This document shows, in pieces, positions 1 through 64,000 of a stretch of DNA of 64,000 nt. The translations under genes were made by a program, and so were the position numbers. Every line of letters begins with the position of its first letter. Position 1 is the first letter of the stretch. Source of the DNA: Cyanobacteria bacterium P01_F01_bin.150 (lineage in GTDB: Bacteria > Cyanobacteriota > Cyanobacteriia > CAKZMO01); contig JBCCYL010000014.1 of assembly GCA_039189765.1 (NCBI GenBank), positions 1 through 64,000 of the forward strand, written 5' to 3'. Below the pieces are notes generated by a model, which was not told the DNA's origin, did no database searches, and worked only from the letters and a program-made list of their open reading frames with translations.

Positions 1-82
1 AAAAAACCTTTGTGTTTTTTTTTATTCTCGCCTCATTCTTTTCTGGTGGGGGGGGGGGGGGGCCCCCCCCAACAACACCGCC

Positions 83-790
83 TTAAAATACAAGCCGAAA
101 AAGCTGGAGTAAAATAATGGGGCGTTTAATGGTTTCAAACTGTATTTTGAACAGCGCTAAGAGATCGTTAAGATTAGGATTGACATCGACCAGAACAACT
201 TCCTGCACCTCATCACTGGCTGCCGAGGTTGAAACCGTGATGTCTTCGTCTTGGGATGGGTCTTCAATATGATCGATAAACGCCTTCACACCTTTAGTGG
301 GGGTCAGTTCTCCCTGCAATACCTGGGTATACAGTTGATCTCCATAGAATCGGAGGCGATCCAAATAATATTTTTCAGATATGGGAAATGAAACAGCAGT
401 TTTGACCGTTTCGGCAAATGTGTGGATGACAGGCAGCAATCGCTGATCAACAACAGTTTTAATATTGACTGGAGTAATCGTATGCTCCTGTCCTGAAATA
501 AGCTCCACTTGCTGATCGGGCCGCAGCATAAATTGGGCAAAATCGAAGGCGACTTGCTTATTTTGATCCGAGGCATGGGTGTTCATCACCAAAACATCCG
601 TTTCCAAATATGCGGAGGGCATTCCTTCTGAATGTTGAGGTAATGGAGCAACTCTCAAAGCATCTCCCAGTTCTTCCCGCAGAGGGACAAACTCAAAGGT
701 CCAACAGGGAAAGTAGGCAATCTTACGATTAGCAAATAGGCCATATAGGACTTCTGGACGATTTTCAAGATAAACAGTCAGTATTTGCTT
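83..790 (-). pseudogene. Fragment of an extracellular solute-binding (ABC sugar-binding-like) protein, probably disrupted
   Basis: ORF 83-658 (LRVAPLP...AFDFAQFMLRPDQQ...GELTP) resembles the C-terminal half of SBP family 1. The frame stays open upstream to about 805, where a TAA interrupts it. Its stop at 83-85 lies inside a copy of the dispersed repeat (ccgccttaaaatacaagcc, 78-96). Bases 1-77 look low quality. Confidence 0.45.
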
Positions 791-1150
791 TGCTTGGGGT
801 TGTGGGCCTTAGCCCTTCAGCCATAATGGAAAAGAGGGCCAATTTGCAGGAATAATCTTCAGTTGGCAACAATACAATATGGATTGCCGCAACATTCTAA
901 TAAAACTAAAGCTTTAAGATTTAAATAATATTCCTATAGACGTTTTTGTATAAAGTTTTGCTTTTACGATTCTTTAGTTGGACCACACTACATTATCTAT
1001 CAGGTTTTCACCTGAAAGTGCATTATCTAGAACCAGTCACATATTCCTAAGAGATACTTTGTGTTTCTTCTGTTTTTAACGTGGTAGTCGATTTCACCGG
1101 TCACCCCGTCAAAAGCGCACTTATCAACTGTCATTGACAATTTTGATAAA

Positions 1151-1188
1151 AAGATGCATTTTAAATACATGTATTAGAAATACATCTT
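1151..1188. promoter_or_regulatory. Tandem overlapping NsrR-type operator (38-bp imperfect palindrome)
   Basis: AAGATGCATTT-T-AAATACATGTA (1151-1173) overlaps TACATGTATTA-G-AAATACATCTT (1166-1188). Both match the 11-1-11 NsrR consensus AAGATGCATTTnAAATGCATCTT. A TTGACA -35 box lies at 1134-1139, and the site ends 18 bp upstream of the Rrf2 gene. Confidence 0.8.
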
Positions 1189-1206
1189 TTAAGTGACGGT
1201 TCTTCT

Positions 1207-1659
1207 ATGCAATTGAGTCTCCATTCAGACTTTGCCTTACGCCTTCTTATGCAGCTAGCGGTCAATCCTGACCGCTTATGTACCATTGCCGAGGTGGCCG
1301 ACACCTATCAAATTTCTAAAAATCACTTGGTGAAGGTTGCTCATCTGTTGGTGCGAGAAGGGTTTGTTGAATCTGTGCGGGGCCGTTCAGGTGGCCTAAG
1401 ACTGTCTAAGTCCCCATCAATGGTGACGATTGCTGAGGTTTTACGGGTTACGGAAAACGACTTGGCGGTGCTGGATTGCCTCCAGGACTGTCCAGCAAAA
1501 TCCTGTCCCATAGACGCCTGCTGCCGTCTAAAAGCTGCCCTGGCAGAAGCAACTGAAGCGTTTCTGGAAGTTTTAGAGGGCTACACCATCGAAGATACAG
1601 TCACAGAAAATCGGACGTTGAAGAGCCTTTTGGCTCTATCAACAGGATCCGCAAGCTGA
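1207..1659 (+). CDS. nsrR: Rrf2-family Fe-S transcriptional regulator, NsrR-like
   Basis: MQLSLHSDFALRLLM, ISKNHLVKV, SVRGRSGGLRL and a C-terminal Cys cluster (DCL..C....CPIDACCRLK) are typical of NsrR. A cognate-type operator lies upstream. Confidence 0.8.
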   Translation: MQLSLHSDFALRLLMQLAVNPDRLCTIAEVADTYQISKNHLVKVAHLLVREGFVESVRGRSGGLRLSKSPSMVTIAEVLRVTENDLAVLDCLQDCPAKSCPIDACCRLKAALAEATEAFLEVLEGYTIEDTVTENRTLKSLLALSTGSAS

Positions 1660-1745
1660 ATCTATGGACCCCGATTTATTGTCCCAATTTATTTCCCCCA
1701 ACGTATTAGCTCACAACCGTTTTATTCATAAAAGGAGAAACAATC

Positions 1746-2207
1746 ATGACGAACGTAACTGAGGCAAGAAAGGTTGATGACCCAACGCTGGTTGCAGAGC
1801 AGCTTTTAGAAGCCCTTGAGAGGGTTTTGGTTATTTCCAAAACTGATCTTCAGGGAAACATCACCTATGCCAATGATTTGCTTTGCGAGTTAACCGGATA
1901 CACCCAAGAAGAAGTCATTGGGCAACCCCACAGCGTGGTTCGCCACAAAGATGTGCCAAAGGAAGTGTACAAAGACATGTGGGATACGATTCAAGCGGGC
2001 AACATCTGGACTGGGGTATTTCCAAACGTTGGTAAAGGGGGAGTTCTCTATGTTGTTGATACCACCGTGCAGCCGATTAAAAATGAAGCAGGTGAAATCG
2101 TTGAATACATTAGCATCCGGCGCGTTATCAATGACTTGATGGCAGACTTCGAGAGCATTGAGTTTTCCAAGGAGAAGTACGACGAGTATTACGGTACAGA
2201 CGAATAA
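1746..2207 (+). CDS. Stand-alone PAS domain protein (Aer/NifL-type, likely flavin-binding)
   Basis: ISKTDLQGNITYAND..CELTGYTQEEVIGQPHSVVRH..MWDTIQAG.IWTG. Strong RBS AAGGAG. No output domain. Confidence 0.85.
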   Translation: MTNVTEARKVDDPTLVAEQLLEALERVLVISKTDLQGNITYANDLLCELTGYTQEEVIGQPHSVVRHKDVPKEVYKDMWDTIQAGNIWTGVFPNVGKGGVLYVVDTTVQPIKNEAGEIVEYISIRRVINDLMADFESIEFSKEKYDEYYGTDE

Positions 2208-2225
2208 AGGATAAGGGATTGGTAA

Positions 2226-2277
2226 AACGATGGTGTGGGCGCTTAGCACCTACGCCACTCGCCTAACGCTGATGCCC
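2226..2277 (+). repeat. Partial copy of dispersed hairpin MITE/REP-like element
   Basis: AACGATGGTGTGGGCGC..GCACCTACGCCACTCGCCTAACGCTGATGCCC aligns with the copies at 31649-31717 and 36364-36443. Confidence 0.65.
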
Positions 2278-2319
2278 AGCGATAGTGATGAAAGATAAAT
2301 AATCGATGGAGAGGATAGC

Positions 2320-3915
2320 ATGTTTGAACGTACAATACTGGCTTTTGGCTCGGAGTCAGGCAACGCGAAGCAACTAGCTAAACGTTTGTCTAACCAGCTA
2401 CAGCAGCAATCACAAGATGTAAGCTGTGAAAATCTTGATGACCTTAATTTGGATCATCTTGACTCCAATGATCTCTTACTCGTGATTACCAGTACCTTTG
2501 GGGATGGTGCGCCTCCGGGCAATGCACGAGCGTTTGCTAAGCAGTTATCAGCGATTCCAACAGTTTCCCCTTTCCAATATGCGGTTTTTGGTTTGGGTGA
2601 TGTCGGATATCCTAAGTTCTGTGAGTTTGGCAAAACGGTGGACTCTGGCCTTTCAGAAAAAGGAGCACGTCGGCTGGTCAATCGGGTTGACGCAGACCTT
2701 GATTACCCATACTTTTTTACCCGCTGGGAACATTGTATTTCGGATATTCTTGCCGGTAAGCGAAATGATGGCTTGGATCTAACCCTAAAGGTGGAAGCCT
2801 ATAGTGAAAGTCGCCCATATTTGGCTACTGTCAATAGCGTAGAGCCGCTCAATGATGGTTCCAATGGCGATCGCTCCGAAGAAAATCATACTGAAGCCAT
2901 CTATCACATTGATTTGAACCTCTGCAACAGCGACATAAATTATCGAGCCGGTGATTTACTCTATGTTATCCCTGATGATGATGCTAACCTCCATGCAGAG
3001 CTTGCGGATTGGTTTGGGCCGGATGAAGATATGGCTCTATTGGCCGGAAAAGAGCTGCGCATCCTCGGTAAGTCATTACTGAGAGGGCTAGCGACTGCCT
3101 CTAGCAATAAAGCACTCAAGGAAAATCTTAAAGTCAAAAATAAAGCAGCCCTTGCAGAGTATCTCCATGGGCGAGATCTGTTAGACGTCCTTGGAGACTG
3201 CGGTGAGCCTGGGTTTATCGGCGTTACCGCCCTTGCAAAGCTTTTGCCATCACAAAAGGCCCGTGCCTATTTAGTTGCCTCGTGCGGTGTCGCGGAAGGG
3301 GGTTCAAAAGATAGTGTTCATTTGTGTGTTCGCGATGTCACCTATCAAACCTTCGGCCGAAATCACAATGGAGCCGCAAGTCACTCCTTGTGCCAAGCGC
3401 AGCCAGGTAATCAGCTCAAGGTATTTGTCAGATCTAATCCGGAATTTTGGCTGGCGCCAAAACCAACGGAACCTGTCCTGATGATCGGTGAAGGAACGGG
3501 AATTGCACCCTATATTGGCTTTCTACAGGCAATTGAAAATGCATCGGACACAAGGGAGACTATGCTGATTCTGGCAGGTCAACATCAAGCAAAAGATTTT
3601 CCCTATCAATCTAGTTTGACTCAATGGCTTGAGAGGGGTGTCCTCAATAAGTTGAAAACAGCCTTTTCAACGGATCCGGCGCAATATAACGTGCAGCAAG
3701 CCCTTCTAGATGCGGCTCCTACTATTTACCAAATGCTTGAAAATCATGCTCATATTTACATTTGTGGCAGTAAGCAAATGCTGGACAAGCCCGTTGATGA
3801 GGCACTGCAAAAGATAATCCAAAGTCAAGGGATGTGTGACGAGGTAGAGGCGGACGATTGCCTCCAGCAGCTTTACAATGATGCTCGAATACACAAATGC
3901 TGGGCAGCGAGTTAA
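2320..3915 (+). CDS. Diflavin oxidoreductase (flavodoxin + FAD/NAD(P)H domains; CysJ/NOS-reductase-like)
   Basis: Flavodoxin motifs FGSESGNA, TSTFGDGAPPGNA and VFGLGD.GYPKFC; FNR-type MIGEGTGIAPY and IYICGS. Confidence 0.85.
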   Translation: MFERTILAFGSESGNAKQLAKRLSNQLQQQSQDVSCENLDDLNLDHLDSNDLLLVITSTFGDGAPPGNARAFAKQLSAIPTVSPFQYAVFGLGDVGYPKFCEFGKTVDSGLSEKGARRLVNRVDADLDYPYFFTRWEHCISDILAGKRNDGLDLTLKVEAYSESRPYLATVNSVEPLNDGSNGDRSEENHTEAIYHIDLNLCNSDINYRAGDLLYVIPDDDANLHAELADWFGPDEDMALLAGKELRILGKSLLRGLATASSNKALKENLKVKNKAALAEYLHGRDLLDVLGDCGEPGFIGVTALAKLLPSQKARAYLVASCGVAEGGSKDSVHLCVRDVTYQTFGRNHNGAASHSLCQAQPGNQLKVFVRSNPEFWLAPKPTEPVLMIGEGTGIAPYIGFLQAIENASDTRETMLILAGQHQAKDFPYQSSLTQWLERGVLNKLKTAFSTDPAQYNVQQALLDAAPTIYQMLENHAHIYICGSKQMLDKPVDEALQKIIQSQGMCDEVEADDCLQQLYNDARIHKCWAAS

Positions 3916-3994
3916 ATCCGAGAATACAAAAAGTAGAAAATGGCAAAACCTGTACCCAGAAGAATCTAAGCCGCAGACACGCCTCCAACACTCC

Positions 3995-4468
3995 ATGACT
4001 ACCGTAGAGCGAATGCAGTCTTCTATTGTTTCGGTGAACCCCCAAGACTATGATGAGATTCTAAACCTGATGAGACGAGTAATCTGTACTGATATTACTC
4101 AAGACCAAGCACTGCAAGACCATTACATTGACAATGTGACTCAAAATCTAAAAGGGTGGTTAATCCATCCTAAAGCAGGCTGTCATCTTAAAGCCGTCCA
4201 AGGTGAAATTATTATTGGAGTGATTCTGATTAAAAACTTTTGGAATCTCTGTAATCTATTTGTCGCCTCGGAGTATCAGAGCCAGGGAATTGGCAAAGCA
4301 TTGGTAAAAGAAGCGATCGCCCAATGCCGTCAATACAGCGACGAACAAGTTATTTACGTTAATGCGGCTGCCAACGCTATTCCCTTCTACAAAGCCTTGG
4401 GATTTATCCCCAGAGCCAGCAACAAACCCCAGCCTCCGGGGGTTGAGTCCATGCGTTTTCTACTCTAA
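3995..4468 (+). CDS. GNAT family N-acetyltransferase
   Basis: LFVASEYQSQGIGKALV acetyl-CoA motif and NAIPFYKALGF. Start is ATG 3995 or 4013. Confidence 0.85.
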   Translation: MTTVERMQSSIVSVNPQDYDEILNLMRRVICTDITQDQALQDHYIDNVTQNLKGWLIHPKAGCHLKAVQGEIIIGVILIKNFWNLCNLFVASEYQSQGIGKALVKEAIAQCRQYSDEQVIYVNAAANAIPFYKALGFIPRASNKPQPPGVESMRFLL

Positions 4469-4534
4469 ATTACCCCCCGTCGGCTGCGACAGAATCATCC
4501 TGCATCAACGATGGAAGGCTCTGATGCATGAACT

Positions 4535-5080
4535 TTAGCGCTGCTGCGCTTGGGCAAGGGCCGCCTCCATCGCGGTTAATTGGGCTGTAGATTGTTCCAA
4601 TTGGCGATTGATGTCGGCTATTTGCACATTGGCATTTTGGAGCTGTTGGTGATGGTGATTTAGCTGTTTCTTTAACTGCTGGCCTTGGGTTTTCAATGTG
4701 TATACTTGGGTACTCAAAAACGCGATCGCTCCCAGTCCTACTAATGTCGTTAGCCAATGTCCTACCCTCATCCATTGCTGACCTAAGCGATGATGTTGAC
4801 GAACCACCGATGGGACCTTGAGCGGTCCCTGGGAGTCTATCGCTCCCTGATATTGAACCATTGCCCGTATCCGATCAAGCAGTTGCTGGGATGGAGCATG
4901 GAGAGGCACAATATCGGCAAACTGATTAAAGGTCTGCTGCATCGATTTAACTTCAGCTTCTAGGTCAGGATCCTTTATACATAGGGCTTTCCAAAGCATC
5001 CATTCCTCATCACTGAGGTTATTTAAAATAAAGCCTGCGGTTAAATCCTGCCAGTTTCTGGGTCGTTCGGGTTGAGTCAT
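4535..5080 (-). CDS. Anti-sigma factor (RskA/anti-SigK-like N-terminus, TM helix, coiled coil), short C-terminus
   Basis: WQDLTAGFILNNLSDEE...PSQQLLDRI pattern, one TM helix, coupled to the upstream ECF sigma (TGA-T-ATG). Confidence 0.65.
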   Translation of the reverse strand: MTQPERPRNWQDLTAGFILNNLSDEEWMLWKALCIKDPDLEAEVKSMQQTFNQFADIVPLHAPSQQLLDRIRAMVQYQGAIDSQGPLKVPSVVRQHHRLGQQWMRVGHWLTTLVGLGAIAFLSTQVYTLKTQGQQLKKQLNHHHQQLQNANVQIADINRQLEQSTAQLTAMEAALAQAQQR

Positions 5081-5081
5081 A

Positions 5082-5690
5082 TCAGACAGCTCTAATGCGA
5101 GTATGGTGTAGCTTGATAAGAGCTTTACGAGATCGATGCTTTGCAATTTTGGGAGGAAGATGCAAACGCTTCGCCAATTTTTGGGAATGGCTTACTTCAC
5201 AATATGCCAACTCCAGAATATCTAGGTCTCTTTGAGGCAGATGCCCCAGAAATTGTTTGGCCGCAGCCGTATTATCTCTATGCTCTAAATGCCATTCTTC
5301 CAGCATTAGCTGAGACGATGTCAGGGCGGGTTGACGGGGTTTCCAAGGAAACCAGTGGCTTAGCTGTTTGGCGATGGCATAGATCCATCCCCGACGCTTT
5401 ATCTGGGTAAAGGCCCGCGAACGGGTCAGGGTCATTAAAAATGAATCCATGGCTTCCTTATCCGGCTGCCATGCATCAGTCAGCAATAGCTCAGCAAATA
5501 CTTCCTGGGTCATGGCCTCCGCTTCTTCTGCATCGGCCAACATTTTATAGGCTAGGCTATAGACTTTAAACCCATAGCGTTGAAATAGAACATCAATTGC
5601 TTGAACCTGACCATCCCGCAGGGCATCCAGAACACTTTTATCTGATTGATAATCCAGGGTCACTATCATAAAAGAGTCAAAAGTTTCCAT
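5082..5690 (-). CDS. ECF sigma-70 factor (SigK-like, divergent)
   Basis: Region 2 LFQRYG.KVYSLAYKML...AEAMTQEVF...LTRSRA and region 4 LPQRDLDILELAY..SHSQKLAKRLHLP. Confidence 0.75.
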   Translation of the reverse strand: METFDSFMIVTLDYQSDKSVLDALRDGQVQAIDVLFQRYGFKVYSLAYKMLADAEEAEAMTQEVFAELLLTDAWQPDKEAMDSFLMTLTRSRAFTQIKRRGWIYAIAKQLSHWFPWKPRQPALTSSQLMLEEWHLEHRDNTAAAKQFLGHLPQRDLDILELAYCEVSHSQKLAKRLHLPPKIAKHRSRKALIKLHHTRIRAV

Positions 5691-5724
5691 CGTCTACCCT
5701 GAAAACATGTTGAACATAATCATT

Positions 5725-5794
5725 GGCTTGTATTTTAAGGCGGGATACTGGGGCGCGAAGCGCTCCAGTATCCCATTGAATTAAGTTTTCAGCC
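5725..5794. repeat. Variant copy of dispersed hairpin element
   Basis: GGCTTGTATTTTAAGGCG followed by the hairpin GGGATACTGGGGCGC-GAA-GCGCTCCAGTATCCC. The terminal 19 bp are the reverse complement of 78-96. Confidence 0.6.
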
Positions 5795-6006
5795 TAATCA
5801 GTGGCCTTTGCTTCGGCAAATGTATGAACTATCGATAATTTTGCTTTGTCTTAGGATAAAATCCAGGCTGTACGATGTACGACTATAGCAGCATGTTTTA
5901 TGTTGTTAAGCCTGATCGTTACATAACACTTTTCATAGAAAAGAACGTTTATCCGAACACTCGCCACACGAATTCCAATTCTTTGCTCTTTTATTTTTGG
6001 GACATC

Positions 6007-6730
6007 ATGCCCGATCAAGACATTGAACCATCTTTTACCCCCTCAAAAGCAGAATCCTCGCGAAAGAACTTTTCACCCTTATCAGAGTTTTGGGCGGGTT
6101 CGCGAGATATTCTGCCGCTTATCGTAGGAGCAATCCCCTTTGGCACCATCTTCGGTACCCTTGCTGTTAGTAAGGGCTTCTCGATCGCCGCAACGGTAGG
6201 GCTGTCGTCGATCGTCTTTGCTGGTTCATCCCAATTTATTGCGGTGGGAATAATCGCTGCGGGAGCAGGATGGTTGCTGATCGTTTTTACTGCTTTTATC
6301 GTCAACCTACGCCATTTACTCTATGCCGTCGCCCTTGTCCCCCACGGTCAATACCTGCGACAGTTCTCCATATAAGCACCGGTACTACCTTGGTACAGCG
6401 TTGACGATGTACGTTAACTGGCAAATCAGTACCTGGGTTGATATCACATTAGGCCAGGCTATTCCCAATGCCACCAAGTGGGGATTGGACTTTGCCATGT
6501 CTGCAATGTTTATCGGGATGGTTATTCCCTATATAAAGACCAAGCCTATGGGGATAGCCGTTACGGTAGCCAATGGGGTAGCGTTGCTAACCTATTCGTT
6601 ACCCAACAGATTAGGACTGATGGTTGCAGCGATCGCAGGCATTGCAGCAGGCACCTGGGGCGAAACCATTTTAGCAACGCCACCCCTCTCAAAATTCCCT
6701 TCTGTAATCGAGGATGAACGCCATGACTGA
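6007..6730 (+). pseudogene. azlC: AzlC branched-chain amino acid permease, frameshifted with internal deletion
   Basis: The N-half (FAGSSQF, NLRHLLY) is in the frame ending at 6375. The C-half (MYVNWQIST..G...GLDFAM.AMFIG) is in another frame. The usual LTDE segment is missing. Confidence 0.8.
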
Positions 6731-7049
6731 AGTTTTGATTGCAATGGGTATGGCGATCGCCACTTTTTCCATGCGCTACGTCATGTTTGGCTTCAGCCAA
6801 ACCATAACCCTGTCTCCCAGCATTATTAACGCGCTTCGCTATGTTCCTCCAGTCGTTCCTACTGCAATTGTCGTACCAGAGGTTCTATTGCAAGATGGAA
6901 CCTTACAGGTGACGTATATGAACGCTCAACTAGTGGGGGCAGTCGTAACCTGTGCCTTAGGTAGCTTAACTCAGAATCTCCTACTCACCATCGTGCTTGG
7001 CATGGCCGCTTTCTTTAGCTGGCAAGGAGTTCTGACGCTGTGGGGCTAA
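6714..7049 (+). CDS. azlD: AzlD family membrane protein
   Basis: ATFSMRY..ALRYVPP...LLLTIVLGM, directly downstream of azlC. Confidence 0.85.
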   Translation: MNAMTEVLIAMGMAIATFSMRYVMFGFSQTITLSPSIINALRYVPPVVPTAIVVPEVLLQDGTLQVTYMNAQLVGAVVTCALGSLTQNLLLTIVLGMAAFFSWQGVLTLWG

Positions 7050-7084
7050 TGGCTAACCTTGTATCTTGAAATTACAGGGAGACA

Positions 7085-8044
7085 CTAGACTGCCGCTAGA
7101 TGACTGCGCATGGTGCCACACTGCTCACGCAGGCGCTTAAAGGCTGACTTCTCAATTTGACGGACCTTCTCTCGATTCATATTGAGACGATCGCCAATCT
7201 TAACAAAGCTCATCTTGTTACCATCTTCTAGGCCAAAGTGAAGGGAAATGACTTCTTTCTCCTGAGGAGTCAACGTATCGAGCATTTTGGAAATATCAGA
7301 ATTAATAGTCGTTTGAGTGACATAGTCTTCAGGAGAGGCATCCATATCTTCAATCAATTCTGCTAACTCAGTGTCCTGATTGTCACCCACCCGCAAATCC
7401 AACGACAAAGGAGGACGGGAGTAAGACAGATATGACCTAACTTTTTCGACGGTTAAATCTAGTGAATCAGCAATCTCATTCACCGTTGCAACTCGGCCCA
7501 ACTGCTGGGATAGCTGGCGCTGTACTTGCTTGACCTTGTTGAGCTTTTCATGGATGTGAATGGGCAGACGAATGACCCGGCTCTTCTCAGCAATTGCTCT
7601 GGTGATGGCCTGACGAATCCACCAATAAGTGTAGGTAGATAGTCGATACCCTTTTGCTGGGTCAAACTTTTCGACGCCGCGCTGCAGACCAATATTCCCT
7701 TCCTGTATGAGGTCCATCAGGTCTACGTTTCGCTTGATATATTTTTTGGCAATAGAAACGACTAAACGTAAATTTGCTTCTACCATTTTACGCTTGGCTC
7801 GCTGCCCCGCATTCACCGATTTTTGTAAAGCTTCCGGTGTCATATCAGCAGCATTGGCCCATTCACTAAGACTAGGGATGTCTCCAAATGTATCGGTCAA
7901 ATTGGCTTTAATGTCCTCCAGCGCCATCAGCTTTTGAACAGCCTTACCATACTGGACTTCCTGCTCGTGGGTCAGCAAAGGAACACGGCCTATATTCTTC
8001 AAGTACGCGGTAACTAAATCAGGATGTAATGAATCGGTTTTCAT
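7085..8044 (-). CDS. Group 2 RpoD/SigA-family RNA polymerase sigma factor
   Basis: YLKNIGRVPLLT, MVEANLRLVVSIAKKY, DLIQEG.IGL.RGVEKFDP.KGY, YWWIRQAITRAI. Lacks region 1.1. Confidence 0.95.
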   Translation of the reverse strand: MKTDSLHPDLVTAYLKNIGRVPLLTHEQEVQYGKAVQKLMALEDIKANLTDTFGDIPSLSEWANAADMTPEALQKSVNAGQRAKRKMVEANLRLVVSIAKKYIKRNVDLMDLIQEGNIGLQRGVEKFDPAKGYRLSTYTYWWIRQAITRAIAEKSRVIRLPIHIHEKLNKVKQVQRQLSQQLGRVATVNEIADSLDLTVEKVRSYLSYSRPPLSLDLRVGDNQDTELAELIEDMDASPEDYVTQTTINSDISKMLDTLTPQEKEVISLHFGLEDGNKMSFVKIGDRLNMNREKVRQIEKSAFKRLREQCGTMRSHLAAV

Positions 8045-8456
8045 GCGTCAGCTCTCTTAAAACTACAGGTTACAGAAGACGTGTAAGACAGAGTGACTGT
8101 CATTGTGAAAAGTAGACAAGAACTGCCGGAGACGATGTCTGCGTGGGGCTGAAGCTGACATCAATCTCTGTCCTTCAATATTTTATATTAATTAATGTAA
8201 ACTTTTCCCAGAAATATCTGTAGTTCGGGAAACCGCACTTTTTCGATTCGGTTTACCGTATAGGCGCATGCATAGATACAAGTCTATGGCTTCGCTTAAA
8301 ATTCTTTTGGAGCTTAGGTATGGTGGAATATGCTATCAGTATTTGATCATACTCCCTTAACCTGGTCAATTAAGATGTTTATGATAAACAGTCGTTTAAG
8401 ATAACTTAGTAAAAGTTTATAAATCGATGTAAGCCTTAAGGCTATGTGAGGAATAG

Positions 8457-8717
8457 ATGGGAAGTGTAGATCTTGCCTCTTTAGATGGAGAAACTATCGA
8501 TCGCGTCGTCGAGATGGCTTGGGAAGACCGAACGCCCTTTGAGGCGATTGAGATTCAGTTTGGGATCAAAGAGAAGGATGTGATTGCGGTGATGCGGCGC
8601 TATATGAAGCGTTCCAGTTTTAAAATGTGGCGAAAGCGGGTTACGTCACGCTCCACAAAGCATACGCACAAGCGAGATTTCCTGGTGGGGCGCTTTAAGT
8701 CCCAAAATCAAAAGTAG
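8457..8717 (+). CDS. TIGR03643/DUF2805 family protein
   Basis: IDRVVEMAWEDRTPFEAI..QFG...SSFKMWRKRV signature. Confidence 0.85.
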   Translation: MGSVDLASLDGETIDRVVEMAWEDRTPFEAIEIQFGIKEKDVIAVMRRYMKRSSFKMWRKRVTSRSTKHTHKRDFLVGRFKSQNQK

Positions 8718-8772
8718 GCTGAATCCTTTAGGGTCAAGTATTGATGCAGAGAACAGATTCTAGGTGCGTAGG

Positions 8773-10593
8773 ATGGAACGGCTTAATTTTAAGGTTTTTC
8801 GACGGTGTTGGGCGATCGCCCAACCTTATTGGTTTAGTGAGGAAAAGTGGAATGCCCGAAAATTACTAGCTCTGATTGGGATCTGTCTCATTGCTTACAC
8901 GGGTTTGAGTGTGGTGCTTAACAACCAGCGAGGGGCGATGATATCATCCCTGGCCGCTACCGATGAAAGTCGATTTTGGCAAACGGTGTTGATTTTTATT
9001 GGCGTCTTGGTGGTCTATGCGCCGTTGTTTGCGGGCTACACTTATTTGCGCGATCGCCTCTGTTTAGAATGGCGACGATGGTTAACGAGCCGGTTTGTGG
9101 ATCGTTACTTTAGCGATCGCGCCTTCTACCGCATTAATCAAAATACCTCCTACAGTGCTGACAGCGACTCTGCTGCTGATAATGGCATCGATAATCCCGA
9201 CCAGCGAATTGCCGAGGATGTGAGAAATTTTACTCAGGAATCTCTCTCCCTTGTGCTTGTAGTTACGGACTCCCTATTTACTATCATTGCCTTTAGTGGC
9301 GTGCTTTGGGGTATTTCATCCGAACTGGTGATTTTTCTGGTTCTTTATGCGTTAATTGGCACGATAGTTACCGTTGGGGTATTCGGCAAGCCACTGGTAA
9401 GGCTCAATTTTGAGCAGTTAAAGCGAGAAGCAGACTTTCGTTTTAGCCTGGTGCGGATTCGCGAAAATGCAGAAGCGATCGCCTTTTACCAAGGAGAAGA
9501 GCAGGAGGCGACTGGCGTTAAAGAGCGCTTTCTAGCAGCCTTTGATAACTACAAACGCCTGCTGTTTTGGGAACTCAACTTAAATGGTGTCACCAATGCC
9601 TATGAGTTTCTTCCCTATGTTTTGCCTGCGATTGTGGTTGCGCCTGCGGTTTTTAGTGGTGCGGTGGAAGTGGGGAAAGTCAGCGAGGCTCAAGGTGCAT
9701 TTATTCAGGTGTTTTTTTCCTTAAATGTAATTGTGGCCCGATTCCAGTCTTTGACGGCCTTTGGTGCGGGTATTGATCGGCTTTATGATTTCACCCAGTC
9801 TCTGGGGCATTTAGATGAAACTGAAGAGCCAGATCCCAGGGTTTTTCAAGAACTCTGGGATCTCAGCAACAACGGTAAATCTGAGGGCACTTCGCCATTA
9901 TCTCCAGAAATTCAGCAGGCGATCGCCCCTACCCTCGTTCTTAGTAATGTAACGGTGCAGACGCCAAACCATCAGCGCACCTTGATTAAAGATTTATCCC
10001 TGGATCTGAGTGATTCTGAATCGCAGTCTCCAGTTAATCGAACATCTCTGCTGGTTGTGGGTCCCAGCGGAGCGGGGAAGAGTTCGCTATTGAGAGCGAT
10101 CGCTGGACTTTGGAATGCTGGCACTGGCACCATTCAGCGACCTGAGCTAAAAGATTTACTTTTCTTACCCCAGAAGCCCTATATGATTCTGGGCACCTTG
10201 CGCCAGCAGCTACTCTATCCCTATTCCAATGCAGAGAAGACCAATGAACAGCTAAAACAGGTTTTGCAACAGGTTAATCTGGATGATCTGGATGAGCGTT
10301 TTGGTGGTTGGGATAAAGAGCTAGAGTGGGGCAATGTATTGTCTTTGGGTGAACAGCAGCGTCTCAGTTTTGCCCGTGTCTTATTGCACCAACCCACTTA
10401 CGCGATTTTGGATGAGTCCACAAGCGCCCTTGACCAAGATAATGAGGCAACCCTTTATCAAGCCCTAGAAAAAATCCCCACCACCTGCATTAGTGTCGGC
10501 CATCGCTCCTCTCTTGAAGCCTATCACCAGAATCTCCTACGTCTTACTGAGGAAGGGAAATGGACACTGCAATCCCTTAATCTTGCAACATAA
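8773..10593 (+). CDS. ABC transporter, fused permease/ATPase (ABCD/YddA-like)
   Basis: DNPDQRIAED, EADFRFSLVRIRENAEAIAFY, Walker A GPSGAGKS, LSLGEQQR, ILDESTSALD. Confidence 0.92.
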   Translation: MERLNFKVFRRCWAIAQPYWFSEEKWNARKLLALIGICLIAYTGLSVVLNNQRGAMISSLAATDESRFWQTVLIFIGVLVVYAPLFAGYTYLRDRLCLEWRRWLTSRFVDRYFSDRAFYRINQNTSYSADSDSAADNGIDNPDQRIAEDVRNFTQESLSLVLVVTDSLFTIIAFSGVLWGISSELVIFLVLYALIGTIVTVGVFGKPLVRLNFEQLKREADFRFSLVRIRENAEAIAFYQGEEQEATGVKERFLAAFDNYKRLLFWELNLNGVTNAYEFLPYVLPAIVVAPAVFSGAVEVGKVSEAQGAFIQVFFSLNVIVARFQSLTAFGAGIDRLYDFTQSLGHLDETEEPDPRVFQELWDLSNNGKSEGTSPLSPEIQQAIAPTLVLSNVTVQTPNHQRTLIKDLSLDLSDSESQSPVNRTSLLVVGPSGAGKSSLLRAIAGLWNAGTGTIQRPELKDLLFLPQKPYMILGTLRQQLLYPYSNAEKTNEQLKQVLQQVNLDDLDERFGGWDKELEWGNVLSLGEQQRLSFARVLLHQPTYAILDESTSALDQDNEATLYQALEKIPTTCISVGHRSSLEAYHQNLLRLTEEGKWTLQSLNLAT

Positions 10594-10608
10594 TGGATTG
10601 CCAATATG

Positions 10609-10658
10609 AACGGTGGCTGGTGCGACGCACTCACACTATTTGCCTAAAGTTGGTACCC
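10609..10658 (+). repeat. Degenerate copy of dispersed hairpin element
   Basis: AACGGTGG...CACACTATTTGCCTAAAGTTGGTACCC matches the right end of the copy at 36364-36443. Confidence 0.6.
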
Positions 10659-10691
10659 AATATAATACGGCTCATTGGGAAAATTTTTGTC

Positions 10692-12242
10692 CTATAGCTG
10701 CGTTGCAATGTGTTCTCCTACTCGCAACGCATTTGCCATCACCGTTAAAGCCGGGCTGACGCTGGCACAGGAGGGGAAAAAGCTACTGTCCACCACGTAT
10801 AGGTTTTCAATGTCATGAGAGCGACAGTTAATATCTAGCACTGACGTTTCTGGATCGGTCCCCATTCGGGCTGTCCCACACTGATATCCCACCACCTGAA
10901 TTGGCGATTCCCCGCGGGGATAGAGCGAACCCGATCGCAGCCCGACACCACTATTTTCCATATCTCGCAGCACTCCCATCCATTTATACACTAGGCGATC
11001 GTGGGCCTCCCAGTTGTTGGGTGTAAATTCATAGCGGAGCTTTTTGCGTTTATTCCCAAAGTGAATATCTTTTTTCCAGTAAATACGATTTTTAGGGTCT
11101 GGCAAGGTGCCTGTGTGCGCCCACCAGCCAATGGAGCGCTTTACAAGCTGTTGTAATCCCGCTCCTGGAACAAGGCGGGCAAGCACCGATAAGAGTGGCG
11201 GCGACTCTGCAAAAATAATATCCTGCAAAAAGCCACCGCTGTTTTCAATATGGCCCATGGGATAGGGAAAATTGCGATCGCCCCAGTAAAAATCATTGAT
11301 ACTAATACTCGGAGGAAACGTACCTTTTACTTTGGCATCTACCGGTTCTACAATTACGGTCATCAAATGCTTCATTAAATTTCGGCCCAGCATGCCCGAC
11401 CTATTGGCTAAACCATTGGGGTGCTTTCTATTGGCCGAATCCAGTAGTAACGCCGCTGAGTTGACCGCACCGCAGGAGAGTACCACGATATCTCCAGTAA
11501 ACATAATGGTTTGAAAGTCTTCATCCTCTGCAAAACCAATATCGGCTTGTACCCCTCTAATTGCATTCCCCGAAATATTCGTATGGAGGGAAACGACCTT
11601 AGTATTAGTTTTTAGAGTTACGTTGGCATGCTGTAGCGCCACATCAATACCAAAGACTTCTGCATCGCCCGTGGGATCATCTTGTCGCTGGGTCAAACTG
11701 ACCGGAAGCGTGGTCGGAGACAGACCTTCTTGCTCCATCTTCTCCACCATAGGCTGCATGATGGGAGGGTGAGGGCATGCAGCATGGGGATAGTCTTTGC
11801 TGTGGTGAGGTTCGGTCGGATCGTTTTGCTGATCACCATGAACTTGGTAGAGCTGTTCCGCAGCACTATAATAAGGCTCAAAATCAGCGTATTTGATCGG
11901 CCATGCTGGACTAATGCCGTCTTGATAGTAGACTCTTTCAAAGTCGCGATCGCGCATTCGCATCAGCGAGGCCCGATAGATTTTGGTATTTCCCCCCACT
12001 GCATAGTTTGCCTGGGGAGAAAACGGTTCCCCGGTTTCGTCGTACCATTTTTCTGGGGAACGATAGCGGTTCCTTTTGTACACATCAATGTCAGCACGGT
12101 TCTGTTCCTCTAAGGGCATGCGATCGCCCCTCTCCAGAACCAGAATTTTTTTGCCCGTGGGTGCCAACGCCTGGGCCAACGTGCCCCCCCCTGCACCAGA
12201 GCCAACGATAATTACATCGTAGTGTTGCTCGTCAATAATCAT
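10692..12242 (-). CDS. GMC family oxidoreductase (FAD)
   Basis: YDVIIVGSGAGGG, VGGNTK, CGAVNSAALLL, CGTARMG...NLYVVDSSFFPS. Confidence 0.9.
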   Translation of the reverse strand: MIIDEQHYDVIIVGSGAGGGTLAQALAPTGKKILVLERGDRMPLEEQNRADIDVYKRNRYRSPEKWYDETGEPFSPQANYAVGGNTKIYRASLMRMRDRDFERVYYQDGISPAWPIKYADFEPYYSAAEQLYQVHGDQQNDPTEPHHSKDYPHAACPHPPIMQPMVEKMEQEGLSPTTLPVSLTQRQDDPTGDAEVFGIDVALQHANVTLKTNTKVVSLHTNISGNAIRGVQADIGFAEDEDFQTIMFTGDIVVLSCGAVNSAALLLDSANRKHPNGLANRSGMLGRNLMKHLMTVIVEPVDAKVKGTFPPSISINDFYWGDRNFPYPMGHIENSGGFLQDIIFAESPPLLSVLARLVPGAGLQQLVKRSIGWWAHTGTLPDPKNRIYWKKDIHFGNKRKKLRYEFTPNNWEAHDRLVYKWMGVLRDMENSGVGLRSGSLYPRGESPIQVVGYQCGTARMGTDPETSVLDINCRSHDIENLYVVDSSFFPSCASVSPALTVMANALRVGEHIATQL

Positions 12243-12330
12243 TGATCTCTACGTACCTTCACCTACTACCATTTATCGCACTGACTTTGCTTTGAATGGC
12301 AAACCTCTCAGAGCAAAGCTGCCAGAGTAC

Positions 12331-12409
12331 TACTTAAACTTTGGGCGGGTAGTGGGGACGCGACGCACCTCCACTACCGTTAATCTTGCTTCGCCTTAAA
12401 ATGAAACCC
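12331..12409 (-). repeat. Copy of dispersed hairpin MITE/REP-like element
   Basis: Reverse complement GGGTTTCATTTTAAGGCGAAGCAAGATTAACGGTAGTG..hairpin..CACTACCCGCCCAAAGTT aligns with 36364-36443. Confidence 0.75.
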
Positions 12410-12410
12410 C

Positions 12411-13061
12411 TTATCTCCAGAGATAAATCAAAATAAATAGCACAATCCAGATGACATCCACAAAGTGCCAGAATAAAGACGTGGCCTCAACTCCAAACTC
12501 TCCTCCAGCGTAATTGTCTGGAATAAATGATCGGCCAAGCATAAGCCCCTGTAGCAAGACGCCCGTGAATACGTGCAAGCCATGAAATCCAGTGAGTAAA
12601 TAAAAGGAGCCACCAAAAACACCATCCGTAAAGCCAAACGGTAAGGCCTGCCATTCTACCGCCTGACCATATAGGAAATAGCTGCCCATGGCCATTGTTA
12701 ACAACCAAAAAAAGCGAAACCCCCAGAGATTCTCCTTTCTTAGATACACTTCAGCAAAGTAAATCACAAAGCTGCTGGACACTAAAATCACGGTATTAAT
12801 TAACGGTTCCCGTATCTCCAACCCCTCAAAACCAGCCGGTAACCAAGTCACTGCGTTGAGCTTATAGACGATGTAGCCAACGAAAAAGCTCAAAAAGATA
12901 ATGCTTTCTGACAGCAGAAAAACAATAAAGCCAAACATCCGATGGTCTTCATGCTCTTCATCGTGCCCTCCATGCCCTCCGTGCTCTCCATGCTTTCCAT
13001 GGGCTTGGGCTTGGGCCTCGGCTTCGGCTTCAGGCGTAAGAATTGATTCAGATACGGTCAT
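12411..13061 (-). CDS. ctaE: Heme-copper oxidase subunit III (ARTO)
   Basis: FLLSES, NTVILVSSS, LTGFHGLHV, FWHFVDVIW. Confidence 0.93.
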   Translation of the reverse strand: MTVSESILTPEAEAEAQAQAHGKHGEHGGHGGHDEEHEDHRMFGFIVFLLSESIIFLSFFVGYIVYKLNAVTWLPAGFEGLEIREPLINTVILVSSSFVIYFAEVYLRKENLWGFRFFWLLTMAMGSYFLYGQAVEWQALPFGFTDGVFGGSFYLLTGFHGLHVFTGVLLQGLMLGRSFIPDNYAGGEFGVEATSLFWHFVDVIWIVLFILIYLWR

Positions 13062-13231
13062 TATTAAAAATTATTATTGCATCAGTAATAGAAAAATAAG
13101 CTCTGTCTCAACATGCTTTATTTAGGCTTCTTAAGAAAGCATGCATGAGCAGCATGTGGCTCTGTAACTACACGTTTTGAGCTTTACAGAACCATTGCTG
13201 CTTAGATAAATATGAAAAGACTACATATATC

Positions 13232-14989
13232 CTACCCCCCTTTTGAAACACTGTTGACGTCACCAGCACTATCACTGCTGCCAAAATCAACAGCACTGCT
13301 TGGAGCCTCTTTGAACGAATACATTACTGGTGACTTCACCAGAGGTTCACCAGTTCCGTATCCATAAGGCTCAGATACCACCACTGGCGTTATATCAAAG
13401 TTCTCATGGGGCGGAGGTGAGGGCACTAACCACTCTAGGCCAATAGCAGCCCAAGGATTAGCCCCGACCTTTTTGCCTCTTATCCAACTGCTGATGATGT
13501 TTAGGATAAACGGCACAATTGAAACGCCCAGCAAGAATCCCCCTAAACTTGCGACCACATTCCAAAACGCAAATTCTGAATCGTAGGACGCAACCCGGCG
13601 GGGCATGCCATGTAGGCCCAGGGGATGCATGGGTAGGAAAATTGCATTGAGTCCTACAAATGTCAACAGAAAATGTAGTTTGCCTAACCCCTCATAGTAC
13701 ATTCGGCCTGTCACTTTTGGAAACCAGTGATAAATGGCAGCGAAAAAGCCCATAACCACCGCACCGTTAATCACATAGTGAAAGTGCCCCACTACAAAGT
13801 ACGTGTTATTGACGTGTATATCAAAAGGTGCAGAAGCCAGCATCACACCAGTGATACCGGAGAATAAGAACATAAACAGGCCACCTAATCCAAATAGCAT
13901 TCCTGAAGTCAACTTCAGCTTGCCTCCCCACACCGTAGCCACCCAGGCAAAGACCTTAATCCCTGTGGGCACGGAAATCGTCATGGTGGTAATCATAAAC
14001 AGCATCCGCATCCACCCAGGTGTGCCGCTGGCAAACATATGGTGGACCCAAACAATGGCTCCTAGCCCCGTGATGATTATTGAAGACACTGCAACAACTT
14101 TGTACCCAAACAACGGCTTACGGGCATATACCGGAAACACCTCAGAAAAGACGCCAAAAATAGGCAGCACAATCACATACACTGCTGGGTGAGAGTAGAA
14201 CCAAAAGAAGTGCTGATAAAGGACCGGATCCCCACCACGACTAGGCTCAAAAAATGCGGTTCCAACGGTGAGGTCAAACATTAACATGACTGCCCCGGCT
14301 GTTAGAGCAGGCAGACCCAAGAGCTGGAGGCTCTGAGCAGAGAAAACGGCCCAGCAAAATACGGGCATTTTGAACCAGCCCATCCCTGGAGCACGCATCC
14401 TAATAATCGTTGTCACGATATTAGCAGCCCCCATAATTGACGACACCCCAGAAATGGCTACGGCCAACAACCATAGAAACTGGCCGTTAATCAGGTTCCC
14501 TGTGGGATTTTGTAGGCTTACTGGGGGATAAGCCCACCAGCCAGATTGGGAAGGACCACCGGGGACAAAAAAGCTGACCATCAAAATCACGCCAAAGATG
14601 GGCACCAACCAAAACGCCACGGCATTGAGTCTGGGGAAAGCCATATCGCGTGCCCCAATCATCAGGGGAACAAGGTAATTGGCTAGTCCACTCAGCATGG
14701 GAAATGTCCACATAAACAGCATGATTGTGCCGTGCATTGTGAACAGCCCGTTGTACACGGTCCGATCAACCAGGTCTGACTCTGGGGTAATGAGTTCGCC
14801 CCTCATCACCATCGCCAGCAATCCACCGATTAAGAAAAAGAAAAAGGCAGTAACAATATATTGAATGCCAATTACTTTATGGTCGGTGCTAAAACTGAAA
14901 AATCTACGCCAGTCTTCAGGTTCATGGGGTAGCGGCTCCAATTCTGGAGGGTAGCTTAAAGGGCGCAATTCGAGGGATGGATTAGTCAT
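13232..14989 (-). CDS. ctaD: Heme-copper oxidase subunit I (ARTO)
   Basis: STDHKVIGIQY, HGTIM, WFYSHPAVY, VWVHHMF and GHFHYV metal ligands. ATG at 14989. Confidence 0.95.
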   Translation of the reverse strand: MTNPSLELRPLSYPPELEPLPHEPEDWRRFFSFSTDHKVIGIQYIVTAFFFFLIGGLLAMVMRGELITPESDLVDRTVYNGLFTMHGTIMLFMWTFPMLSGLANYLVPLMIGARDMAFPRLNAVAFWLVPIFGVILMVSFFVPGGPSQSGWWAYPPVSLQNPTGNLINGQFLWLLAVAISGVSSIMGAANIVTTIIRMRAPGMGWFKMPVFCWAVFSAQSLQLLGLPALTAGAVMLMFDLTVGTAFFEPSRGGDPVLYQHFFWFYSHPAVYVIVLPIFGVFSEVFPVYARKPLFGYKVVAVSSIIITGLGAIVWVHHMFASGTPGWMRMLFMITTMTISVPTGIKVFAWVATVWGGKLKLTSGMLFGLGGLFMFLFSGITGVMLASAPFDIHVNNTYFVVGHFHYVINGAVVMGFFAAIYHWFPKVTGRMYYEGLGKLHFLLTFVGLNAIFLPMHPLGLHGMPRRVASYDSEFAFWNVVASLGGFLLGVSIVPFILNIISSWIRGKKVGANPWAAIGLEWLVPSPPPHENFDITPVVVSEPYGYGTGEPLVKSPVMYSFKEAPSSAVDFGSSDSAGDVNSVSKGG

Positions 14990-15080
14990 AGTTGGTATCG
15001 AGTGGGTGAGTGGGCATGTGGGCGAAGCATAGGTCAATGAGACCCAACAAGCCATACCCATTTTTTGATAGCTAGCTTAT

Positions 15081-16070
15081 TTACTGATTTAAGGCAGCCG
15101 AATAGTTAACGAGAGGAGCCGGAGATGGTTGAACCGACTCGTAGCGATATCCGGTTGTGCGTTGCGAAACAACTTTGTACTCTTCACTGGCTTGATTTGG
15201 TGCAGGCTTTAAAGGATTTTTCGCTGCCATCCTCAGCCATTTCTGGTGATCTTCCTGAGTTTCAACTACGACGTAGGTTTGGTTAGATGCGAAATAGGTA
15301 CCGCTATATTCAGAATCGCGCAGACGATAGCGCCCTACTTTGATCGGCGTAAACGAGAAATCAATTACTTTCCCCGGTACTATATCTTGCTTTACGCGAA
15401 AGGCAGGCACGTACAGGGCATGCAACACATCCTCAGACGTCAGCTTAAATTTTGCTCGCTGATTGACCGGAAGATGAAGCTCAGTGCTGCTGACGTTCGC
15501 ATCAGGATAGTAGAATTCCCAAGACCACTGACGAGAACGTACTTCGATGGGCGACATTTCCATGGGGGGTTGGGGTTCAGCCAATGCATCAACGGCGTCT
15601 CCAGAGAAACTTGCATCTGTGGCGATCGCCTCTTCAGCCATTGCCACCTTCGCCTGAGTCTTGATTGGCCCCAGAATACTCATTTGGTGATACGTCTGAT
15701 AGCTAAATGCAGCAATCCAAATAACCAATAGAATTGGGATTGCCGTCCAAACGACTTCCAGCGTCACATTCCCTTCAATCGGAGGACCATCACTCGCATC
15801 GTACTTGGCGGCCCGTTGGAAAAGCACTGAATACAGTAAGGTGCCAACGACGCCCAAAAAAATAAAGCTGCCGATCACTGTCATAAAGCTAAAGAGACGG
15901 TCCACCATTACGGCCTCTGCTGAGGCTTGCTCTGGCATCCACTTGTACGCTTGTAGTCCCATCCAAAGGCTAAGGAGCAGATTGGCGATCGCCAGACCCG
16001 CAAGTTGCAAAGTTTGTCGTCGAGTCAGCAAACTGGCTATGGATTTCAGATTAATGTTGTCAATGTTCAC
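15081..16070 (-). CDS. ctaC: Heme-copper oxidase subunit II lacking CuA ligands (ARTO CtaCII type)
   Basis: LEVVWTAIP, QWSWEFYY, SEDVLH. The CuA motif CxExCGxxHxxM is replaced by DSEYSGTYFASN. Confidence 0.9.
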   Translation of the reverse strand: MNIDNINLKSIASLLTRRQTLQLAGLAIANLLLSLWMGLQAYKWMPEQASAEAVMVDRLFSFMTVIGSFIFLGVVGTLLYSVLFQRAAKYDASDGPPIEGNVTLEVVWTAIPILLVIWIAAFSYQTYHQMSILGPIKTQAKVAMAEEAIATDASFSGDAVDALAEPQPPMEMSPIEVRSRQWSWEFYYPDANVSSTELHLPVNQRAKFKLTSEDVLHALYVPAFRVKQDIVPGKVIDFSFTPIKVGRYRLRDSEYSGTYFASNQTYVVVETQEDHQKWLRMAAKNPLKPAPNQASEEYKVVSQRTTGYRYESVQPSPAPLVNYSAALNQ

Positions 16071-16210
16071 TTGTCACTTTTCAGCAGTAGCTTCAACTAA
16101 AGAGGTGCTTGATAAGGACAAATATTAAATTCGTTTTCAACGTTAATGTCTAGAATTAAAGCAATTTTTATCTATTAAAAAGGCAATACGGATAAAAGGA
16201 GGAATACAGA

Positions 16211-16900
16211 TTAGTCAACCTTAGGCAAGAGTTGAGGGTCCTCAGGAATCTGATTCCATGGCGGTACGGATAGCTGATTGGGATCAATACCGGCTCGGAT
16301 AAGTCTGTCTGCAGTTACATGAACACCAAAATCACCTCCCAGGTGCGCGCCTAAGGTTCCATGAAGGAACATCAGTGCAAAAATAAATAGACCCAACCCT
16401 AAGTACTTCCAGGAGACTTGTCTGGCTCTATCCTCTCGCCAAAAATAGCGTTCAAGCGCACGCCAAACGGTCATCCCAACAATTAGGGCTAGCAGTATTA
16501 CTCCACCAACCCCATGCCAAACCATAGTATCGCGGGCACTTAAACCCCAAGGGCTAACCATATCCTGAGGCGGAGCCGCCAACAGGATTTCATAGAAGCC
16601 AGCAGCCACTGTGAAAAACGTAATAATGGCTGCTCCAACCATGTTGTACCAGCCCACATCGTAGAGTCCGGAACGGGTTACAGGAATAGCCAGAAATTTA
16701 AAAAGTGGCTTTTCTAGTGCATAGAAGTTAGCGGCCAAGTCAAAGGTAACGGCCACAATAAACAGCCCCAGCGTCAGATGAACTAGGTTTGGATGGATTG
16801 GCACCAGATAGGGTAAACCATTGGCCCCAGCAGCCAAAACATGAATAGGTGCAATTGCAGACTGAACAAAGATGAACGGCTCTAAAACAAATGAAGACAT
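16211..16900 (-). CDS. DUF2231-type membrane protein
   Basis: PIHPNLVHLTLGL, HGVGG, HGTLGAHLG..FGVH. Upstream in the ARTO operon. Confidence 0.8.
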   Translation of the reverse strand: MSSFVLEPFIFVQSAIAPIHVLAAGANGLPYLVPIHPNLVHLTLGLFIVAVTFDLAANFYALEKPLFKFLAIPVTRSGLYDVGWYNMVGAAIITFFTVAAGFYEILLAAPPQDMVSPWGLSARDTMVWHGVGGVILLALIVGMTVWRALERYFWREDRARQVSWKYLGLGLFIFALMFLHGTLGAHLGGDFGVHVTADRLIRAGIDPNQLSVPPWNQIPEDPQLLPKVD

Positions 16901-16920
16901 ATTAAAAACTTCACAAAGCA

Positions 16921-17439
16921 TTAAGGCAATAGCCCCCCCCGCGCTGCTTCAACGACAGCCTCGGTATGTAACCCGTAAATCCACACCAGTTTATCCCCCA
17001 GATAAGTCTGGAAAAGGACAATAATCGTTAGCATCGCATTCACACCTAAATAGGCAACTGGCAGTTTTTTAGAGCCTTGAAGACGTAAAATGTATCGCCA
17101 ACCAGTAATAACGGCTAGCACTCCAGAAAGGGACCAGCCAATTAGAGTATGTAAGTTTAGATCTCCAACGGCTGCCGCATACGGTGTGGCTAGACCCGCT
17201 TCAAACTGGCCGAAAATGATTGCAATGAATATGGATACCGTCGCGAAGACCATATTCCACCAGCTCACCTCTTGGAGGCGATAATTTTTAGTGAAAAAAG
17301 CAATACCATCACAAACCACCGCAAACAATACCATTGCGATGACAAAATGAACCACAATGGGGTGCATTGTATCGGGGTAGGGCAAATTGTGGTCATTTAG
17401 GGGGGGTAACAGGTTTTCTAACACACCACTCTCCCACAA
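16921..17439 (-). CDS. DUF2231-type membrane protein
   Basis: MHPIVVHFVIAM, HTLIGWSL, QTYLGDKLVWIYGLH. Start uncertain. Confidence 0.8.
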   Translation of the reverse strand: MWESGVLENLLPPLNDHNLPYPDTMHPIVVHFVIAMVLFAVVCDGIAFFTKNYRLQEVSWWNMVFATVSIFIAIIFGQFEAGLATPYAAAVGDLNLHTLIGWSLSGVLAVITGWRYILRLQGSKKLPVAYLGVNAMLTIIVLFQTYLGDKLVWIYGLHTEAVVEAARGGLLP

Positions 17440-17668
17440 TTAAGTAACAAAAAGGTTAATACAATTCTAAACTGCCCATTTGCAGAGCATAAATTACCTG
17501 AAGGCGCATAGTATGTATAGACGCTTACATACCTAAGTCCTAGCCCATTGAGAAGAAGAGTAATGTGGCTGAGAAACGGTCACGAATAGAATCGGAACGT
17601 TTTAGGTTAGGGGCGCGGCAAAGCCGGGTCCTCAACAAATTATCTCGGCCTTACTAAACTCTCGTTCC

Positions 17669-17747
17669 GGGAATAACTTTAGGCGAATAGTAGGGGTGCG
17701 ACGAGTTCACCCTACTATTCGCCTCGTTCCGCTTTAGAGCGAAACCC
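17669..17747 (-). repeat. Copy of dispersed hairpin MITE/REP-like element
   Basis: Reverse complement GGGTTTCGCTCTAAAGCG..GGCGAATAGTAGGGTG-loop-CACCCCTACTATTCGCCTAAAGTTATTCCC. The stem sequence differs from other copies but pairing is kept. Confidence 0.7.
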
Positions 17748-17992
17748 AAAAATAGAAACCGGAGGCCAGAGTTGTTGAATCCTAATTCAAAAAAGATTGT
17801 CGATTTGATTTCACTGCTTGCTCTTTTAACAAGCTAACCATAGCTCCTGTTTAATTGGACCTTCTTATTCAGTATAAATCAGTACTATCGGCATCAACAA
17901 CGAACAGTTTTATGTTCATAATGATTTGTACTTTGTCATGATTAAGTGACGTTTATCAGTTTTATCTGAATCTTGTAAATTATCTGAAAACT

Positions 17993-18313
17993 ATGGGCTT
18001 AAATCCAGAAAACTTAGATCCCCTAAACCTAAGAGAGAACAAGCTGCTTAAAGGGTTCATTGCTGTCGCGATGTTGGGGGCGATAATGCTGCCGCTGTAT
18101 AAGCTTTACATCGTTAGTCATGATGGGGTATTGCCTTCTCGGTTGGATACCCTAGTTACGGTTACTTATTTTGTCCTGATGGCCCATGTTATTGAAGGGT
18201 TGATTGCTGGGGCGATCGCCTTTCGCCGTGGTGAAAATGTAATTAAAGCTGGAGTCTATGCTTTCTTTACAGGCTTTATTGGTCTGACTGAAATCATCAA
18301 TTCGGAGGCATAG
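17993..18313 (+). CDS. Small membrane protein of unknown function
   Basis: 106 aa, 2-3 hydrophobic segments, AHVIEG motif. Confidence 0.7.
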   Translation: MGLNPENLDPLNLRENKLLKGFIAVAMLGAIMLPLYKLYIVSHDGVLPSRLDTLVTVTYFVLMAHVIEGLIAGAIAFRRGENVIKAGVYAFFTGFIGLTEIINSEA

Positions 18314-18401
18314 ACTGACGCTTTCTAGGATGGAAGTGCAAATGATTAAACAACTGTGGTATATCAGATGCGTGGGTGTCTGATGGAGGGGAATCGAACG
18401 C

Positions 18402-19895
18402 ATGGGATTAAGTTGGCGGAATCTTATCGTCATAGTCGGGCTATCCTTTGGCTTGGGGGCTGTTGCAGCCAGCCACAAGACCATTTTGGCTAAATTAGGA
18501 CAGGCAACCACAGCCTTTTCTTCTACAGAAGGTAACCCGAACTATTCAGAGGGGAACGGGGCTGAGTCACAATCATCCACCATCGCCTTTAGCGCTCGCT
18601 CGCTTGAGTCATCCCAAAGTATGTTCTCTCCTGAACACACTATGCCCCAGAGAGGGGACGTTAGGATTATCGTCATCAGTGACTTAAACGGCCCCTATGG
18701 ATCCACTACCTATGGGCAGGAAGTCCTCAACAGTATCCGGACCATTCCTGAGTGGGAGCCAGATTTGGTTCTGAGTGCTGGAGACATGGTGGCAGGAAAA
18801 TTGATTAGCCTGACCCAGGAAGACCTACAGGCTATGTGGCAAAGATTTGACCAGCAAGTCTTTCAGCCGATTCGACGAGCCGAAATTCCGTTTGCGTTTG
18901 CCCTAGGCCAACGGGATGCTTCTGCCATGGTTCAGCCCGAGAATCGGCCTAAATCCCAGTCCCCCCTTGGTGACCTCTTTAGTCATATTCCTGCTGGAAG
19001 CTACATTTTTTCCCAGGAACGGGCAGCTGCCCAAACCTATTGGACCTCTGGCGATCGCGATCTTGGCATTGACTTATCTCCTACCCAATTCTCCGTCCAG
19101 TCCGAGGGCAATCAGTCCGAGGGCAATCAGTCCGAGGGCAATCAGTCCGAGGGCAATCAATCTTCGTTCAATCAGTCTTCCATCAATTCAGCGCCTGACG
19201 CTCAATTTGTCACCGCCAACTTTCCCTTTCGTTACAGCTTTGTTCACAAGGATATTTTTTTTCTGATGTGGGAAGCCTCCACCGCTGAGCTGGATGCAAC
19301 TGCTCTTGAATGGGCAGAGCAAGAGCTGTCAAGTCCGGCTGCGCAGCAGGCGAAAATGCGAATTTCTATGGGGCATTTCCCTCTCTATGCTATTTCCCAG
19401 GGGCGCGATCGCCCTACTGAATTTCTCCGTCAGGGAGACACGATTAGAGACCTACTTGAAACCTATGACGTTCATACCCATATTGCAGGGCATCATCATT
19501 CCTACTATCCTGGCCGCGTTGGTGAACTAGAGCTGCTGTATGGCGGCGCATTAGGGTCCAGCCCTCGATCGCTCCTCGGCAATGATGAGCCTGCCTCCCG
19601 TACTTTAACCGTTATGGATATTTTCTTTGATGCATCCCAGGCTCCTGATGTTTGGGCCATTGAGGAGGACGAAAACGATGAGCCATTGGCAAGCAACCGT
19701 CAACGATCAGGCGTGGAAGCATTAGAGGGAATCGCCACTGTGTACACCACCTACAATATGACAACGATGGAAGTGATTGAGCCGACTAGTTTACCCCGTG
19801 TTGTTGCAGGCCCCACCGGATTAGTCCTGCGTCAGGATACAGAGCGTCGGGATTTGACCTATCGAGATAACCGACGCTATGTGCGCAGTTGGTAA
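18402..19895 (+). CDS. Exported calcineurin-like metallophosphoesterase
   Basis: N-terminal hydrophobic segment; VISDLN, AGDMVAG, MGHFP and GHHH motifs. The usual GNHD is replaced by GQRD. Confidence 0.8.
   Translation: MGLSWRNLIVIVGLSFGLGAVAASHKTILAKLGQATTAFSSTEGNPNYSEGNGAESQSSTIAFSARSLESSQSMFSPEHTMPQRGDVRIIVISDLNGPYGSTTYGQEVLNSIRTIPEWEPDLVLSAGDMVAGKLISLTQEDLQAMWQRFDQQVFQPIRRAEIPFAFALGQRDASAMVQPENRPKSQSPLGDLFSHIPAGSYIFSQERAAAQTYWTSGDRDLGIDLSPTQFSVQSEGNQSEGNQSEGNQSEGNQSSFNQSSINSAPDAQFVTANFPFRYSFVHKDIFFLMWEASTAELDATALEWAEQELSSPAAQQAKMRISMGHFPLYAISQGRDRPTEFLRQGDTIRDLLETYDVHTHIAGHHHSYYPGRVGELELLYGGALGSSPRSLLGNDEPASRTLTVMDIFFDASQAPDVWAIEEDENDEPLASNRQRSGVEALEGIATVYTTYNMTTMEVIEPTSLPRVVAGPTGLVLRQDTERRDLTYRDNRRYVRSW
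19098..19157 (+). repeat. Perfect 15-bp in-frame tandem repeat x4 (CAGTCCGAGGGCAAT, encodes QSEGN)
   Basis: Read directly from the sequence. Confidence 0.95.
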
Positions 19896-19946
19896 ATCAC
19901 GTACAATGCTCAGAACACAGGGCAGAACGGAATAGGGCTAAATAGA

Positions 19947-20933
19947 ATGAATCCAGTCGATTACCTCCGCATCAGTTTAATCGATCGCTGTAATTTTATG
20001 TGTCAGTACTGTATGCCAGAGGGGGCCGACCTTACCTATGCTCTGCGGCAGGACTGGCTGACTAAAGATGAACTGTTGACGTTGCTACGTGAGGTGTTTA
20101 TTCCTTGTGGCTTTACTCGGTTTCGTTTAACGGGGGGAGAACCACTATTGCGGCCTGATATCGTGGAGATTGTGGAAGCGATCGCATCCCTACCCCAAAC
20201 TCAGGATCTGTCCATGACCACCAATGGATTCTTGCTGGCAAGAATGGCCCAGGGCCTAAAAGCTGCTGGTCTTAGGCGTTTAAATATTAGTCTTGATTCT
20301 CTTGATCCTGATATTTTTGATCAGATTATCGGCAATCGGGGGCGATCGCGCTGGCAAAAAGTATGGGACGGTATTCAAGCGGCAGCGGCGGCTGGGTTTA
20401 ATCCCCTCAAGCTAAATGTCGTGGTGATTCCAGGGGTTAACGATCATGAAATTCTGGATTTAGCTGCCCTCACTTTGGAGCAAGAATGGCATGTCCGCTT
20501 TATTGAATTTATGCCCATTGGCAATGATTTCTTGTTTGGCGATCGCGGTTGGGTCAATTCAGAAGAGCTTCGCCACCAAATTCGCCATCATTGGGGCCTT
20601 ACCGAAAGTGAAGTGATCGGTAGTGGTCCTGCTGATGTATTTAAAATCCCTGGGGCAAAAGGCACCTTAGGATTTATTAGCCAAATGTCAGAATGCTTTT
20701 GCGAACGTTGCAATCGTATGCGTCTGTCCGCAGATGGGTGGCTACGCCCATGCCTTCTTAACGAGTCGGCTCAGATTAATCTGAGAGAAGAGCTACGGGC
20801 AAACGTATCAACGCTGGCGCTCAAATCAAGGGTCCAACATCTTTTAAACTTGAAAGAAGAAATTAACTTCAAAGAGAGAGACGCTGGCACGACAGGACGG
20901 TACAGTCGCACCATGTCCCAGATTGGCGGTTAG
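19947..20933 (+). CDS. moaA: GTP 3',8-cyclase (molybdenum cofactor biosynthesis)
   Basis: [28 protein letters not shown]-terminal [14 protein letters not shown] and terminal IGG. Confidence 0.97.
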
Positions 20934-21010
20934 TCGTTTCATTTATTACTGGCATCTGTTCGGCTAAAAAACAGAAGAGGTTTCCACAATAAACAAACGA
21001 ACATATCCTT

Positions 21011-21619
21011 CTATGCCTGACGGGAGTAGTACTCGACCACCAGCAGCTCATTAATTTGTAATGCCACCCATTCGCGTTCAACAACGCCGGTGACCTTACC
21101 TTCTAGCTTTGCCTTATCAAATTCAAGGTGACTAGGCGTGTTTGCCAACCCAGGAAACTGAAGATTGGTTTCCACAAGCTGACGGGAGCGATCGCGATCG
21201 CGAACCCCAATCACATCCCCAGGACGGCATTGGTAGCTAGGAATATTAACCACACGGCCATTGACCGTAACATGGCCATGATTTACAAGCTGACGCGCAC
21301 CTGGAATGGTTGGCCCCATACCAAGACGGAAAATTGTATTATCTAACCGCATTTCCAACAGCTGCAAGAGCACCTGACCTGTGGAACCTGTTGCACGACG
21401 GGCTCTCTTTACATAACGAAGCAGTTGGCGCTCGGTAACACCATAGTTAAACCGCAGCTTCTGCTTTTCTTCTAGACGTATCGCGTACTCAGAACGCTTC
21501 CTGCGCCCTTGTCCATGTTGCCCAGGGGGATACGCACGTCGAGGTGTTTTACGCGTCAGGCCAGGGAGTTCTCCCAAGCGACGCACAACTCTGAGGCGTG
21601 GACCTCGATATCTCGCCAT
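21011..21619 (-). CDS. rpsD: 30S ribosomal protein S4
   Basis: [10 protein letters not shown]...[10 protein letters not shown]...LEMRLDN...VVEYYSR. Confidence 0.99.
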
Positions 21620-22404
21620 TCGTTAAAATCTCCGAAAAATGTTCCCAAAGTCAAGATTATACACGCAAAAAACATCCCTTGGAAAGAACTATCGATGTTT
21701 TTCAGGTATTCTCATTTTAGCTGTCTGAATCCCCAATTTTCCTAGTCTAAAAGGATTACCCTTTAATATAGAGTAGATAGGTCCCTTGCAGTGTAAACTG
21801 TTCAGCCTTTTTCATCCATCCGGACCAATCCATTTGGGTTCAGCTAGCCCCCAACCTCATTATATGGCTTGAATCGCTGATGAATCCTTACCAATGCCAA
21901 TACTTAGCCACGGAACTAGAAGGAGCAGGCAAGCTTAGAAAGCTTTGTCTTAATTGTAAAAAATCTTATCTATCTGCTAGCATTTGTGCTATCCTATCGC
22001 ACATAGCAAGCTACACATGTGTCGGTAGAGCGGAATCCATACTGTTTATTCTGCGAACTGCTTTATCATTCAATCGCTTAAAGTAGTAGCCTTTCAAGGC
22101 GTCTCGTTCTCAAACCCGATAGGATTGGGATGGGTGATAGTGCTGTCGGTCTTATAAGCTAAATTGACTGTTTCAGAATGAAGTCTGTCTTGATTCAAGG
22201 ACACAGGTCAGGGAGCTAAAGCCACCCCACAGGGGGTAATTGACTAGCACGCCAACACTCTGTATTGGTGTGTCTGCTGATTCAGAGCACAATGTGCCGA
22301 GCTAGGATTCCAGAGTTTGTGATATTGCCTCTAGTGGCTGTGGCAATGAGTTTGTTTTTTGTACACCTCGAATACTTTATATCAGATACACAGGGAAAAA
22401 AAAT

Positions 22405-23432
<1,028 letters not shown>

Positions 23433-23621
23433 ACCCAGAACATTCGCCAAGCCAAAGAGATGACTGAGACGCGTACGGTCATCCATTTGCCCCTAAAGGT
23501 CTCTCAATCCTCTATTCGTAACCCCATCGAATTCAGGTATAATCCAAAGCTCATAAGCACCAACCACTATGCTGCCCTCTTTCACCATACGATGATGATA
23601 AGGGAGCCAGGATAATATCAG

Positions 23622-24227
23622 ATGAGTGACGATAAACGGGATGCTTCCAATGGGGACCAAGCCATCGGTGAGCAAGCTACTGATAATCAGTCCAGTAACG
23701 ATGAAAAACGGGATTTAGCTCGTACGTTTTATGAAGCGGGTAAGGCTGCATTTGAAGCAGGGGAATACCGTCAAGCGGTTTCCTTACTCGAAAAAGCGAT
23801 CGCCCTTGTCCCCAGGACGTCTATATTGAGCGGAGAAGCTGGCATTTGGTTAGTAATGGCTCAGGATGCTGGGGGTAATCATGATACGGCAGTAGATTTG
23901 TGTTCCCAATTGGTTAAACATCCCCACTTTGCAACTGCCCAGCAGGGAAAACGGCTTCTCTACATTTTAAAAGCGCCCAAACTGCAAACGCGCCCTGAGT
24001 GGAAAACTGAAATACCCGATCTATCCAGGATGGAAGAGGGCGATCGGGTTCCTGCTAAATTGGCCAACTACCCTCGTAAAAAGAAAAAGAAGAAGGTTAA
24101 AGAGGATCCACTTGATTTGGAACCCATTGACTGGAGTCAAGTTGACACAAAAGACAATCAATTTGTAGGGGTTGCCTTGGGAGTAATCATTCTATTTTTA
24201 GGCCTCTGGGGGTGGCTCGCCACATAG
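23622..24227 (+). CDS. TPR-containing membrane-anchored protein
   Basis: YEAGKAAFEAGEYRQAVSLLEKA TPR helix pair and C-terminal TM helix. Confidence 0.8.
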   Translation: MSDDKRDASNGDQAIGEQATDNQSSNDEKRDLARTFYEAGKAAFEAGEYRQAVSLLEKAIALVPRTSILSGEAGIWLVMAQDAGGNHDTAVDLCSQLVKHPHFATAQQGKRLLYILKAPKLQTRPEWKTEIPDLSRMEEGDRVPAKLANYPRKKKKKKVKEDPLDLEPIDWSQVDTKDNQFVGVALGVIILFLGLWGWLAT

Positions 24228-24398
24228 ATAGAGGGAACTCAGATTCTTTAAATTCATGGCTGGATTGGTCTTCCCAAGCCTCCTGAGACCCCAGTATTCT
24301 CCAGCTAACGCTCTGCTGATCTTCATGAAGAAATATAAGATATATGAGTGCATCGTTGGTAAACATTATCTTTGGCACTCATAATAACTCTGAGCATC

Positions 24399-25055
24399 AT
24401 GGACTTACAACAAATTCAGATCTATCTCCGGAGCGATAATCCCCGGGACCGCATGAAGGGGATTACAGAATTAAGACATCATGAGCCTGAGGACGTGGTG
24501 CCCCTGTTAAAGCAGCGAATGCATGACCAAGAATTTATGGTCCGCTCCTTTGTTGCGATGGGCTTGGGCTACAAGCGCAATCAGGAGGGATTTGAAGCGC
24601 TGCTAGATATTCTCGAATATGAAACAGATCCTAATGTGATTGCAGAAGCCTCCAATTCTCTGGCTCGATTTGGGCAATCCTCTGTTCCTCATTTACAGCA
24701 AATTTTTCGGGAGCATCCCCACTGGTTGGTGCGCCAGAGTATTTTTGCAGCATTTGAAGATATTGATGATCCAAAGACTTTATTGGAATTCTGCCAGCTC
24801 GGTCTAGACGATAAGGAGCTGGTAGTAAGATTCGCTGCGATCTCTAATTTAAGTCAGCTTTCAGGTACAGTCCATGAGCAAGACGCTTTTAATCTTCTTA
24901 AGGACATCATTCGTTCCGATAGCTCTAAGCTACGCTCTAGAGCTGCCCGTTCCCTGACTCGTTTTGAGAGTACTGAGGCGAAAGAACTACTACAAGTTCT
25001 GCGTCAGGACGACGATCATCGGGTGGTAGCAGCTACATTAGAAAAATTAGTCTAG
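24399..25055 (+). CDS. HEAT-repeat (PBS lyase/NblB-like) protein
   Basis: Repeated HEAT units: VRSFVAMGLG, VIAEASNSL, WLVRQSI, VRFAAISNL. Confidence 0.8.
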   Translation: MDLQQIQIYLRSDNPRDRMKGITELRHHEPEDVVPLLKQRMHDQEFMVRSFVAMGLGYKRNQEGFEALLDILEYETDPNVIAEASNSLARFGQSSVPHLQQIFREHPHWLVRQSIFAAFEDIDDPKTLLEFCQLGLDDKELVVRFAAISNLSQLSGTVHEQDAFNLLKDIIRSDSSKLRSRAARSLTRFESTEAKELLQVLRQDDDHRVVAATLEKLV

Positions 25056-25325
25056 ATGTGAAACTCTTTTGGCAGGGAATTCTAAGTTAATCCTGGCTTG
25101 CGTTTTAAGTTAAAATTCCCTGTGTGAGCACTTGTATAGTGAATAAAAAAGCTTAATTGAGTGTTAAGCATAACGGCAGATTGTTACGTTCCTTAAACTT
25201 TCTGATTGAATTGCAAAAAGCAAACGAATTACTGTTGTAAACTGTAGATAGTTGGAGAATTGTTAAGTTCTAGTCCAAGTTTACTGGGCATTATCTAACA
25301 GTTATTCGTTAGCTAGTCTAGATAA

Positions 25326-25598
<273 letters not shown>

Positions 25599-25683
25599 CT
25601 GTCTTATTTGGGTTGTTTGACCGCTGGTCGATTTATGGCACTGGCCATGTCCTCTAGCGTCTAGTCAACTAGGCTAAATTTGG

Positions 25684-25711
25684 AGAGGAGGCAGTTGTCT
25701 CCTCTATTTTT
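25684..25711 (+). terminator. Rho-independent terminator after psaC
   Basis: Stem AGAGGAGGCA/TGTCTCCTCT followed by ATTTTT. Confidence 0.7.
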
Positions 25712-25752
25712 GCGTGTAGGGCTAATTGTGTATAGCTAGTTCTAGGGGAGAC

Positions 25753-26667
25753 CTACAGTTGCCGGATTGTATGTTCCAATCCCATGCATACGTGAGTTAG
25801 AAAGTCCATGTCGAGAGTATCAATGCGATCGCTATCTTTGTGATAATGGGGATTTCTCAGAAACGACGTATCGGTCACCATTAGGGCCTTGTATCCTTGG
25901 TCCCAAAAAGGTGCATGATCGCTAAAGCGAGTCTCTGGGACAAGGTTTCCTTTCAAGCCAGCAGGAAGCCATTCTGTGGGGACGCCAAACTGCCGCATCT
26001 TTGACGTCATAAAGCACAATTCAGGCAGCATTTTTACGTTGCCGACCAAAGCAATAAAGTCACCTTGCTTGGGATAGAACCATCTTAAGATAGATGGGTA
26101 ACGTTGACTGCCTGGGGTGCGATCGCAATAGCCTAGCATCTCCAAAGAAAACATAAGCGTTAACGACTGGTTCTGACGTTTCAGTTCTTCTGCATAAGCT
26201 CGGCTTCCGATCAGTCCATATTCTTCTAGATCAAAGGCTGCTAACCACACGTCTTGCTTCGGTATTGGTTGTTGAGCAAACTGTCGAGCCATTTCCAGAA
26301 GGACAGCAACCCCCGTGCCATTGTCATCGGCTCCTGGACTACCCACCACTCCATCATAGTGAGCACCCAGAAGAATTGGTGCTTTGCTTGTATTAGGCTT
26401 AGAGGTATTACTCTCCGTACTCGATAATTTGAGAATCAAGTTTTGATGGGTGTTATTGCGCCATTGAAATTCGTGTACTTCTACCGTGCCCCATTGAGCA
26501 AGCTGTTCTCTAATATATTCCCTAACTAGAAAATGACCACCAGTAGCGAGATATGGATCTCGCTCCCGCACCACAGCCCTTAGATGGGTTAGCAGATTCT
26601 GTTTAACAGATGCGAACTGATCATGGGGTTCACAATTGTTGCGGAATAAGGATGATGGATGACTCAT
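25753..26667 (-). CDS. M28 family metallopeptidase
   Basis: LGAHYD, PGADDNGTGVA, FDLEEYG..GS, SLEMLG, SDHAPF, NPHYH. Confidence 0.92.
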   Translation of the reverse strand: MSHPSSLFRNNCEPHDQFASVKQNLLTHLRAVVRERDPYLATGGHFLVREYIREQLAQWGTVEVHEFQWRNNTHQNLILKLSSTESNTSKPNTSKAPILLGAHYDGVVGSPGADDNGTGVAVLLEMARQFAQQPIPKQDVWLAAFDLEEYGLIGSRAYAEELKRQNQSLTLMFSLEMLGYCDRTPGSQRYPSILRWFYPKQGDFIALVGNVKMLPELCFMTSKMRQFGVPTEWLPAGLKGNLVPETRFSDHAPFWDQGYKALMVTDTSFLRNPHYHKDSDRIDTLDMDFLTHVCMGLEHTIRQL

Positions 26668-26856
26668 TGTAGACAAAAAAGATATTGGCTTTTGACCGGT
26701 AGGGCAAATGTGTTGTCCTTACCCTATCGTTCACTGTAGTTTTGTCCGAAATCGGCTAAATGATATCAATTGTTGTGAGGGAATCCTGGCACTTTACTCC
26801 AGGGTATGCACAATGAATAAAAATAGTTAATACAAGATGGATAAGTGCGATCGCCT

Positions 26857-27222
26857 ATGGCAAATATAACTGGATCTTGGTTGGGCACCTATTGGCAAGA
26901 TGGTAATCCTACTCGATTTGAAGCGACCTTTGTCCAAAGCAGAAACGTCTTTAGTGGACGCATCTTAGATGATGCCCCCCCCGGGGAAGCGGACGTTAGT
27001 GGGGATGTTATTGGCCGTCATATCGACTTTGCAAAACGCTACTTTTCAATTCAAGAGACGATCCATTACACTGGCACTCTCTCTGAGGATGAAAACTTTC
27101 TCTCAGGGCAGTGGAATATTGGTACGCACCAATCTGGCACGTGGGAAGCACATCGTTCGGACAATACATTATCCAATGAATTACAGAAACGATTGCAGGT
27201 GTTCACTCCTACAAGCCTTTGA
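26857..27222 (+). CDS. Hypothetical protein (small beta-rich)
   Basis: Clean 121-aa ORF, GSWLGTYWQ...GTWEAHR. Confidence 0.75.
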   Translation: MANITGSWLGTYWQDGNPTRFEATFVQSRNVFSGRILDDAPPGEADVSGDVIGRHIDFAKRYFSIQETIHYTGTLSEDENFLSGQWNIGTHQSGTWEAHRSDNTLSNELQKRLQVFTPTSL

Positions 27223-27338
27223 ACTCTAAGTTTTGGAAGTAATTTTTTCAATGGCCTTATTTGAAACTTAATTTTTGCTTAATATTTGTCGTGTACCTTC
27301 GAGGTGAAATCTACTTCTCGTGAGGGATAACGACACCA

Positions 27339-28052
27339 ATGGAATGGATGCTAAATCGAGCGATCGCCCACCGGGGGTTACACAGTGGTGTTGATAGTCC
27401 TGAAAACTCAATGAGGGCTTTTGCTGCAGCCATTGTCCACAATCACCCCATTGAGTTAGATGTGCATCTGCTGGCTGATGGTCATGTAATTGTGTTTCAC
27501 GATCTGGATTTGGAACGAATGACTGGGGTAAAAGGGGCGATCGCTCATCAGACTTTAGCCTCTATTCAACATTTACGCCTGCTTGGTACTGAGCATCATA
27601 TTCCCACCTTGGCTGAATCTCTGGAATTTATTGGTGGTCAAGTTCCCATTCTGATCGAAATCAAGAATCGAGGCAGGGTGGGAGCTCTAGAGCAAGCAAT
27701 TCTTCGACTTCTCAAAGACTACACTGGAGACGTTGCAGTCCAATCCTTTAATCCCTACTCGTTAGCCTGGTTTAAAAAACATGCACCTCATATTCCCCGA
27801 GGCCAACTAGCCAGCAACTTTAAAGATACTGACTGTGCCTGGGGATTAAAAATTATTTTGGGTAACCTGCTCTTAAACTGGGCCAGTTCCCCTCACTTTA
27901 TCGCTTACGATATCAATGCGTTACCCAATCTGCCGACAACTATTGCTAAGCAAATCTTTAAACGCCCTTTACTGGCTTGGACCATTCGAAGTCAACTAGA
28001 GCATCAACACGCTTTAGAATACGCTGACAATATTATTTTTGACTCATTTTAA
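27339..28052 (+). CDS. Glycerophosphodiester phosphodiesterase
   Basis: IAHRG, PENS, IELDV, VFHD..L.R, IEIK, QSFNP, AWT. Confidence 0.92.
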   Translation: MEWMLNRAIAHRGLHSGVDSPENSMRAFAAAIVHNHPIELDVHLLADGHVIVFHDLDLERMTGVKGAIAHQTLASIQHLRLLGTEHHIPTLAESLEFIGGQVPILIEIKNRGRVGALEQAILRLLKDYTGDVAVQSFNPYSLAWFKKHAPHIPRGQLASNFKDTDCAWGLKIILGNLLLNWASSPHFIAYDINALPNLPTTIAKQIFKRPLLAWTIRSQLEHQHALEYADNIIFDSF

Positions 28053-28163
28053 GGAGTTGGACACAATTTCCTAAACTGCAACTAAGGTCAGTCTTGGCAG
28101 GGCGCACACCTCAGGGAAAATAGTTTAGTCTAGTTGGTGTATGAAACGAGCCAAGAAAATGGC

Positions 28164-28922
28164 TTATCGTTTGGCCATCGGCTGGGTGCGAAATGTTACA
28201 TTGGCACCGCTATTCAACTGCTCTAGGACAAGTAATGGTGTTGGTTTTGCTTTTTGATCCCAATCAATTCTAGCAATTCGCCCCTGTAGTGTCGGTTGCC
28301 AAGTATCGTGGTCAGTCTCTGGACTCATGTAGCCTAGTAGCGCATCTACAATCTGATTAACAGTTGCAGAAGTTGCCTGAGTCGGGACTTTAGTCAGCTT
28401 AATCTGAATTCGAAATAATACCCCCTGTTTGGTCGTTGGCTTATCGGATAAGTCGTAATTGATGTCAAACATCTCATCCACTTGGCGACCTGTACTTGCC
28501 ATACCTAATAAGCCTTGACTCGCCTGTTTAGGTCTCAGAGCCACGCTAATCTTATCCTTCACTTTGATCTTAATCTGGTTCAGGATTGCAAAGTGAAATT
28601 GGCTATCCTCCATGCGGAGACGCAAATAGTCCAGGTTAAATTCTCGAGAATGGATTAAGTCAGGATTTTGTTCCATCTTGCTGATGGTGCGAAGGGATAA
28701 TTGAAGCTTCTTCTTTAGCTCTCGATTTTTGAATTCTTCAAAGCGCTTCGCTTTCTCTAGCTTTTTAATCGTGGCTTTGGTAAAAACTGCCCCACCGGCT
28801 AAAGCAAGCAATAATATTCCTGATGTGGCCATCCAGAGTTGTCCAGATTGTGATCCGGATGGCTGCGATGATACAGCAGCTTGAGCTAAAGGTTGGGTGA
28901 CAACAACAGTTGAATTCGTCAT
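28164..28922 (-). CDS. Hypothetical membrane-anchored coiled-coil protein
   Basis: 252-aa ORF with one TM helix and NPDLIHSREFNLDYLR. No family recognised. Confidence 0.75.
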   Translation of the reverse strand: MTNSTVVVTQPLAQAAVSSQPSGSQSGQLWMATSGILLLALAGGAVFTKATIKKLEKAKRFEEFKNRELKKKLQLSLRTISKMEQNPDLIHSREFNLDYLRLRMEDSQFHFAILNQIKIKVKDKISVALRPKQASQGLLGMASTGRQVDEMFDINYDLSDKPTTKQGVLFRIQIKLTKVPTQATSATVNQIVDALLGYMSPETDHDTWQPTLQGRIARIDWDQKAKPTPLLVLEQLNSGANVTFRTQPMAKR

Positions 28923-29290
28923 AGGGCACCTAAACGCAAAGGTAATACAAAAGGGGTTTTAAGCATGTCTGGGCATTTAAGATAACAACCCCTATAGGTT
29001 GTTGAAATAGGGTAAGGTTAGCGGCCAACTAAAAGGCTTACTCTCCATACTCTAAAACCCAGTTATGCATGGATGATAGCTGATATCTAGAAGCGAACAC
29101 TGATAACATACTCGATTTTAAGGTTCCCTGAGATATACTGGTTCTCACTCAGTATTATTCGCCACTCTAAATGAGTTAAAAGCTCTAACGATAGGGAATC
29201 TAACCATGTCGTCTGCTGGTCAAATAAAGTGAGCGATTAATGCCAGAAATTCATATAGATCTTGATGTTGTGATCTTCTATTTTCAGTTG

Positions 29291-31570
29291 TTACCCAAAA
29301 TTAGTCTCGGATAGCCCTGTAACGTCTTTCACGCGGGCAATAGTAGTGTCGTCTACCTGGATTAGGGTCGTGCCTGCTGGCGTTTCAACCAAGGACACTT
29401 CGTCAAATGACAGCGTATCGTCCAATTGAATTTGATCCACACCCACTTGAAAATCAACAATCACATCAAAATCGTTGTCTCTAGCAATCACAAACCGATC
29501 GCGACCCTGGCCTCCCACTAATCGATCTTGGCCGGGTCCACCTTTCAGCAAGTCACGCCCTCTTCCACCACGCAACAAGTCATCACCGTTTCCACCGCAA
29601 AGTTCATCCGCCCCTTGATTGCCATACAGGGCATCATTGCCTCGATTCCCAAATATAATGTCTCTACCCTGTTCGCCATAGAGAGCATCATTGCCCTCAT
29701 TCCCACGAAGCGTATCGCTACCTTGGCCTCCCCGTAGGGTGTCGTCAAGTTGTCCACCATAGAGCAGATCTGCACCTCGTCCACCCCACAGCGAGTCCTG
29801 GCCACGACTGTTTGAATTGTCTCCGCGCAGGATATCGTCGCCATCGCCACCATAGATGAGATCGTTTCCGGCTTTTCCTTTCAGCACATCATTGCCTAAA
29901 CGCCCATAGATCTGATCATCAGTGCTTCGACCACTGATTTGATCCCCAAGTCGCGAGCCAACCATAACATTCTGGTCCAACCCACCATTGATATAGAATA
30001 GGGCTTGAGAAAATGCCGAGGCAGCCACATCTTGGCCAAGCGATCGCCCATTTATGTCTCCATCATCAAAGTGAATTCCCCCATAAATTCTGGATAACCC
30101 GGCCTCATCCGCCGCCACAGAAAAACTGTCCCATGCCAGAGTAACTTCATCAGAGGTAGGAGTGACACCGGGTTCAAAACGAGATTCTCCAGCGTCAAAG
30201 CTCACAGAACCTCCAAACTGGTCTGAACCAGAGAAAAGCTCTAAGATTGTTGCTCCAGCAGCACTAAAAGTACTGTGGCCAGATACATACTCGGCAAACG
30301 GTGGTGACGGATCACTGCCTGGCGTTTGATAGGTGAGGAAATCCGTTGCTAAGATCCTTTGGGTCCCCAAACCAGGCCCCGCCCAGACATCAATGGCGTA
30401 TCCACCCAAGGTCGAGTCAAACTCACCAATTAGCCCCAACTCTCCCAAGTCGCGAATGGCACGCACCGGACGAGCATAGTCATAATAGCGCTTTGCTTCC
30501 CAAGTTGCGATAGATGCATCAAATTCAGCATTAGCCAAGGTAAAAAAGAGTTTGGCATCATCATCTAACGAATGATTGTCCCGGGCCGACACAAATTGGC
30601 CAAAGGTCATCCAGGTACCAGGTGGAAACGATGTGCCACCGCCATCCTCCCAGAACTCAGCAATCAGCTTTTGTTCATCCGTCAAATTGGCGCTGGCCGA
30701 TATTACATCTTCTGCCTGCTGGATAAAACCGGGATTGATAATCGTTCCCACAATAGAAGGGCTAATCGTAACGACCGAATTGTCAGCCAACGTTATCGTT
30801 TCTGCATTTAGATCCACCGTGCCATCTACCAACAAAAATGGTTCAGGAGCCGCAGGACGAAATTGACTGCCCGAGGACAGACTAAAGGGGGTCACCTCTC
30901 CCCAATGAGGCGTCAGAAAAGACTGAATGCGATCTTCGTTGCCTGGAGTGGAGTTGACGGGAACATATTCGGGAGTCCACAGAGTAATATCAACAGGATT
31001 ACCCGTTGGATTGGTTGGTGTGTAACCGCTGATGTCTGAATAGGGGACTCCCTGGGTCCCATTTGGATCGGTGCCAAGTTGATTCGATCCATCACCCCGG
31101 CGGACAGACATTAGTGCTTCTGCGGCAACATTGCCAATACCGATAGGAGTTGTAGTGTCCGTAGTCGTATCGGCAGAATCGTATCCTAATTCGCTCAAAA
31201 GAGAGTCAAAAATATCTGTTTGAGCTGGAAATAATTCAGTTAACACCCGATAGGCGGCCATACTCATGGCTGCAATTTTATTGGCGTCTGTATTTTCAGC
31301 AGAAGGGCGTTGGAGATCGTTGTTGAGTTGGGTGGCGATTGCCACTTCATCATAGACCGCCCAAGCATCGTACATCGCCGTATGCACTAATGCCAGCACA
31401 CGTGTGGTCACAGTTGGCCCTACTGTAGTATCAATAATGGCCTGTTGTGCGACCTTATCCCATTGAACCGAGACTGTAGGTGAAGAGTCATCAACTCTTA
31501 CGAGCTGGCTAACCGGATTAACAATAAGAGTAGACATAAGGTTTGTGCTTTCAACAGGCAATGGATACAT
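29291..31570 (-). CDS. Vanadium-dependent haloperoxidase/PAP2-like protein with C-terminal RTX Ca-binding repeats
   Basis: KRYYDYARP (Kx6RP), PPFAEYVSGHS and SRIYGGIHF vanadate-binding motifs, plus many GGxGxD nonapeptide repeats. Confidence 0.88.
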   Translation of the reverse strand: MYPLPVESTNLMSTLIVNPVSQLVRVDDSSPTVSVQWDKVAQQAIIDTTVGPTVTTRVLALVHTAMYDAWAVYDEVAIATQLNNDLQRPSAENTDANKIAAMSMAAYRVLTELFPAQTDIFDSLLSELGYDSADTTTDTTTPIGIGNVAAEALMSVRRGDGSNQLGTDPNGTQGVPYSDISGYTPTNPTGNPVDITLWTPEYVPVNSTPGNEDRIQSFLTPHWGEVTPFSLSSGSQFRPAAPEPFLLVDGTVDLNAETITLADNSVVTISPSIVGTIINPGFIQQAEDVISASANLTDEQKLIAEFWEDGGGTSFPPGTWMTFGQFVSARDNHSLDDDAKLFFTLANAEFDASIATWEAKRYYDYARPVRAIRDLGELGLIGEFDSTLGGYAIDVWAGPGLGTQRILATDFLTYQTPGSDPSPPFAEYVSGHSTFSAAGATILELFSGSDQFGGSVSFDAGESRFEPGVTPTSDEVTLAWDSFSVAADEAGLSRIYGGIHFDDGDINGRSLGQDVAASAFSQALFYINGGLDQNVMVGSRLGDQISGRSTDDQIYGRLGNDVLKGKAGNDLIYGGDGDDILRGDNSNSRGQDSLWGGRGADLLYGGQLDDTLRGGQGSDTLRGNEGNDALYGEQGRDIIFGNRGNDALYGNQGADELCGGNGDDLLRGGRGRDLLKGGPGQDRLVGGQGRDRFVIARDNDFDVIVDFQVGVDQIQLDDTLSFDEVSLVETPAGTTLIQVDDTTIARVKDVTGLSETNFG

Positions 31571-31648
31571 CCTTAAATATAGGATATCCAGTATTTATTT
31601 TTTGAATCTTTGGCAAAGATGTATTGATTTAATTTAAGGTTTCTTTGA

Positions 31649-31717
31649 GGGTATCAACGTTAGGCGGGTAGTGTGGGCGCTTCGCGCCCACACTACCGTT
31701 GATTGTGAATGAAACCC
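31649..31717 (-). repeat. Copy of dispersed hairpin MITE/REP-like element
   Basis: GGGTATCAACGTTAGGCG GGTAGTGTGGGCGC-TTC-GCGCCCACACTACC GTTGATT..GAAACCC, with a perfect 14-bp stem. Confidence 0.8.
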
Positions 31718-31874
31718 GGTTTCCTTGAAAGTAGAGTAACCATCATTAAGAGAGGAGATGCATGAACGATCTGTCGGTTAGGACGGGGCACTCAGATAGA
31801 TCGAAAAAGACAGTTTCACAGTTATTAGCGCTAAATAGCGATAATAACTGTGTATCTATTCCTTGCCAAAAACT

Positions 31875-33209
31875 ATGACTGCGTCCCGTACTATTTGTTT
31901 GGGGTTTCTAGCCCTTATCGCTATTGGTACTCTTCTTCTATTACTGCCTTTTGCAACAGAATCAGGGACTTGGAACAGCCCACTTGTCGCTTTGTTTACA
32001 GCAACATCAGCGGTATGTGTCACTGGGCTAATTGTGGTAGATACAGGGTCCTATTACTCAGCCTTTGGGGAAGTCATTATCTTGGGGCTTATCCAAATTG
32101 GTGGTTTGGGCTATATGACTGCCACCACCTTCTTGCTGATTTTGCTGGGACGTCGATTTGGCCTCCGGGAAAAATTAGCGCTTCAGCAATCTCTGGATAT
32201 TGGTGGCATCTCAGGGGCAGTCCAACTGGTTAAATCAATTATTGCCCTGACGATGATCTTTGAATTAACCGGGATGTTTTGCCTGTGGCCCGTCTTTATG
32301 CCTAACTATGGGGGATTGTATGCTGTCTGGCTTGCCCTATTCCATAGTATTAGTGCCTTTAATAATGCAGGGTTTAGCCTTTTCTCTGATAGTTTGGTGG
32401 GCTATGCCACGTCTGGCCCCATTAATATTGTGATTCCTGCCCTGATTCTTTTGGGAGGATTTGGCTATCAAACGATTATGGAAGTTTATGAGTGGTGTCG
32501 ATATCAATTGGGTAAACGCTCTGATCGGGTAATATTTTCACTCAACTTTAAAATTGCTGTCAGTACAAGCATTTTTTTATTGGCAATGGGTACTGCCGTC
32601 TTTTTTATTGTTGAGTATCACAATCCTCAAATTCTAGCGAATCTTTCTTTCCATGATCAATTGATGGTTTCATGGTTTCATGCAGTTATGCCTCGCACAG
32701 CCGGATTTAACGCTGTTGATTATGGGGCATTAACCACGGCTGGCATTATGTTGACGATGTCGCTGATGTATATCGGTGCAAATCCAGGGGGAACCGGAGG
32801 CGGCATTAAAACAACGACCCTGCGCATTCTTTTTAGCTCAACCAAAGCCGTGCTCCAAGGTCATGAAGAAGTTTTGTGTTATCAGCGACAAATTCCCATG
32901 ACCCTTATTATTAAGGCCGTGGGGGTCATTTTTGGATCAGCCGTGACGATTCTCGCTGTTACCTTACTGATGGCATTTACCAATCCGACTATTAACTTTA
33001 TCCAGTTACTGTTTGAAACGGTGTCTGCATTCGCCACTGTGGGACTATCGACAGGCATTACCGCAAGCTTGTCTTTACCGGGAAAAGTATTGATTATCGG
33101 CACAATGTATGTAGGACGGGTCGGAGTCTTGCTTCTGATGTCTTCTATCTTGGGAGACCCTAGACCCAGCGTAGTGAATTTCCCCGAAGAAAATCTACTA
33201 GTGGGATGA
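31875..33209 (+). CDS. ktrB: Ktr/Trk potassium transporter membrane subunit
   Basis: FTATSAVCVTGL, SAFNNAGF, PRTAGF, PGGTGGGIKTTT and SAFATVGLS pore loops. Confidence 0.93.
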   Translation: MTASRTICLGFLALIAIGTLLLLLPFATESGTWNSPLVALFTATSAVCVTGLIVVDTGSYYSAFGEVIILGLIQIGGLGYMTATTFLLILLGRRFGLREKLALQQSLDIGGISGAVQLVKSIIALTMIFELTGMFCLWPVFMPNYGGLYAVWLALFHSISAFNNAGFSLFSDSLVGYATSGPINIVIPALILLGGFGYQTIMEVYEWCRYQLGKRSDRVIFSLNFKIAVSTSIFLLAMGTAVFFIVEYHNPQILANLSFHDQLMVSWFHAVMPRTAGFNAVDYGALTTAGIMLTMSLMYIGANPGGTGGGIKTTTLRILFSSTKAVLQGHEEVLCYQRQIPMTLIIKAVGVIFGSAVTILAVTLLMAFTNPTINFIQLLFETVSAFATVGLSTGITASLSLPGKVLIIGTMYVGRVGVLLLMSSILGDPRPSVVNFPEENLLVG

Positions 33210-33214
33210 AGAGA

Positions 33215-33415
33215 AGGTAGAAGGGGAAGCGGGGGAGCAGAGGAGCGGGGGGGCAGAGGAGCGGGGGAGCAGGGGAATCTGAAGCTAAAGTCCAAAATCC
33301 AAAATCTAAAATCCAAAATCAACCCACCCCTAACCCCTCCCAAGAGGGGGACCGGAGTGGTCCAACTCCCCAACTTCCCAACTGCTTCCAGACTCTAAAA
33401 TCCAAAATCCAAAAT
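33215..33415. repeat. Short tandem repeats (AAAATCC/AAAATCT heptamers, GGAGCAG-type octamers) and a CCCCTAACCCCTCCCAAGAGGGG palindrome
   Basis: Read directly. Typical STRR-like intergenic repeats of filamentous cyanobacteria. Confidence 0.8.
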
Positions 33416-33463
33416 TTTCCAGGTTGTGAGATTGATAGTGATAGCTTTAAATAAGGAGGGGCT

Positions 33464-34180
33464 GTGGTAAATTTGTCATCGTTGGGCGATCTTAATTTTT
33501 TTAAGACGTTGCGGTCTGGGAATCAACAATTCGCGGTAATTGGCTTGGGGCGGTTTGGCCGAGCGGTTTGTGGAACACTACATGAAATGGGATGTGAGGT
33601 TCTGGGTATTGACTCCAGCGAAGAGCTAGTTGCCCAGGTTCTCACCAGTCATCAGGCGTCCCATGCCTTGCAATTAGATTCGACCAATCCCCATGCCCTG
33701 GCTGAGGCCGGTGTATACGACTTTGATACGGTTATTATCGCCATTGGCAACTATATTCAAGAAAGCATCATTACCACTCTCAACCTCAAGGAAGCAGGGG
33801 TGAAATATATCATTGCCAAAGCTTCGTCGGACGTACATGGCAAATTGCTGGAGCGGGTAGGAGCGGACAAGGTGGTGTTCCCGGAACATGAGATGGGATG
33901 TGAGCTGGCGCGATCGCTCACTCGCCCTGGAATCTTGGACCGATTTGACCTGGATCCCGATCACAGCATCATCGAATGCTTGGTTCCTGCCCAATTTGAT
34001 GGCAAAACGATTGCTGAACTTCAGCTACGGATTGACTATGGCATTAGCCTGCTAGCGGTCAGTTCTGAAACGGATCACGATGTGTTTGAAATTAATCCCA
34101 GCCCTGTGATGACTCTTAAAAAGGGGGCTGTAATGGTGGTTCTTGGCAGCAATGGATGTTTAGCTAAACTGCCGACGTAG
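33464..34180 (+). CDS. ktrA: Ktr/Trk potassium transporter NAD-binding subunit
   Basis: FAVIGLGRFG, IIAKA...LLERVGADKVVFPE, TrkA_C domain. Confidence 0.93.
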   Translation: MVNLSSLGDLNFFKTLRSGNQQFAVIGLGRFGRAVCGTLHEMGCEVLGIDSSEELVAQVLTSHQASHALQLDSTNPHALAEAGVYDFDTVIIAIGNYIQESIITTLNLKEAGVKYIIAKASSDVHGKLLERVGADKVVFPEHEMGCELARSLTRPGILDRFDLDPDHSIIECLVPAQFDGKTIAELQLRIDYGISLLAVSSETDHDVFEINPSPVMTLKKGAVMVVLGSNGCLAKLPT

Positions 34181-34185
34181 GTGAT

Positions 34186-35439
34186 TTAGACGTTTAAGCC
34201 TCGTAAATTAGAAAAATTGGTACTCATGGCAACATTGAGGGTTTCCATTGATTCTACTAACCATTTCACATCGGATTGGGGGCGATCGCCGTAATGGTTA
34301 AACAAAACCGCAAAGCGTCGCTCCAACCAGGGTTTAGCCTGTTCACATAACAAAATAATTTTAAGCAAGACATTGATGGTGAGGGTCGCACCAAGGTTGC
34401 CTAACATGTCGATAAAATTTGTATGCTCTGGATTTTGTTGACTTTCCACCACCAAAAAGTCTAGAAGCGACTTGCAGGTTTCCTGGAATAAAGCATTGGT
34501 TGGAAGCTTATCATCATAATGAGAGAGGGTGGAGTAGAGGCGATTGCTGAGCTTGGAGCCAAAGCGCTGTCCACCAAACCAGGGTCCCATAGACAACGTC
34601 AAATAATCATATAGATCGCCTTTGAATTCAGAATAAGAACGAGTCCACTTACTGTATGTCAAAAAACAATTGGCTAAATCCCGTTGAGTATTGCGCCCAT
34701 CAACCTTGCCCGTGTATTGGGACAATGCTCTGTTTAGGCGTTCATCACTTAGAAAGGTTGGATTCTTGGCTGGAAATGCGACAACATCTCGATAGGACGA
34801 AGAACGATGGTATGCCATGTAGCGAGATAGGTCCAAATCGTACTTAGTTTGAGCCTCCTGTCGCATCGCTTGAACAGTGTGACGCTGCTCTATCGTACTA
34901 TCCTGAGTTAGTAAGTTATGTTCGTAAACATAGGGATAACGATAAATAATCGTTTCCAATGGGACATTGCCCGACTTTGCCGTTAATTCTTTTTTTCCTT
35001 GATTTTCAGAACGAACCGTCAATGCTAACCTTCTAAGAGCTTGATACTGATCACTCTGAATAAAGTGTTGAGTCAGTTGCCACAGATGACGATTTCGAAT
35101 TGGGCTATTGGGATTTACTGGAGAAGTGAGGATTGTATCAATTAAAGCCGGAATAAAGACGCGATTTCTGCTCGACTCGCGCCAGGCATTAATCACAATA
35201 TAGTAGCTACGATTTAGAATGAACTTGAACTCAGAGCCAGAGAATGGGGCATTAACAATCCACTCAAGAGCCTTTACTGCTCTTGGGTTTGAGTAGCTGA
35301 TTCCATCTACAAACAGTTGGCGAAAGTGCTCTACTACCCGAGCAGGTTCCGCTGTCCGAGCCTCACGCATTAAATGATCGTATAGGTACACTTCTGCTGG
35401 GGTTGTTGGTCGCTCAAAGTAGTGTGCCCAAGAGTCCAT
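34186..35439 (-). CDS. Conserved hypothetical cyanobacterial protein
   Basis: Long ORF with RBS AGGAG before ATG 35439; IYRYPYVYEH and FAVLFNHY segments. No function recognised. Confidence 0.75.
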   Translation of the reverse strand: MDSWAHYFERPTTPAEVYLYDHLMREARTAEPARVVEHFRQLFVDGISYSNPRAVKALEWIVNAPFSGSEFKFILNRSYYIVINAWRESSRNRVFIPALIDTILTSPVNPNSPIRNRHLWQLTQHFIQSDQYQALRRLALTVRSENQGKKELTAKSGNVPLETIIYRYPYVYEHNLLTQDSTIEQRHTVQAMRQEAQTKYDLDLSRYMAYHRSSSYRDVVAFPAKNPTFLSDERLNRALSQYTGKVDGRNTQRDLANCFLTYSKWTRSYSEFKGDLYDYLTLSMGPWFGGQRFGSKLSNRLYSTLSHYDDKLPTNALFQETCKSLLDFLVVESQQNPEHTNFIDMLGNLGATLTINVLLKIILLCEQAKPWLERRFAVLFNHYGDRPQSDVKWLVESMETLNVAMSTNFSNLRGLNV

Positions 35440-35876
35440 GATGGTAGCCACTCCTAATAATGTATGAGGCAAGGCTCTATGAAAACATGACGTTAGACTT
35501 CAAAAATGTTCCTCAAAACACATAAAGCATAGCGCCAATGCCTCTTATAGAATGCCCTGATTGCAGAACAGGTATGTCTATGGATATTCAAGAAAAGCAA
35601 CAAACTCACTATCGTAAGGTTGATGATTTCGAGAAACCGCCTAAGCGATGATATCGCGTCTACAGAACCTCGGTCCAATAGCCCACTTAAGACCATACCC
35701 CCGATCAGATAAGAAGAATGCCATACGACAAACTCAGCTAGAAATACTTAGCTACAGTCTTGCCCAAAAGCACTTCAAAATTAATTGTTAGCTAATTAAT
35801 AAATTTAATCATACCGATATCATTTCGAAGGGTAAAGTCTATTCAGTGGGAAAATAGAATATTTTGTTGATATCTG

Positions 35877-36314
35877 TTACAATAGCCCTTCTAGTTGACG
35901 TCGAATCCGATCGAGTTCGTCGGAAGAAAACCCTTCATCATCCGCTGATTCAGGATTATCGGCGGCTCCATCGCCTGGGTTGGAGGCTAAACCTTCAGCA
36001 CGAATCTCAACTCGATTCGCCCCGTCTTCCTGCCAGTCCATATCCTCCACATTATTTTCCGGTGGCACTTCTAGCTGCCCCTTTTCAATGCGACGTGTTT
36101 CGTATCCAACAGATACACAAAACTCTTTAATTTCTTCCTCATCCATTTCTTCCACAGTCGGCGTGGGAAAATCTTGGGCTTCAAGCATAAGACCAAATCT
36201 TGTGGCATCGTCTTCATCTTCAAACATCAAGACCACATCCCGGTCTCCCATCTTGAGAGAATGAATGCCTTCATTATCGGTACCGACATTAAAAAGTAAG
36301 ACAAAAATACGCAT
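35877..36314 (-). CDS. DUF3110 family protein
   Basis: FVLLFNVGTDNEGIH...FEDEDDATRFGLMLEAQDF...RRQLEGLL. Confidence 0.85.
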   Translation of the reverse strand: MRIFVLLFNVGTDNEGIHSLKMGDRDVVLMFEDEDDATRFGLMLEAQDFPTPTVEEMDEEEIKEFCVSVGYETRRIEKGQLEVPPENNVEDMDWQEDGANRVEIRAEGLASNPGDGAADNPESADDEGFSSDELDRIRRQLEGLL

Positions 36315-36363
36315 AATCTAATTCAGCTTGCAATGGTTGAAAGGGGTGCATTAGAGACATTAT

Positions 36364-36443
36364 GGGTTTCCTTTTAAGGCGAAACAAAATCAACAGTAGT
36401 GTGGGCACGTTACGCCCACACTACCCGCCTAAAGTTGATACCC
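36364..36443 (+). repeat. Full-length copy of dispersed ~80-bp hairpin MITE/REP-like element
   Basis: GGGTTTCCTTTTAAGGCG...GTAGTGTGGGC-loop-GCCCACACTAC CCGCCTAAAGTTGATACCC, with imperfect 18-bp terminal inverted repeats. Confidence 0.8.
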
Positions 36444-36632
36444 GACATTAGAATTAATAGTATCAATCTCTGGGGTTTCCTTATTAAGGCAAAACCACCA
36501 TTTAGAAATTGCCGTGCACTATATTCTTGGCTCAGGTATTATTTGGTCTGGGTGTTGACAACAACCTTAGTTTTGTCGGTGTCCTGGCACCATCACTCAC
36601 AGTTCACAAGTCACAGGTAAGGAACATAAACT

Positions 36633-38453
36633 ATGCGGCTGTCCCAAATGCTCTTTGTCACCTTAAGAGAAGATCCCGCTGAAGCGGAGATCCCCAGCCA
36701 TAAGCTGTTAGTCAGAGCGGGCTATATTCGTCGTGTAGGCAGCGGTATGTATGTTTATCTGCCGTTTATGTGGCGGGTGCTGCAAAAAGTATCTCAAATT
36801 GTCCGAGAAGAAATGAATGCCAAGGGAGCCCAGGAATGTTTGCTCACCCAGCTACAGCCCGCAGAGCTGTGGCAAGAGTCTGGTCGATGGGATACCTACA
36901 CCAAAGCTGAGGGCATTATGTTTGCCTTGGACGATCGCCAAGGGCGTCAGCTAGGGCTTGGTCCCACTCACGAAGAGGTGATTACCACAGTCGCCCGTGA
37001 CATGATTCGATCCTATCGTCAGCTACCCACTAATCTGTACCAAATTCAAACTAAATTCCGAGATGAAATTCGGCCCCGGTTTGGATTGATGAGGGGTCGA
37101 GAGTTCATTATGAAGGATGCCTATTCGTTCCACACTAATGAAGACAGTCTAAAACAGACCTATCAGGATATGGATGTGGCCTATCGCAATATTCTTAATC
37201 GCTGTGGGCTACAGTTTCGGGCAGTGCAGGCAGATTCTGGGGCAATTGGTGGTTCGGGGTCCCAAGAGTTTATGGTGTTGGCGGAAGCTGGGGAAGATGA
37301 GATTCTCTACACTGAGGACGGCAACTATGCAGCCAACGTGGAAAAAGCAGTGTCGCTGCCGCCCGATGCTGAAATGCTAAAGGCATTTGACGCATATGAA
37401 AAATTAGAAACTCCCAGTACGCCTACCATTGCCTCCCTGGCAGATTTCTTAAAGTGCTCTCCCACCCAAATTGTCAAAAACGTCCTCTATCAAGTGGTGT
37501 ATGACAATGGCACTACGGTGCTGGTGCTGGTTAGTATTCGTGGCGATCAGGATGTCAACGACACCAAACTCTACAACGAGATGACTAAAGTGGCGGTTGA
37601 CTATGACGCCTCCACGGTAATTGCCATAGAGGTGCCTGATGAAGATGCCCAGAAGAAGTGGGCCACCAAAGCGTTGCCCTTGGGCTATATCAATCCTGGA
37701 TTAGCAGATGACTATATTCAGCAGGACTCCAAAGAGATTGCGCCTAAGTTTCTGCGCATCATTGATCAGACTGCGGTGGATTTAAAGGACTTTGTTACCG
37801 GCTCTAATGAGTCAGGCTCCCACGTTGTTGGGGCCAACTGGGGTAAGGAATTCGACTTGCCCAAGATTGTGGCAGACGTGCGGACGGCAATGGCGGGCGA
37901 TCGCGCCGTTCACAACTCTAGCCAGACCTTGCAAACCGCCCGAGGCATTGAAATTGGCCATATCTTTCAGCTAGGCACCAAATATTCTGAAAAAATGGGG
38001 GCGACTTTTACTGATGAAGACGGTAAGAATAAGCCCTTGGTAATGGGCTGCTACGGCGTTGGTGTATCTCGTCTGGCCCAATCTGCGGTGGAGCAGTCCT
38101 ATGATGACAAGGGCATTATCTGGCCCGTGCCAATTGCGCCTTACCACGCCATTGTTGTTGTGCCTAATATTAAGGATGAAGGGCAAATGCAGGTGGCAGA
38201 GCAGCTTTACACAGATCTAAATGCAGCTGGGGTGGAAACGCTACTGGATGACCGTAAGGAGCGGGCTGGGGTTAAGTTTAAGGATGCGGATCTGGTGGGC
38301 ATTCCCTTTCGGGTGGTGACCGGGCGATCGCTCAAGGACGGCAAGGTGGAGGTTGTCCAGCGGGCATCGGGGGAATCGGAGGATATGGCGATCGCCGATG
38401 TGGTATCTACTATCAAAGCTTGGGTTGATACTGCTTATTCGTTAGACGCCTGA
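36633..38453 (+). CDS. proS: Proline--tRNA ligase
   Basis: [66 protein letters not shown]. Confidence 0.99.
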
Positions 38454-39058
38454 GCCTGGATGGATTGAAGGAGCCCCACCAGGATGCCAAACAGCGCCTC
38501 TAAATCTCCAATAAAATGCTCTCTTCCCTCAATATCCACGCGGGTTCCCACTAGCCGTAGAAATTTCCAATTGCTGCCAGTGGTCACTATGCCATAAATG
38601 CAAGGGATGTGATTTTTCTGGCGCTGATTAAAAATCTGGGCTGCGACCATTTCGGCGATACATTGGGGTAACCCGGACTTAATATTGTCATTTTTGGCTT
38701 CTACCAATGTAATAACAGGGGCGGTTAGCTCTAGCTGCTTTGGGGAATCGCTAATTAGAAAATCACACCGTCCTGTTAACCCCTTTGCTTTCTCGATGCT
38801 AAAGTCAATTCCAGAGAAAAAGCTGATTTGTCGATTAAATTGTTTCCTCAGCTCCACTAAAATTGGGGCAATAATCAACTCCGATCGTGCTTTTTCTGTA
38901 TCAATTTCGAAGGCTAGGGGAATATTTTCTTTTAAGGTTTCGAGCAACAGTTCACTGGGAACAACAGGCTGAACGTTTTGAAATAATTCAACTCGCTCCT
39001 GTAGCTTTAAGCCAAAGTCAGTCTCTAGTTGTGACAGGGTAAACTCACCATATGACAT
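38435..39058 (-). CDS. PD-(D/E)xK-like protein (HSDR_N-like cyanobacterial family)
   Basis: [35 protein letters not shown]. Overlaps the proS 3' end convergently. Confidence 0.7.
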
Positions 39059-39135
39059 TGTCTTTACTTTATTTCTAGGTCAGAGTTTCTCTTAATCATA
39101 TTCTGAGAAAGGGATCTGCTCGAAAATAAACTATT

Positions 39136-39169
39136 GGTGCGTTACGGCTGTCGCCTACACGCACCCTAC
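39136..39169. repeat. REP-like palindrome (GTAGGGTGCG..TAACGCACC type)
   Basis: GGTGCGTTACGGC-TGTC-GCCTACACGCACCCTAC hairpin with a GTAG tetranucleotide on the minus strand. Confidence 0.55.
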
Positions 39170-39551
39170 GCAAGGTTGATCTGTTATCTCCTGACAGTTC
39201 CTAAAAGACAGAATTAAATTAAATGGAAGATCGTCGCTTTATTTAGCAACACAACGAGAAGGTAAAGGATAGAAAGACAGGAGATCGCCAGATCTATCTT
39301 TTTCTCTTCAAAATAGTATTTATATCAGAACAATTTGATACATATATGATTCAGCTCCCCCTATAAGATGGAAACGTCTGATGCATTACATTCGTTCATA
39401 CATATCCAATTTAAATAGGCCAAACAGAATACGATTGCTTTGATGAAACTACATTGATTACATCCCTGTTGACTGTTTTGCCATTGATGTTTTGCTATTA
39501 ACTATTTTGTTGGTTAATAGCCTTGCAAGCACCATAGGAGAATTAAGAATC

Positions 39552-39938
39552 ATGACCATTACACCTCCTCCCCGTTCCCCCCAAGCCCCTGAGGCAGAAT
39601 CAGGCTCGCCTATTTTTGATGCGGCGCTCCAAGAAGAGACGACTGCACTAATGGAAGCCCTGCGGCGACGCGCCATTCAGGAAGCTCAACTGGCAGGGGA
39701 AATGACCCGTGAAGCCTATCTAACGACGGTCCGACAAATTAGGGAAACCGTTGAGCACAATCATCTAATTAATCCTGACGAAATTGAGACCTCCATTGGC
39801 CAGTTTCAAAAGGATGCAGAACATAACTGGCAGCTTTTTGTCGATGATGTAACAGGCTTTGGCGATCGCCTCACCCAGGCAGCCCAAGCGGCCTGGGATA
39901 TTCTTACCGAAGAGGGTCCCAAGCCGCCTCAAGACTAG
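39552..39938 (+). CDS. Hypothetical helical protein
   Basis: RBS AGGAG before ATG 39552; GEMTREAYL motif. Confidence 0.75.
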   Translation: MTITPPPRSPQAPEAESGSPIFDAALQEETTALMEALRRRAIQEAQLAGEMTREAYLTTVRQIRETVEHNHLINPDEIETSIGQFQKDAEHNWQLFVDDVTGFGDRLTQAAQAAWDILTEEGPKPPQD

Positions 39939-39963
39939 GGAATGCTAATAAATAGGCCGATGA

Positions 39964-40003
39964 AAATCCCTGAGACTCTTTCACAACAGCGTCTCAGGGA
40001 TTT
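39964..40003. terminator. Inverted repeat between convergent genes (probable bidirectional terminator)
   Basis: AAATCCCTGAGAC / GTCTCAGGGATTT perfect 13-bp arms. Confidence 0.65.
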
Positions 40004-40079
40004 GCCCTTATAGCCATTGCCTCTAGTTCCCAGTCTCGGCTAGGGACTACTCCTGGAGACTCCGGCTCCAGAGCCATTT

Positions 40080-40643
40080 TTACTCTAATAACCAGCTAAA
40101 CAAGTCGTTAATTGTTAAGGTTACATCCTTTGCAAAGGATGGCACAGGAATAAGGTCATCTGGGGCATCAAATACCTCAGGTGCTTGATTTGAACGATAG
40201 ACAAAGACCGTTTGTTCTTTCGGATCGATAAGCCAGCCCATTTCAGTGCCGTGTTTAAGGCAGTAAAAAATATTTTTTGTAACTTTGGTCTGACTTTGAT
40301 CTGGTGACAAAATCTCAATTGTCCAATCAGGTGCCGCTGGAAAGGTGTTGGCGATTTCGCCATTGGCGTCACGGGGAATTCGGGACCAACGGAATACAGC
40401 AATATCAGGTACGGTTGAGCGATCGCCAAAGGTACAGCGTAGCTCCGGAAAGGCCCGAGCAATTTTCTTAGGCTTCACCACTCCATTAATTGTGGGGACA
40501 AGTTCTCCTTGAATAACGCTATGCTTTCCTTGAGGCATGGGTTTTTGAATAATTTGACCATCGATATATTCGCTTGCAGGTTTTGTCTCTGGCAGCTTCA
40601 AGAATTCTGCCAATGTCACAAGCTTAGCCAGGATTTGTACCAT
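40080..40643 (-). CDS. Uma2/DUF820 family endonuclease-fold protein
   Basis: TLAEFLKLPETKPASEYIDG, VPDIAVF, PDWTIEILSP, GWLIDP. Confidence 0.92.
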   Translation of the reverse strand: MVQILAKLVTLAEFLKLPETKPASEYIDGQIIQKPMPQGKHSVIQGELVPTINGVVKPKKIARAFPELRCTFGDRSTVPDIAVFRWSRIPRDANGEIANTFPAAPDWTIEILSPDQSQTKVTKNIFYCLKHGTEMGWLIDPKEQTVFVYRSNQAPEVFDAPDDLIPVPSFAKDVTLTINDLFSWLLE

Positions 40644-40800
40644 TTGCGTTTACCTCTTATCCGCTAGTCCAGCCGCAAAGCTCTATTTTATGCTCTCAGA
40701 GAGAGTGGAGGCTCAGGGGAGCAGAGAAGCTTCTATCTCCACATTTTTAACTCTTCACCTCTCTAACTCCTCAACTCTTTAACTCTCCAAAACCTAAAAT

Positions 40801-43800
40801 CTAGATTTCCTTCTCCCACACTAACCTCCAACACACCTCACAAGCTTCCCGCGCCACTTCATCCGGTGGATCTTTAAAGACAGGGTGGTAGCGGAGGCGA
40901 TCGCAACACACCTTCAGCCAGGACTGCCAATTGCCCCGCCAAAGCCTTATGTTTTTGTCAGAACTACCACTGACAATCGTCTTGCCATCAGGGCTGAATA
41001 CCACAGCCCTGACTGCATCTGAATGACCTTTTAAGGGTTCGCCAATAGGATTACCGTCTAAATCCCAAAGCCGAATAGTCTGATCATCACTGCCACTGGC
41101 AATCGTCCTGCCATCTGGGTTAAAAGCTACACAAAATACAGAACCATTATGACCCTGAAAAGTCTTAAGAAGATTTCCATCCATATCCCACAGTTGAACT
41201 GTTTTGTCGGCATTGCCTGTGGCAATATTTTTGCCGTCTGGACTAAATGTAATGGACCAGATAGGAATTGGATTGTTTTGTCCACTTACTGGGTTAAAAG
41301 GCTTACTAATTTGGTTGCCCTCTCGATCCCATAATCGAATGGTTTGGTCATAACTGCCAGAAGCAATAATTTTGCCATCTGGGCTAAATGTTACAGCCTG
41401 GACAGGATGTGAATGGCCCTGGAATGGTTTACCAATTTGGTTGCCCTCTCGATCCCACAACCGAATGGTTCGGTCATAACTACCAGAAGCAATGGTATTG
41501 CCATCTGGGCTGAAGGCTACAGATTGGACAGACTTAGAATGACCATGGAATGGCTTACCAATTTGATTCCCCCTCAAATTCCATAATCGGATTGTCTTAT
41601 CGTCACTGCCAGAAGCAATGGTATTGCCATCTGGGCTGAAGGCAAGCGACCATATAGGCTCTGAATGTTGTTTAAGGGTTTCTTCAATAGATTGTCTTTT
41701 CAAATCCCATAGACGAATTGTTTGGTCATAACCACCAGAAGCAATAGTCCTGCCATTTGGGCTGAAAGCTAAAGCCCACACAGCATTTTCGTGCCCTTGG
41801 AGTGAGCTTTCAAAGACTTCTTCTTGTAAATCCCACAGACGAATGGTCTTATCGGAACCACCAGAAACAATACTCTTACCGTCTGGGCCAAAGGCGACAG
41901 AAAAGACATGACCCGAATGTCCTTGAAAGGTTTCTCCAATGAGGTTACCAGCCAGATTCCATAAGCGAATAGTCTGATCATCGCTACCCGATACAATCAT
42001 CTTGCCGTTTGGACTAAAATCGACAGAGCTTACATCTTTTGAGTGCCCTTGAAATGGTTCTCCAATGCGATTACCTTCTAAATCCCATAAGCAAACTGTA
42101 GAACTTCCAGACACAATCATCTTGCCACATGGACTAAAGTTAACAGACCAAACAGATTGCAATTTTTCCTGAAATGGGTTGTCGATATCCAGGTGATCTC
42201 CATCTAAATCTAAACTCCATGAGCAAATAGAATTACCATCTAAATCCCATAGGTAAATGGTCTGATCATCACTACCTGAGACAAGTTTTTTACTGTCTGG
42301 ACTAAATGCAATAGATGAAATACTAGCGGCATGCCCTTTGAATGGCTTACCAATAAGTTTGATAGAGCTTCCATCCAAACTCCATAAACGAATTGTTTTA
42401 TCAGAACTGCCAGAAGCGATATATTTACCATCTGGACTAAATGTGATAGCTCTTACAGAAGCTGAATGGCTCAGTGATTCTATAGTATGATCTTCATCTA
42501 AAACATGAAGATAAATTTCTGCGTCTTCACCAGCTGAGGCTATGATTTTTCCATCTGGACTAAAAGCTAAGTCTGTTACTGAAGCGGAGTGTGAATGTAA
42601 TGCATTTCTAATGACGTTTTTCTCTAAGTTCTGCCATAAATAGACTTTCCCATCTTCGCTACCAGAGACAATCATTTTGCTATTTGGACTAAACGCAATA
42701 GAAATGACAGATGACTCATGACCATATAAGCAATTTTTCTCTCGAATTCGAGCAATGACATCCCGTAAATTATTTTGTACCGGAGTGAGGATCTCACCCT
42801 GTAACTTATCGTGATTAATTCCTATAGATTTAATTACACGAATAGCTACATCAATACATGGTCGTGCTTTAGTGAAATTCTTAATTTCTTCTGCTTCAAT
42901 TAGCAACTTCAAATGAGCTACTGTTCTCTCTAAAAAAGTTATACGATCTTGCTCTTTTTGATTACTGATTTCAAAATATTTTCGCGTACTTTGTCCAAGT
43001 TCATACTCCAATCTTTCCCATTGATCACGAGCCTCAGCAAGTAAACCGCCTTGCAACAAATAGCCATCTTGCTGCTCTTGATCGCGCCATTCTTGATCGC
43101 GCCATTCCTTCTCACTATCTTCGACTCGCTGTCTAAGTCGTCGCAAATCCCGATCAGCTTGCCTCCACTCTGCAAATCTTGACCATCCGGTCATTAGAGT
43201 TTCATGTGCCAGATCAATCCAAGCTGTTGATTTTTTCGTTTGGAATTTTTGCTCGTTCCGATTGTCAGAAGACTCTAGATTATTGAGTTCATAAGTTTTC
43301 TCATAACCCAGAACTAATAATCTTCCGTCCACTAAAATATTTAGTACATCTTCGATATCCTCTCGGTCATCAAGGGTTTTTCCCATATTTAATAATAAAT
43401 CTTTAGACTGTCGCTGTCGCGTATCTTTGGCGTCTGCCCTTCCTGTACGAACAAGCCTAAGACAAATTCTTCTAGCCCATTTTCGTTCTTCATCAGATGA
43501 AAGACAAAGCTTTGGATTAGAATTTTCACCCAAATAAATTGACTCTGCATGACTATTTAGGGCTCCGGATAGACCTCTCATATCCTGGTATGCCTGAACC
43601 TGCAGCTGCATTGTTGAATCATTTCGTTTTTCCCATAGCTGGGTCAATGAAAACTGCAATAAAGGTAGACAGTTTGGCTCTTCCTTAAAATGTTCTAGAA
43701 GTAGATCAAGGAGTCCATCACCTAGCTGAAATCCTTTCTTTTCTGCTGGCTTTGCAATCGCATCTTGTAAATCAGAACCCTCTAATGGTGGCATGAATAC

Positions 43801-45225
43801 TGCGTACTTTAGTAACTCAGTTAGCCTTCTATAACTAAGGCAGCTCTCCATAAAGTCTGCTCTCATCGCTATTAGCACATGCAAGTCAGAGTGCTCGATA
43901 GCAGCAACTGATGTGAGTAAATCAATAAAACGAAGTCGGTTAAGTTCGTCTTCATCTGCGCAAGTTGTAAAGATTTCTTCAAATTGATCAACGATCAATA
44001 CTATCTGTTGAGATTTTTTTGTTTTCTTAGCCTTACTAAGCCCTAACTCTCTTATGATTTCAGCCATCGTTGCGTTTCCATCCAACAATGCTGACACCTT
44101 TTTCACTTGGGAGGAGCGTTTACATAAATGTTCAGTTAAACATTGTTTCAATATTGCCAGTGGTTCTGTCCATGGTGTGATCGGTGGCAAAGTCCTCCAT
44201 CCTTGTTGCTCAAGTAGCGGTAAAAGCCCTGCCCTCAAAACAGAAGATTTGCCGCTTCCGGATGCTCCAATAACTGGAACGAATGCTGATCGTTGTAGAG
44301 TTTGCCATAGTTGATTTACTACTGCTTCACGGCCAAAGAAAAAATTTGCGGTCCTTCGTTCGAATGCATTCAACCCCTGGTAAGGATTATCCTCTTGAAC
44401 TTGGGCTAAACTTGTTTCCTGTTGAGGCTGCTTTGCCCCTGGTAACAGCAGGATACTGCCTGATGTCTGGGGAATAGGGTGCTGTCGTTTCTGGGATTGT
44501 TGCCGAAAGGCATCATCGATAAACCGAGCTAGGGTCAGACTGGTGACGTCTCCCTCCGCATTATCCAATCCCCGCCAAAGCTCCCGTGTCAGCTCACTAT
44601 AGGGTTCATTCAATGCCTCATAGGCCACCTGATGGTCTTGGGACGCCGCAATAAAACAGCGATCGCGCGCCTGCCCCTGCTCTCCTGGATTTCCTTCCTC
44701 AAAATTTAGCAACTCCCCACTATGGCAGCAGTCCAACCACACCACCTGGGCCGCGATCGGGCTATCCTGCAACAGCTCCCGCAACCACTTTAGCGACAGC
44801 CCCCACCGATCTGCCTCGGGATTGACATCACTTGCCGCCAGAAACCCCTCCGTCCGTCGTCGCCCCACCTTCCGCAGCCCATGGCCCGAAAAATACAGCA
44901 GTGCCGCATCCGGCTTTTGCCGTTCCGTTTGGGGATAAAACAAATCCTCAATGGCGGCTTCCAACTCCTGCACTGTCACCCATGCATCATCAAAGCGACT
45001 GACAATCGCTCTACTGCTTTTTCTACGCCCCTCAGGCAATCGTCTTACAGACCAAAAGCCCTGATTTTCAAGTTTCTGGGCGATCCGTTCTGCATCAATG
45101 GCCGGAGCCTGAAGCTGCTGTAAATTATCGATTTGATAGTTATTAATCCCGACAGCCAGAGCTTCTCGCACCATAGCGGATCTATCATTTGTATCGTTTG
45201 CTTGCGTCAGTATAGCTTCTGCCAT
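40801..45225 (-). CDS. Caspase (C14) - nSTAND1 NTPase - WD40 repeat protein (bacterial NLR-like)
   Basis: ALAVGINNY, YFSGHG and LDCCHSG (His/Cys dyad). NPYQGL..F....FFGRE, Walker A GASGSGKSS, Walker B LIVDQFEE, LPLLQFSL..LW, DLAHE. About 14 GH...SPDG..IASGS.D.TIRLWD repeats. Confidence 0.92.
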   Translation of the reverse strand: MAEAILTQANDTNDRSAMVREALAVGINNYQIDNLQQLQAPAIDAERIAQKLENQGFWSVRRLPEGRRKSSRAIVSRFDDAWVTVQELEAAIEDLFYPQTERQKPDAALLYFSGHGLRKVGRRRTEGFLAASDVNPEADRWGLSLKWLRELLQDSPIAAQVVWLDCCHSGELLNFEEGNPGEQGQARDRCFIAASQDHQVAYEALNEPYSELTRELWRGLDNAEGDVTSLTLARFIDDAFRQQSQKRQHPIPQTSGSILLLPGAKQPQQETSLAQVQEDNPYQGLNAFERRTANFFFGREAVVNQLWQTLQRSAFVPVIGASGSGKSSVLRAGLLPLLEQQGWRTLPPITPWTEPLAILKQCLTEHLCKRSSQVKKVSALLDGNATMAEIIRELGLSKAKKTKKSQQIVLIVDQFEEIFTTCADEDELNRLRFIDLLTSVAAIEHSDLHVLIAMRADFMESCLSYRRLTELLKYAVFMPPLEGSDLQDAIAKPAEKKGFQLGDGLLDLLLEHFKEEPNCLPLLQFSLTQLWEKRNDSTMQLQVQAYQDMRGLSGALNSHAESIYLGENSNPKLCLSSDEERKWARRICLRLVRTGRADAKDTRQRQSKDLLLNMGKTLDDREDIEDVLNILVDGRLLVLGYEKTYELNNLESSDNRNEQKFQTKKSTAWIDLAHETLMTGWSRFAEWRQADRDLRRLRQRVEDSEKEWRDQEWRDQEQQDGYLLQGGLLAEARDQWERLEYELGQSTRKYFEISNQKEQDRITFLERTVAHLKLLIEAEEIKNFTKARPCIDVAIRVIKSIGINHDKLQGEILTPVQNNLRDVIARIREKNCLYGHESSVISIAFSPNSKMIVSGSEDGKVYLWQNLEKNVIRNALHSHSASVTDLAFSPDGKIIASAGEDAEIYLHVLDEDHTIESLSHSASVRAITFSPDGKYIASGSSDKTIRLWSLDGSSIKLIGKPFKGHAASISSIAFSPDSKKLVSGSDDQTIYLWDLDGNSICSWSLDLDGDHLDIDNPFQEKLQSVWSVNFSPCGKMIVSGSSTVCLWDLEGNRIGEPFQGHSKDVSSVDFSPNGKMIVSGSDDQTIRLWNLAGNLIGETFQGHSGHVFSVAFGPDGKSIVSGGSDKTIRLWDLQEEVFESSLQGHENAVWALAFSPNGRTIASGGYDQTIRLWDLKRQSIEETLKQHSEPIWSLAFSPDGNTIASGSDDKTIRLWNLRGNQIGKPFHGHSKSVQSVAFSPDGNTIASGSYDRTIRLWDREGNQIGKPFQGHSHPVQAVTFSPDGKIIASGSYDQTIRLWDREGNQISKPFNPVSGQNNPIPIWSITFSPDGKNIATGNADKTVQLWDMDGNLLKTFQGHNGSVFCVAFNPDGRTIASGSDDQTIRLWDLDGNPIGEPLKGHSDAVRAVVFSPDGKTIVSGSSDKNIRLWRGNWQSWLKVCCDRLRYHPVFKDPPDEVAREACEVCWRLVWEKEI

Positions 45226-45309
45226 AACGAACCGTTAACAAACAGCGACGCTGCATCACTATATCCTCAACAATGGGAGAGCAACTCAGACCCTTGTTAA
45301 GAATTAAAC

Positions 45310-45837
45310 ATGTCCCAACCCAAACTTCGATCGATTCAGCTAGACGATGGCACCATTATCAAGATCCAGGTCAATGACGCTATTGACTCTTTAGACCCAC
45401 CTCCCACAGCCTCCTCCTCCTTCGATTCTAATCCTGAACTCGACTACGAGGTTGACACTCCTCGTTCCGGCCTTCCTGACCCGACCGACGTTAACGACAA
45501 CTATGACGAAGTCGATGACGAAATCGATGGCGAAGTTAGGGGACCGATTCGCCGTGCCAAAGGGTGGAAAACCTCCCAACAATCCCGGTTACCAGAGACT
45601 CCATCAACAGTGACTCAACCCACCCCAGCCCAGCGGGTGGGCACTCTCGTTAAAGCCTACACTCAAGACTTAGTTAAAGATATTCGCACCACGGCCCTAA
45701 CCGATGTGGAAATTGAAAAGTTCACTTTAGAGTTTGGCGTTAGCCTCGACACTGAACTCAACGCCTATATCGCTTCCAGTGCCCTTGAATGTAGCGTTAA
45801 AGTAACAATTGAGTGCAAACTCTCGAAATCAGAATAG
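45310..45837 (+). CDS. Trypco1/CU044_2847-like protein with an acidic Pro-rich insertion
   Basis: N-terminal IQLDDGTIIKIQ and C-terminal IEKFTLEFGVSL...YIAS...CSVKVTIEC match the protease co-occurring family. Divergent from the caspase gene. Confidence 0.7.
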   Translation: MSQPKLRSIQLDDGTIIKIQVNDAIDSLDPPPTASSSFDSNPELDYEVDTPRSGLPDPTDVNDNYDEVDDEIDGEVRGPIRRAKGWKTSQQSRLPETPSTVTQPTPAQRVGTLVKAYTQDLVKDIRTTALTDVEIEKFTLEFGVSLDTELNAYIASSALECSVKVTIECKLSKSE

Positions 45838-45839
45838 AT

Positions 45840-46273
45840 CCTTATTTGCAACCCGATCTACAGCGATTTAAATTGGCCTATCCAGACATCGTTCTGGAGA
45901 TTACAACGTCCTATGAAGTTGCTGATCTCTCTAGGCGTGAATTGGCATCGATGAGATCTCAAGTTTTCCAACCCATCGATGGCTAAAGGACAGTCCTTAT
46001 CCCAATATTCCAGTGCGTTGGAGTATCCCAATGCTGTTACAACAAACAGCTGCAAAAGCAGGATTAGGAATGGTGATGCTGCCTTGTTATCGAGGGGATC
46101 AGGATGCAGCCCTCCAGCGAATTCACCCCGGTACAGTAATTCCAGGTAAACCCGGCTAGGTGCTGACGTTAGATGAGCTGCGAACGACTGAACGGGTCAA
46201 AGTGGTCGTTAGCTATATGGCCAAGGCCATTTGGCAATATGCTGATTTGCTCGAAGGCCGATGTCCAAAATAG
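45840..46273 (+). pseudogene. LysR substrate-binding domain remnant
   Basis: Manual translation across frames: LQRFKLAYPDIVLEITTSYEVADLSRRE / AKAGLGMVMLPCYRGD / VLTLDELRTTERVKVVVSYM..LLEGR. No HTH; frameshifts and an internal stop. Confidence 0.75.
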
Positions 46274-46286
46274 AGCTTACACTTCA

Positions 46287-46793
46287 TTAATACAGCCAAT
46301 TTTGATATTGAGGATGGCCTTCAGCCATTTCGTCACACAGCCACACCATACGATCAAGAAACCAAGTTTTACCTAAAATCACCCAGGACAATCCCAGGAC
46401 TGTAGGCCAGAGTTCAAGGCTCCACAGCCCCCAAACACATATCCCAAACCCAATCGCGTTTATGGTATTTGTGAAGGCAATCACCGGATGATGATGGCGG
46501 GGGATAGGTACTTGCTTTTGGTTTAACCAAATTCGTTCACCAATTACGCCCTTAGATGCCCACTGACGGGTCGTATTGGGTTTGGGAAAAACGCGAGGGT
46601 TCAGCCAAATCCATAGGATCACGGCTACCGTGGGAATAAGTGCGCCCCAACCCAACCATACCCGGCTCCAAATCGCTCCAATTAACAGGGGCAAGGAGCC
46701 ATAGCGGGTCCATACACTCCAGGGATTGACATGGCGAGCCCAAACGGCATCGGTCATGTGAAAGATATTGGCAAGTTTTTGAGCATTCATCAT
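46287..46793 (-). CDS. DUF6653-like membrane protein
   Basis: WARHVNPWSVWTR, W.WLNPRVFP, WASKGVIGER, KTWFLDRMVWL. Confidence 0.75.
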   Translation of the reverse strand: MMNAQKLANIFHMTDAVWARHVNPWSVWTRYGSLPLLIGAIWSRVWLGWGALIPTVAVILWIWLNPRVFPKPNTTRQWASKGVIGERIWLNQKQVPIPRHHHPVIAFTNTINAIGFGICVWGLWSLELWPTVLGLSWVILGKTWFLDRMVWLCDEMAEGHPQYQNWLY

Positions 46794-46956
46794 TAACGCC
46801 TCCTTTTGACTAGGATTGTTTAGCTGTTACGCAGAATCTTGGCGAAGAGGGTTGGTATCTTAAGCAGATGCCGTTGCCATAATCTCGTTATGGTCTGTGA
46901 TGTAGCATAAGCGAGTCCGGTAAACCCAGCACGGGTGTTTGGCTCCCTCTTCACAG

Positions 46957-47943
46957 TTATTCAGCATTCTGACATGCCAGAAAACTCACCACCTCAGGTT
47001 TCGATGAACCGTAACTGACAATGTAAACATCGAGGTTCGCCCACGCAAACAGTTTAAGCGATCGCCCAATCGAGGAGAGTATCCAAGCCAATTTGTTACC
47101 AAATACACCGCCACCAACGAGTGTCAGGTAGAGTTTTGGACAACCCGTATCCGCCAGATTCTGTAGTGCAACGTGGAATGTCGCTTCGTAGGTTGCATCG
47201 AGAATGAGCCGTGGAAAATAATTCCAATGGGCGGTAGGAATATCAGAATAGGCAATCGGCAAGGCAGAACAAAATACCTGAGTTACCATATGGGTCGCAT
47301 CGCCGATCGTTACCTGAGTTTTCGCCTGAACGCCAACTTTTAGTCGCCCACGAATGTCGTCCAATGCTTGTTCGCGGCAAAGTGACAGTTGAATTTCTAT
47401 GGAAGAAAGACCGGATGGAGTCGGAAAACAGTAGCCATTTTGCATCTGCCAAGCATCACTGCCAAAGTAACGCCCAATTTCCGATAGGCAATCAATCTGA
47501 TTGTTATGCGTTTGCCCCGTGACACCATTGACGTCCGCAAAGTAGTTTCGATAGATGGTTCCGGCACCCGCACAAATGGAGCAAGCTGGCCCTTGCGTCC
47601 AATCATTTTCGTAAATCCCGACGCCAGCCTCAGGAATAACATGCGGTGCAGCCATTTCAAGACAGTTAAATTGCGAGGCCACCTGAAAAACAGCATTTGC
47701 GTTGGCGATGTCTAGGTGCAAGGATCTCACGTCGCCAACGAGTTCCGCTACACGAATGTTTTGACCAGTGCCCGGTTTGGTTTTGCCACGCAAATCGGAC
47801 AGCGATGGTGTCGAAAACGCACCTGCGTCAAACGTTCGATTATTCGCATTTGAAGTGAACCGCGTCCCATCAAGCCGAAGCTTGGCGCGAACGTCGTCAC
47901 CGCCCTGTTCAGAGAAACCGGTTAGTACGTCAAACCAAGTCAT
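46957..47943 (-). CDS. Hypothetical protein with macrodomain/PARG-like motifs, cassette-like
   Basis: FQVASQFNCLEM, TQGPAC, LTLVGGGVFGN. The stop overlaps a GAATAAC core site, and GTTATCG lies 8 bp before the ATG. Confidence 0.65.
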   Translation of the reverse strand: MTWFDVLTGFSEQGGDDVRAKLRLDGTRFTSNANNRTFDAGAFSTPSLSDLRGKTKPGTGQNIRVAELVGDVRSLHLDIANANAVFQVASQFNCLEMAAPHVIPEAGVGIYENDWTQGPACSICAGAGTIYRNYFADVNGVTGQTHNNQIDCLSEIGRYFGSDAWQMQNGYCFPTPSGLSSIEIQLSLCREQALDDIRGRLKVGVQAKTQVTIGDATHMVTQVFCSALPIAYSDIPTAHWNYFPRLILDATYEATFHVALQNLADTGCPKLYLTLVGGGVFGNKLAWILSSIGRSLKLFAWANLDVYIVSYGSSKPEVVSFLACQNAE

Positions 47944-48007
47944 AGTTGAACCGAATAACTACTGTCTATTATGCAGATCTTTAGTCAGTCTATCTCTCCC
48001 ATTTAGG

Positions 48008-48919
48008 CTATTGTGCACATTCAGCACATCCAGCCATTTCCACTAACCAATCTATAAACTTCAGAATCAGCACTTCTTTCGGGTGATTTTCTAGATACAC
48101 TGCTGAATAGTTAAAACCGTCTAGCGTCACATTGAAGGGTTGCACAAGAAAACCTAACGCGACATCATCTGCAACATGCACAGTACTGCATAATGCTACA
48201 CCTTGACCTGCAATTGCCGCTTGAATAGCCAAACTTTCTTCGTTAAATTTCAGTCCGTGGTTAGGGTCAACAGTGTTCAATCCCGCAGCGCTAAACCAGT
48301 TTTTCCAATCAGGAGCATCGATTCCAAAGTGAATCCACTCAAAATGTAGCAGGGGATAATGCACGACGTCATCAGGTTTTCTAATTGGATGGTTGTCCTC
48401 CAACAAACGTGGACTACAAACGGGCACGAACCTATCAGACATCAACGGGCAAACTGCTAATCCTGGATAATTCCCTTTACCGTAGCGAATGGCTAAATCG
48501 ACCGTTTGCCGCTGTAGATCCACCACATCGTTTGAGGTTTGTAGTCGTAGATCAATATCAGGATGCGTCCGTTGGAACTCAGCTAAACGAGGAACCAACC
48601 ACTTAGCTGCAAACACCGTTGTCACGCTCACCGTTAACGTCGTAGATAGTGGAATTTGCTTTAACTGGGCAATCGTCTCAGCAATTGAATCCAGGCTTTT
48701 ATGTACAACCGGATATAAGAGTTGACCTGCTTCTGTCAGCGCCAGAGGGCGAGGACGCCGGCGAAATAAAGAGACGTCCAGATAATCTTCTAGTACTTTG
48801 ATTTGATGGCTAACTGCCGTTGAGGTGACATCCAGTTCTGCAGCCGCTTGCTGAAAACTCAGATGCCGTGCTGCAACTTCAAAGGTATGCAAAGCGTTAA
48901 GTGGGGGAAGCGATTTCAT
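48008..48919 (-). CDS. LysR-family regulator (GcvA-like)
   Basis: LPPLNALHTFEVAARHLSF..AA.EL.VT..AVSHQIK.LE, WLVPRL..F...HPDIDL. Confidence 0.95.
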   Translation of the reverse strand: MKSLPPLNALHTFEVAARHLSFQQAAAELDVTSTAVSHQIKVLEDYLDVSLFRRRPRPLALTEAGQLLYPVVHKSLDSIAETIAQLKQIPLSTTLTVSVTTVFAAKWLVPRLAEFQRTHPDIDLRLQTSNDVVDLQRQTVDLAIRYGKGNYPGLAVCPLMSDRFVPVCSPRLLEDNHPIRKPDDVVHYPLLHFEWIHFGIDAPDWKNWFSAAGLNTVDPNHGLKFNEESLAIQAAIAGQGVALCSTVHVADDVALGFLVQPFNVTLDGFNYSAVYLENHPKEVLILKFIDWLVEMAGCAECAQ

Positions 48920-48929
48920 CGATTTGTGG

Positions 48930-48944
48930 GTGAATTTATTTCAT
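48930..48944. promoter_or_regulatory. Putative LysR box (T-N11-A)
   Basis: GTGAATTTATTTCAT dyad just upstream of the LysR start, in the divergent intergenic region. Confidence 0.45.
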
Positions 48945-49266
48945 CTTAATCCTGAATAAATTGAATTTGCAATCTTTTCTTATCTCTTGTTATTCTTGAA
49001 ATCAAGGGGATAAAACAGTTTCTCAATCGCTCAATAGCCTGTATAAAACTCATCTAAAGTTGCATCTCTAAGCAAACTCCTTGGGTATATCCCAACGAAA
49101 CAATCGGCGTTGCTGAATGCCGGGATGAGGGCGATTGAGGCTGCGACGAATTTTTCTGTTGCAATGACTGGAGTTTTTGAGGGGGGTGTTTATGCCAAAA
49201 TCACCTCAGATTCTACCAGAACCCGCAGCCTGGTCCCCTGCACCCTCTCCTTAGGAATTTGCAATC

Positions 49267-49920
49267 ATGGCTACTATTCTAAAAATTGACGCTAGTGCGC
49301 GTGTCGCTCGTTCACTGAGCCGAGAATTAACGACGGCTTTTACAGAGCAGTGGTTGAAGTTTCGGCCTAACGATACCGTCATTACACGCGATGTAGGGCT
49401 TAATCCACCACCAGTCGTGAACGAAGCGTGGATTGCCGCTGCCTTCACTGCACCGGAGAAGCGTACGCATGAACAACTGGATGTGCTTAAGATTTCTGAT
49501 CAACTGATTGATGAACTGGAGCCTGCTGCTGTCATTGTGATAGGTACACCGATGTACAACTACGGCATGCCAGCATCTCTAAAAGCCTGGATCGACCAGG
49601 TGATTAGGATTGGACGGACCTTCTCCTTTGATTTAGCGCGTGGTGAACAGCCAATCGAACCTATTTTGACTGGCAAGACTTTAGTGATTCTATCTACATC
49701 AGGAGAAGGTGGATTTGAACTTGGCGGTGCTAATGCCGCAATAAACCACCTTGACCCTCATATTGTGGTCACCTCAAGACTGTTTGGAGTCAGCAAACAC
49801 CACATTATTCGAATTGAATACCAGGAATTTGGAGACGATCGCCATCAGAAATCGATTCAATCAGCCCATGGGGCAATTCCAGACTTGGTGCAACAGATCA
49901 GGCAAAATATGGAGAATTAA
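49267..49920 (+). CDS. azoR: FMN-dependent NADH azoreductase
   Basis: ILKIDASAR...SLSR.L, GTPMYNYGMPASLKAWIDQ..RIGRTF. Confidence 0.9.
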   Translation: MATILKIDASARVARSLSRELTTAFTEQWLKFRPNDTVITRDVGLNPPPVVNEAWIAAAFTAPEKRTHEQLDVLKISDQLIDELEPAAVIVIGTPMYNYGMPASLKAWIDQVIRIGRTFSFDLARGEQPIEPILTGKTLVILSTSGEGGFELGGANAAINHLDPHIVVTSRLFGVSKHHIIRIEYQEFGDDRHQKSIQSAHGAIPDLVQQIRQNMEN

Positions 49921-49927
49921 ATCGGTG

Positions 49928-50353
49928 ATGACAACTCAGCAAGATGATAAATCTGCCATTCAGGCGTTGATTAATTCACAGTTTGCTAGCTTGAGCTGGT
50001 CGGCTGACCAGCCAGCTCACTGGGCAGATTTTGAAACAGGTTTTGTGTCAGAAGCTCAGTTATTTCCTGCTGCAAGACCCGTCAAACCAATGACGGTTAA
50101 GAGTTTTAGAACTCGCATGGAAAAGCTAAGAACGGACGGCACGTTAACCAACTTCAAAGAAACACTTGGTCCCATCAAAGTTTGGGTGATCGGTCAAGTG
50201 GCGGTTGCGATCGCAGGGTGTGAAATGGTCGAAAATGAGCACACTATTACACGAGATATCAGTATATTTCTATTGGTTAAAGAGGAGGATACCTGGAGAA
50301 TTGCGGCTCAAGGATGGGATGTTGTTGAGGACTTCCAATCTATAGGACTTTGA
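49928..50353 (+). CDS. NTF2/SnoaL-like (DUF4440-like) protein
   Basis: DKSAIQALIN...VAVA...FLLVKEEDTWRIAAQGWD. Follows azoR. Confidence 0.75.
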   Translation: MTTQQDDKSAIQALINSQFASLSWSADQPAHWADFETGFVSEAQLFPAARPVKPMTVKSFRTRMEKLRTDGTLTNFKETLGPIKVWVIGQVAVAIAGCEMVENEHTITRDISIFLLVKEEDTWRIAAQGWDVVEDFQSIGL

Positions 50354-50364
50354 GTACAGATCTT

Positions 50365-50640
50365 ATAGCGATCGCCCGCAACCCTATCACCACTGCCAAT
50401 AAAGCTGCTTTCAGGAAGCGACGAGACCTTCAAGACATCACCCATTCAGCACAATCAGCAGGAGCGATCGCCTTCTTTGTCACATCCCAATGCTGCCATC
50501 AGATCGATCGCCCCTCTTGCGACTGTACGTGAGCGATCGCATTTCCTTCAATGATTACGCGTGAAATACAGGGGGAGTGGGGTGGATTATGGTGTGGAGG
50601 GGAGTAATCGATCGCCCCCTCAAAAATGGACTGAACCGCA
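50365..50640. repeat. HIP1-ladder non-coding repeat, copy 1
   Basis: HIP1 or near-HIP1 at 50368, 50464, 50504, 50533 and 50608. Aligns with copies 2-4. Confidence 0.9.
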
Positions 50641-50647
50641 GCATTAC

Positions 50648-51082
50648 TTAAAGGTGGTCTGTCTCAGTTACTGTTGCTCCGAACATCTTGGCGATCTGCT
50701 TGGTTGCGTCTAATCCGCCGGATGGAATGGCGAGCTGTTCATATTCGATTGTTCCGCTACCATCGTCATCCAAAGTTATTCGGACATAAGCGATTTCAGC
50801 GTTTTCGATAGCGTCTACCCAAGATTCAAATTCCCAGGGAGTCTTCAGCGTTGGATCTGTAAATCGTCTTTCTACTGGCGTGCTTTCCCATCGTTTCTGC
50901 CAGTCAAGGAGTTCCTCGGGAGTCGGATGCCAGAAGTTGGTTGCGACAATATCTCCCAGAATCGAGGCAATCTGATCGGCATCCAAACGTTCCTCGGCTT
51001 TTGCCGTTCGCACGTAGTCGAAGAAATTCGTCAACTGTCTGGCATTTTTTGCAGGCAAGTTCCTGAAGCGAACGTACGCCAT
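50648..51082 (-). CDS. Hypothetical protein (cassette-like)
   Basis: 144-aa ORF starting 13 bp after an eroded attC; PWEFESWVDAI and PSGG motifs. Confidence 0.7.
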   Translation of the reverse strand: MAYVRFRNLPAKNARQLTNFFDYVRTAKAEERLDADQIASILGDIVATNFWHPTPEELLDWQKRWESTPVERRFTDPTLKTPWEFESWVDAIENAEIAYVRITLDDDGSGTIEYEQLAIPSGGLDATKQIAKMFGATVTETDHL

Positions 51083-51095
51083 TTTGGATTCAATC

Positions 51096-51189
51096 CTTTA
51101 ATGTTTTTGAGCTTAGTAGACGGTCAAGGCGAGCAAACATAACAAGCATAACTTCGTAGTCCGTATCTGTTGCAATGAGGTTATTAGGC
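51096..51189 (-). mobile_element. Eroded attC site
   Basis: Minus strand GCCTAAT..ATTGCAACAGATACGG...CCGTCT..AAAAAC-ATTAAAG. It is 94 bp long, both core sites are one change from AAC/GTT, and stem pairing is partial. Confidence 0.4.
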
Positions 51190-51433
51190 ATCGCTAGTAC
51201 TACAAACAGCATTGCTGAAAGGTGCTCCCAGCCTTGACCAATATGTCTAAATTGGCGCGATCGCTCTTCTTGCGATTTCACGTTGGCAAGCCTATGTTGG
51301 CAAGCGCTAGACAGATCTATGCGCAACAATATATTGAGTGCTTATTTGGTCAGGCATCAATAGCGTTGGGAGACCAAGGGCTGAATGATAGCGTTCTTGT
51401 TCTAAGAAAGGATTGCTACCATAACCAGCTTCA

Positions 51434-51871
51434 TCAACCGCATTGCCGATGATTAGGATTTTGGGGGAGTTTAAGTTTGTCCAACGTATTTCTTCTATCC
51501 CAGAATGGAACAACAGCAATTATTGATGCTAGGTCATCGCCATTGAGCCACATCATGGTGACTGTCCGAATGCGATCAAGTTCGGCAGTCACAACACAGG
51601 CGTAGTCGCCAATGCCGAATACTCGACCAAGTAGAGTTTCCTTGCCATTGGAAGAGAGATGAACTTCCCAGCATTCTGGTTTTCCACGCCTAAGTCTTCC
51701 CCGCCAAATGAAATCAACAATCCGATCGTCACGCCGAATCAAGAAAAAACTCCAATGTTCGTTTGCTGTAATCGTTGCGCCATTGCCAACCAACTCTTTA
51801 AGAAACGTAATGAACTCAGGGCCAAACGACACCGCTGGAATTGGATTCGGAAATTCATCCGGCCATCGCAT
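51434..51871 (-). CDS. Hypothetical protein
   Basis: ORF from MRWPDEFP (ATG 51871), co-oriented with neighbours. Confidence 0.6.
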   Translation of the reverse strand: MRWPDEFPNPIPAVSFGPEFITFLKELVGNGATITANEHWSFFLIRRDDRIVDFIWRGRLRRGKPECWEVHLSSNGKETLLGRVFGIGDYACVVTAELDRIRTVTMMWLNGDDLASIIAVVPFWDRRNTLDKLKLPQNPNHRQCG

Positions 51872-51884
51872 GGGCTTATAGAAA

Positions 51885-53447
51885 TTATTCACTAACAGCA
51901 ACCCTTTCATTTGGGTAGTCGAATTCAATGACAGAATCGCTACCGACTTCTTGAAAGGAAAAGCGTTTTATAGAGTTTTGATAGTAATTTTGTGTATATT
52001 CTTGGAAAAACACTAAAACAATAATTTGGTATGCGTTTTCTTTGGATAGTTCTAACCTTCGGCCTCCTTTCCATCTAATATTTGGTTCTAGTATTTCATA
52101 GTCCAGCTCTGTTATTGGGCTAGAGTCTTCAGTGCTTGTAAACCAAAACCGAATTACATTACGGCCTGATTCAATGTCTGAAATGTAATGGACAAAGGGA
52201 TCGTTTCCAATACGAGATTCTTTCGGTGCCGGAGGGTTAACGTCTATAGTTGGGTCACCCACTTCTCCAGTTGCACCTTCTAAGGGTATTTTGGGTTCCT
52301 GAATCGTATAGAACTGATCACCGCCAATCCAGAGTTCATTATCAGAATGCCCCCAAATTGTATTTACGGAGAGAGAAGTCGCCCCTGAAACATTGATCCA
52401 TTCACCATTCCCATTAGACCAGAGAATTGTGCCCTGTAGCCCAACGACATAGATGGATTGAGGATTCAAGCCCCAAACAGCCGTGAGCTGTTGATTGTAC
52501 TTTAGTTGTCTGGTCCATTGACCATCGCCTTGGGAATAGAAAATAGACCCTAATCTGGTGACTGCATAGAATGCGCCTTGCCCGTTTCCCCAAATAGAGT
52601 CAAAGTCCTCTTGGGTATCTGACTCCTCTAGGACCCAAATACCACCTTGATTGCGGCGTATGATTTTACCTTTTTCACCCACCACAAATACGTTGTTTTG
52701 ATCACCACTGACCCCAAAAAAGTCAACGTCAACAGGGCTTGGCTCTTGAGTCCAGCTTCCCTCCCCGGGGGAAACTAAAATCGTTTGGTCAAATCCAACC
52801 GCAAAAATCTGTTGAGCACCTCCAGGAGATTCTCGTCCCCAAACTGCATTGAGAGCCTTGGTTACGGGAGTCGAATTTAGTTGCCATTGGGACTGACCCG
52901 GTTGGCGACTTAAAATGGTTCCTTTGCCGCCAACCGCATAAATTTTATGTTGGCGATCGCCCCAAATCCCAGAAAACCGTGGGCCATTAAACAGAGTTTG
53001 ACTCCACTGGCCCTGTTCACGGGACCATAACTGTTCCCAATTGGCAGAGGTAACAGTATGCTCATTCCCCCATAACCCCATAACGGGTTCCATATGGGCA
53101 GCAGATTCATGATGCCACTGTGTGCCATCCCAGTGCCAAATATCACCAAAGGTATAATAGCCTGGCGGTAAGTTGGCTGGAGGTTGCCTAACCGCTGGGA
53201 AGGGAGGCAAATTACACTGGAATTCTTCTGGGGCTATTGGAGGTTGTTGTAGGGGTGGAGCTACCGATGGTGTGGATTCAGGAGACTGTGGGCTGTGTTG
53301 TTTTACAGTGGATGATTTATTGAAGGGTTTCAAGATCCCTTTCAAGACTCTCCTTACAACCCAAATGGCTGCGCCAATAATGGCTAAAATGATTCCTAAA
53401 CCAATGCCAATAATGATTAGGCCAATAATTCCTTCTACCAACCTCAT
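51885..53447 (-). CDS. Membrane-anchored beta-propeller protein (WG-x-AVG repeats) with Pro-rich stalk
   Basis: N-terminal TM helix, Pro-rich linker, repeats like LNAVWG....IFAVG..GTIL. RBS GGAGG. Confidence 0.75.
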   Translation of the reverse strand: MRLVEGIIGLIIIGIGLGIILAIIGAAIWVVRRVLKGILKPFNKSSTVKQHSPQSPESTPSVAPPLQQPPIAPEEFQCNLPPFPAVRQPPANLPPGYYTFGDIWHWDGTQWHHESAAHMEPVMGLWGNEHTVTSANWEQLWSREQGQWSQTLFNGPRFSGIWGDRQHKIYAVGGKGTILSRQPGQSQWQLNSTPVTKALNAVWGRESPGGAQQIFAVGFDQTILVSPGEGSWTQEPSPVDVDFFGVSGDQNNVFVVGEKGKIIRRNQGGIWVLEESDTQEDFDSIWGNGQGAFYAVTRLGSIFYSQGDGQWTRQLKYNQQLTAVWGLNPQSIYVVGLQGTILWSNGNGEWINVSGATSLSVNTIWGHSDNELWIGGDQFYTIQEPKIPLEGATGEVGDPTIDVNPPAPKESRIGNDPFVHYISDIESGRNVIRFWFTSTEDSSPITELDYEILEPNIRWKGGRRLELSKENAYQIIVLVFFQEYTQNYYQNSIKRFSFQEVGSDSVIEFDYPNERVAVSE

Positions 53448-53641
53448 ACCTCCGATTTATTAACGTAATTGTAGTTTTCGATTTATGCAAGAAGCTTAAT
53501 CGACCATGGTAGCTAAATTTTGATAAATACCAACCCATTCCCTATTAAGATTATTAGTCAGTAATACTCTACAAATAAATGTTCGTGATGATAGTGACCA
53601 GATCACTTATCTGGAATTTGGGTTCTGGTCACTGCATTATG

Positions 53642-53944
53642 TCATCGCCATTCGATTGCCCCGCTTAAGAAGTCAAGGACTGGCATCATAATTGCTGTTC
53701 TTGTGCCATCTGGATTTTCAATGAACCATTCATCAAACAGTTCATCTTCGAAGGGTGGATCTTCGGTAATGCCGTTTTCGGTTTTCGATTCGCGGCCAAT
53801 CCATTCAAGGAAGTCGCGGATTTGCGGTTCCATGTCTGCGGCGACGAATTTGCCGCAAGCCCATGGGAAATCTGCCCAGTCCACGTCGGTAATGGTTGCG
53901 ATCAATTGATTGCCCCAGAGTAAGCGATGAGTGTTGTGTAACAT
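53642..53944 (-). CDS. Hypothetical protein
   Basis: 100-aa ORF (DFPWACG...IEWR) followed by a 10-bp inverted repeat at 53593-53633. Confidence 0.65.
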   Translation of the reverse strand: MLHNTHRLLWGNQLIATITDVDWADFPWACGKFVAADMEPQIRDFLEWIGRESKTENGITEDPPFEDELFDEWFIENPDGTRTAIMMPVLDFLSGAIEWR

Positions 53945-53945
53945 T

Positions 53946-54407
53946 TTACGCTGGCGACTTCAAAATTGTCTCGACTTGTTCACGGATCTGTGGGGAGCAA
54001 CTCAAGATTGATAATTCTATAGTTGCACAGCCTCTCCTTATCATATCGAAGAAGAATGCTTCCGACTGATCAACGGATTGAAATGCCTGCTCTCCATCAT
54101 CCCAATTAGGGGACAAGTTGAATTCATAACGGATGGACTGTCCGTTATGTTCGACAATAAGCCATCTTGAAGCATCATTCGACGCCATAAACTTGGCAAG
54201 ACATGTTTCCATCTGAAATAATTCGAGAAAATGTGTTAGCGGCACCGTTAGGAGTTTCGATCTTTCCAGTACGACGGCATCTAATTCGTCAGCAAGGTAG
54301 ACATCATCATGGTGGAGTATAGCGATCTTATAGACAGACTCCTCAACATCCTCCCAGCTCTCTTCAGCAGGATAGTCAGAGCAGCTTGTGATGGAAATCC
54401 AAGACAC
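53946..54407 (-). CDS. Hypothetical protein
   Basis: 153-aa acidic ORF with a GTG start abutting the end of repeat copy 2. Confidence 0.6.
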   Translation of the reverse strand: MSWISITSCSDYPAEESWEDVEESVYKIAILHHDDVYLADELDAVVLERSKLLTVPLTHFLELFQMETCLAKFMASNDASRWLIVEHNGQSIRYEFNLSPNWDDGEQAFQSVDQSEAFFFDMIRRGCATIELSILSCSPQIREQVETILKSPA

Positions 54408-54412
54408 TAAAC

Positions 54413-54658
54413 CGCCTTCCCTGCTACATATCGATATTGTTATCAGCGCGATCGCCCCTCTTGCAACTTCACGTGGGCGATCGCATTTCCTTCAGTTATT
54501 ACCAGCGAGATAAAGGGGGGAGATTGGCTTGCGGCAGGGAAGACGCGATCGCCTCCTCCAAAATAGACTGAACGGAGGCGTTGGGTTACCTTTAATTGCA
54601 CATATCGCTTATTCGCTCTGACCTCCGCGCTGTGAAGGCCAACCTTGCGTATTTGGGA
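54413..54658. repeat. HIP1-ladder non-coding repeat, copy 2
   Basis: HIP1 at 54448, 54477 and 54545. Abuts the attC R' site at 54659. Confidence 0.9.
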
Positions 54659-54747
54659 AGATAACGCTTTGGTTCACCTGTGGCAGACAGCCTCACGATT
54701 CTAACCAGCGACTATCTGCGTCATCAGGTGCAACCGGATAGTTAGGC
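54659..54747 (-). mobile_element. Integron attC site
   Basis: Minus strand: GCCTAAC-TATCC-GGTT[G]CACCTG...GCAGATAG / CTGTCTGC..CAGGTGAACC-AAAGC-GTTATCT. R''/R' cores, L boxes with an extrahelical G, 89 bp, 23 bp after the upstream gene's stop. Confidence 0.88.
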
Positions 54748-54770
54748 TGCAATCACTAGAACATCTGTGA

Positions 54771-55157
54771 TTATTTGGTTGCATTGACGACTGCCAAAGT
54801 ATCAATATACTGCCTAAATTTCACTACCTTGCCATCTTTTAATGTCCAAATGGAAGCCGTCGGTGCCCTCATCGTCTGACCAGTTGCTTTATAGGTGCCA
54901 CTATCAGTCCCAAGGGTCACTACAACATCACCTGCATCGATGAATTGATCCACATGGGCCGTGAAGTTATCCCACTCTGCACCAATCTTAGCGAAGACTC
55001 CATTCATGACGGCTTCGTATCCTTTGAAAATACCACCGTAAGGAATTCCATCTGATTCAATCCATTCTACAGAGGGATCCAACAATGCACATACTGAATC
55101 ACTATCACCTTCCGCAAATGCTTTATAAAGGCGCTTAATGACATCAACGTTGCTCAT
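54771..55157 (-). CDS. SnoaL/ketosteroid-isomerase-like NTF2 protein (gene cassette)
   Basis: NVDVIKRLYKAFAEGD..LDP.VEW...PYGG...WTLKDGKVVKFRQYIDT. RBS GGAG; followed by attC. Confidence 0.88.
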   Translation of the reverse strand: MSNVDVIKRLYKAFAEGDSDSVCALLDPSVEWIESDGIPYGGIFKGYEAVMNGVFAKIGAEWDNFTAHVDQFIDAGDVVVTLGTDSGTYKATGQTMRAPTASIWTLKDGKVVKFRQYIDTLAVVNATK

Positions 55158-55229
55158 GAATTATCTCCCCATTCATTTGACAATATATCGTTCATTCTCT
55201 CTGTGTAGTACCTCACTAATACTTCTGCT

Positions 55230-55310
55230 GTTGGGTAAAGGAGTGAGTTTTAGATATGTTCTTCACCCTTCCCTCAGAACCGTAAGTACAACTTTCACTG
55301 TATACCACTC
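55230..55310 (-). mobile_element. Group II intron 3' remnant (domains V-VI)
   Basis: Minus strand GAGTGGTATACAGTGAAAGTTGTACTTACGGTTCTGAGGGAAGGG resembles DV (GAGCCG..GAAA..CGTACGGTTC). It is followed by a DVI-like hairpin ending TTACCCAAC. The catalytic AGC is altered and there is no RT ORF. Confidence 0.7.
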
Positions 55311-55344
55311 AAGCAATATCTTGAAATAGCGTAACCTTTCCGTG

Positions 55345-55545
55345 GATCATGATGAAAACGTCAACAAAGCGGTTTGCTAAAGATTCTGGGGGCCAAGAAT
55401 CGTCCGGCACAATTGCTTCAGCAATTGCCAGACTCATTTGTGTATCGTCGGTGTATTGTCTAGGGCGAGTACCATGTTTCGGATGCTGGATATAACTTGA
55501 TAAATTGTTGTACTTCAGGATTGATGCCGAAGCATAACTCCTACC
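55345..55545 (-). pseudogene. ADP-ribosylglycohydrolase N-terminal fragment
   Basis: YTDDTQMSLAIAEAI...LANRFV motif; truncated on both sides. Confidence 0.7.
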
Positions 55546-55621
55546 GAACAAAACAAACCTATGTGCAGTGAATTTATCGTCACATAATTTTCCACAATAA
55601 ATTTCACTGCATTTGCAACGT

Positions 55622-55900
55622 CTTCAACACAATCAGCAAGGGCGATCGCATTCTTTGCCACACACCGATGCTGTCATCAACGCGATCGCCCTTCTTTCAA
55701 CTTTACGTAGGCGATCGCATTTCCTTCAATTATTACCAGCGAGATCAAGGGGGTTGGATTCTGGTGTGGGGAGGAGGGAGCGATCGCCTACTCAAAAATG
55801 GTCTGAATGGACACATTGCTTTACCTAAAAATTGCACATATCGTCTATGCGCTCTGGCCTCCGTGCTGTGAAGAGTCGCTTAGCATATTTTTATTTTTGA
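55622..55900. repeat. HIP1-ladder non-coding repeat, copy 3
   Basis: HIP1 at 55642, 55682, 55711 and 55780. Abuts the attC R' site at 55901. Confidence 0.9.
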
Positions 55901-55999
55901 GAATAACGCTAAGGATCATCGGCATCATGAGCAAATTATGACCGATTCTTGCTTGAAACGCGACTGCCCATGATGTCCGAATGCATCCGATGGTTGGGT
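55901..55999 (-). mobile_element. Integron attC site
   Basis: Minus strand: ACCCAAC-CATC-GGAT[G]CAT[T]CGG[A]CATCATGGGCAG / TTGCTCATGATG-CCG-ATGATCC-TTAGC-GTTATTC. It is 99 bp long with extrahelical bases on one arm. Confidence 0.88.
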
Positions 56000-56060
56000 G
56001 GGCGACGAATCAGTCCTGGCCTAGCTCCCGTCCACCGAAGGACGGTTTCCACCCACATTT

Positions 56061-57071
56061 CTATAGGTCATTCAGGATTTCCTGAAGGTCACTTGCAGGG
56101 TATGGGGTGGTGAGGTTTTCCATGAGTTGATGGTAGAAGGCTCCCAGTCTCATGACCAGAGGAACTCTTCTTTTGAGATAGGAGCAAATGGTAACAGGCA
56201 CAGCTTCGACTGAACCGTGGTCAGCATCAGTCAATTCTTGCAGTGCTTGTCGCCAATCTTCCCTCGAATTATAGTGGTTGACAATCGTATAAACGAGGCT
56301 ATTAAGAGCGGTGCAAGTATCAAAGTTCTGATGCTCGTCGAAGAACTGTCGTTCGCCAGAATCAAGTTGGAACTTGTTTGAGAGTACAAGTCCGTAGTCT
56401 GCGAGAAAAAGCTGTTTGCCGTCGGTGAGGATGTTATCGAAGTGAGCATCCATATGAATAAAGCCTTGAGAGTTGATGAACGACAGTATTTCAGTCAAAC
56501 TTGATTCAAGTTTTTCAACAATCGCAATAGGATCGGAGCAATGCAACAACTGCTCTCGTAGCCATTGATTGAGAGTATAAGGGCAATGTTCCAGGAACAT
56601 CACCACAGAATGAGTTGCTTCGGTAATCGAGGCGATCCGTCGGTGGATCGCTTCGCAGTTTTCCCAAAGCCGTATATTTATCCTGTCATCGTAGTTAGTG
56701 TGGACGATCGGTAAAACGCGCCAGTGATGTAGCAATGGAAATTGAGTACATTGCCTGGATATCACCCACATGTTTGCAAGAAGGTGGGCCTTGATTTCTC
56801 GCCAAGCGCCAAAACCACAGCTACCGATACGATACTGATAATAGGTTGGAAGTTGAAAGACGTTAGCGGTCGATTGATAATTTTGGAGCTGCATTTCAAA
56901 GTTTGACAAAGGTACCAGTTTGACAAAAACATTGACGCCGCCACACCGAAAGGCAACCGTTCCGTATCCTATCTCTTGTATTTGTGGATCGTTTAGTAAA
57001 CGCAGCAGGTCTTCGTCACTCCAAGATTGGAGTTCATCAGCAATGCCTGCATGGGATTCAACGCGAATCAT
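56061..57071 (-). CDS. Protein-kinase-like fold protein (gene cassette)
   Basis: GYG, VFVK.VP, HMDAHFDNIL and LADYGL (catalytic loop and DFG equivalents). Followed by attC. Confidence 0.8.
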   Translation of the reverse strand: MIRVESHAGIADELQSWSDEDLLRLLNDPQIQEIGYGTVAFRCGGVNVFVKLVPLSNFEMQLQNYQSTANVFQLPTYYQYRIGSCGFGAWREIKAHLLANMWVISRQCTQFPLLHHWRVLPIVHTNYDDRINIRLWENCEAIHRRIASITEATHSVVMFLEHCPYTLNQWLREQLLHCSDPIAIVEKLESSLTEILSFINSQGFIHMDAHFDNILTDGKQLFLADYGLVLSNKFQLDSGERQFFDEHQNFDTCTALNSLVYTIVNHYNSREDWRQALQELTDADHGSVEAVPVTICSYLKRRVPLVMRLGAFYHQLMENLTTPYPASDLQEILNDL

Positions 57072-57511
57072 TTAATTCAGGTGTTTAATCAAAGCACGAT
57101 CATGCCGTTGACTTTCCTCGGTTTGGGTGTGCTGGGGGCAGCGTTTGCCTTTGGCGTCTTCGACGAGGGCGGGCAGAGCCGCCCGTTGGGGAGACGGTAG
57201 CCGCAACGCTTCAACCCTTTAGCACCCCTTGTCTTAGGACGTATCGGCAATTCCACTGTACAAGATGTGACCAGACTTAAGGTAATAATAGGAGTTATAG
57301 CGATCACTTCAATGTGAATCGTGTTTCAATACAGGCGATCGCTAGTGACTAATGGGGAATCTACAAGGAAATATTTTTTTGACAAGAGGATTTTTAGTCC
57401 AAATCGCACGGAACTCTTTTCTATGGCATGATCCCCAATAGTAATTTTTTGGGGTGATTTTGTTGCGTTTACCCTGAATACATTGGAAATAACCTGAATC
57501 AAACAAACCTA

Positions 57512-59353
57512 GTGAACAGTCCCTCAAACTCGTCAAACCGTTTACAACGCAACCTGAGCCGCTATTCTGCGGCAGGAGTTTTTTGTATCAGTTTAGTGGT
57601 GGCATTGGTTAGTGTCATTCCCCTCTACAACAAGCTTAAAACAGCTCAGGAGCAAGACCTCCAGGCTAAACTGAGTAACCGAACGTTGGCGGCTGAACAG
57701 GTGCAGCAAAGTAAGATTGAGGTTGCTGAACAAGTCACAAGTCGGACCTTTGCCCGAAAGATGCTTTCTGACTATGTCCAGGGCGAGGCAAGCTTGACTG
57801 AGTTGCGAGAACTTAGTTTATTTGATTTAGAAGATGCGATAAATCAAAGCGATTCACTAGTGGGTGTTAGTCGCTTCGATCACACTAACCAACTCCTGGT
57901 TCATGTCGGTGTTGACTCTCCCCTGGCACTCTCAGACATTCTCAAAGAGGAGACTGACGAGTCCATAACGGTTGGCCCAATCACGATTGATAATCACCCC
58001 CATCTCTTGGTGAGTAGCCCCATTTTTTCTGAGCAGCAAGAGCGGATTGGCCGAGATATTGCTGTGTTTAGAATGTTCAATATGGAAAGGCTCGTTGCGG
58101 AATACAGCGGTCTGGGGGAGACAGGCGAAATGCTCTTGGCCCAAGGGAAAGGGGACACCTTAGCGTTGTTCTTTCCTTTGCGAAACGGCTCACAGGTGCT
58201 GCCGGAACGCTTGGTGCCTTTACTCAAAGATGCGATCGCCCAAGATGCAGCAGAAATTGAACATTACGACAGTCAGGTCATTGCCTTTCAGGCCTTGCCG
58301 AATACTGGCTGGATCATTGCGGTGCAGATGGAGCGTCAGGAACTGTATGGTGCAGTGAACCGAGATTTGTTTTTTGTCGGTCTGGCAGTATTTGCGGTCA
58401 GCACGATCGCCACAGTTGGGTTGGTTTTTGTGTTGCGTCCCTTGATTGGACGGGTTACGGATGCTGATGAATTAGAGAAAGAAGTGCTTGCCAAGACAAT
58501 AGCCTTTGAGGAACTCAAACAAATCCAAATTCAATTAGTCCAGGCCGAAAAAATGTCAAGCCTGGGTCAATTAGTGGCAGGCGTTGCTCATGAGATCAAC
58601 AACCCAGTTGGGTTCTTGAAAGGGAATATTCAACCTGCCCAGGACTATGTGCAAGATTTACTCGGACTTATTGACTTGTATCAAGAAAAAGTGCCCAATC
58701 CTGATGCAGACATTAAAGATGAAATTGAAGAGATTGATTTGGAGTTTGTGCGAGAAGATTTACCCAATATTATCAACTCAATGAATGCAGGGGTAGATCG
58801 CATTCGTAATATCAGTGATGGTTTGCGTATCTTCTCTCGTCAGGATCAAGATCATAAGACAGCATTTGATCTCCATGAGGGCATTGATAGTACACTACTC
58901 ATCCTTAAGCATCGAACCAAAGCCAATGAACAGCGGCCAGAAGTTGAAGTCATCAAGAACTATGGTGAGCTGCCGGAAGTGCAATGCTTTCCAGGTCAAT
59001 TAAATCAGGTGTTTATGAATGTCTTGGCCAATGATATTGATGCCTTTGATGAGACGAATCGAGGCAAAACATTCCAGGAGATTAAAGCTGATCCCAATAT
59101 AATTATGATTACCACTTTAATGGTTGATAAACAGGTGCAAATTCAGATCCAAGACAATGCCTGTGGGATGAAGCCGGAAACGATTGAACGAATTTTTGAG
59201 CAGGGATTTACCACCAAAGAAGTTGGCAAAGGAACCGGTTTGGGGATGGCGATCGCGCATCAAATCATCACGGAGAAGCATAGTGGCTCGATCGAATGCA
59301 GCTCAGAGCTTGGCAAGGGAACAATCTTCACAATCACATTCCCCATTGTCTAG
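57512..59353 (+). CDS. Membrane sensor histidine kinase (Cache-like periplasmic domain)
   Basis: Two TM helices, QAEKMSSLGQLVAGVAHEINNP, LNQVFMN, FTTK.VGKGTGLG. No partner response regulator adjacent. Confidence 0.92.
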   Translation: MNSPSNSSNRLQRNLSRYSAAGVFCISLVVALVSVIPLYNKLKTAQEQDLQAKLSNRTLAAEQVQQSKIEVAEQVTSRTFARKMLSDYVQGEASLTELRELSLFDLEDAINQSDSLVGVSRFDHTNQLLVHVGVDSPLALSDILKEETDESITVGPITIDNHPHLLVSSPIFSEQQERIGRDIAVFRMFNMERLVAEYSGLGETGEMLLAQGKGDTLALFFPLRNGSQVLPERLVPLLKDAIAQDAAEIEHYDSQVIAFQALPNTGWIIAVQMERQELYGAVNRDLFFVGLAVFAVSTIATVGLVFVLRPLIGRVTDADELEKEVLAKTIAFEELKQIQIQLVQAEKMSSLGQLVAGVAHEINNPVGFLKGNIQPAQDYVQDLLGLIDLYQEKVPNPDADIKDEIEEIDLEFVREDLPNIINSMNAGVDRIRNISDGLRIFSRQDQDHKTAFDLHEGIDSTLLILKHRTKANEQRPEVEVIKNYGELPEVQCFPGQLNQVFMNVLANDIDAFDETNRGKTFQEIKADPNIIMITTLMVDKQVQIQIQDNACGMKPETIERIFEQGFTTKEVGKGTGLGMAIAHQIITEKHSGSIECSSELGKGTIFTITFPIV

Positions 59354-59354
59354 A

Positions 59355-59677
59355 CATCACCATCCTCAGCACAACAGCAGAGAATCCTCGTAAAGCCACA
59401 ATCGATCTTCATCCGTAAGACACCAGTTCGGACTCAACAACCAAGATCGAGCCTCACCGATCGACGCCACACAAGGCGATCGCCCACCGCCTTATCATCG
59501 CTGCTAATAAATCTGCTCTCAGGGCGCGACGAGACCTTAGAGATATTAACATTCAGCACAACCAGCAAGGGCGATCGCCTTCTTTGCCACACACCGATAC
59601 TGTCATCAGCGCGATCGCCCCTCTTCCAACTTCACGTAGGCGATCGCATTTCCTTCAATTATTACCAGCGAGATAAC
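59355..59677. repeat. HIP1-ladder non-coding repeat, copy 4
   Basis: HIP1 at 59476, 59571, 59611 and 59640. Ends at GAGATAAC (GTTATCT on the minus strand). Confidence 0.9.
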
Positions 59678-59702
59678 GTCAATTCCAGTATTACTAGATG
59701 AT

Positions 59703-60656
59703 TCATAATTTCACAAATTTTTCTCCCGTTTGGTTCGTTGTTATAATGCCAATAACAATCAAAAACATACTAAAAATATGAACAGGCACAATTGCCTCGC
59801 CTAGAAAAATCCATGCAAAAATCCCACTGAAGATGGGAATTAGGTAATAGGTTAAAGCTGTACGAGAAGGACCAATTAAATCAATCGCTTTATTCCATGC
59901 AAGAAATGCAACTACTGATGAGAGAACTCCCACATAAATTAAGGCAAGTATAATGGAAGCATTAAAGTTAACAGGATGATAAATTAAACATTCAAGTGCG
60001 TAAAAAGGTGCTAAAAATAGTAGTCCTAAACAAAACGTGGAAAAAGTGAAAGTTATCATCCGTATAGCACGAGGCTTACGCTTCACAAGCATAGTGTAAA
60101 TGGCAAAAATTAATGCTGCTGCTAGCATGTAGAGGTCACCAATTGCGAAAGAAGCACTCAACAAATTACCTAGGGAACCCTCTGTAATTAACAGAACAAC
60201 ACCAACCAAGACAATTAATATGCCTCTGGTCTGCTTTACAGAAAAGGCTTCATTATAAAAGAGCCGAGACATAATCACAACAAAAATAGGTGAAGCAGCA
60301 GCAATTAAAGCCAAGTTAATTGCTTGAGATGTATGGCCAGCCATATATATCAAAGTATTAAAAACGGTGACACCTAATAATGCAGATATAGACAAATAGG
60401 GAAGATTTATTTGCAGTGATTTCCAGTCTTTGATTGTTGTCCAGATAGCAAATGGCCCTAAAGATACAGTCGCAATTGTCCATCGCCAAAATGCTAGACC
60501 TACAGGCAGGATACTCTCGTGTAAAGCTCTGGCAATAATGAAGTTACCTGCCCAAATCAGAGTAGTAACTATTGCTAAGAGATATCCAATGAGTAAAGAT
60601 TTAAGCGGCACTTGGCTTTGCATCTGCTTAGATACTTTTAAGATTTTCTGTTCCAT
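59703..60656 (-). CDS. DMT/EamA family exporter
   Basis: IWAGNFIIAR, LAFWRW, two EamA repeats, IGPSRTA..YYLIPIF...FLGE. Confidence 0.92.
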   Translation of the reverse strand: MEQKILKVSKQMQSQVPLKSLLIGYLLAIVTTLIWAGNFIIARALHESILPVGLAFWRWTIATVSLGPFAIWTTIKDWKSLQINLPYLSISALLGVTVFNTLIYMAGHTSQAINLALIAAASPIFVVIMSRLFYNEAFSVKQTRGILIVLVGVVLLITEGSLGNLLSASFAIGDLYMLAAALIFAIYTMLVKRKPRAIRMITFTFSTFCLGLLFLAPFYALECLIYHPVNFNASIILALIYVGVLSSVVAFLAWNKAIDLIGPSRTALTYYLIPIFSGIFAWIFLGEAIVPVHIFSMFLIVIGIITTNQTGEKFVKL

Positions 60657-61372
60657 TCGGTCCTGTCACTTTGTCGTAGGAAATTGATAACCCATCTTGC
60701 AATTAACTGAGCATCATCTTCATCCTCTAGAGAGCGTAAACCAATCAACAGCGTCTCTTCTTCGATAACACCTTTTCGACTCAGCATTAATGCTTGCGTA
60801 TAAGCCTTTCGGTGTTCTGGATGTCCTTGAAAAGTTAATACAGAAGTGCCGTATTTCAAAACACTATAGGGACAAAAGGTATTACCTGCGATTAGTTTAG
60901 CATTTTCGGGTAAATTAACTACTTGATCTTGATGACTAACTAGTAGTTTAAAGGTCTTAGCAAAAGGTAGCATCCAAGTTTCCTCTTCATATACCTTGTT
61001 CTCTGCCAGCCCAATTCCCCAGCCTTTAGAAGACTTAGATACTAATCCGCCAAGGGTTTGTGCAATTATTTGGTGGCCAAAACAAATCCCTATTATTTTT
61101 TTTGTGGATTGCGTATAGAGATTACGAATAAACTGTGAGAGTGTATATACCCAAGGAGTTTGATCATAGGCACTCGCTTTACTGCCAGTAATTATATAAG
61201 CATCACACTCAGCAATGTCTTGTGGATAAATTTCCTGTACTACATCGTAGCGTCTAAATAAAAGCTCCTTTTCTGCCTGATATAACCATGATTCAACCAT
61301 GTCACCATAGCTACCAAACTCACCGATAAAATCTTGCGCTACTTGATCAGCTTCCAGTATTCCTATCCGCAT
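60638..61372 (-). CDS. Class I glutamine amidotransferase-like protein
   Basis: IITGS, GICFGHQ (Cys) and QGHPE (His-Glu) triad. Confidence 0.9.
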   Translation of the reverse strand: MRIGILEADQVAQDFIGEFGSYGDMVESWLYQAEKELLFRRYDVVQEIYPQDIAECDAYIITGSKASAYDQTPWVYTLSQFIRNLYTQSTKKIIGICFGHQIIAQTLGGLVSKSSKGWGIGLAENKVYEEETWMLPFAKTFKLLVSHQDQVVNLPENAKLIAGNTFCPYSVLKYGTSVLTFQGHPEHRKAYTQALMLSRKGVIEEETLLIGLRSLEDEDDAQLIARWVINFLRQSDRTEWNRKS

Positions 61373-61412
61373 ATAATTTCTTATAACTATCACAAAAGTA
61401 TTTTTCTTCTAT

Positions 61413-62249
61413 CTATTGTGCTGGAATATGAGGCACTTTTTGTAGCCCCAGAGACTTTCTTATCCACAGGAAAAAGTCATGATGAGGTTTGCGGCTACGA
61501 TGTCTATACATTACACTATTGCCTACTTGAGGATGGCATTGGATAGAGTGATTTCCAGTTTCAAACTCTTCAATAATTTTGAATAGCTTAAGCATTGCTA
61601 AATGTAGTGCACGACAATATAAATGCTCATCATTATCATGTGGATATATTGGTGGCTTCACAATTTCAATAATTTCACCACCATCCAGTTGAGGTGAAAC
61701 GATATGCACTGTTGCAGCAACCTTAGCATAGTCTGCTTTATAGTAAGCAAAAAAAATACAGTGATTACCTCGATAATCAGGTAAATACCCTCCATGCACA
61801 TTTATCATCAAGTTAGCTGCGTTAATAACTTGCTTAGGAATATACATAGTGCCACATACTATGGTGATGTCGGGTTCAAAGGAATTAATAGCATCTATTG
61901 TTTCTTGAGAGCCTACCCAATCTACAGATGTTAGATTTATATCCTGATCTGTACTATGCATAAGTGGTGAAAAATAATCCCATCGATAGGAACTTTTACC
62001 ACTCAGCTTTTGGCGCTTAATATGCCAGTATCGATATGCCCAATCAACATACTTTGCTTTCTGCCAAAGCCGTTGATGTTGGCTCTTACCTGGCTCGATA
62101 ATAGCGCCTACCAGATTAAACCGGGCTGAAAGCTGTGATACTAAATACTGTTGTTGAGGATCATCAGAGCACAACGCTAGAATACGCAGGCGATCATCGC
62201 CATTTTTGATAAAAGAGTAACTATTGTTTTCAGATTTTTCAATAGACAT
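61413..62249 (-). CDS. N10-formyl-THF-dependent formyltransferase family protein
   Basis: INVHGGYLPDYRG, TVH.V...LDGG.II. Confidence 0.85.
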   Translation of the reverse strand: MSIEKSENNSYSFIKNGDDRLRILALCSDDPQQQYLVSQLSARFNLVGAIIEPGKSQHQRLWQKAKYVDWAYRYWHIKRQKLSGKSSYRWDYFSPLMHSTDQDINLTSVDWVGSQETIDAINSFEPDITIVCGTMYIPKQVINAANLMINVHGGYLPDYRGNHCIFFAYYKADYAKVAATVHIVSPQLDGGEIIEIVKPPIYPHDNDEHLYCRALHLAMLKLFKIIEEFETGNHSIQCHPQVGNSVMYRHRSRKPHHDFFLWIRKSLGLQKVPHIPAQ

Positions 62250-62251
62250 AC

Positions 62252-63721
62252 TTAGGTTTTGGAATAAAAAGAAGTAAAACGATCTGGATGATAGAGTTGA
62301 TGCATGGGATGAAATTCATTGCGAAGTGCTGCTAGCACTGCACTAGCAATTGCGGGTGCTTGTGTAAAGCCTCCGGTATTGTGGCCCCCTGTAATAATTA
62401 GTTTTCCATGATTTACACTCTCAATAGTTTCAAAGACACCTAGGCTTGTAGATGTCCATGGACGTATACAGTATCGACGGCTAGTTTTTAATAACTCCTT
62501 TTCTCTTGCCAGCTCATAGGCATTAGGAAAGTAGTGCTTAATTGAGTCTTCAATGCTGAGGTACATCGCTTCGAGTTGCTCAGGAATAATATTTTCAGGA
62601 TCAAGACCTGTATAGCCATAACCTGAACCAAAAATTAGAACTTCTTCTCCGTGAGACGTTGTAGCTAAGGTGACATTCATATCTTCAGTAATGTGCCCCT
62701 TACGAGCAATCTTTAATGAATGCCTTAGCTTAGGTGATAAATTCGGAATAGTGATCCAGCCACCTAATACACCCTGGATTTTGTTTTCTGCTTGTGTTTC
62801 TTTAAGCATTTTATTTCCATACACACCAGGGGAAATAACATAGTGATCGGATTCAATCATTTGATCACTTAACATCAAGCCAGTAACATTAGCATCACTA
62901 TCTCGAATGATTGCTGTAATTCTAGAGTTCCAAAAACATTTAACATTAGCCTTTTCTAAATAATTCAGCAATTTGCTAATAAATTTATGAATATTCAGAG
63001 TAAAACCAATTACTTCCATCGCACCAGCGACTAATCCATTTTTACAGGCATCTGTTAATGCAGGGTGTTCTTGTATCAGCTCATTGGCTGTTAAAACACG
63101 CTTCAGAGACCCCAGATTCTTATGACGCTTAACACTTTGCCAGTAATGCAACTCATCTGAGTAAAGGCGCAAAATGTCTGCTTTTAGCTCTACATCTTCA
63201 AATAGCTGAGCAGACCCCTGGATCAGGTTTTCCCATAATTGTTGACTTTCATAATTAAAAGAAAAAATGTCTTTGTTATAAACATTTGCTAACCAAGGAG
63301 GCACTGTTTCATATTCATGTATCCAAGTTCTCTCGAAAGTGGACATACTGCTTGTCTTACCAATTACCCATCCATGATTCGATACACTGTGTCTAAATAA
63401 GCTGTTAAAATTGGAGGCATCGGTAAACTTCTTATCGTTATAGTTGTCAGCTTCTGTAAGGGTGAACATCCTTGCATCCCCGCCACTACGACTACACCCA
63501 TACTTTGACCAATGTTCACCCTCCCTAGGATCTGGTGATGCATCATAAATTGTGATAGCATACCCCGCTTCAAGCAAGTAGTAGGCACTTATAAGGTTAA
63601 CAATACCTGCACCAATCAGCGCAATAGTTTCTTTTGATTTTAGTGAAATACTGGTTTTACTAGCAACTCCCGTATTGCTTTGAGTAAGTTTTTTTGTGCT
63701 AATCTGTTCGGCTATAACCAA
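62252..63721 (-). CDS. FAD-dependent oxidoreductase (DAO/amino-acid dehydrogenase-like)
   Basis: IALIGAGIVNL.SAYYL...ITIYD, CIRPWT, TGGHNTGGFTQAP. Confidence 0.82.
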   Translation of the reverse strand: MVIAEQISTKKLTQSNTGVASKTSISLKSKETIALIGAGIVNLISAYYLLEAGYAITIYDASPDPREGEHWSKYGCSRSGGDARMFTLTEADNYNDKKFTDASNFNSLFRHSVSNHGWVIGKTSSMSTFERTWIHEYETVPPWLANVYNKDIFSFNYESQQLWENLIQGSAQLFEDVELKADILRLYSDELHYWQSVKRHKNLGSLKRVLTANELIQEHPALTDACKNGLVAGAMEVIGFTLNIHKFISKLLNYLEKANVKCFWNSRITAIIRDSDANVTGLMLSDQMIESDHYVISPGVYGNKMLKETQAENKIQGVLGGWITIPNLSPKLRHSLKIARKGHITEDMNVTLATTSHGEEVLIFGSGYGYTGLDPENIIPEQLEAMYLSIEDSIKHYFPNAYELAREKELLKTSRRYCIRPWTSTSLGVFETIESVNHGKLIITGGHNTGGFTQAPAIASAVLAALRNEFHPMHQLYHPDRFTSFYSKT

Positions 63722-63733
63722 TAAATTAATATC

Positions 63734-64000
63734 TTAATGAATCGACTCTACTGGCAATACAGTGTATACCGGAACTCCAGCGATCCAAGATGGTTGCTCT
63801 CCTTGCTGTTCATTATGTTTTTGGATAATAAATTGCGCCGAATCAGAAGGCATTTCAGATAGCCAGCATCTCACAACTTCTTCATCAGGCAACTCTTGAG
63901 TGATCAGAATATTTGGTCTGTTCTCAGTCAATACACTAGTTATGAAACGGCTTCCTTTTGTTAGTAAGTCGGGTCGATAGATAATGTTATTGCTAAGAAT
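63734..64000 (-). CDS. C-terminal part of a gene that starts beyond the window
   Basis: The frame of ORF 63734-63931 stays open to base 64000 (ILSNNIIYRPDLLTKGSRFITSVLTENRP...). Confidence 0.7.
   Translation of the reverse strand: MLSNNIIYRPDLLTKGSRFITSVLTENRPNILITQELPDEEVVRCWLSEMPSDSAQFIIQKHNEQQGEQPSWIAGVPVYTVLPVESIH

What the first reader, a model, noticed from the sequence alone, without database searches (positions are those of the whole stretch)
50365..59677. Non-coding repeat with a fixed HIP1 ladder, fused to attC recombination points in a cyanobacterial cassette array
Seen: four co-oriented, diverged copies of a ~250-320 bp non-coding sequence (50365, 54413, 55622, 59355) keep HIP1 sites at the same spacings (95/96, 40, 29, 68-75 bp). 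On the minus strand, copies 2 and 3 begin exactly at the G|TT crossover of two different attC sites. Copy 4 is also cut at a GTTATCT, and copy 2 breaks at a HIP1 position right before a gene start. Known: sequence after G|TT belongs to the next cassette or target site, ORF-less cassettes exist, and HIP1 has been linked to recombination and methylation in cyanobacteria. Inference: this is a host-adapted ORF-less cassette or landing pad that captures foreign attC cassettes. It may act as promoter, ncRNA or HIP1-mediated shuffling spacer. I do not recognise it as a described element.
Basis: partly seen in the sequence, partly recalled or inferred. Interest (0 to 1): 0.8.

Follow-up and report, generated by a model that had tools for sequence, protein, structure and literature searches.

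The report
Repeated spacer in decayed integron array
The repeat is a non-coding spacer that sits between captured gene cassettes and broken copies of the capture machinery in a worn-out cyanobacterial gene-capture element, and it suggests that a very common cyanobacterial eight-base palindrome serves as a joining point when such elements are duplicated.

Summary
The repeat (X, about 250-360 nt) has 7 co-oriented copies in the 10.6-Mb genome. All lie on this contig between 50.3 and 70.5 kb; four are in the window. No copy was found elsewhere in the collections searched.

X has no conserved reading frame, no Pfam or Rfam match, and no covariation. Its few promoter- and terminator-like matches are not shared between copies.

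Read in the cassette direction (minus strand), 4 of 7 copies start exactly at the G|TT crossover of four different attC hairpins. The array is therefore a chain of decayed mini-platforms: attI, cassette block, attC, X, intI stub, attI, and so on. No intact intI remains in the genome.

A same-genus genome has the same layout with an unrelated HIP1-rich leader. There the leader is joined, within one HIP1 octamer, to the sequence downstream of an intact intI.

Best reading: X is the cassette-side flank of attI, multiplied together with the platform. HIP1 sites persist (27 of 30 intact) and mark several junctions.

Verdict: a new variant of a known kind, of moderate interest.

The parts
50368..50650 (-). 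X copy 1. It is the terminal and most divergent copy. It lacks the first ~75 nt of X and abuts the stop codon of ORF 50648-51082. Its far end is at HIP1 50368, 12 nt after the stop of the plus-strand gene 49751-50353.
54413..54664 (-). X copy 2. It begins at the G|TT crossover (54665|54664). Homology ends where the other copies carry the second HIP1 site, just before ORF 53946-54407.
54657..54751 (-). attC-type hairpin (R'' GCCTAAC, R' GTTATCT) after the SnoaL-like cassette ORF 54771-55157.
   Evidence: 85.1 bits, but it is a seed of the model; arm pairing is reached by 9 of 500 shuffles; compensatory pairs.
55623..55906 (-). X copy 3. It begins at the G|TT crossover (55907|55906). Its far end is fused to an intI stub.
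55494..55607 (+). 3'-truncated integron-integrase stub (about codons 15-52). Its junction with X is the same as in the off-window copy at 64.4-64.6 kb.
   Evidence: tblastn E 8.7e-8; blastn 84% over 63 nt to the 75-kb intI remnant. Alignment.
55899..56003 (-). attC-type hairpin (R'' ACCCAAC, R' GTTATTC) after the kinase-like ORF 56061-57071.
   Evidence: 74.8 bits, a seed of the model; arm pairing is reached by 1 of 500 shuffles.
59476..59676 (-). X copy 4. Its near end is cut at an internal GTTATCT (59671-59677), 27 nt after the EamA-family gene stop. Its far end is at HIP1 59476.
59351..59381 (-). 30-nt X-like fragment directly after the stop of the histidine kinase gene 57512-59353.
   Evidence: score 37, shuffle maximum 25.
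55230..55312 (-). Group II intron domain V/VI remnant. It lies where the attI of the 55-kb platform would be expected.
   Evidence: RF00029, 37.9 bits (gathering score 40), E 1.8e-4.
50648..54407 (-). Cassette block B1: six minus-strand ORFs with no recognisable attC between them, bounded by X copy 2 and X copy 1.
59703..64000 (-). Cassette block B4: EamA transporter, glutamine amidotransferase, formyltransferase-like, FAD oxidoreductase and a small ORF. It runs off the window up to the attI at C14 64132.

Best explanation
X is the non-coding sequence that lay on the cassette side of an attI crossover point, the target side of G|TT. It was multiplied inside this locus together with the platform next to it.

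**Layout.** The repeated module, read in the cassette direction, is G|TTATCT, then X, then a 3'-truncated intI stub, then attI (six or so 41-nt repeats), then G|TT. Cassette blocks were later loaded at the individual attI sites. As a result each X now follows the attC of the preceding block exactly at G|TT. Later deletions and replacements removed the stub and attI from four copies.

**Role of X.** X shows no sign of a function of its own. It has no conserved frame, no RNA covariation and no promoter or terminator shared between copies. Its five HIP1 sites are kept by whatever maintains HIP1 genome-wide.

**Role of HIP1.** HIP1 octamers also act as junction points, by microhomology exchange, when modules are duplicated or trimmed.

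**Shown:** the copy number and locus restriction, the G|TT starts, the X-stub fusions, the attI repeats, the decayed intI, the better retention of HIP1, and the HIP1-bounded junctions in the sister genome.

**Inferred:** that X was the original attI flank, that multiplication came before cassette loading, and that HIP1 microhomology drove the duplications.
For: 1. All 7 copies in the genome lie in one 20-kb stretch and are co-oriented. None was found in 60 relatives, in two pattern scans of 185,579 species genomes, in one metagenome scan, in plasmids or phages, or as a predicted protein.

2. Of the 7 copies, 4 start at CG|TTAT after four unrelated hairpins. A fifth (copy 6) follows the 5' half of an attC.

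3. The hairpins behave as attC sites. In the alignment, 9 of 11 predicted pairs keep pairing through changes on both sides. All 5 arm pairs fold better than shuffles, reached by 0-18 of 500. A model built from them finds non-seed sites in other genomes: G001:C46 at 45.4 bits (E 2.6e-8), two sites in G013, and two on G001:C368.

4. Of the 7 copies, 3 are fused to intI 5' fragments, and at the 64-kb and 70-kb copies attI follows. Copies 3 and 5 share the same junction.

5. The array head at 75 kb keeps the longest intI remnant: profile positions 1-107 and 288-314. It is 75% identical over 77 aa and 87% over 30 aa to an intact same-genus IntI. The far end of the array is X copy 1, next to ordinary genes.

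6. G001:C46 has the same layout: attI, ORF, attC, G|TTAGAC, a 159-nt leader with 4 HIP1 sites, 135 nt homologous to the region just after the stop codon of the intact intI on G001:C803, a 13-codon stub, then attI. In one search the leader copies match query positions 1-159 and the intI flank matches 152-285, so they overlap only in the HIP1 octamer.

7. HIP1 coincides with borders of X copies 1, 4 and 2 and with the border of the duplicated attI-stub unit on G000:C261.

8. There is no coding or RNA signal, and X is not derived from intI.
Against: 1. The attI-stub parts of the modules in this array are not each other's closest relatives. The 75-kb copy is 88-89% identical to copies on contigs C17 and C261, but only about 74-81% to the 70-kb copy and 65-76% to the 64-kb copy. 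Simple local amplification from the array head therefore does not fit without extra events.

2. Two different X-stub junctions exist (codon ~33 and codon ~52). These need independent deletions or duplications.

3. No empty module with attI directly abutting X was found, and no intact intI remains in this genome to show what its 3' flank was.

4. X has no detectable similarity to the G001 leader or to the G001 intI flank. The comparison is one of layout only.

5. On G001:C368 the leader sits in front of ordinary cassette ORFs with no stub or attI. That also fits a leader belonging to cassettes rather than to platforms.

6. X carries 4-5 HIP1 sites in about 280 nt, a density reached from only 182 of 11,422 HIP1 sites in the genome. 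A purely passive flank does not explain this.

7. The genome is a metagenome bin. An independent assembly of the same run breaks inside the X cores, so the order of blocks rests on one assembler.
Confidence: 0.55

Rival explanations
1. The module TTATCT-X-stub-attI...G is itself a cassette-like mobile unit that uses attI in place of attC (an attI-type cassette). An integrase supplied in trans excises it by attC x attI recombination and re-inserts it, seeding new landing pads within arrays and at other loci.
For: - Both outer borders of the complete modules (copies 5 and 7) are crossover points, with different sequence outside each copy.
- attI-stub modules are dispersed. There are at least 12 in this genome. 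DNA matches occur in 9 of 17 family genomes, up to 19 in G001.
- Modules in this array are closer to modules on other contigs than to each other.
- Cassettes ending in attI or delta-attI are documented and recombine in class 1 and 2 integrons (PMC12901181; abstract and section 5 read).
Against: - The sequences after attI's G do not match what the upstream attC's R'' box would predict for a simple insertion (read).
- Stub modules on other contigs do not carry X. The C261 unit is bounded by HIP1, not by G|TT.
- No circular or empty-site form could be looked for.
- No intact IntI exists in this genome.
Confidence: 0.2
2. X, like the G001 leader, is a functional array-specific leader at the 5' end of cassettes. 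It could be a promoter or insulator, an antisense RNA template read from the intI promoter, or a homology block that lets RecA shuffle cassettes once IntI is lost. Selection would keep it for that role.
For: - Two unrelated HIP1-rich leaders in two congeneric genomes both start at the crossover.
- On G001:C368 the leader directly precedes cassette ORFs.
- The HIP1 density is unusual.
- A nested pair of HIP1-anchored inverted repeats recurs in the two copies examined.
- A perfect TATAAT upstream of intI is conserved in the attI modules (visible in the alignment). It would transcribe stub plus X on the plus strand.
Against: - X outside its HIP1 sites is only 87% identical to consensus. Pairwise identity is 72-92%, similar to the adjacent pseudogene stubs.
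- No promoter or terminator motif is shared by the copies.
- There is no covariation.
- Three copies face the 3' ends of convergent genes rather than preceding an ORF.
Confidence: 0.15
3. The pattern is produced or distorted by metagenome binning or assembly. Blocks from related strains could have been stitched together at the shared X cores.
For: Contigs from an independent assembly of the same run end inside the X cores (54465-54505, 55716-55735, 59645-59663). Their depths differ: 41, 40, 44 and 32.
Against: - The copies differ by 8-28% and have unique flanks.
- The shared identical stretches are only about 20-40 nt, shorter than reads.
- Each X junction itself lies inside a single independent contig (table 8).
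- The same layout is seen in another genome.
Confidence: 0.05

Closest known systems
Cluster of attC sites lacking an integrase (CALIN) next to an intI pseudogene, or decayed sedentary chromosomal integron (Cury et al. 2016, PMC4889954, passages read; Nemergut et al. 2008, PMC2426708, passages read)
   Same: It has a minus-strand array of cassettes with attC hairpins, a divergent intI remnant with a frameshift and internal deletion, and an attI-like region upstream of it. No functional integrase remains in the genome.
   Different: It has not one platform but at least four intI/attI remnants in series within 25 kb, each preceded by the same non-coding repeat. Only 5-6 recognisable attCs lie in 25 kb. 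Several blocks are multi-gene and lack attC.
[quoted passage not shown] 2026, PMC12901181; abstract and section 5 read)
   Same: The architecture is attC, cargo, then a complete or partial attI inside a cassette array. That arrangement is shown experimentally to be recombination-competent in class 1 and 2 systems.
   Different: Here the cargo is a non-coding HIP1-rich spacer plus an integrase stub, and the attI is about 330 nt with 41-nt repeats. The host is a cyanobacterium, and no recombination was tested.
Array-specific homogeneous attC repeats of sedentary integrons, such as Vibrio VCR/VXR (PMC13638679, search listing only)
   Same: A sequence specific to one array recurs at cassette boundaries.
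   Different: In Vibrio the homogeneous repeat is the attC hairpin itself. Here the hairpins are heterogeneous, and the conserved part lies just beyond the crossover.
HIP1 (GCGATCGC) biology: conservation under selection (Xu, Lawrence and Durand 2018, PMC5861425, abstract read). HIP1-promoted excision (Robinson et al. 1997) and plasmid recombination (Akiyama et al. 1998) were seen only as titles in the reference list of PMC4390886.
   Same: HIP1 octamers in X are retained far better than neighbouring bases, and several rearrangement borders fall on HIP1 sites.
   Different: The setting is a paralogous non-coding repeat and integron platform modules. I found no description of that setting in the papers searched.

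Membership tests
Integron (complete) | Intact integron-type tyrosine recombinase gene (intI with the IntI-specific insertion) | tested here: not met
   searched TIGR02249 in the whole genome. The best match is 109.4 bits against a cut-off of 265. The C14 75-kb remnant covers profile positions 1-45, 44-107 and 288-314 only. One search shows a deletion of about residues 117-296 relative to an intact same-genus IntI.
Integron (complete) | attI site next to the intI start, with the crossover at G|TT | tested here: met
   at least 8 modules share a left border at ...TAATAAAT(A/T)G|TTAG..., with unrelated sequence beyond it; 41-nt tandem units, 4.3 copies, at C14 74723-74898. Binding by IntI was not tested.
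CALIN / cassette array | At least two attC sites on one strand within 4 kb, each a hairpin with R''/R' boxes (RYYYAAC ... GTTRRRY) | tested here: met
   Five hairpins lie on the minus strand at 54.7, 56.0, 64.9, 67.9 and 70.5 kb, plus a weak one at 66.1 kb (E 0.44). A model built from them finds non-seed sites in two other genomes. IntegronFinder's own attC model was not available.
ORF-less gene cassette | Starts at TT of a crossover and ends with its own attC | tested here: not met
   The start criterion is met in 4 of 7 copies. No attC lies inside or at the end of X. Instead X runs into an intI stub (followed by attI in two of those three copies), into ORFs, or into convergent genes.
attI-type (delta-attI) cassette | Cargo bounded upstream by an attC or attI crossover and downstream by a complete or partial attI | tested here: met
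   Copies 5 and 7 have the layout attC G|TT, X, stub, attI, G|TT. Copy 3 lost its attI, and 4 copies lack both stub and attI.
attI-type (delta-attI) cassette | Excision and insertion by the integrase | not testable with these tools
   This needs a recombination assay or population long reads.
MITE or insertion-sequence remnant | Terminal inverted repeats, target duplications, dispersed copies, or transposase homology | tested here: not met
   All copies sit in one locus. The only inverted repeats are HIP1-anchored internal ones. There is no Pfam match to any X ORF and no protein homologue.
Structured non-coding RNA | Conserved secondary structure with compensatory changes, or a match to a described family | tested here: not met
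   no Rfam match in X at E up to 1; covariation term +2.49, and 2 of 29 pairs have a double change; z-scores -1.5 and -2.3. Only 7 related sequences were available, so power is low.

The most novel reading that the evidence does not exclude
In this cyanobacterial family, integron platforms may propagate as modules: a HIP1-rich leader, an intI remnant and attI. They would spread by integrase-mediated attC x attI exchange, by HIP1-octamer microhomology exchange, or both. One integrase could then serve many dispersed landing pads. The HIP1-rich leader would give every array a host-type homology handle that keeps cassette blocks exchangeable after the integrase has died. This would be a second, HIP1-based route of cassette-array remodelling, and possibly a way in which ordinary genes without attC enter arrays.
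Probability: 0.2. Interest if true: 0.75.

Novelty: new variant of a known kind. Interest (0 to 1): 0.5.

Why it matters
Integron surveys sort elements into three classes: complete integrons, integrases without cassettes, and orphan attC clusters. This locus shows a fourth state: a chain of decayed mini-platforms inside one array.

Related genomes suggest this state is common in one cyanobacterial family. attI/intI-stub DNA occurs in 9 of 17 genomes, with up to 19 matches in one genome.

The HIP1-bounded junctions give HIP1 a concrete, testable role as a recombination joint. The function of HIP1 has been open for decades.

The locus also shows how multi-gene blocks without attC can sit inside an array. 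This bears on the unsolved question of how cassettes and arrays are built and remodelled.

Tried and rejected
- **Generic attC scan.** A scan for YAAC...GTTR with forced pairing and a fold-energy cut gave 25 candidates on the minus strand and 24 on the plus strand. It was non-specific and was dropped.
- **Whole-hairpin fold z-scores.** Only 1 of 5 attCs stood out. These were replaced by arm-duplex tests. The first run had a wrong 3' end for the 56.0-kb site, and one search is the corrected run.
- **X as a decayed continuation of intI.** Rejected. DNA and six-frame scores are at shuffle level, and the control stub scores 94 and 115.
- **X as a gene remnant.** No Pfam match for 7 ORFs at E up to 1. 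One 82-aa ORF finds only itself among 5.8 billion protein clusters.
- **X elsewhere.**
  - 60 relatives gave only matches of 34 nt or less.
  - Two exact-pattern scans of species genomes gave 0 loci and 1 locus.
  - One metagenome scan gave 32 loci, all matching 37 nt or less by blastn.
  - Plasmids and phages gave nothing.
  - The exact-pattern scans would miss diverged copies.
- **Left flank of the array in relatives.** The flank (48000-50360) has no DNA match in 5 relatives, so the ancestral empty site could not be seen.
- **Expression.** No RNA holder is listed. The only run holding the stretch is a DNA run that may be the source of the bin.
- **Depth differences.** Independent contigs differ in depth (32 against 41-44). 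This is too coarse to read as a deletion polymorphism.
- **Earlier scan notes.** Nothing on this genome or on this sequence.
- **Literature.** Searches for tandem integrons, multiple attI or truncated intI inside arrays gave no description of this layout. These were phrase searches of open-access text only.

Full report
**1. The observation**

The repeat is real. The repeat finder on the window gives a 123-nt core in four co-oriented copies (50445, 54389, 55623, 59552; 74-100% identity). It also gives two longer shared blocks, 50368/59476 and 54594/55830.

The window is the first 64 kb of a 98.8-kb contig (C14) of a 10.6-Mb, 350-contig genome. blastn of the four copies against the whole genome returns 7 hits per query, all on C14 between 50340 and 70472 and all on one strand. 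Three further copies therefore lie just outside the window, at about 64602-64861, 69076-69372 and 70113-70470. I call the repeat X and number the copies 1 to 7 by coordinate.

HIP1 (GCGATCGC) occurs 61 times in the window, against 0.6 expected from shuffles. In the 7-copy alignment, 27 of 30 alignable HIP1 octamers are intact, where about 9.9 would be expected if they diverged like the other columns. Identity to consensus is 0.988 in HIP1 columns and 0.871 elsewhere.

Copy 4 proper starts at HIP1 59476.

**2. What X is not**

- *Not coding.* No frame is open across the copies, and the longest ORFs fall in different frames and strands. Seven such ORFs have no Pfam match at E up to 1. One 82-aa ORF finds only itself among 5.8 billion protein clusters.
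- *Not a known or evident RNA.* Rfam at E up to 1 finds nothing in X. RNAalifold gives a positive (penalising) covariation term, and its stems are HIP1 pairing with HIP1. Single-copy fold z-scores are -1.5 and -2.3.
- *No shared promoter or terminator.* Promoter- and terminator-like matches in the region are no more numerous than in shuffles, and none is shared between copies.
- *Not a transposable element.* All copies lie in one locus, and the only inverted repeats are internal HIP1-anchored ones.
- *Not a decayed continuation of intI*.
- *Not found elsewhere.* X was absent from 60 relatives, two pattern scans of species genomes, one metagenome scan, and plasmids and phages. The exact-pattern scans would miss diverged copies.

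**3. The setting is an integron-type array**

The ORFs between the copies mostly lie on the minus strand. Read on that strand, copies 2, 3, 5 and 7 begin at CG|TTATCT or CG|TTATTC directly after four unrelated hairpins. Each hairpin starts with an R''-type box: GCCTAAC, ACCCAAC, ACATAAC or TTCTAAC. A fifth hairpin of the same kind precedes a multicopper-oxidase gene at 67.9 kb.

Three results support these as attC sites:
- In their alignment, 9 of 11 predicted pairs keep pairing through changes on both sides.
- All five arm pairs fold better than shuffles, reached by 0-18 of 500.
- A covariance model built from the five finds non-seed sites in other genomes: G001:C46 at 45.4 bits (E 2.6e-8), two in G013, and two on G001:C368.

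On C14 itself the model finds only the five seeds plus three weak matches, the best of which, and the only one inside the array, is at 66.1 kb (E 0.44). So 4 of the 5 clear attCs are the ones that abut X. Copy 6 follows the 5' half of an attC, and copy 1 abuts an ORF stop. Both lack the first ~75 nt of X. Copy 4 is joined at an internal TTATCT.

**4.

On the plus strand, copies 3, 5 and 7 are directly preceded by 5' fragments of an integron-integrase gene, running to about codon 52, 52 and 33 respectively. At the 64-kb and 70-kb copies, attI precedes the stub. It is an AT-rich region of about 330 nt built of 41-nt units, each with GCCTAAT...GATTAGG.

The most complete remnant is at C14 74672-75414. 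It covers profile positions 1-107 and 288-314 of TIGR02249. It is 75% identical over 77 aa and 87% over 30 aa to an intact 324-aa IntI of a same-genus genome, with residues of about 117-296 deleted. No intact intI exists in this genome: the best match is 109 bits against a cut-off of 265.

In the cassette direction the region reads as follows:

- intI remnant and attI at 75 kb
- three HBL-family-like genes
- attC | X7
- stub and partial attI at 70 kb
- ORF149
- half attC, then X6
- a PepSY gene on the opposite strand
- attC | multicopper oxidase
- weak attC | APH-family kinase
- attC | X5
- stub and attI at 64 kb
- a five-gene block
- X4, joined at an internal GTTATCT
- a histidine kinase on the opposite strand
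- a kinase-like ORF
- attC | X3
- stub, with attI replaced by a group II intron remnant and an ADP-ribosylglycohydrolase fragment
- a SnoaL-like ORF
- attC | X2, cut at a HIP1 site
- six ORFs
- X1
- ordinary genes (LysR regulator, flavodoxin-like reductase)

**5. The comparison that explains the layout**

DNA of the attI-stub module is multi-copy. There are at least 12 places in this genome. Matches occur in 9 of 17 genomes of the family, 19 of them in the same-genus genome G001. TIGR02249 matches above the family cut-off occur in 5 of the 17 genomes; full-length uninterrupted copies are in G001 and G007.

On G001:C46 the layout seen around X recurs with an unrelated sequence:
- attI
- one ORF
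- attC
- G|TTAGAC
- a 159-nt leader with four HIP1 sites
- 135 nt that are about 90% identical to the region just after the stop codon of the intact intI on G001:C803
- 13 nt
- a 13-codon stub
- attI

In one search the other leader copies match query positions 1-159, 2-159 and 81-160, while the intI flank matches 152-285. The two segments overlap only in one HIP1 octamer. The other end of the intI-flank segment is also a HIP1 site.

On G001:C368 two leader copies each start at an attC R' box. After the same HIP1 site they are followed by ordinary cassette ORFs, with no stub or attI.

In the present genome, X borders fall on HIP1 in copies 1 and 4 (first site) and copy 2 (second site). The duplicated 726-nt attI-stub unit on contig C261 also begins at a HIP1 site.

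**6. Best explanation**

X is the sequence that lay on the cassette side of an attI crossover. It was multiplied with the neighbouring platform, so the module is G|TT, X, intI stub, attI, G|TT.

Cassette blocks were loaded at the separate attI sites. That puts an attC in front of each X exactly at G|TT, as established integron mechanics predict for the sequence on the target side of the crossover.

Later deletions, several ending at HIP1 sites, removed the stub and attI from four copies.

HIP1 retention in X agrees with the reported genome-wide conservation of HIP1 sites within and between genes (PMC5861425, abstract). HIP1 as a junction agrees with older reports of HIP1-promoted excision and plasmid recombination. 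Of those I saw only the titles, in the reference list of PMC4390886.

I put this reading at 0.55.

**7. What speaks against it, and the rivals**

- The attI-stub parts within this array are not each other's nearest relatives. The 75-kb copy is 88-89% identical to copies on C17 and C261, but only 65-81% to those at 70 and 64 kb. That alignment is short and noisy.
- Two X-stub junction types exist.
- No empty attI|X junction and no intact intI are available here.
- X shares no sequence with the G001 leader or intI flank, so the parallel is one of layout.
- The G001:C368 copies fit a cassette leader as well as a platform flank.

The main rival (0.2) is that the module is an attI-type cassette moved by an integrase in trans. 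This is a known kind of architecture in class 1 and 2 integrons (PMC12901181, abstract and section 5).

A functional leader or homology handle (0.15) cannot be excluded. X holds 4-5 HIP1 sites in about 280 nt, a density reached from only 182 of 11,422 HIP1 sites in the genome.

An assembly artefact is unlikely (0.05) but not excluded. The genome comes from a marine metagenome run. Independent contigs of that run end within the X cores, although each junction itself lies inside one contig.

**8. Novelty and verdict**

Decayed chromosomal integrons and orphan attC clusters with intI pseudogenes are known (PMC4889954, PMC2426708). Cassettes ending in attI are also known (PMC12901181).

Four open-access text searches did not turn up the following:
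- a chain of several attI/stub platforms within one array
- an array-specific HIP1-rich leader beginning at the crossover
- HIP1 octamers as the joints between leader, intI flank and stub

Earlier notes of this scan record multi-copy integrase stubs in another cyanobacterial element and an attI-like repeat array in a decayed cyanobacterial integron. I treated these as leads only.

I class the finding as a new variant of a known kind, with an interest score of about 0.5.

Noticed in passing
L001 11061-14404 (contig C14 71061-74404), minus strand: Three tandem paralogous genes (257, 378 and 400 aa) match the Bacillus_HBL family of alpha-helical pore-forming toxin components (E 1e-7 to 4e-17). 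They form the first block after the 75-kb attI and end with a single attC.
   Followed up: no
window 55230-55312 (-) and 55309-55551 (-): A group II intron domain V/VI remnant (37.9 bits, just under the gathering score of 40) lies next to an 80-aa N-terminal fragment of an ADP-ribosylglycohydrolase. Together they occupy the place where the attI of the 55-kb platform should be.
   Followed up: partly
L001 15515-15630 (contig C14 75515-75630): An element of about 110 nt just downstream of the intI remnant is repeated on dozens of contigs at 70-87% identity. It is probably a miniature dispersed repeat unrelated to X.
   Followed up: no
L001 10745-10785 (contig C14 70745-70785): A motif of about 40 nt is present on more than 40 contigs at 87-97% identity. 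It is another short dispersed repeat.
   Followed up: no
window 40800-45225 (-): A 1474-aa ORF contains at least 9 tandem 126-nt units (42-aa period) at 60-83% identity. This looks like a WD40/beta-propeller-type repeat protein.
   Followed up: no
window 59645-64000 compared with 49648-59663: The independent contig that spans X4 to X5 has a mean depth of 32.3. The three neighbouring contigs have 40-44. This could reflect a sub-population lacking that block, or simply a coverage bias.
   Followed up: no
L003 (G000 contig C74 34397-34687, minus strand): A second, more divergent intI remnant covers profile positions 1-97 at 109 bits, with two in-frame stops. It is about 52-60% identical to the C14 remnant at protein level.
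   Followed up: no
L080 722-1365 (G001 contig C368), minus strand: A two-gene cassette (91 and 123 aa, overlapping by 4 nt) sits between two leader copies. The next cassette ORF starts MVAVVDKIPISFNEF. Neither was scanned against a family library, so a toxin-antitoxin or nuclease nature is only a guess.
   Followed up: no
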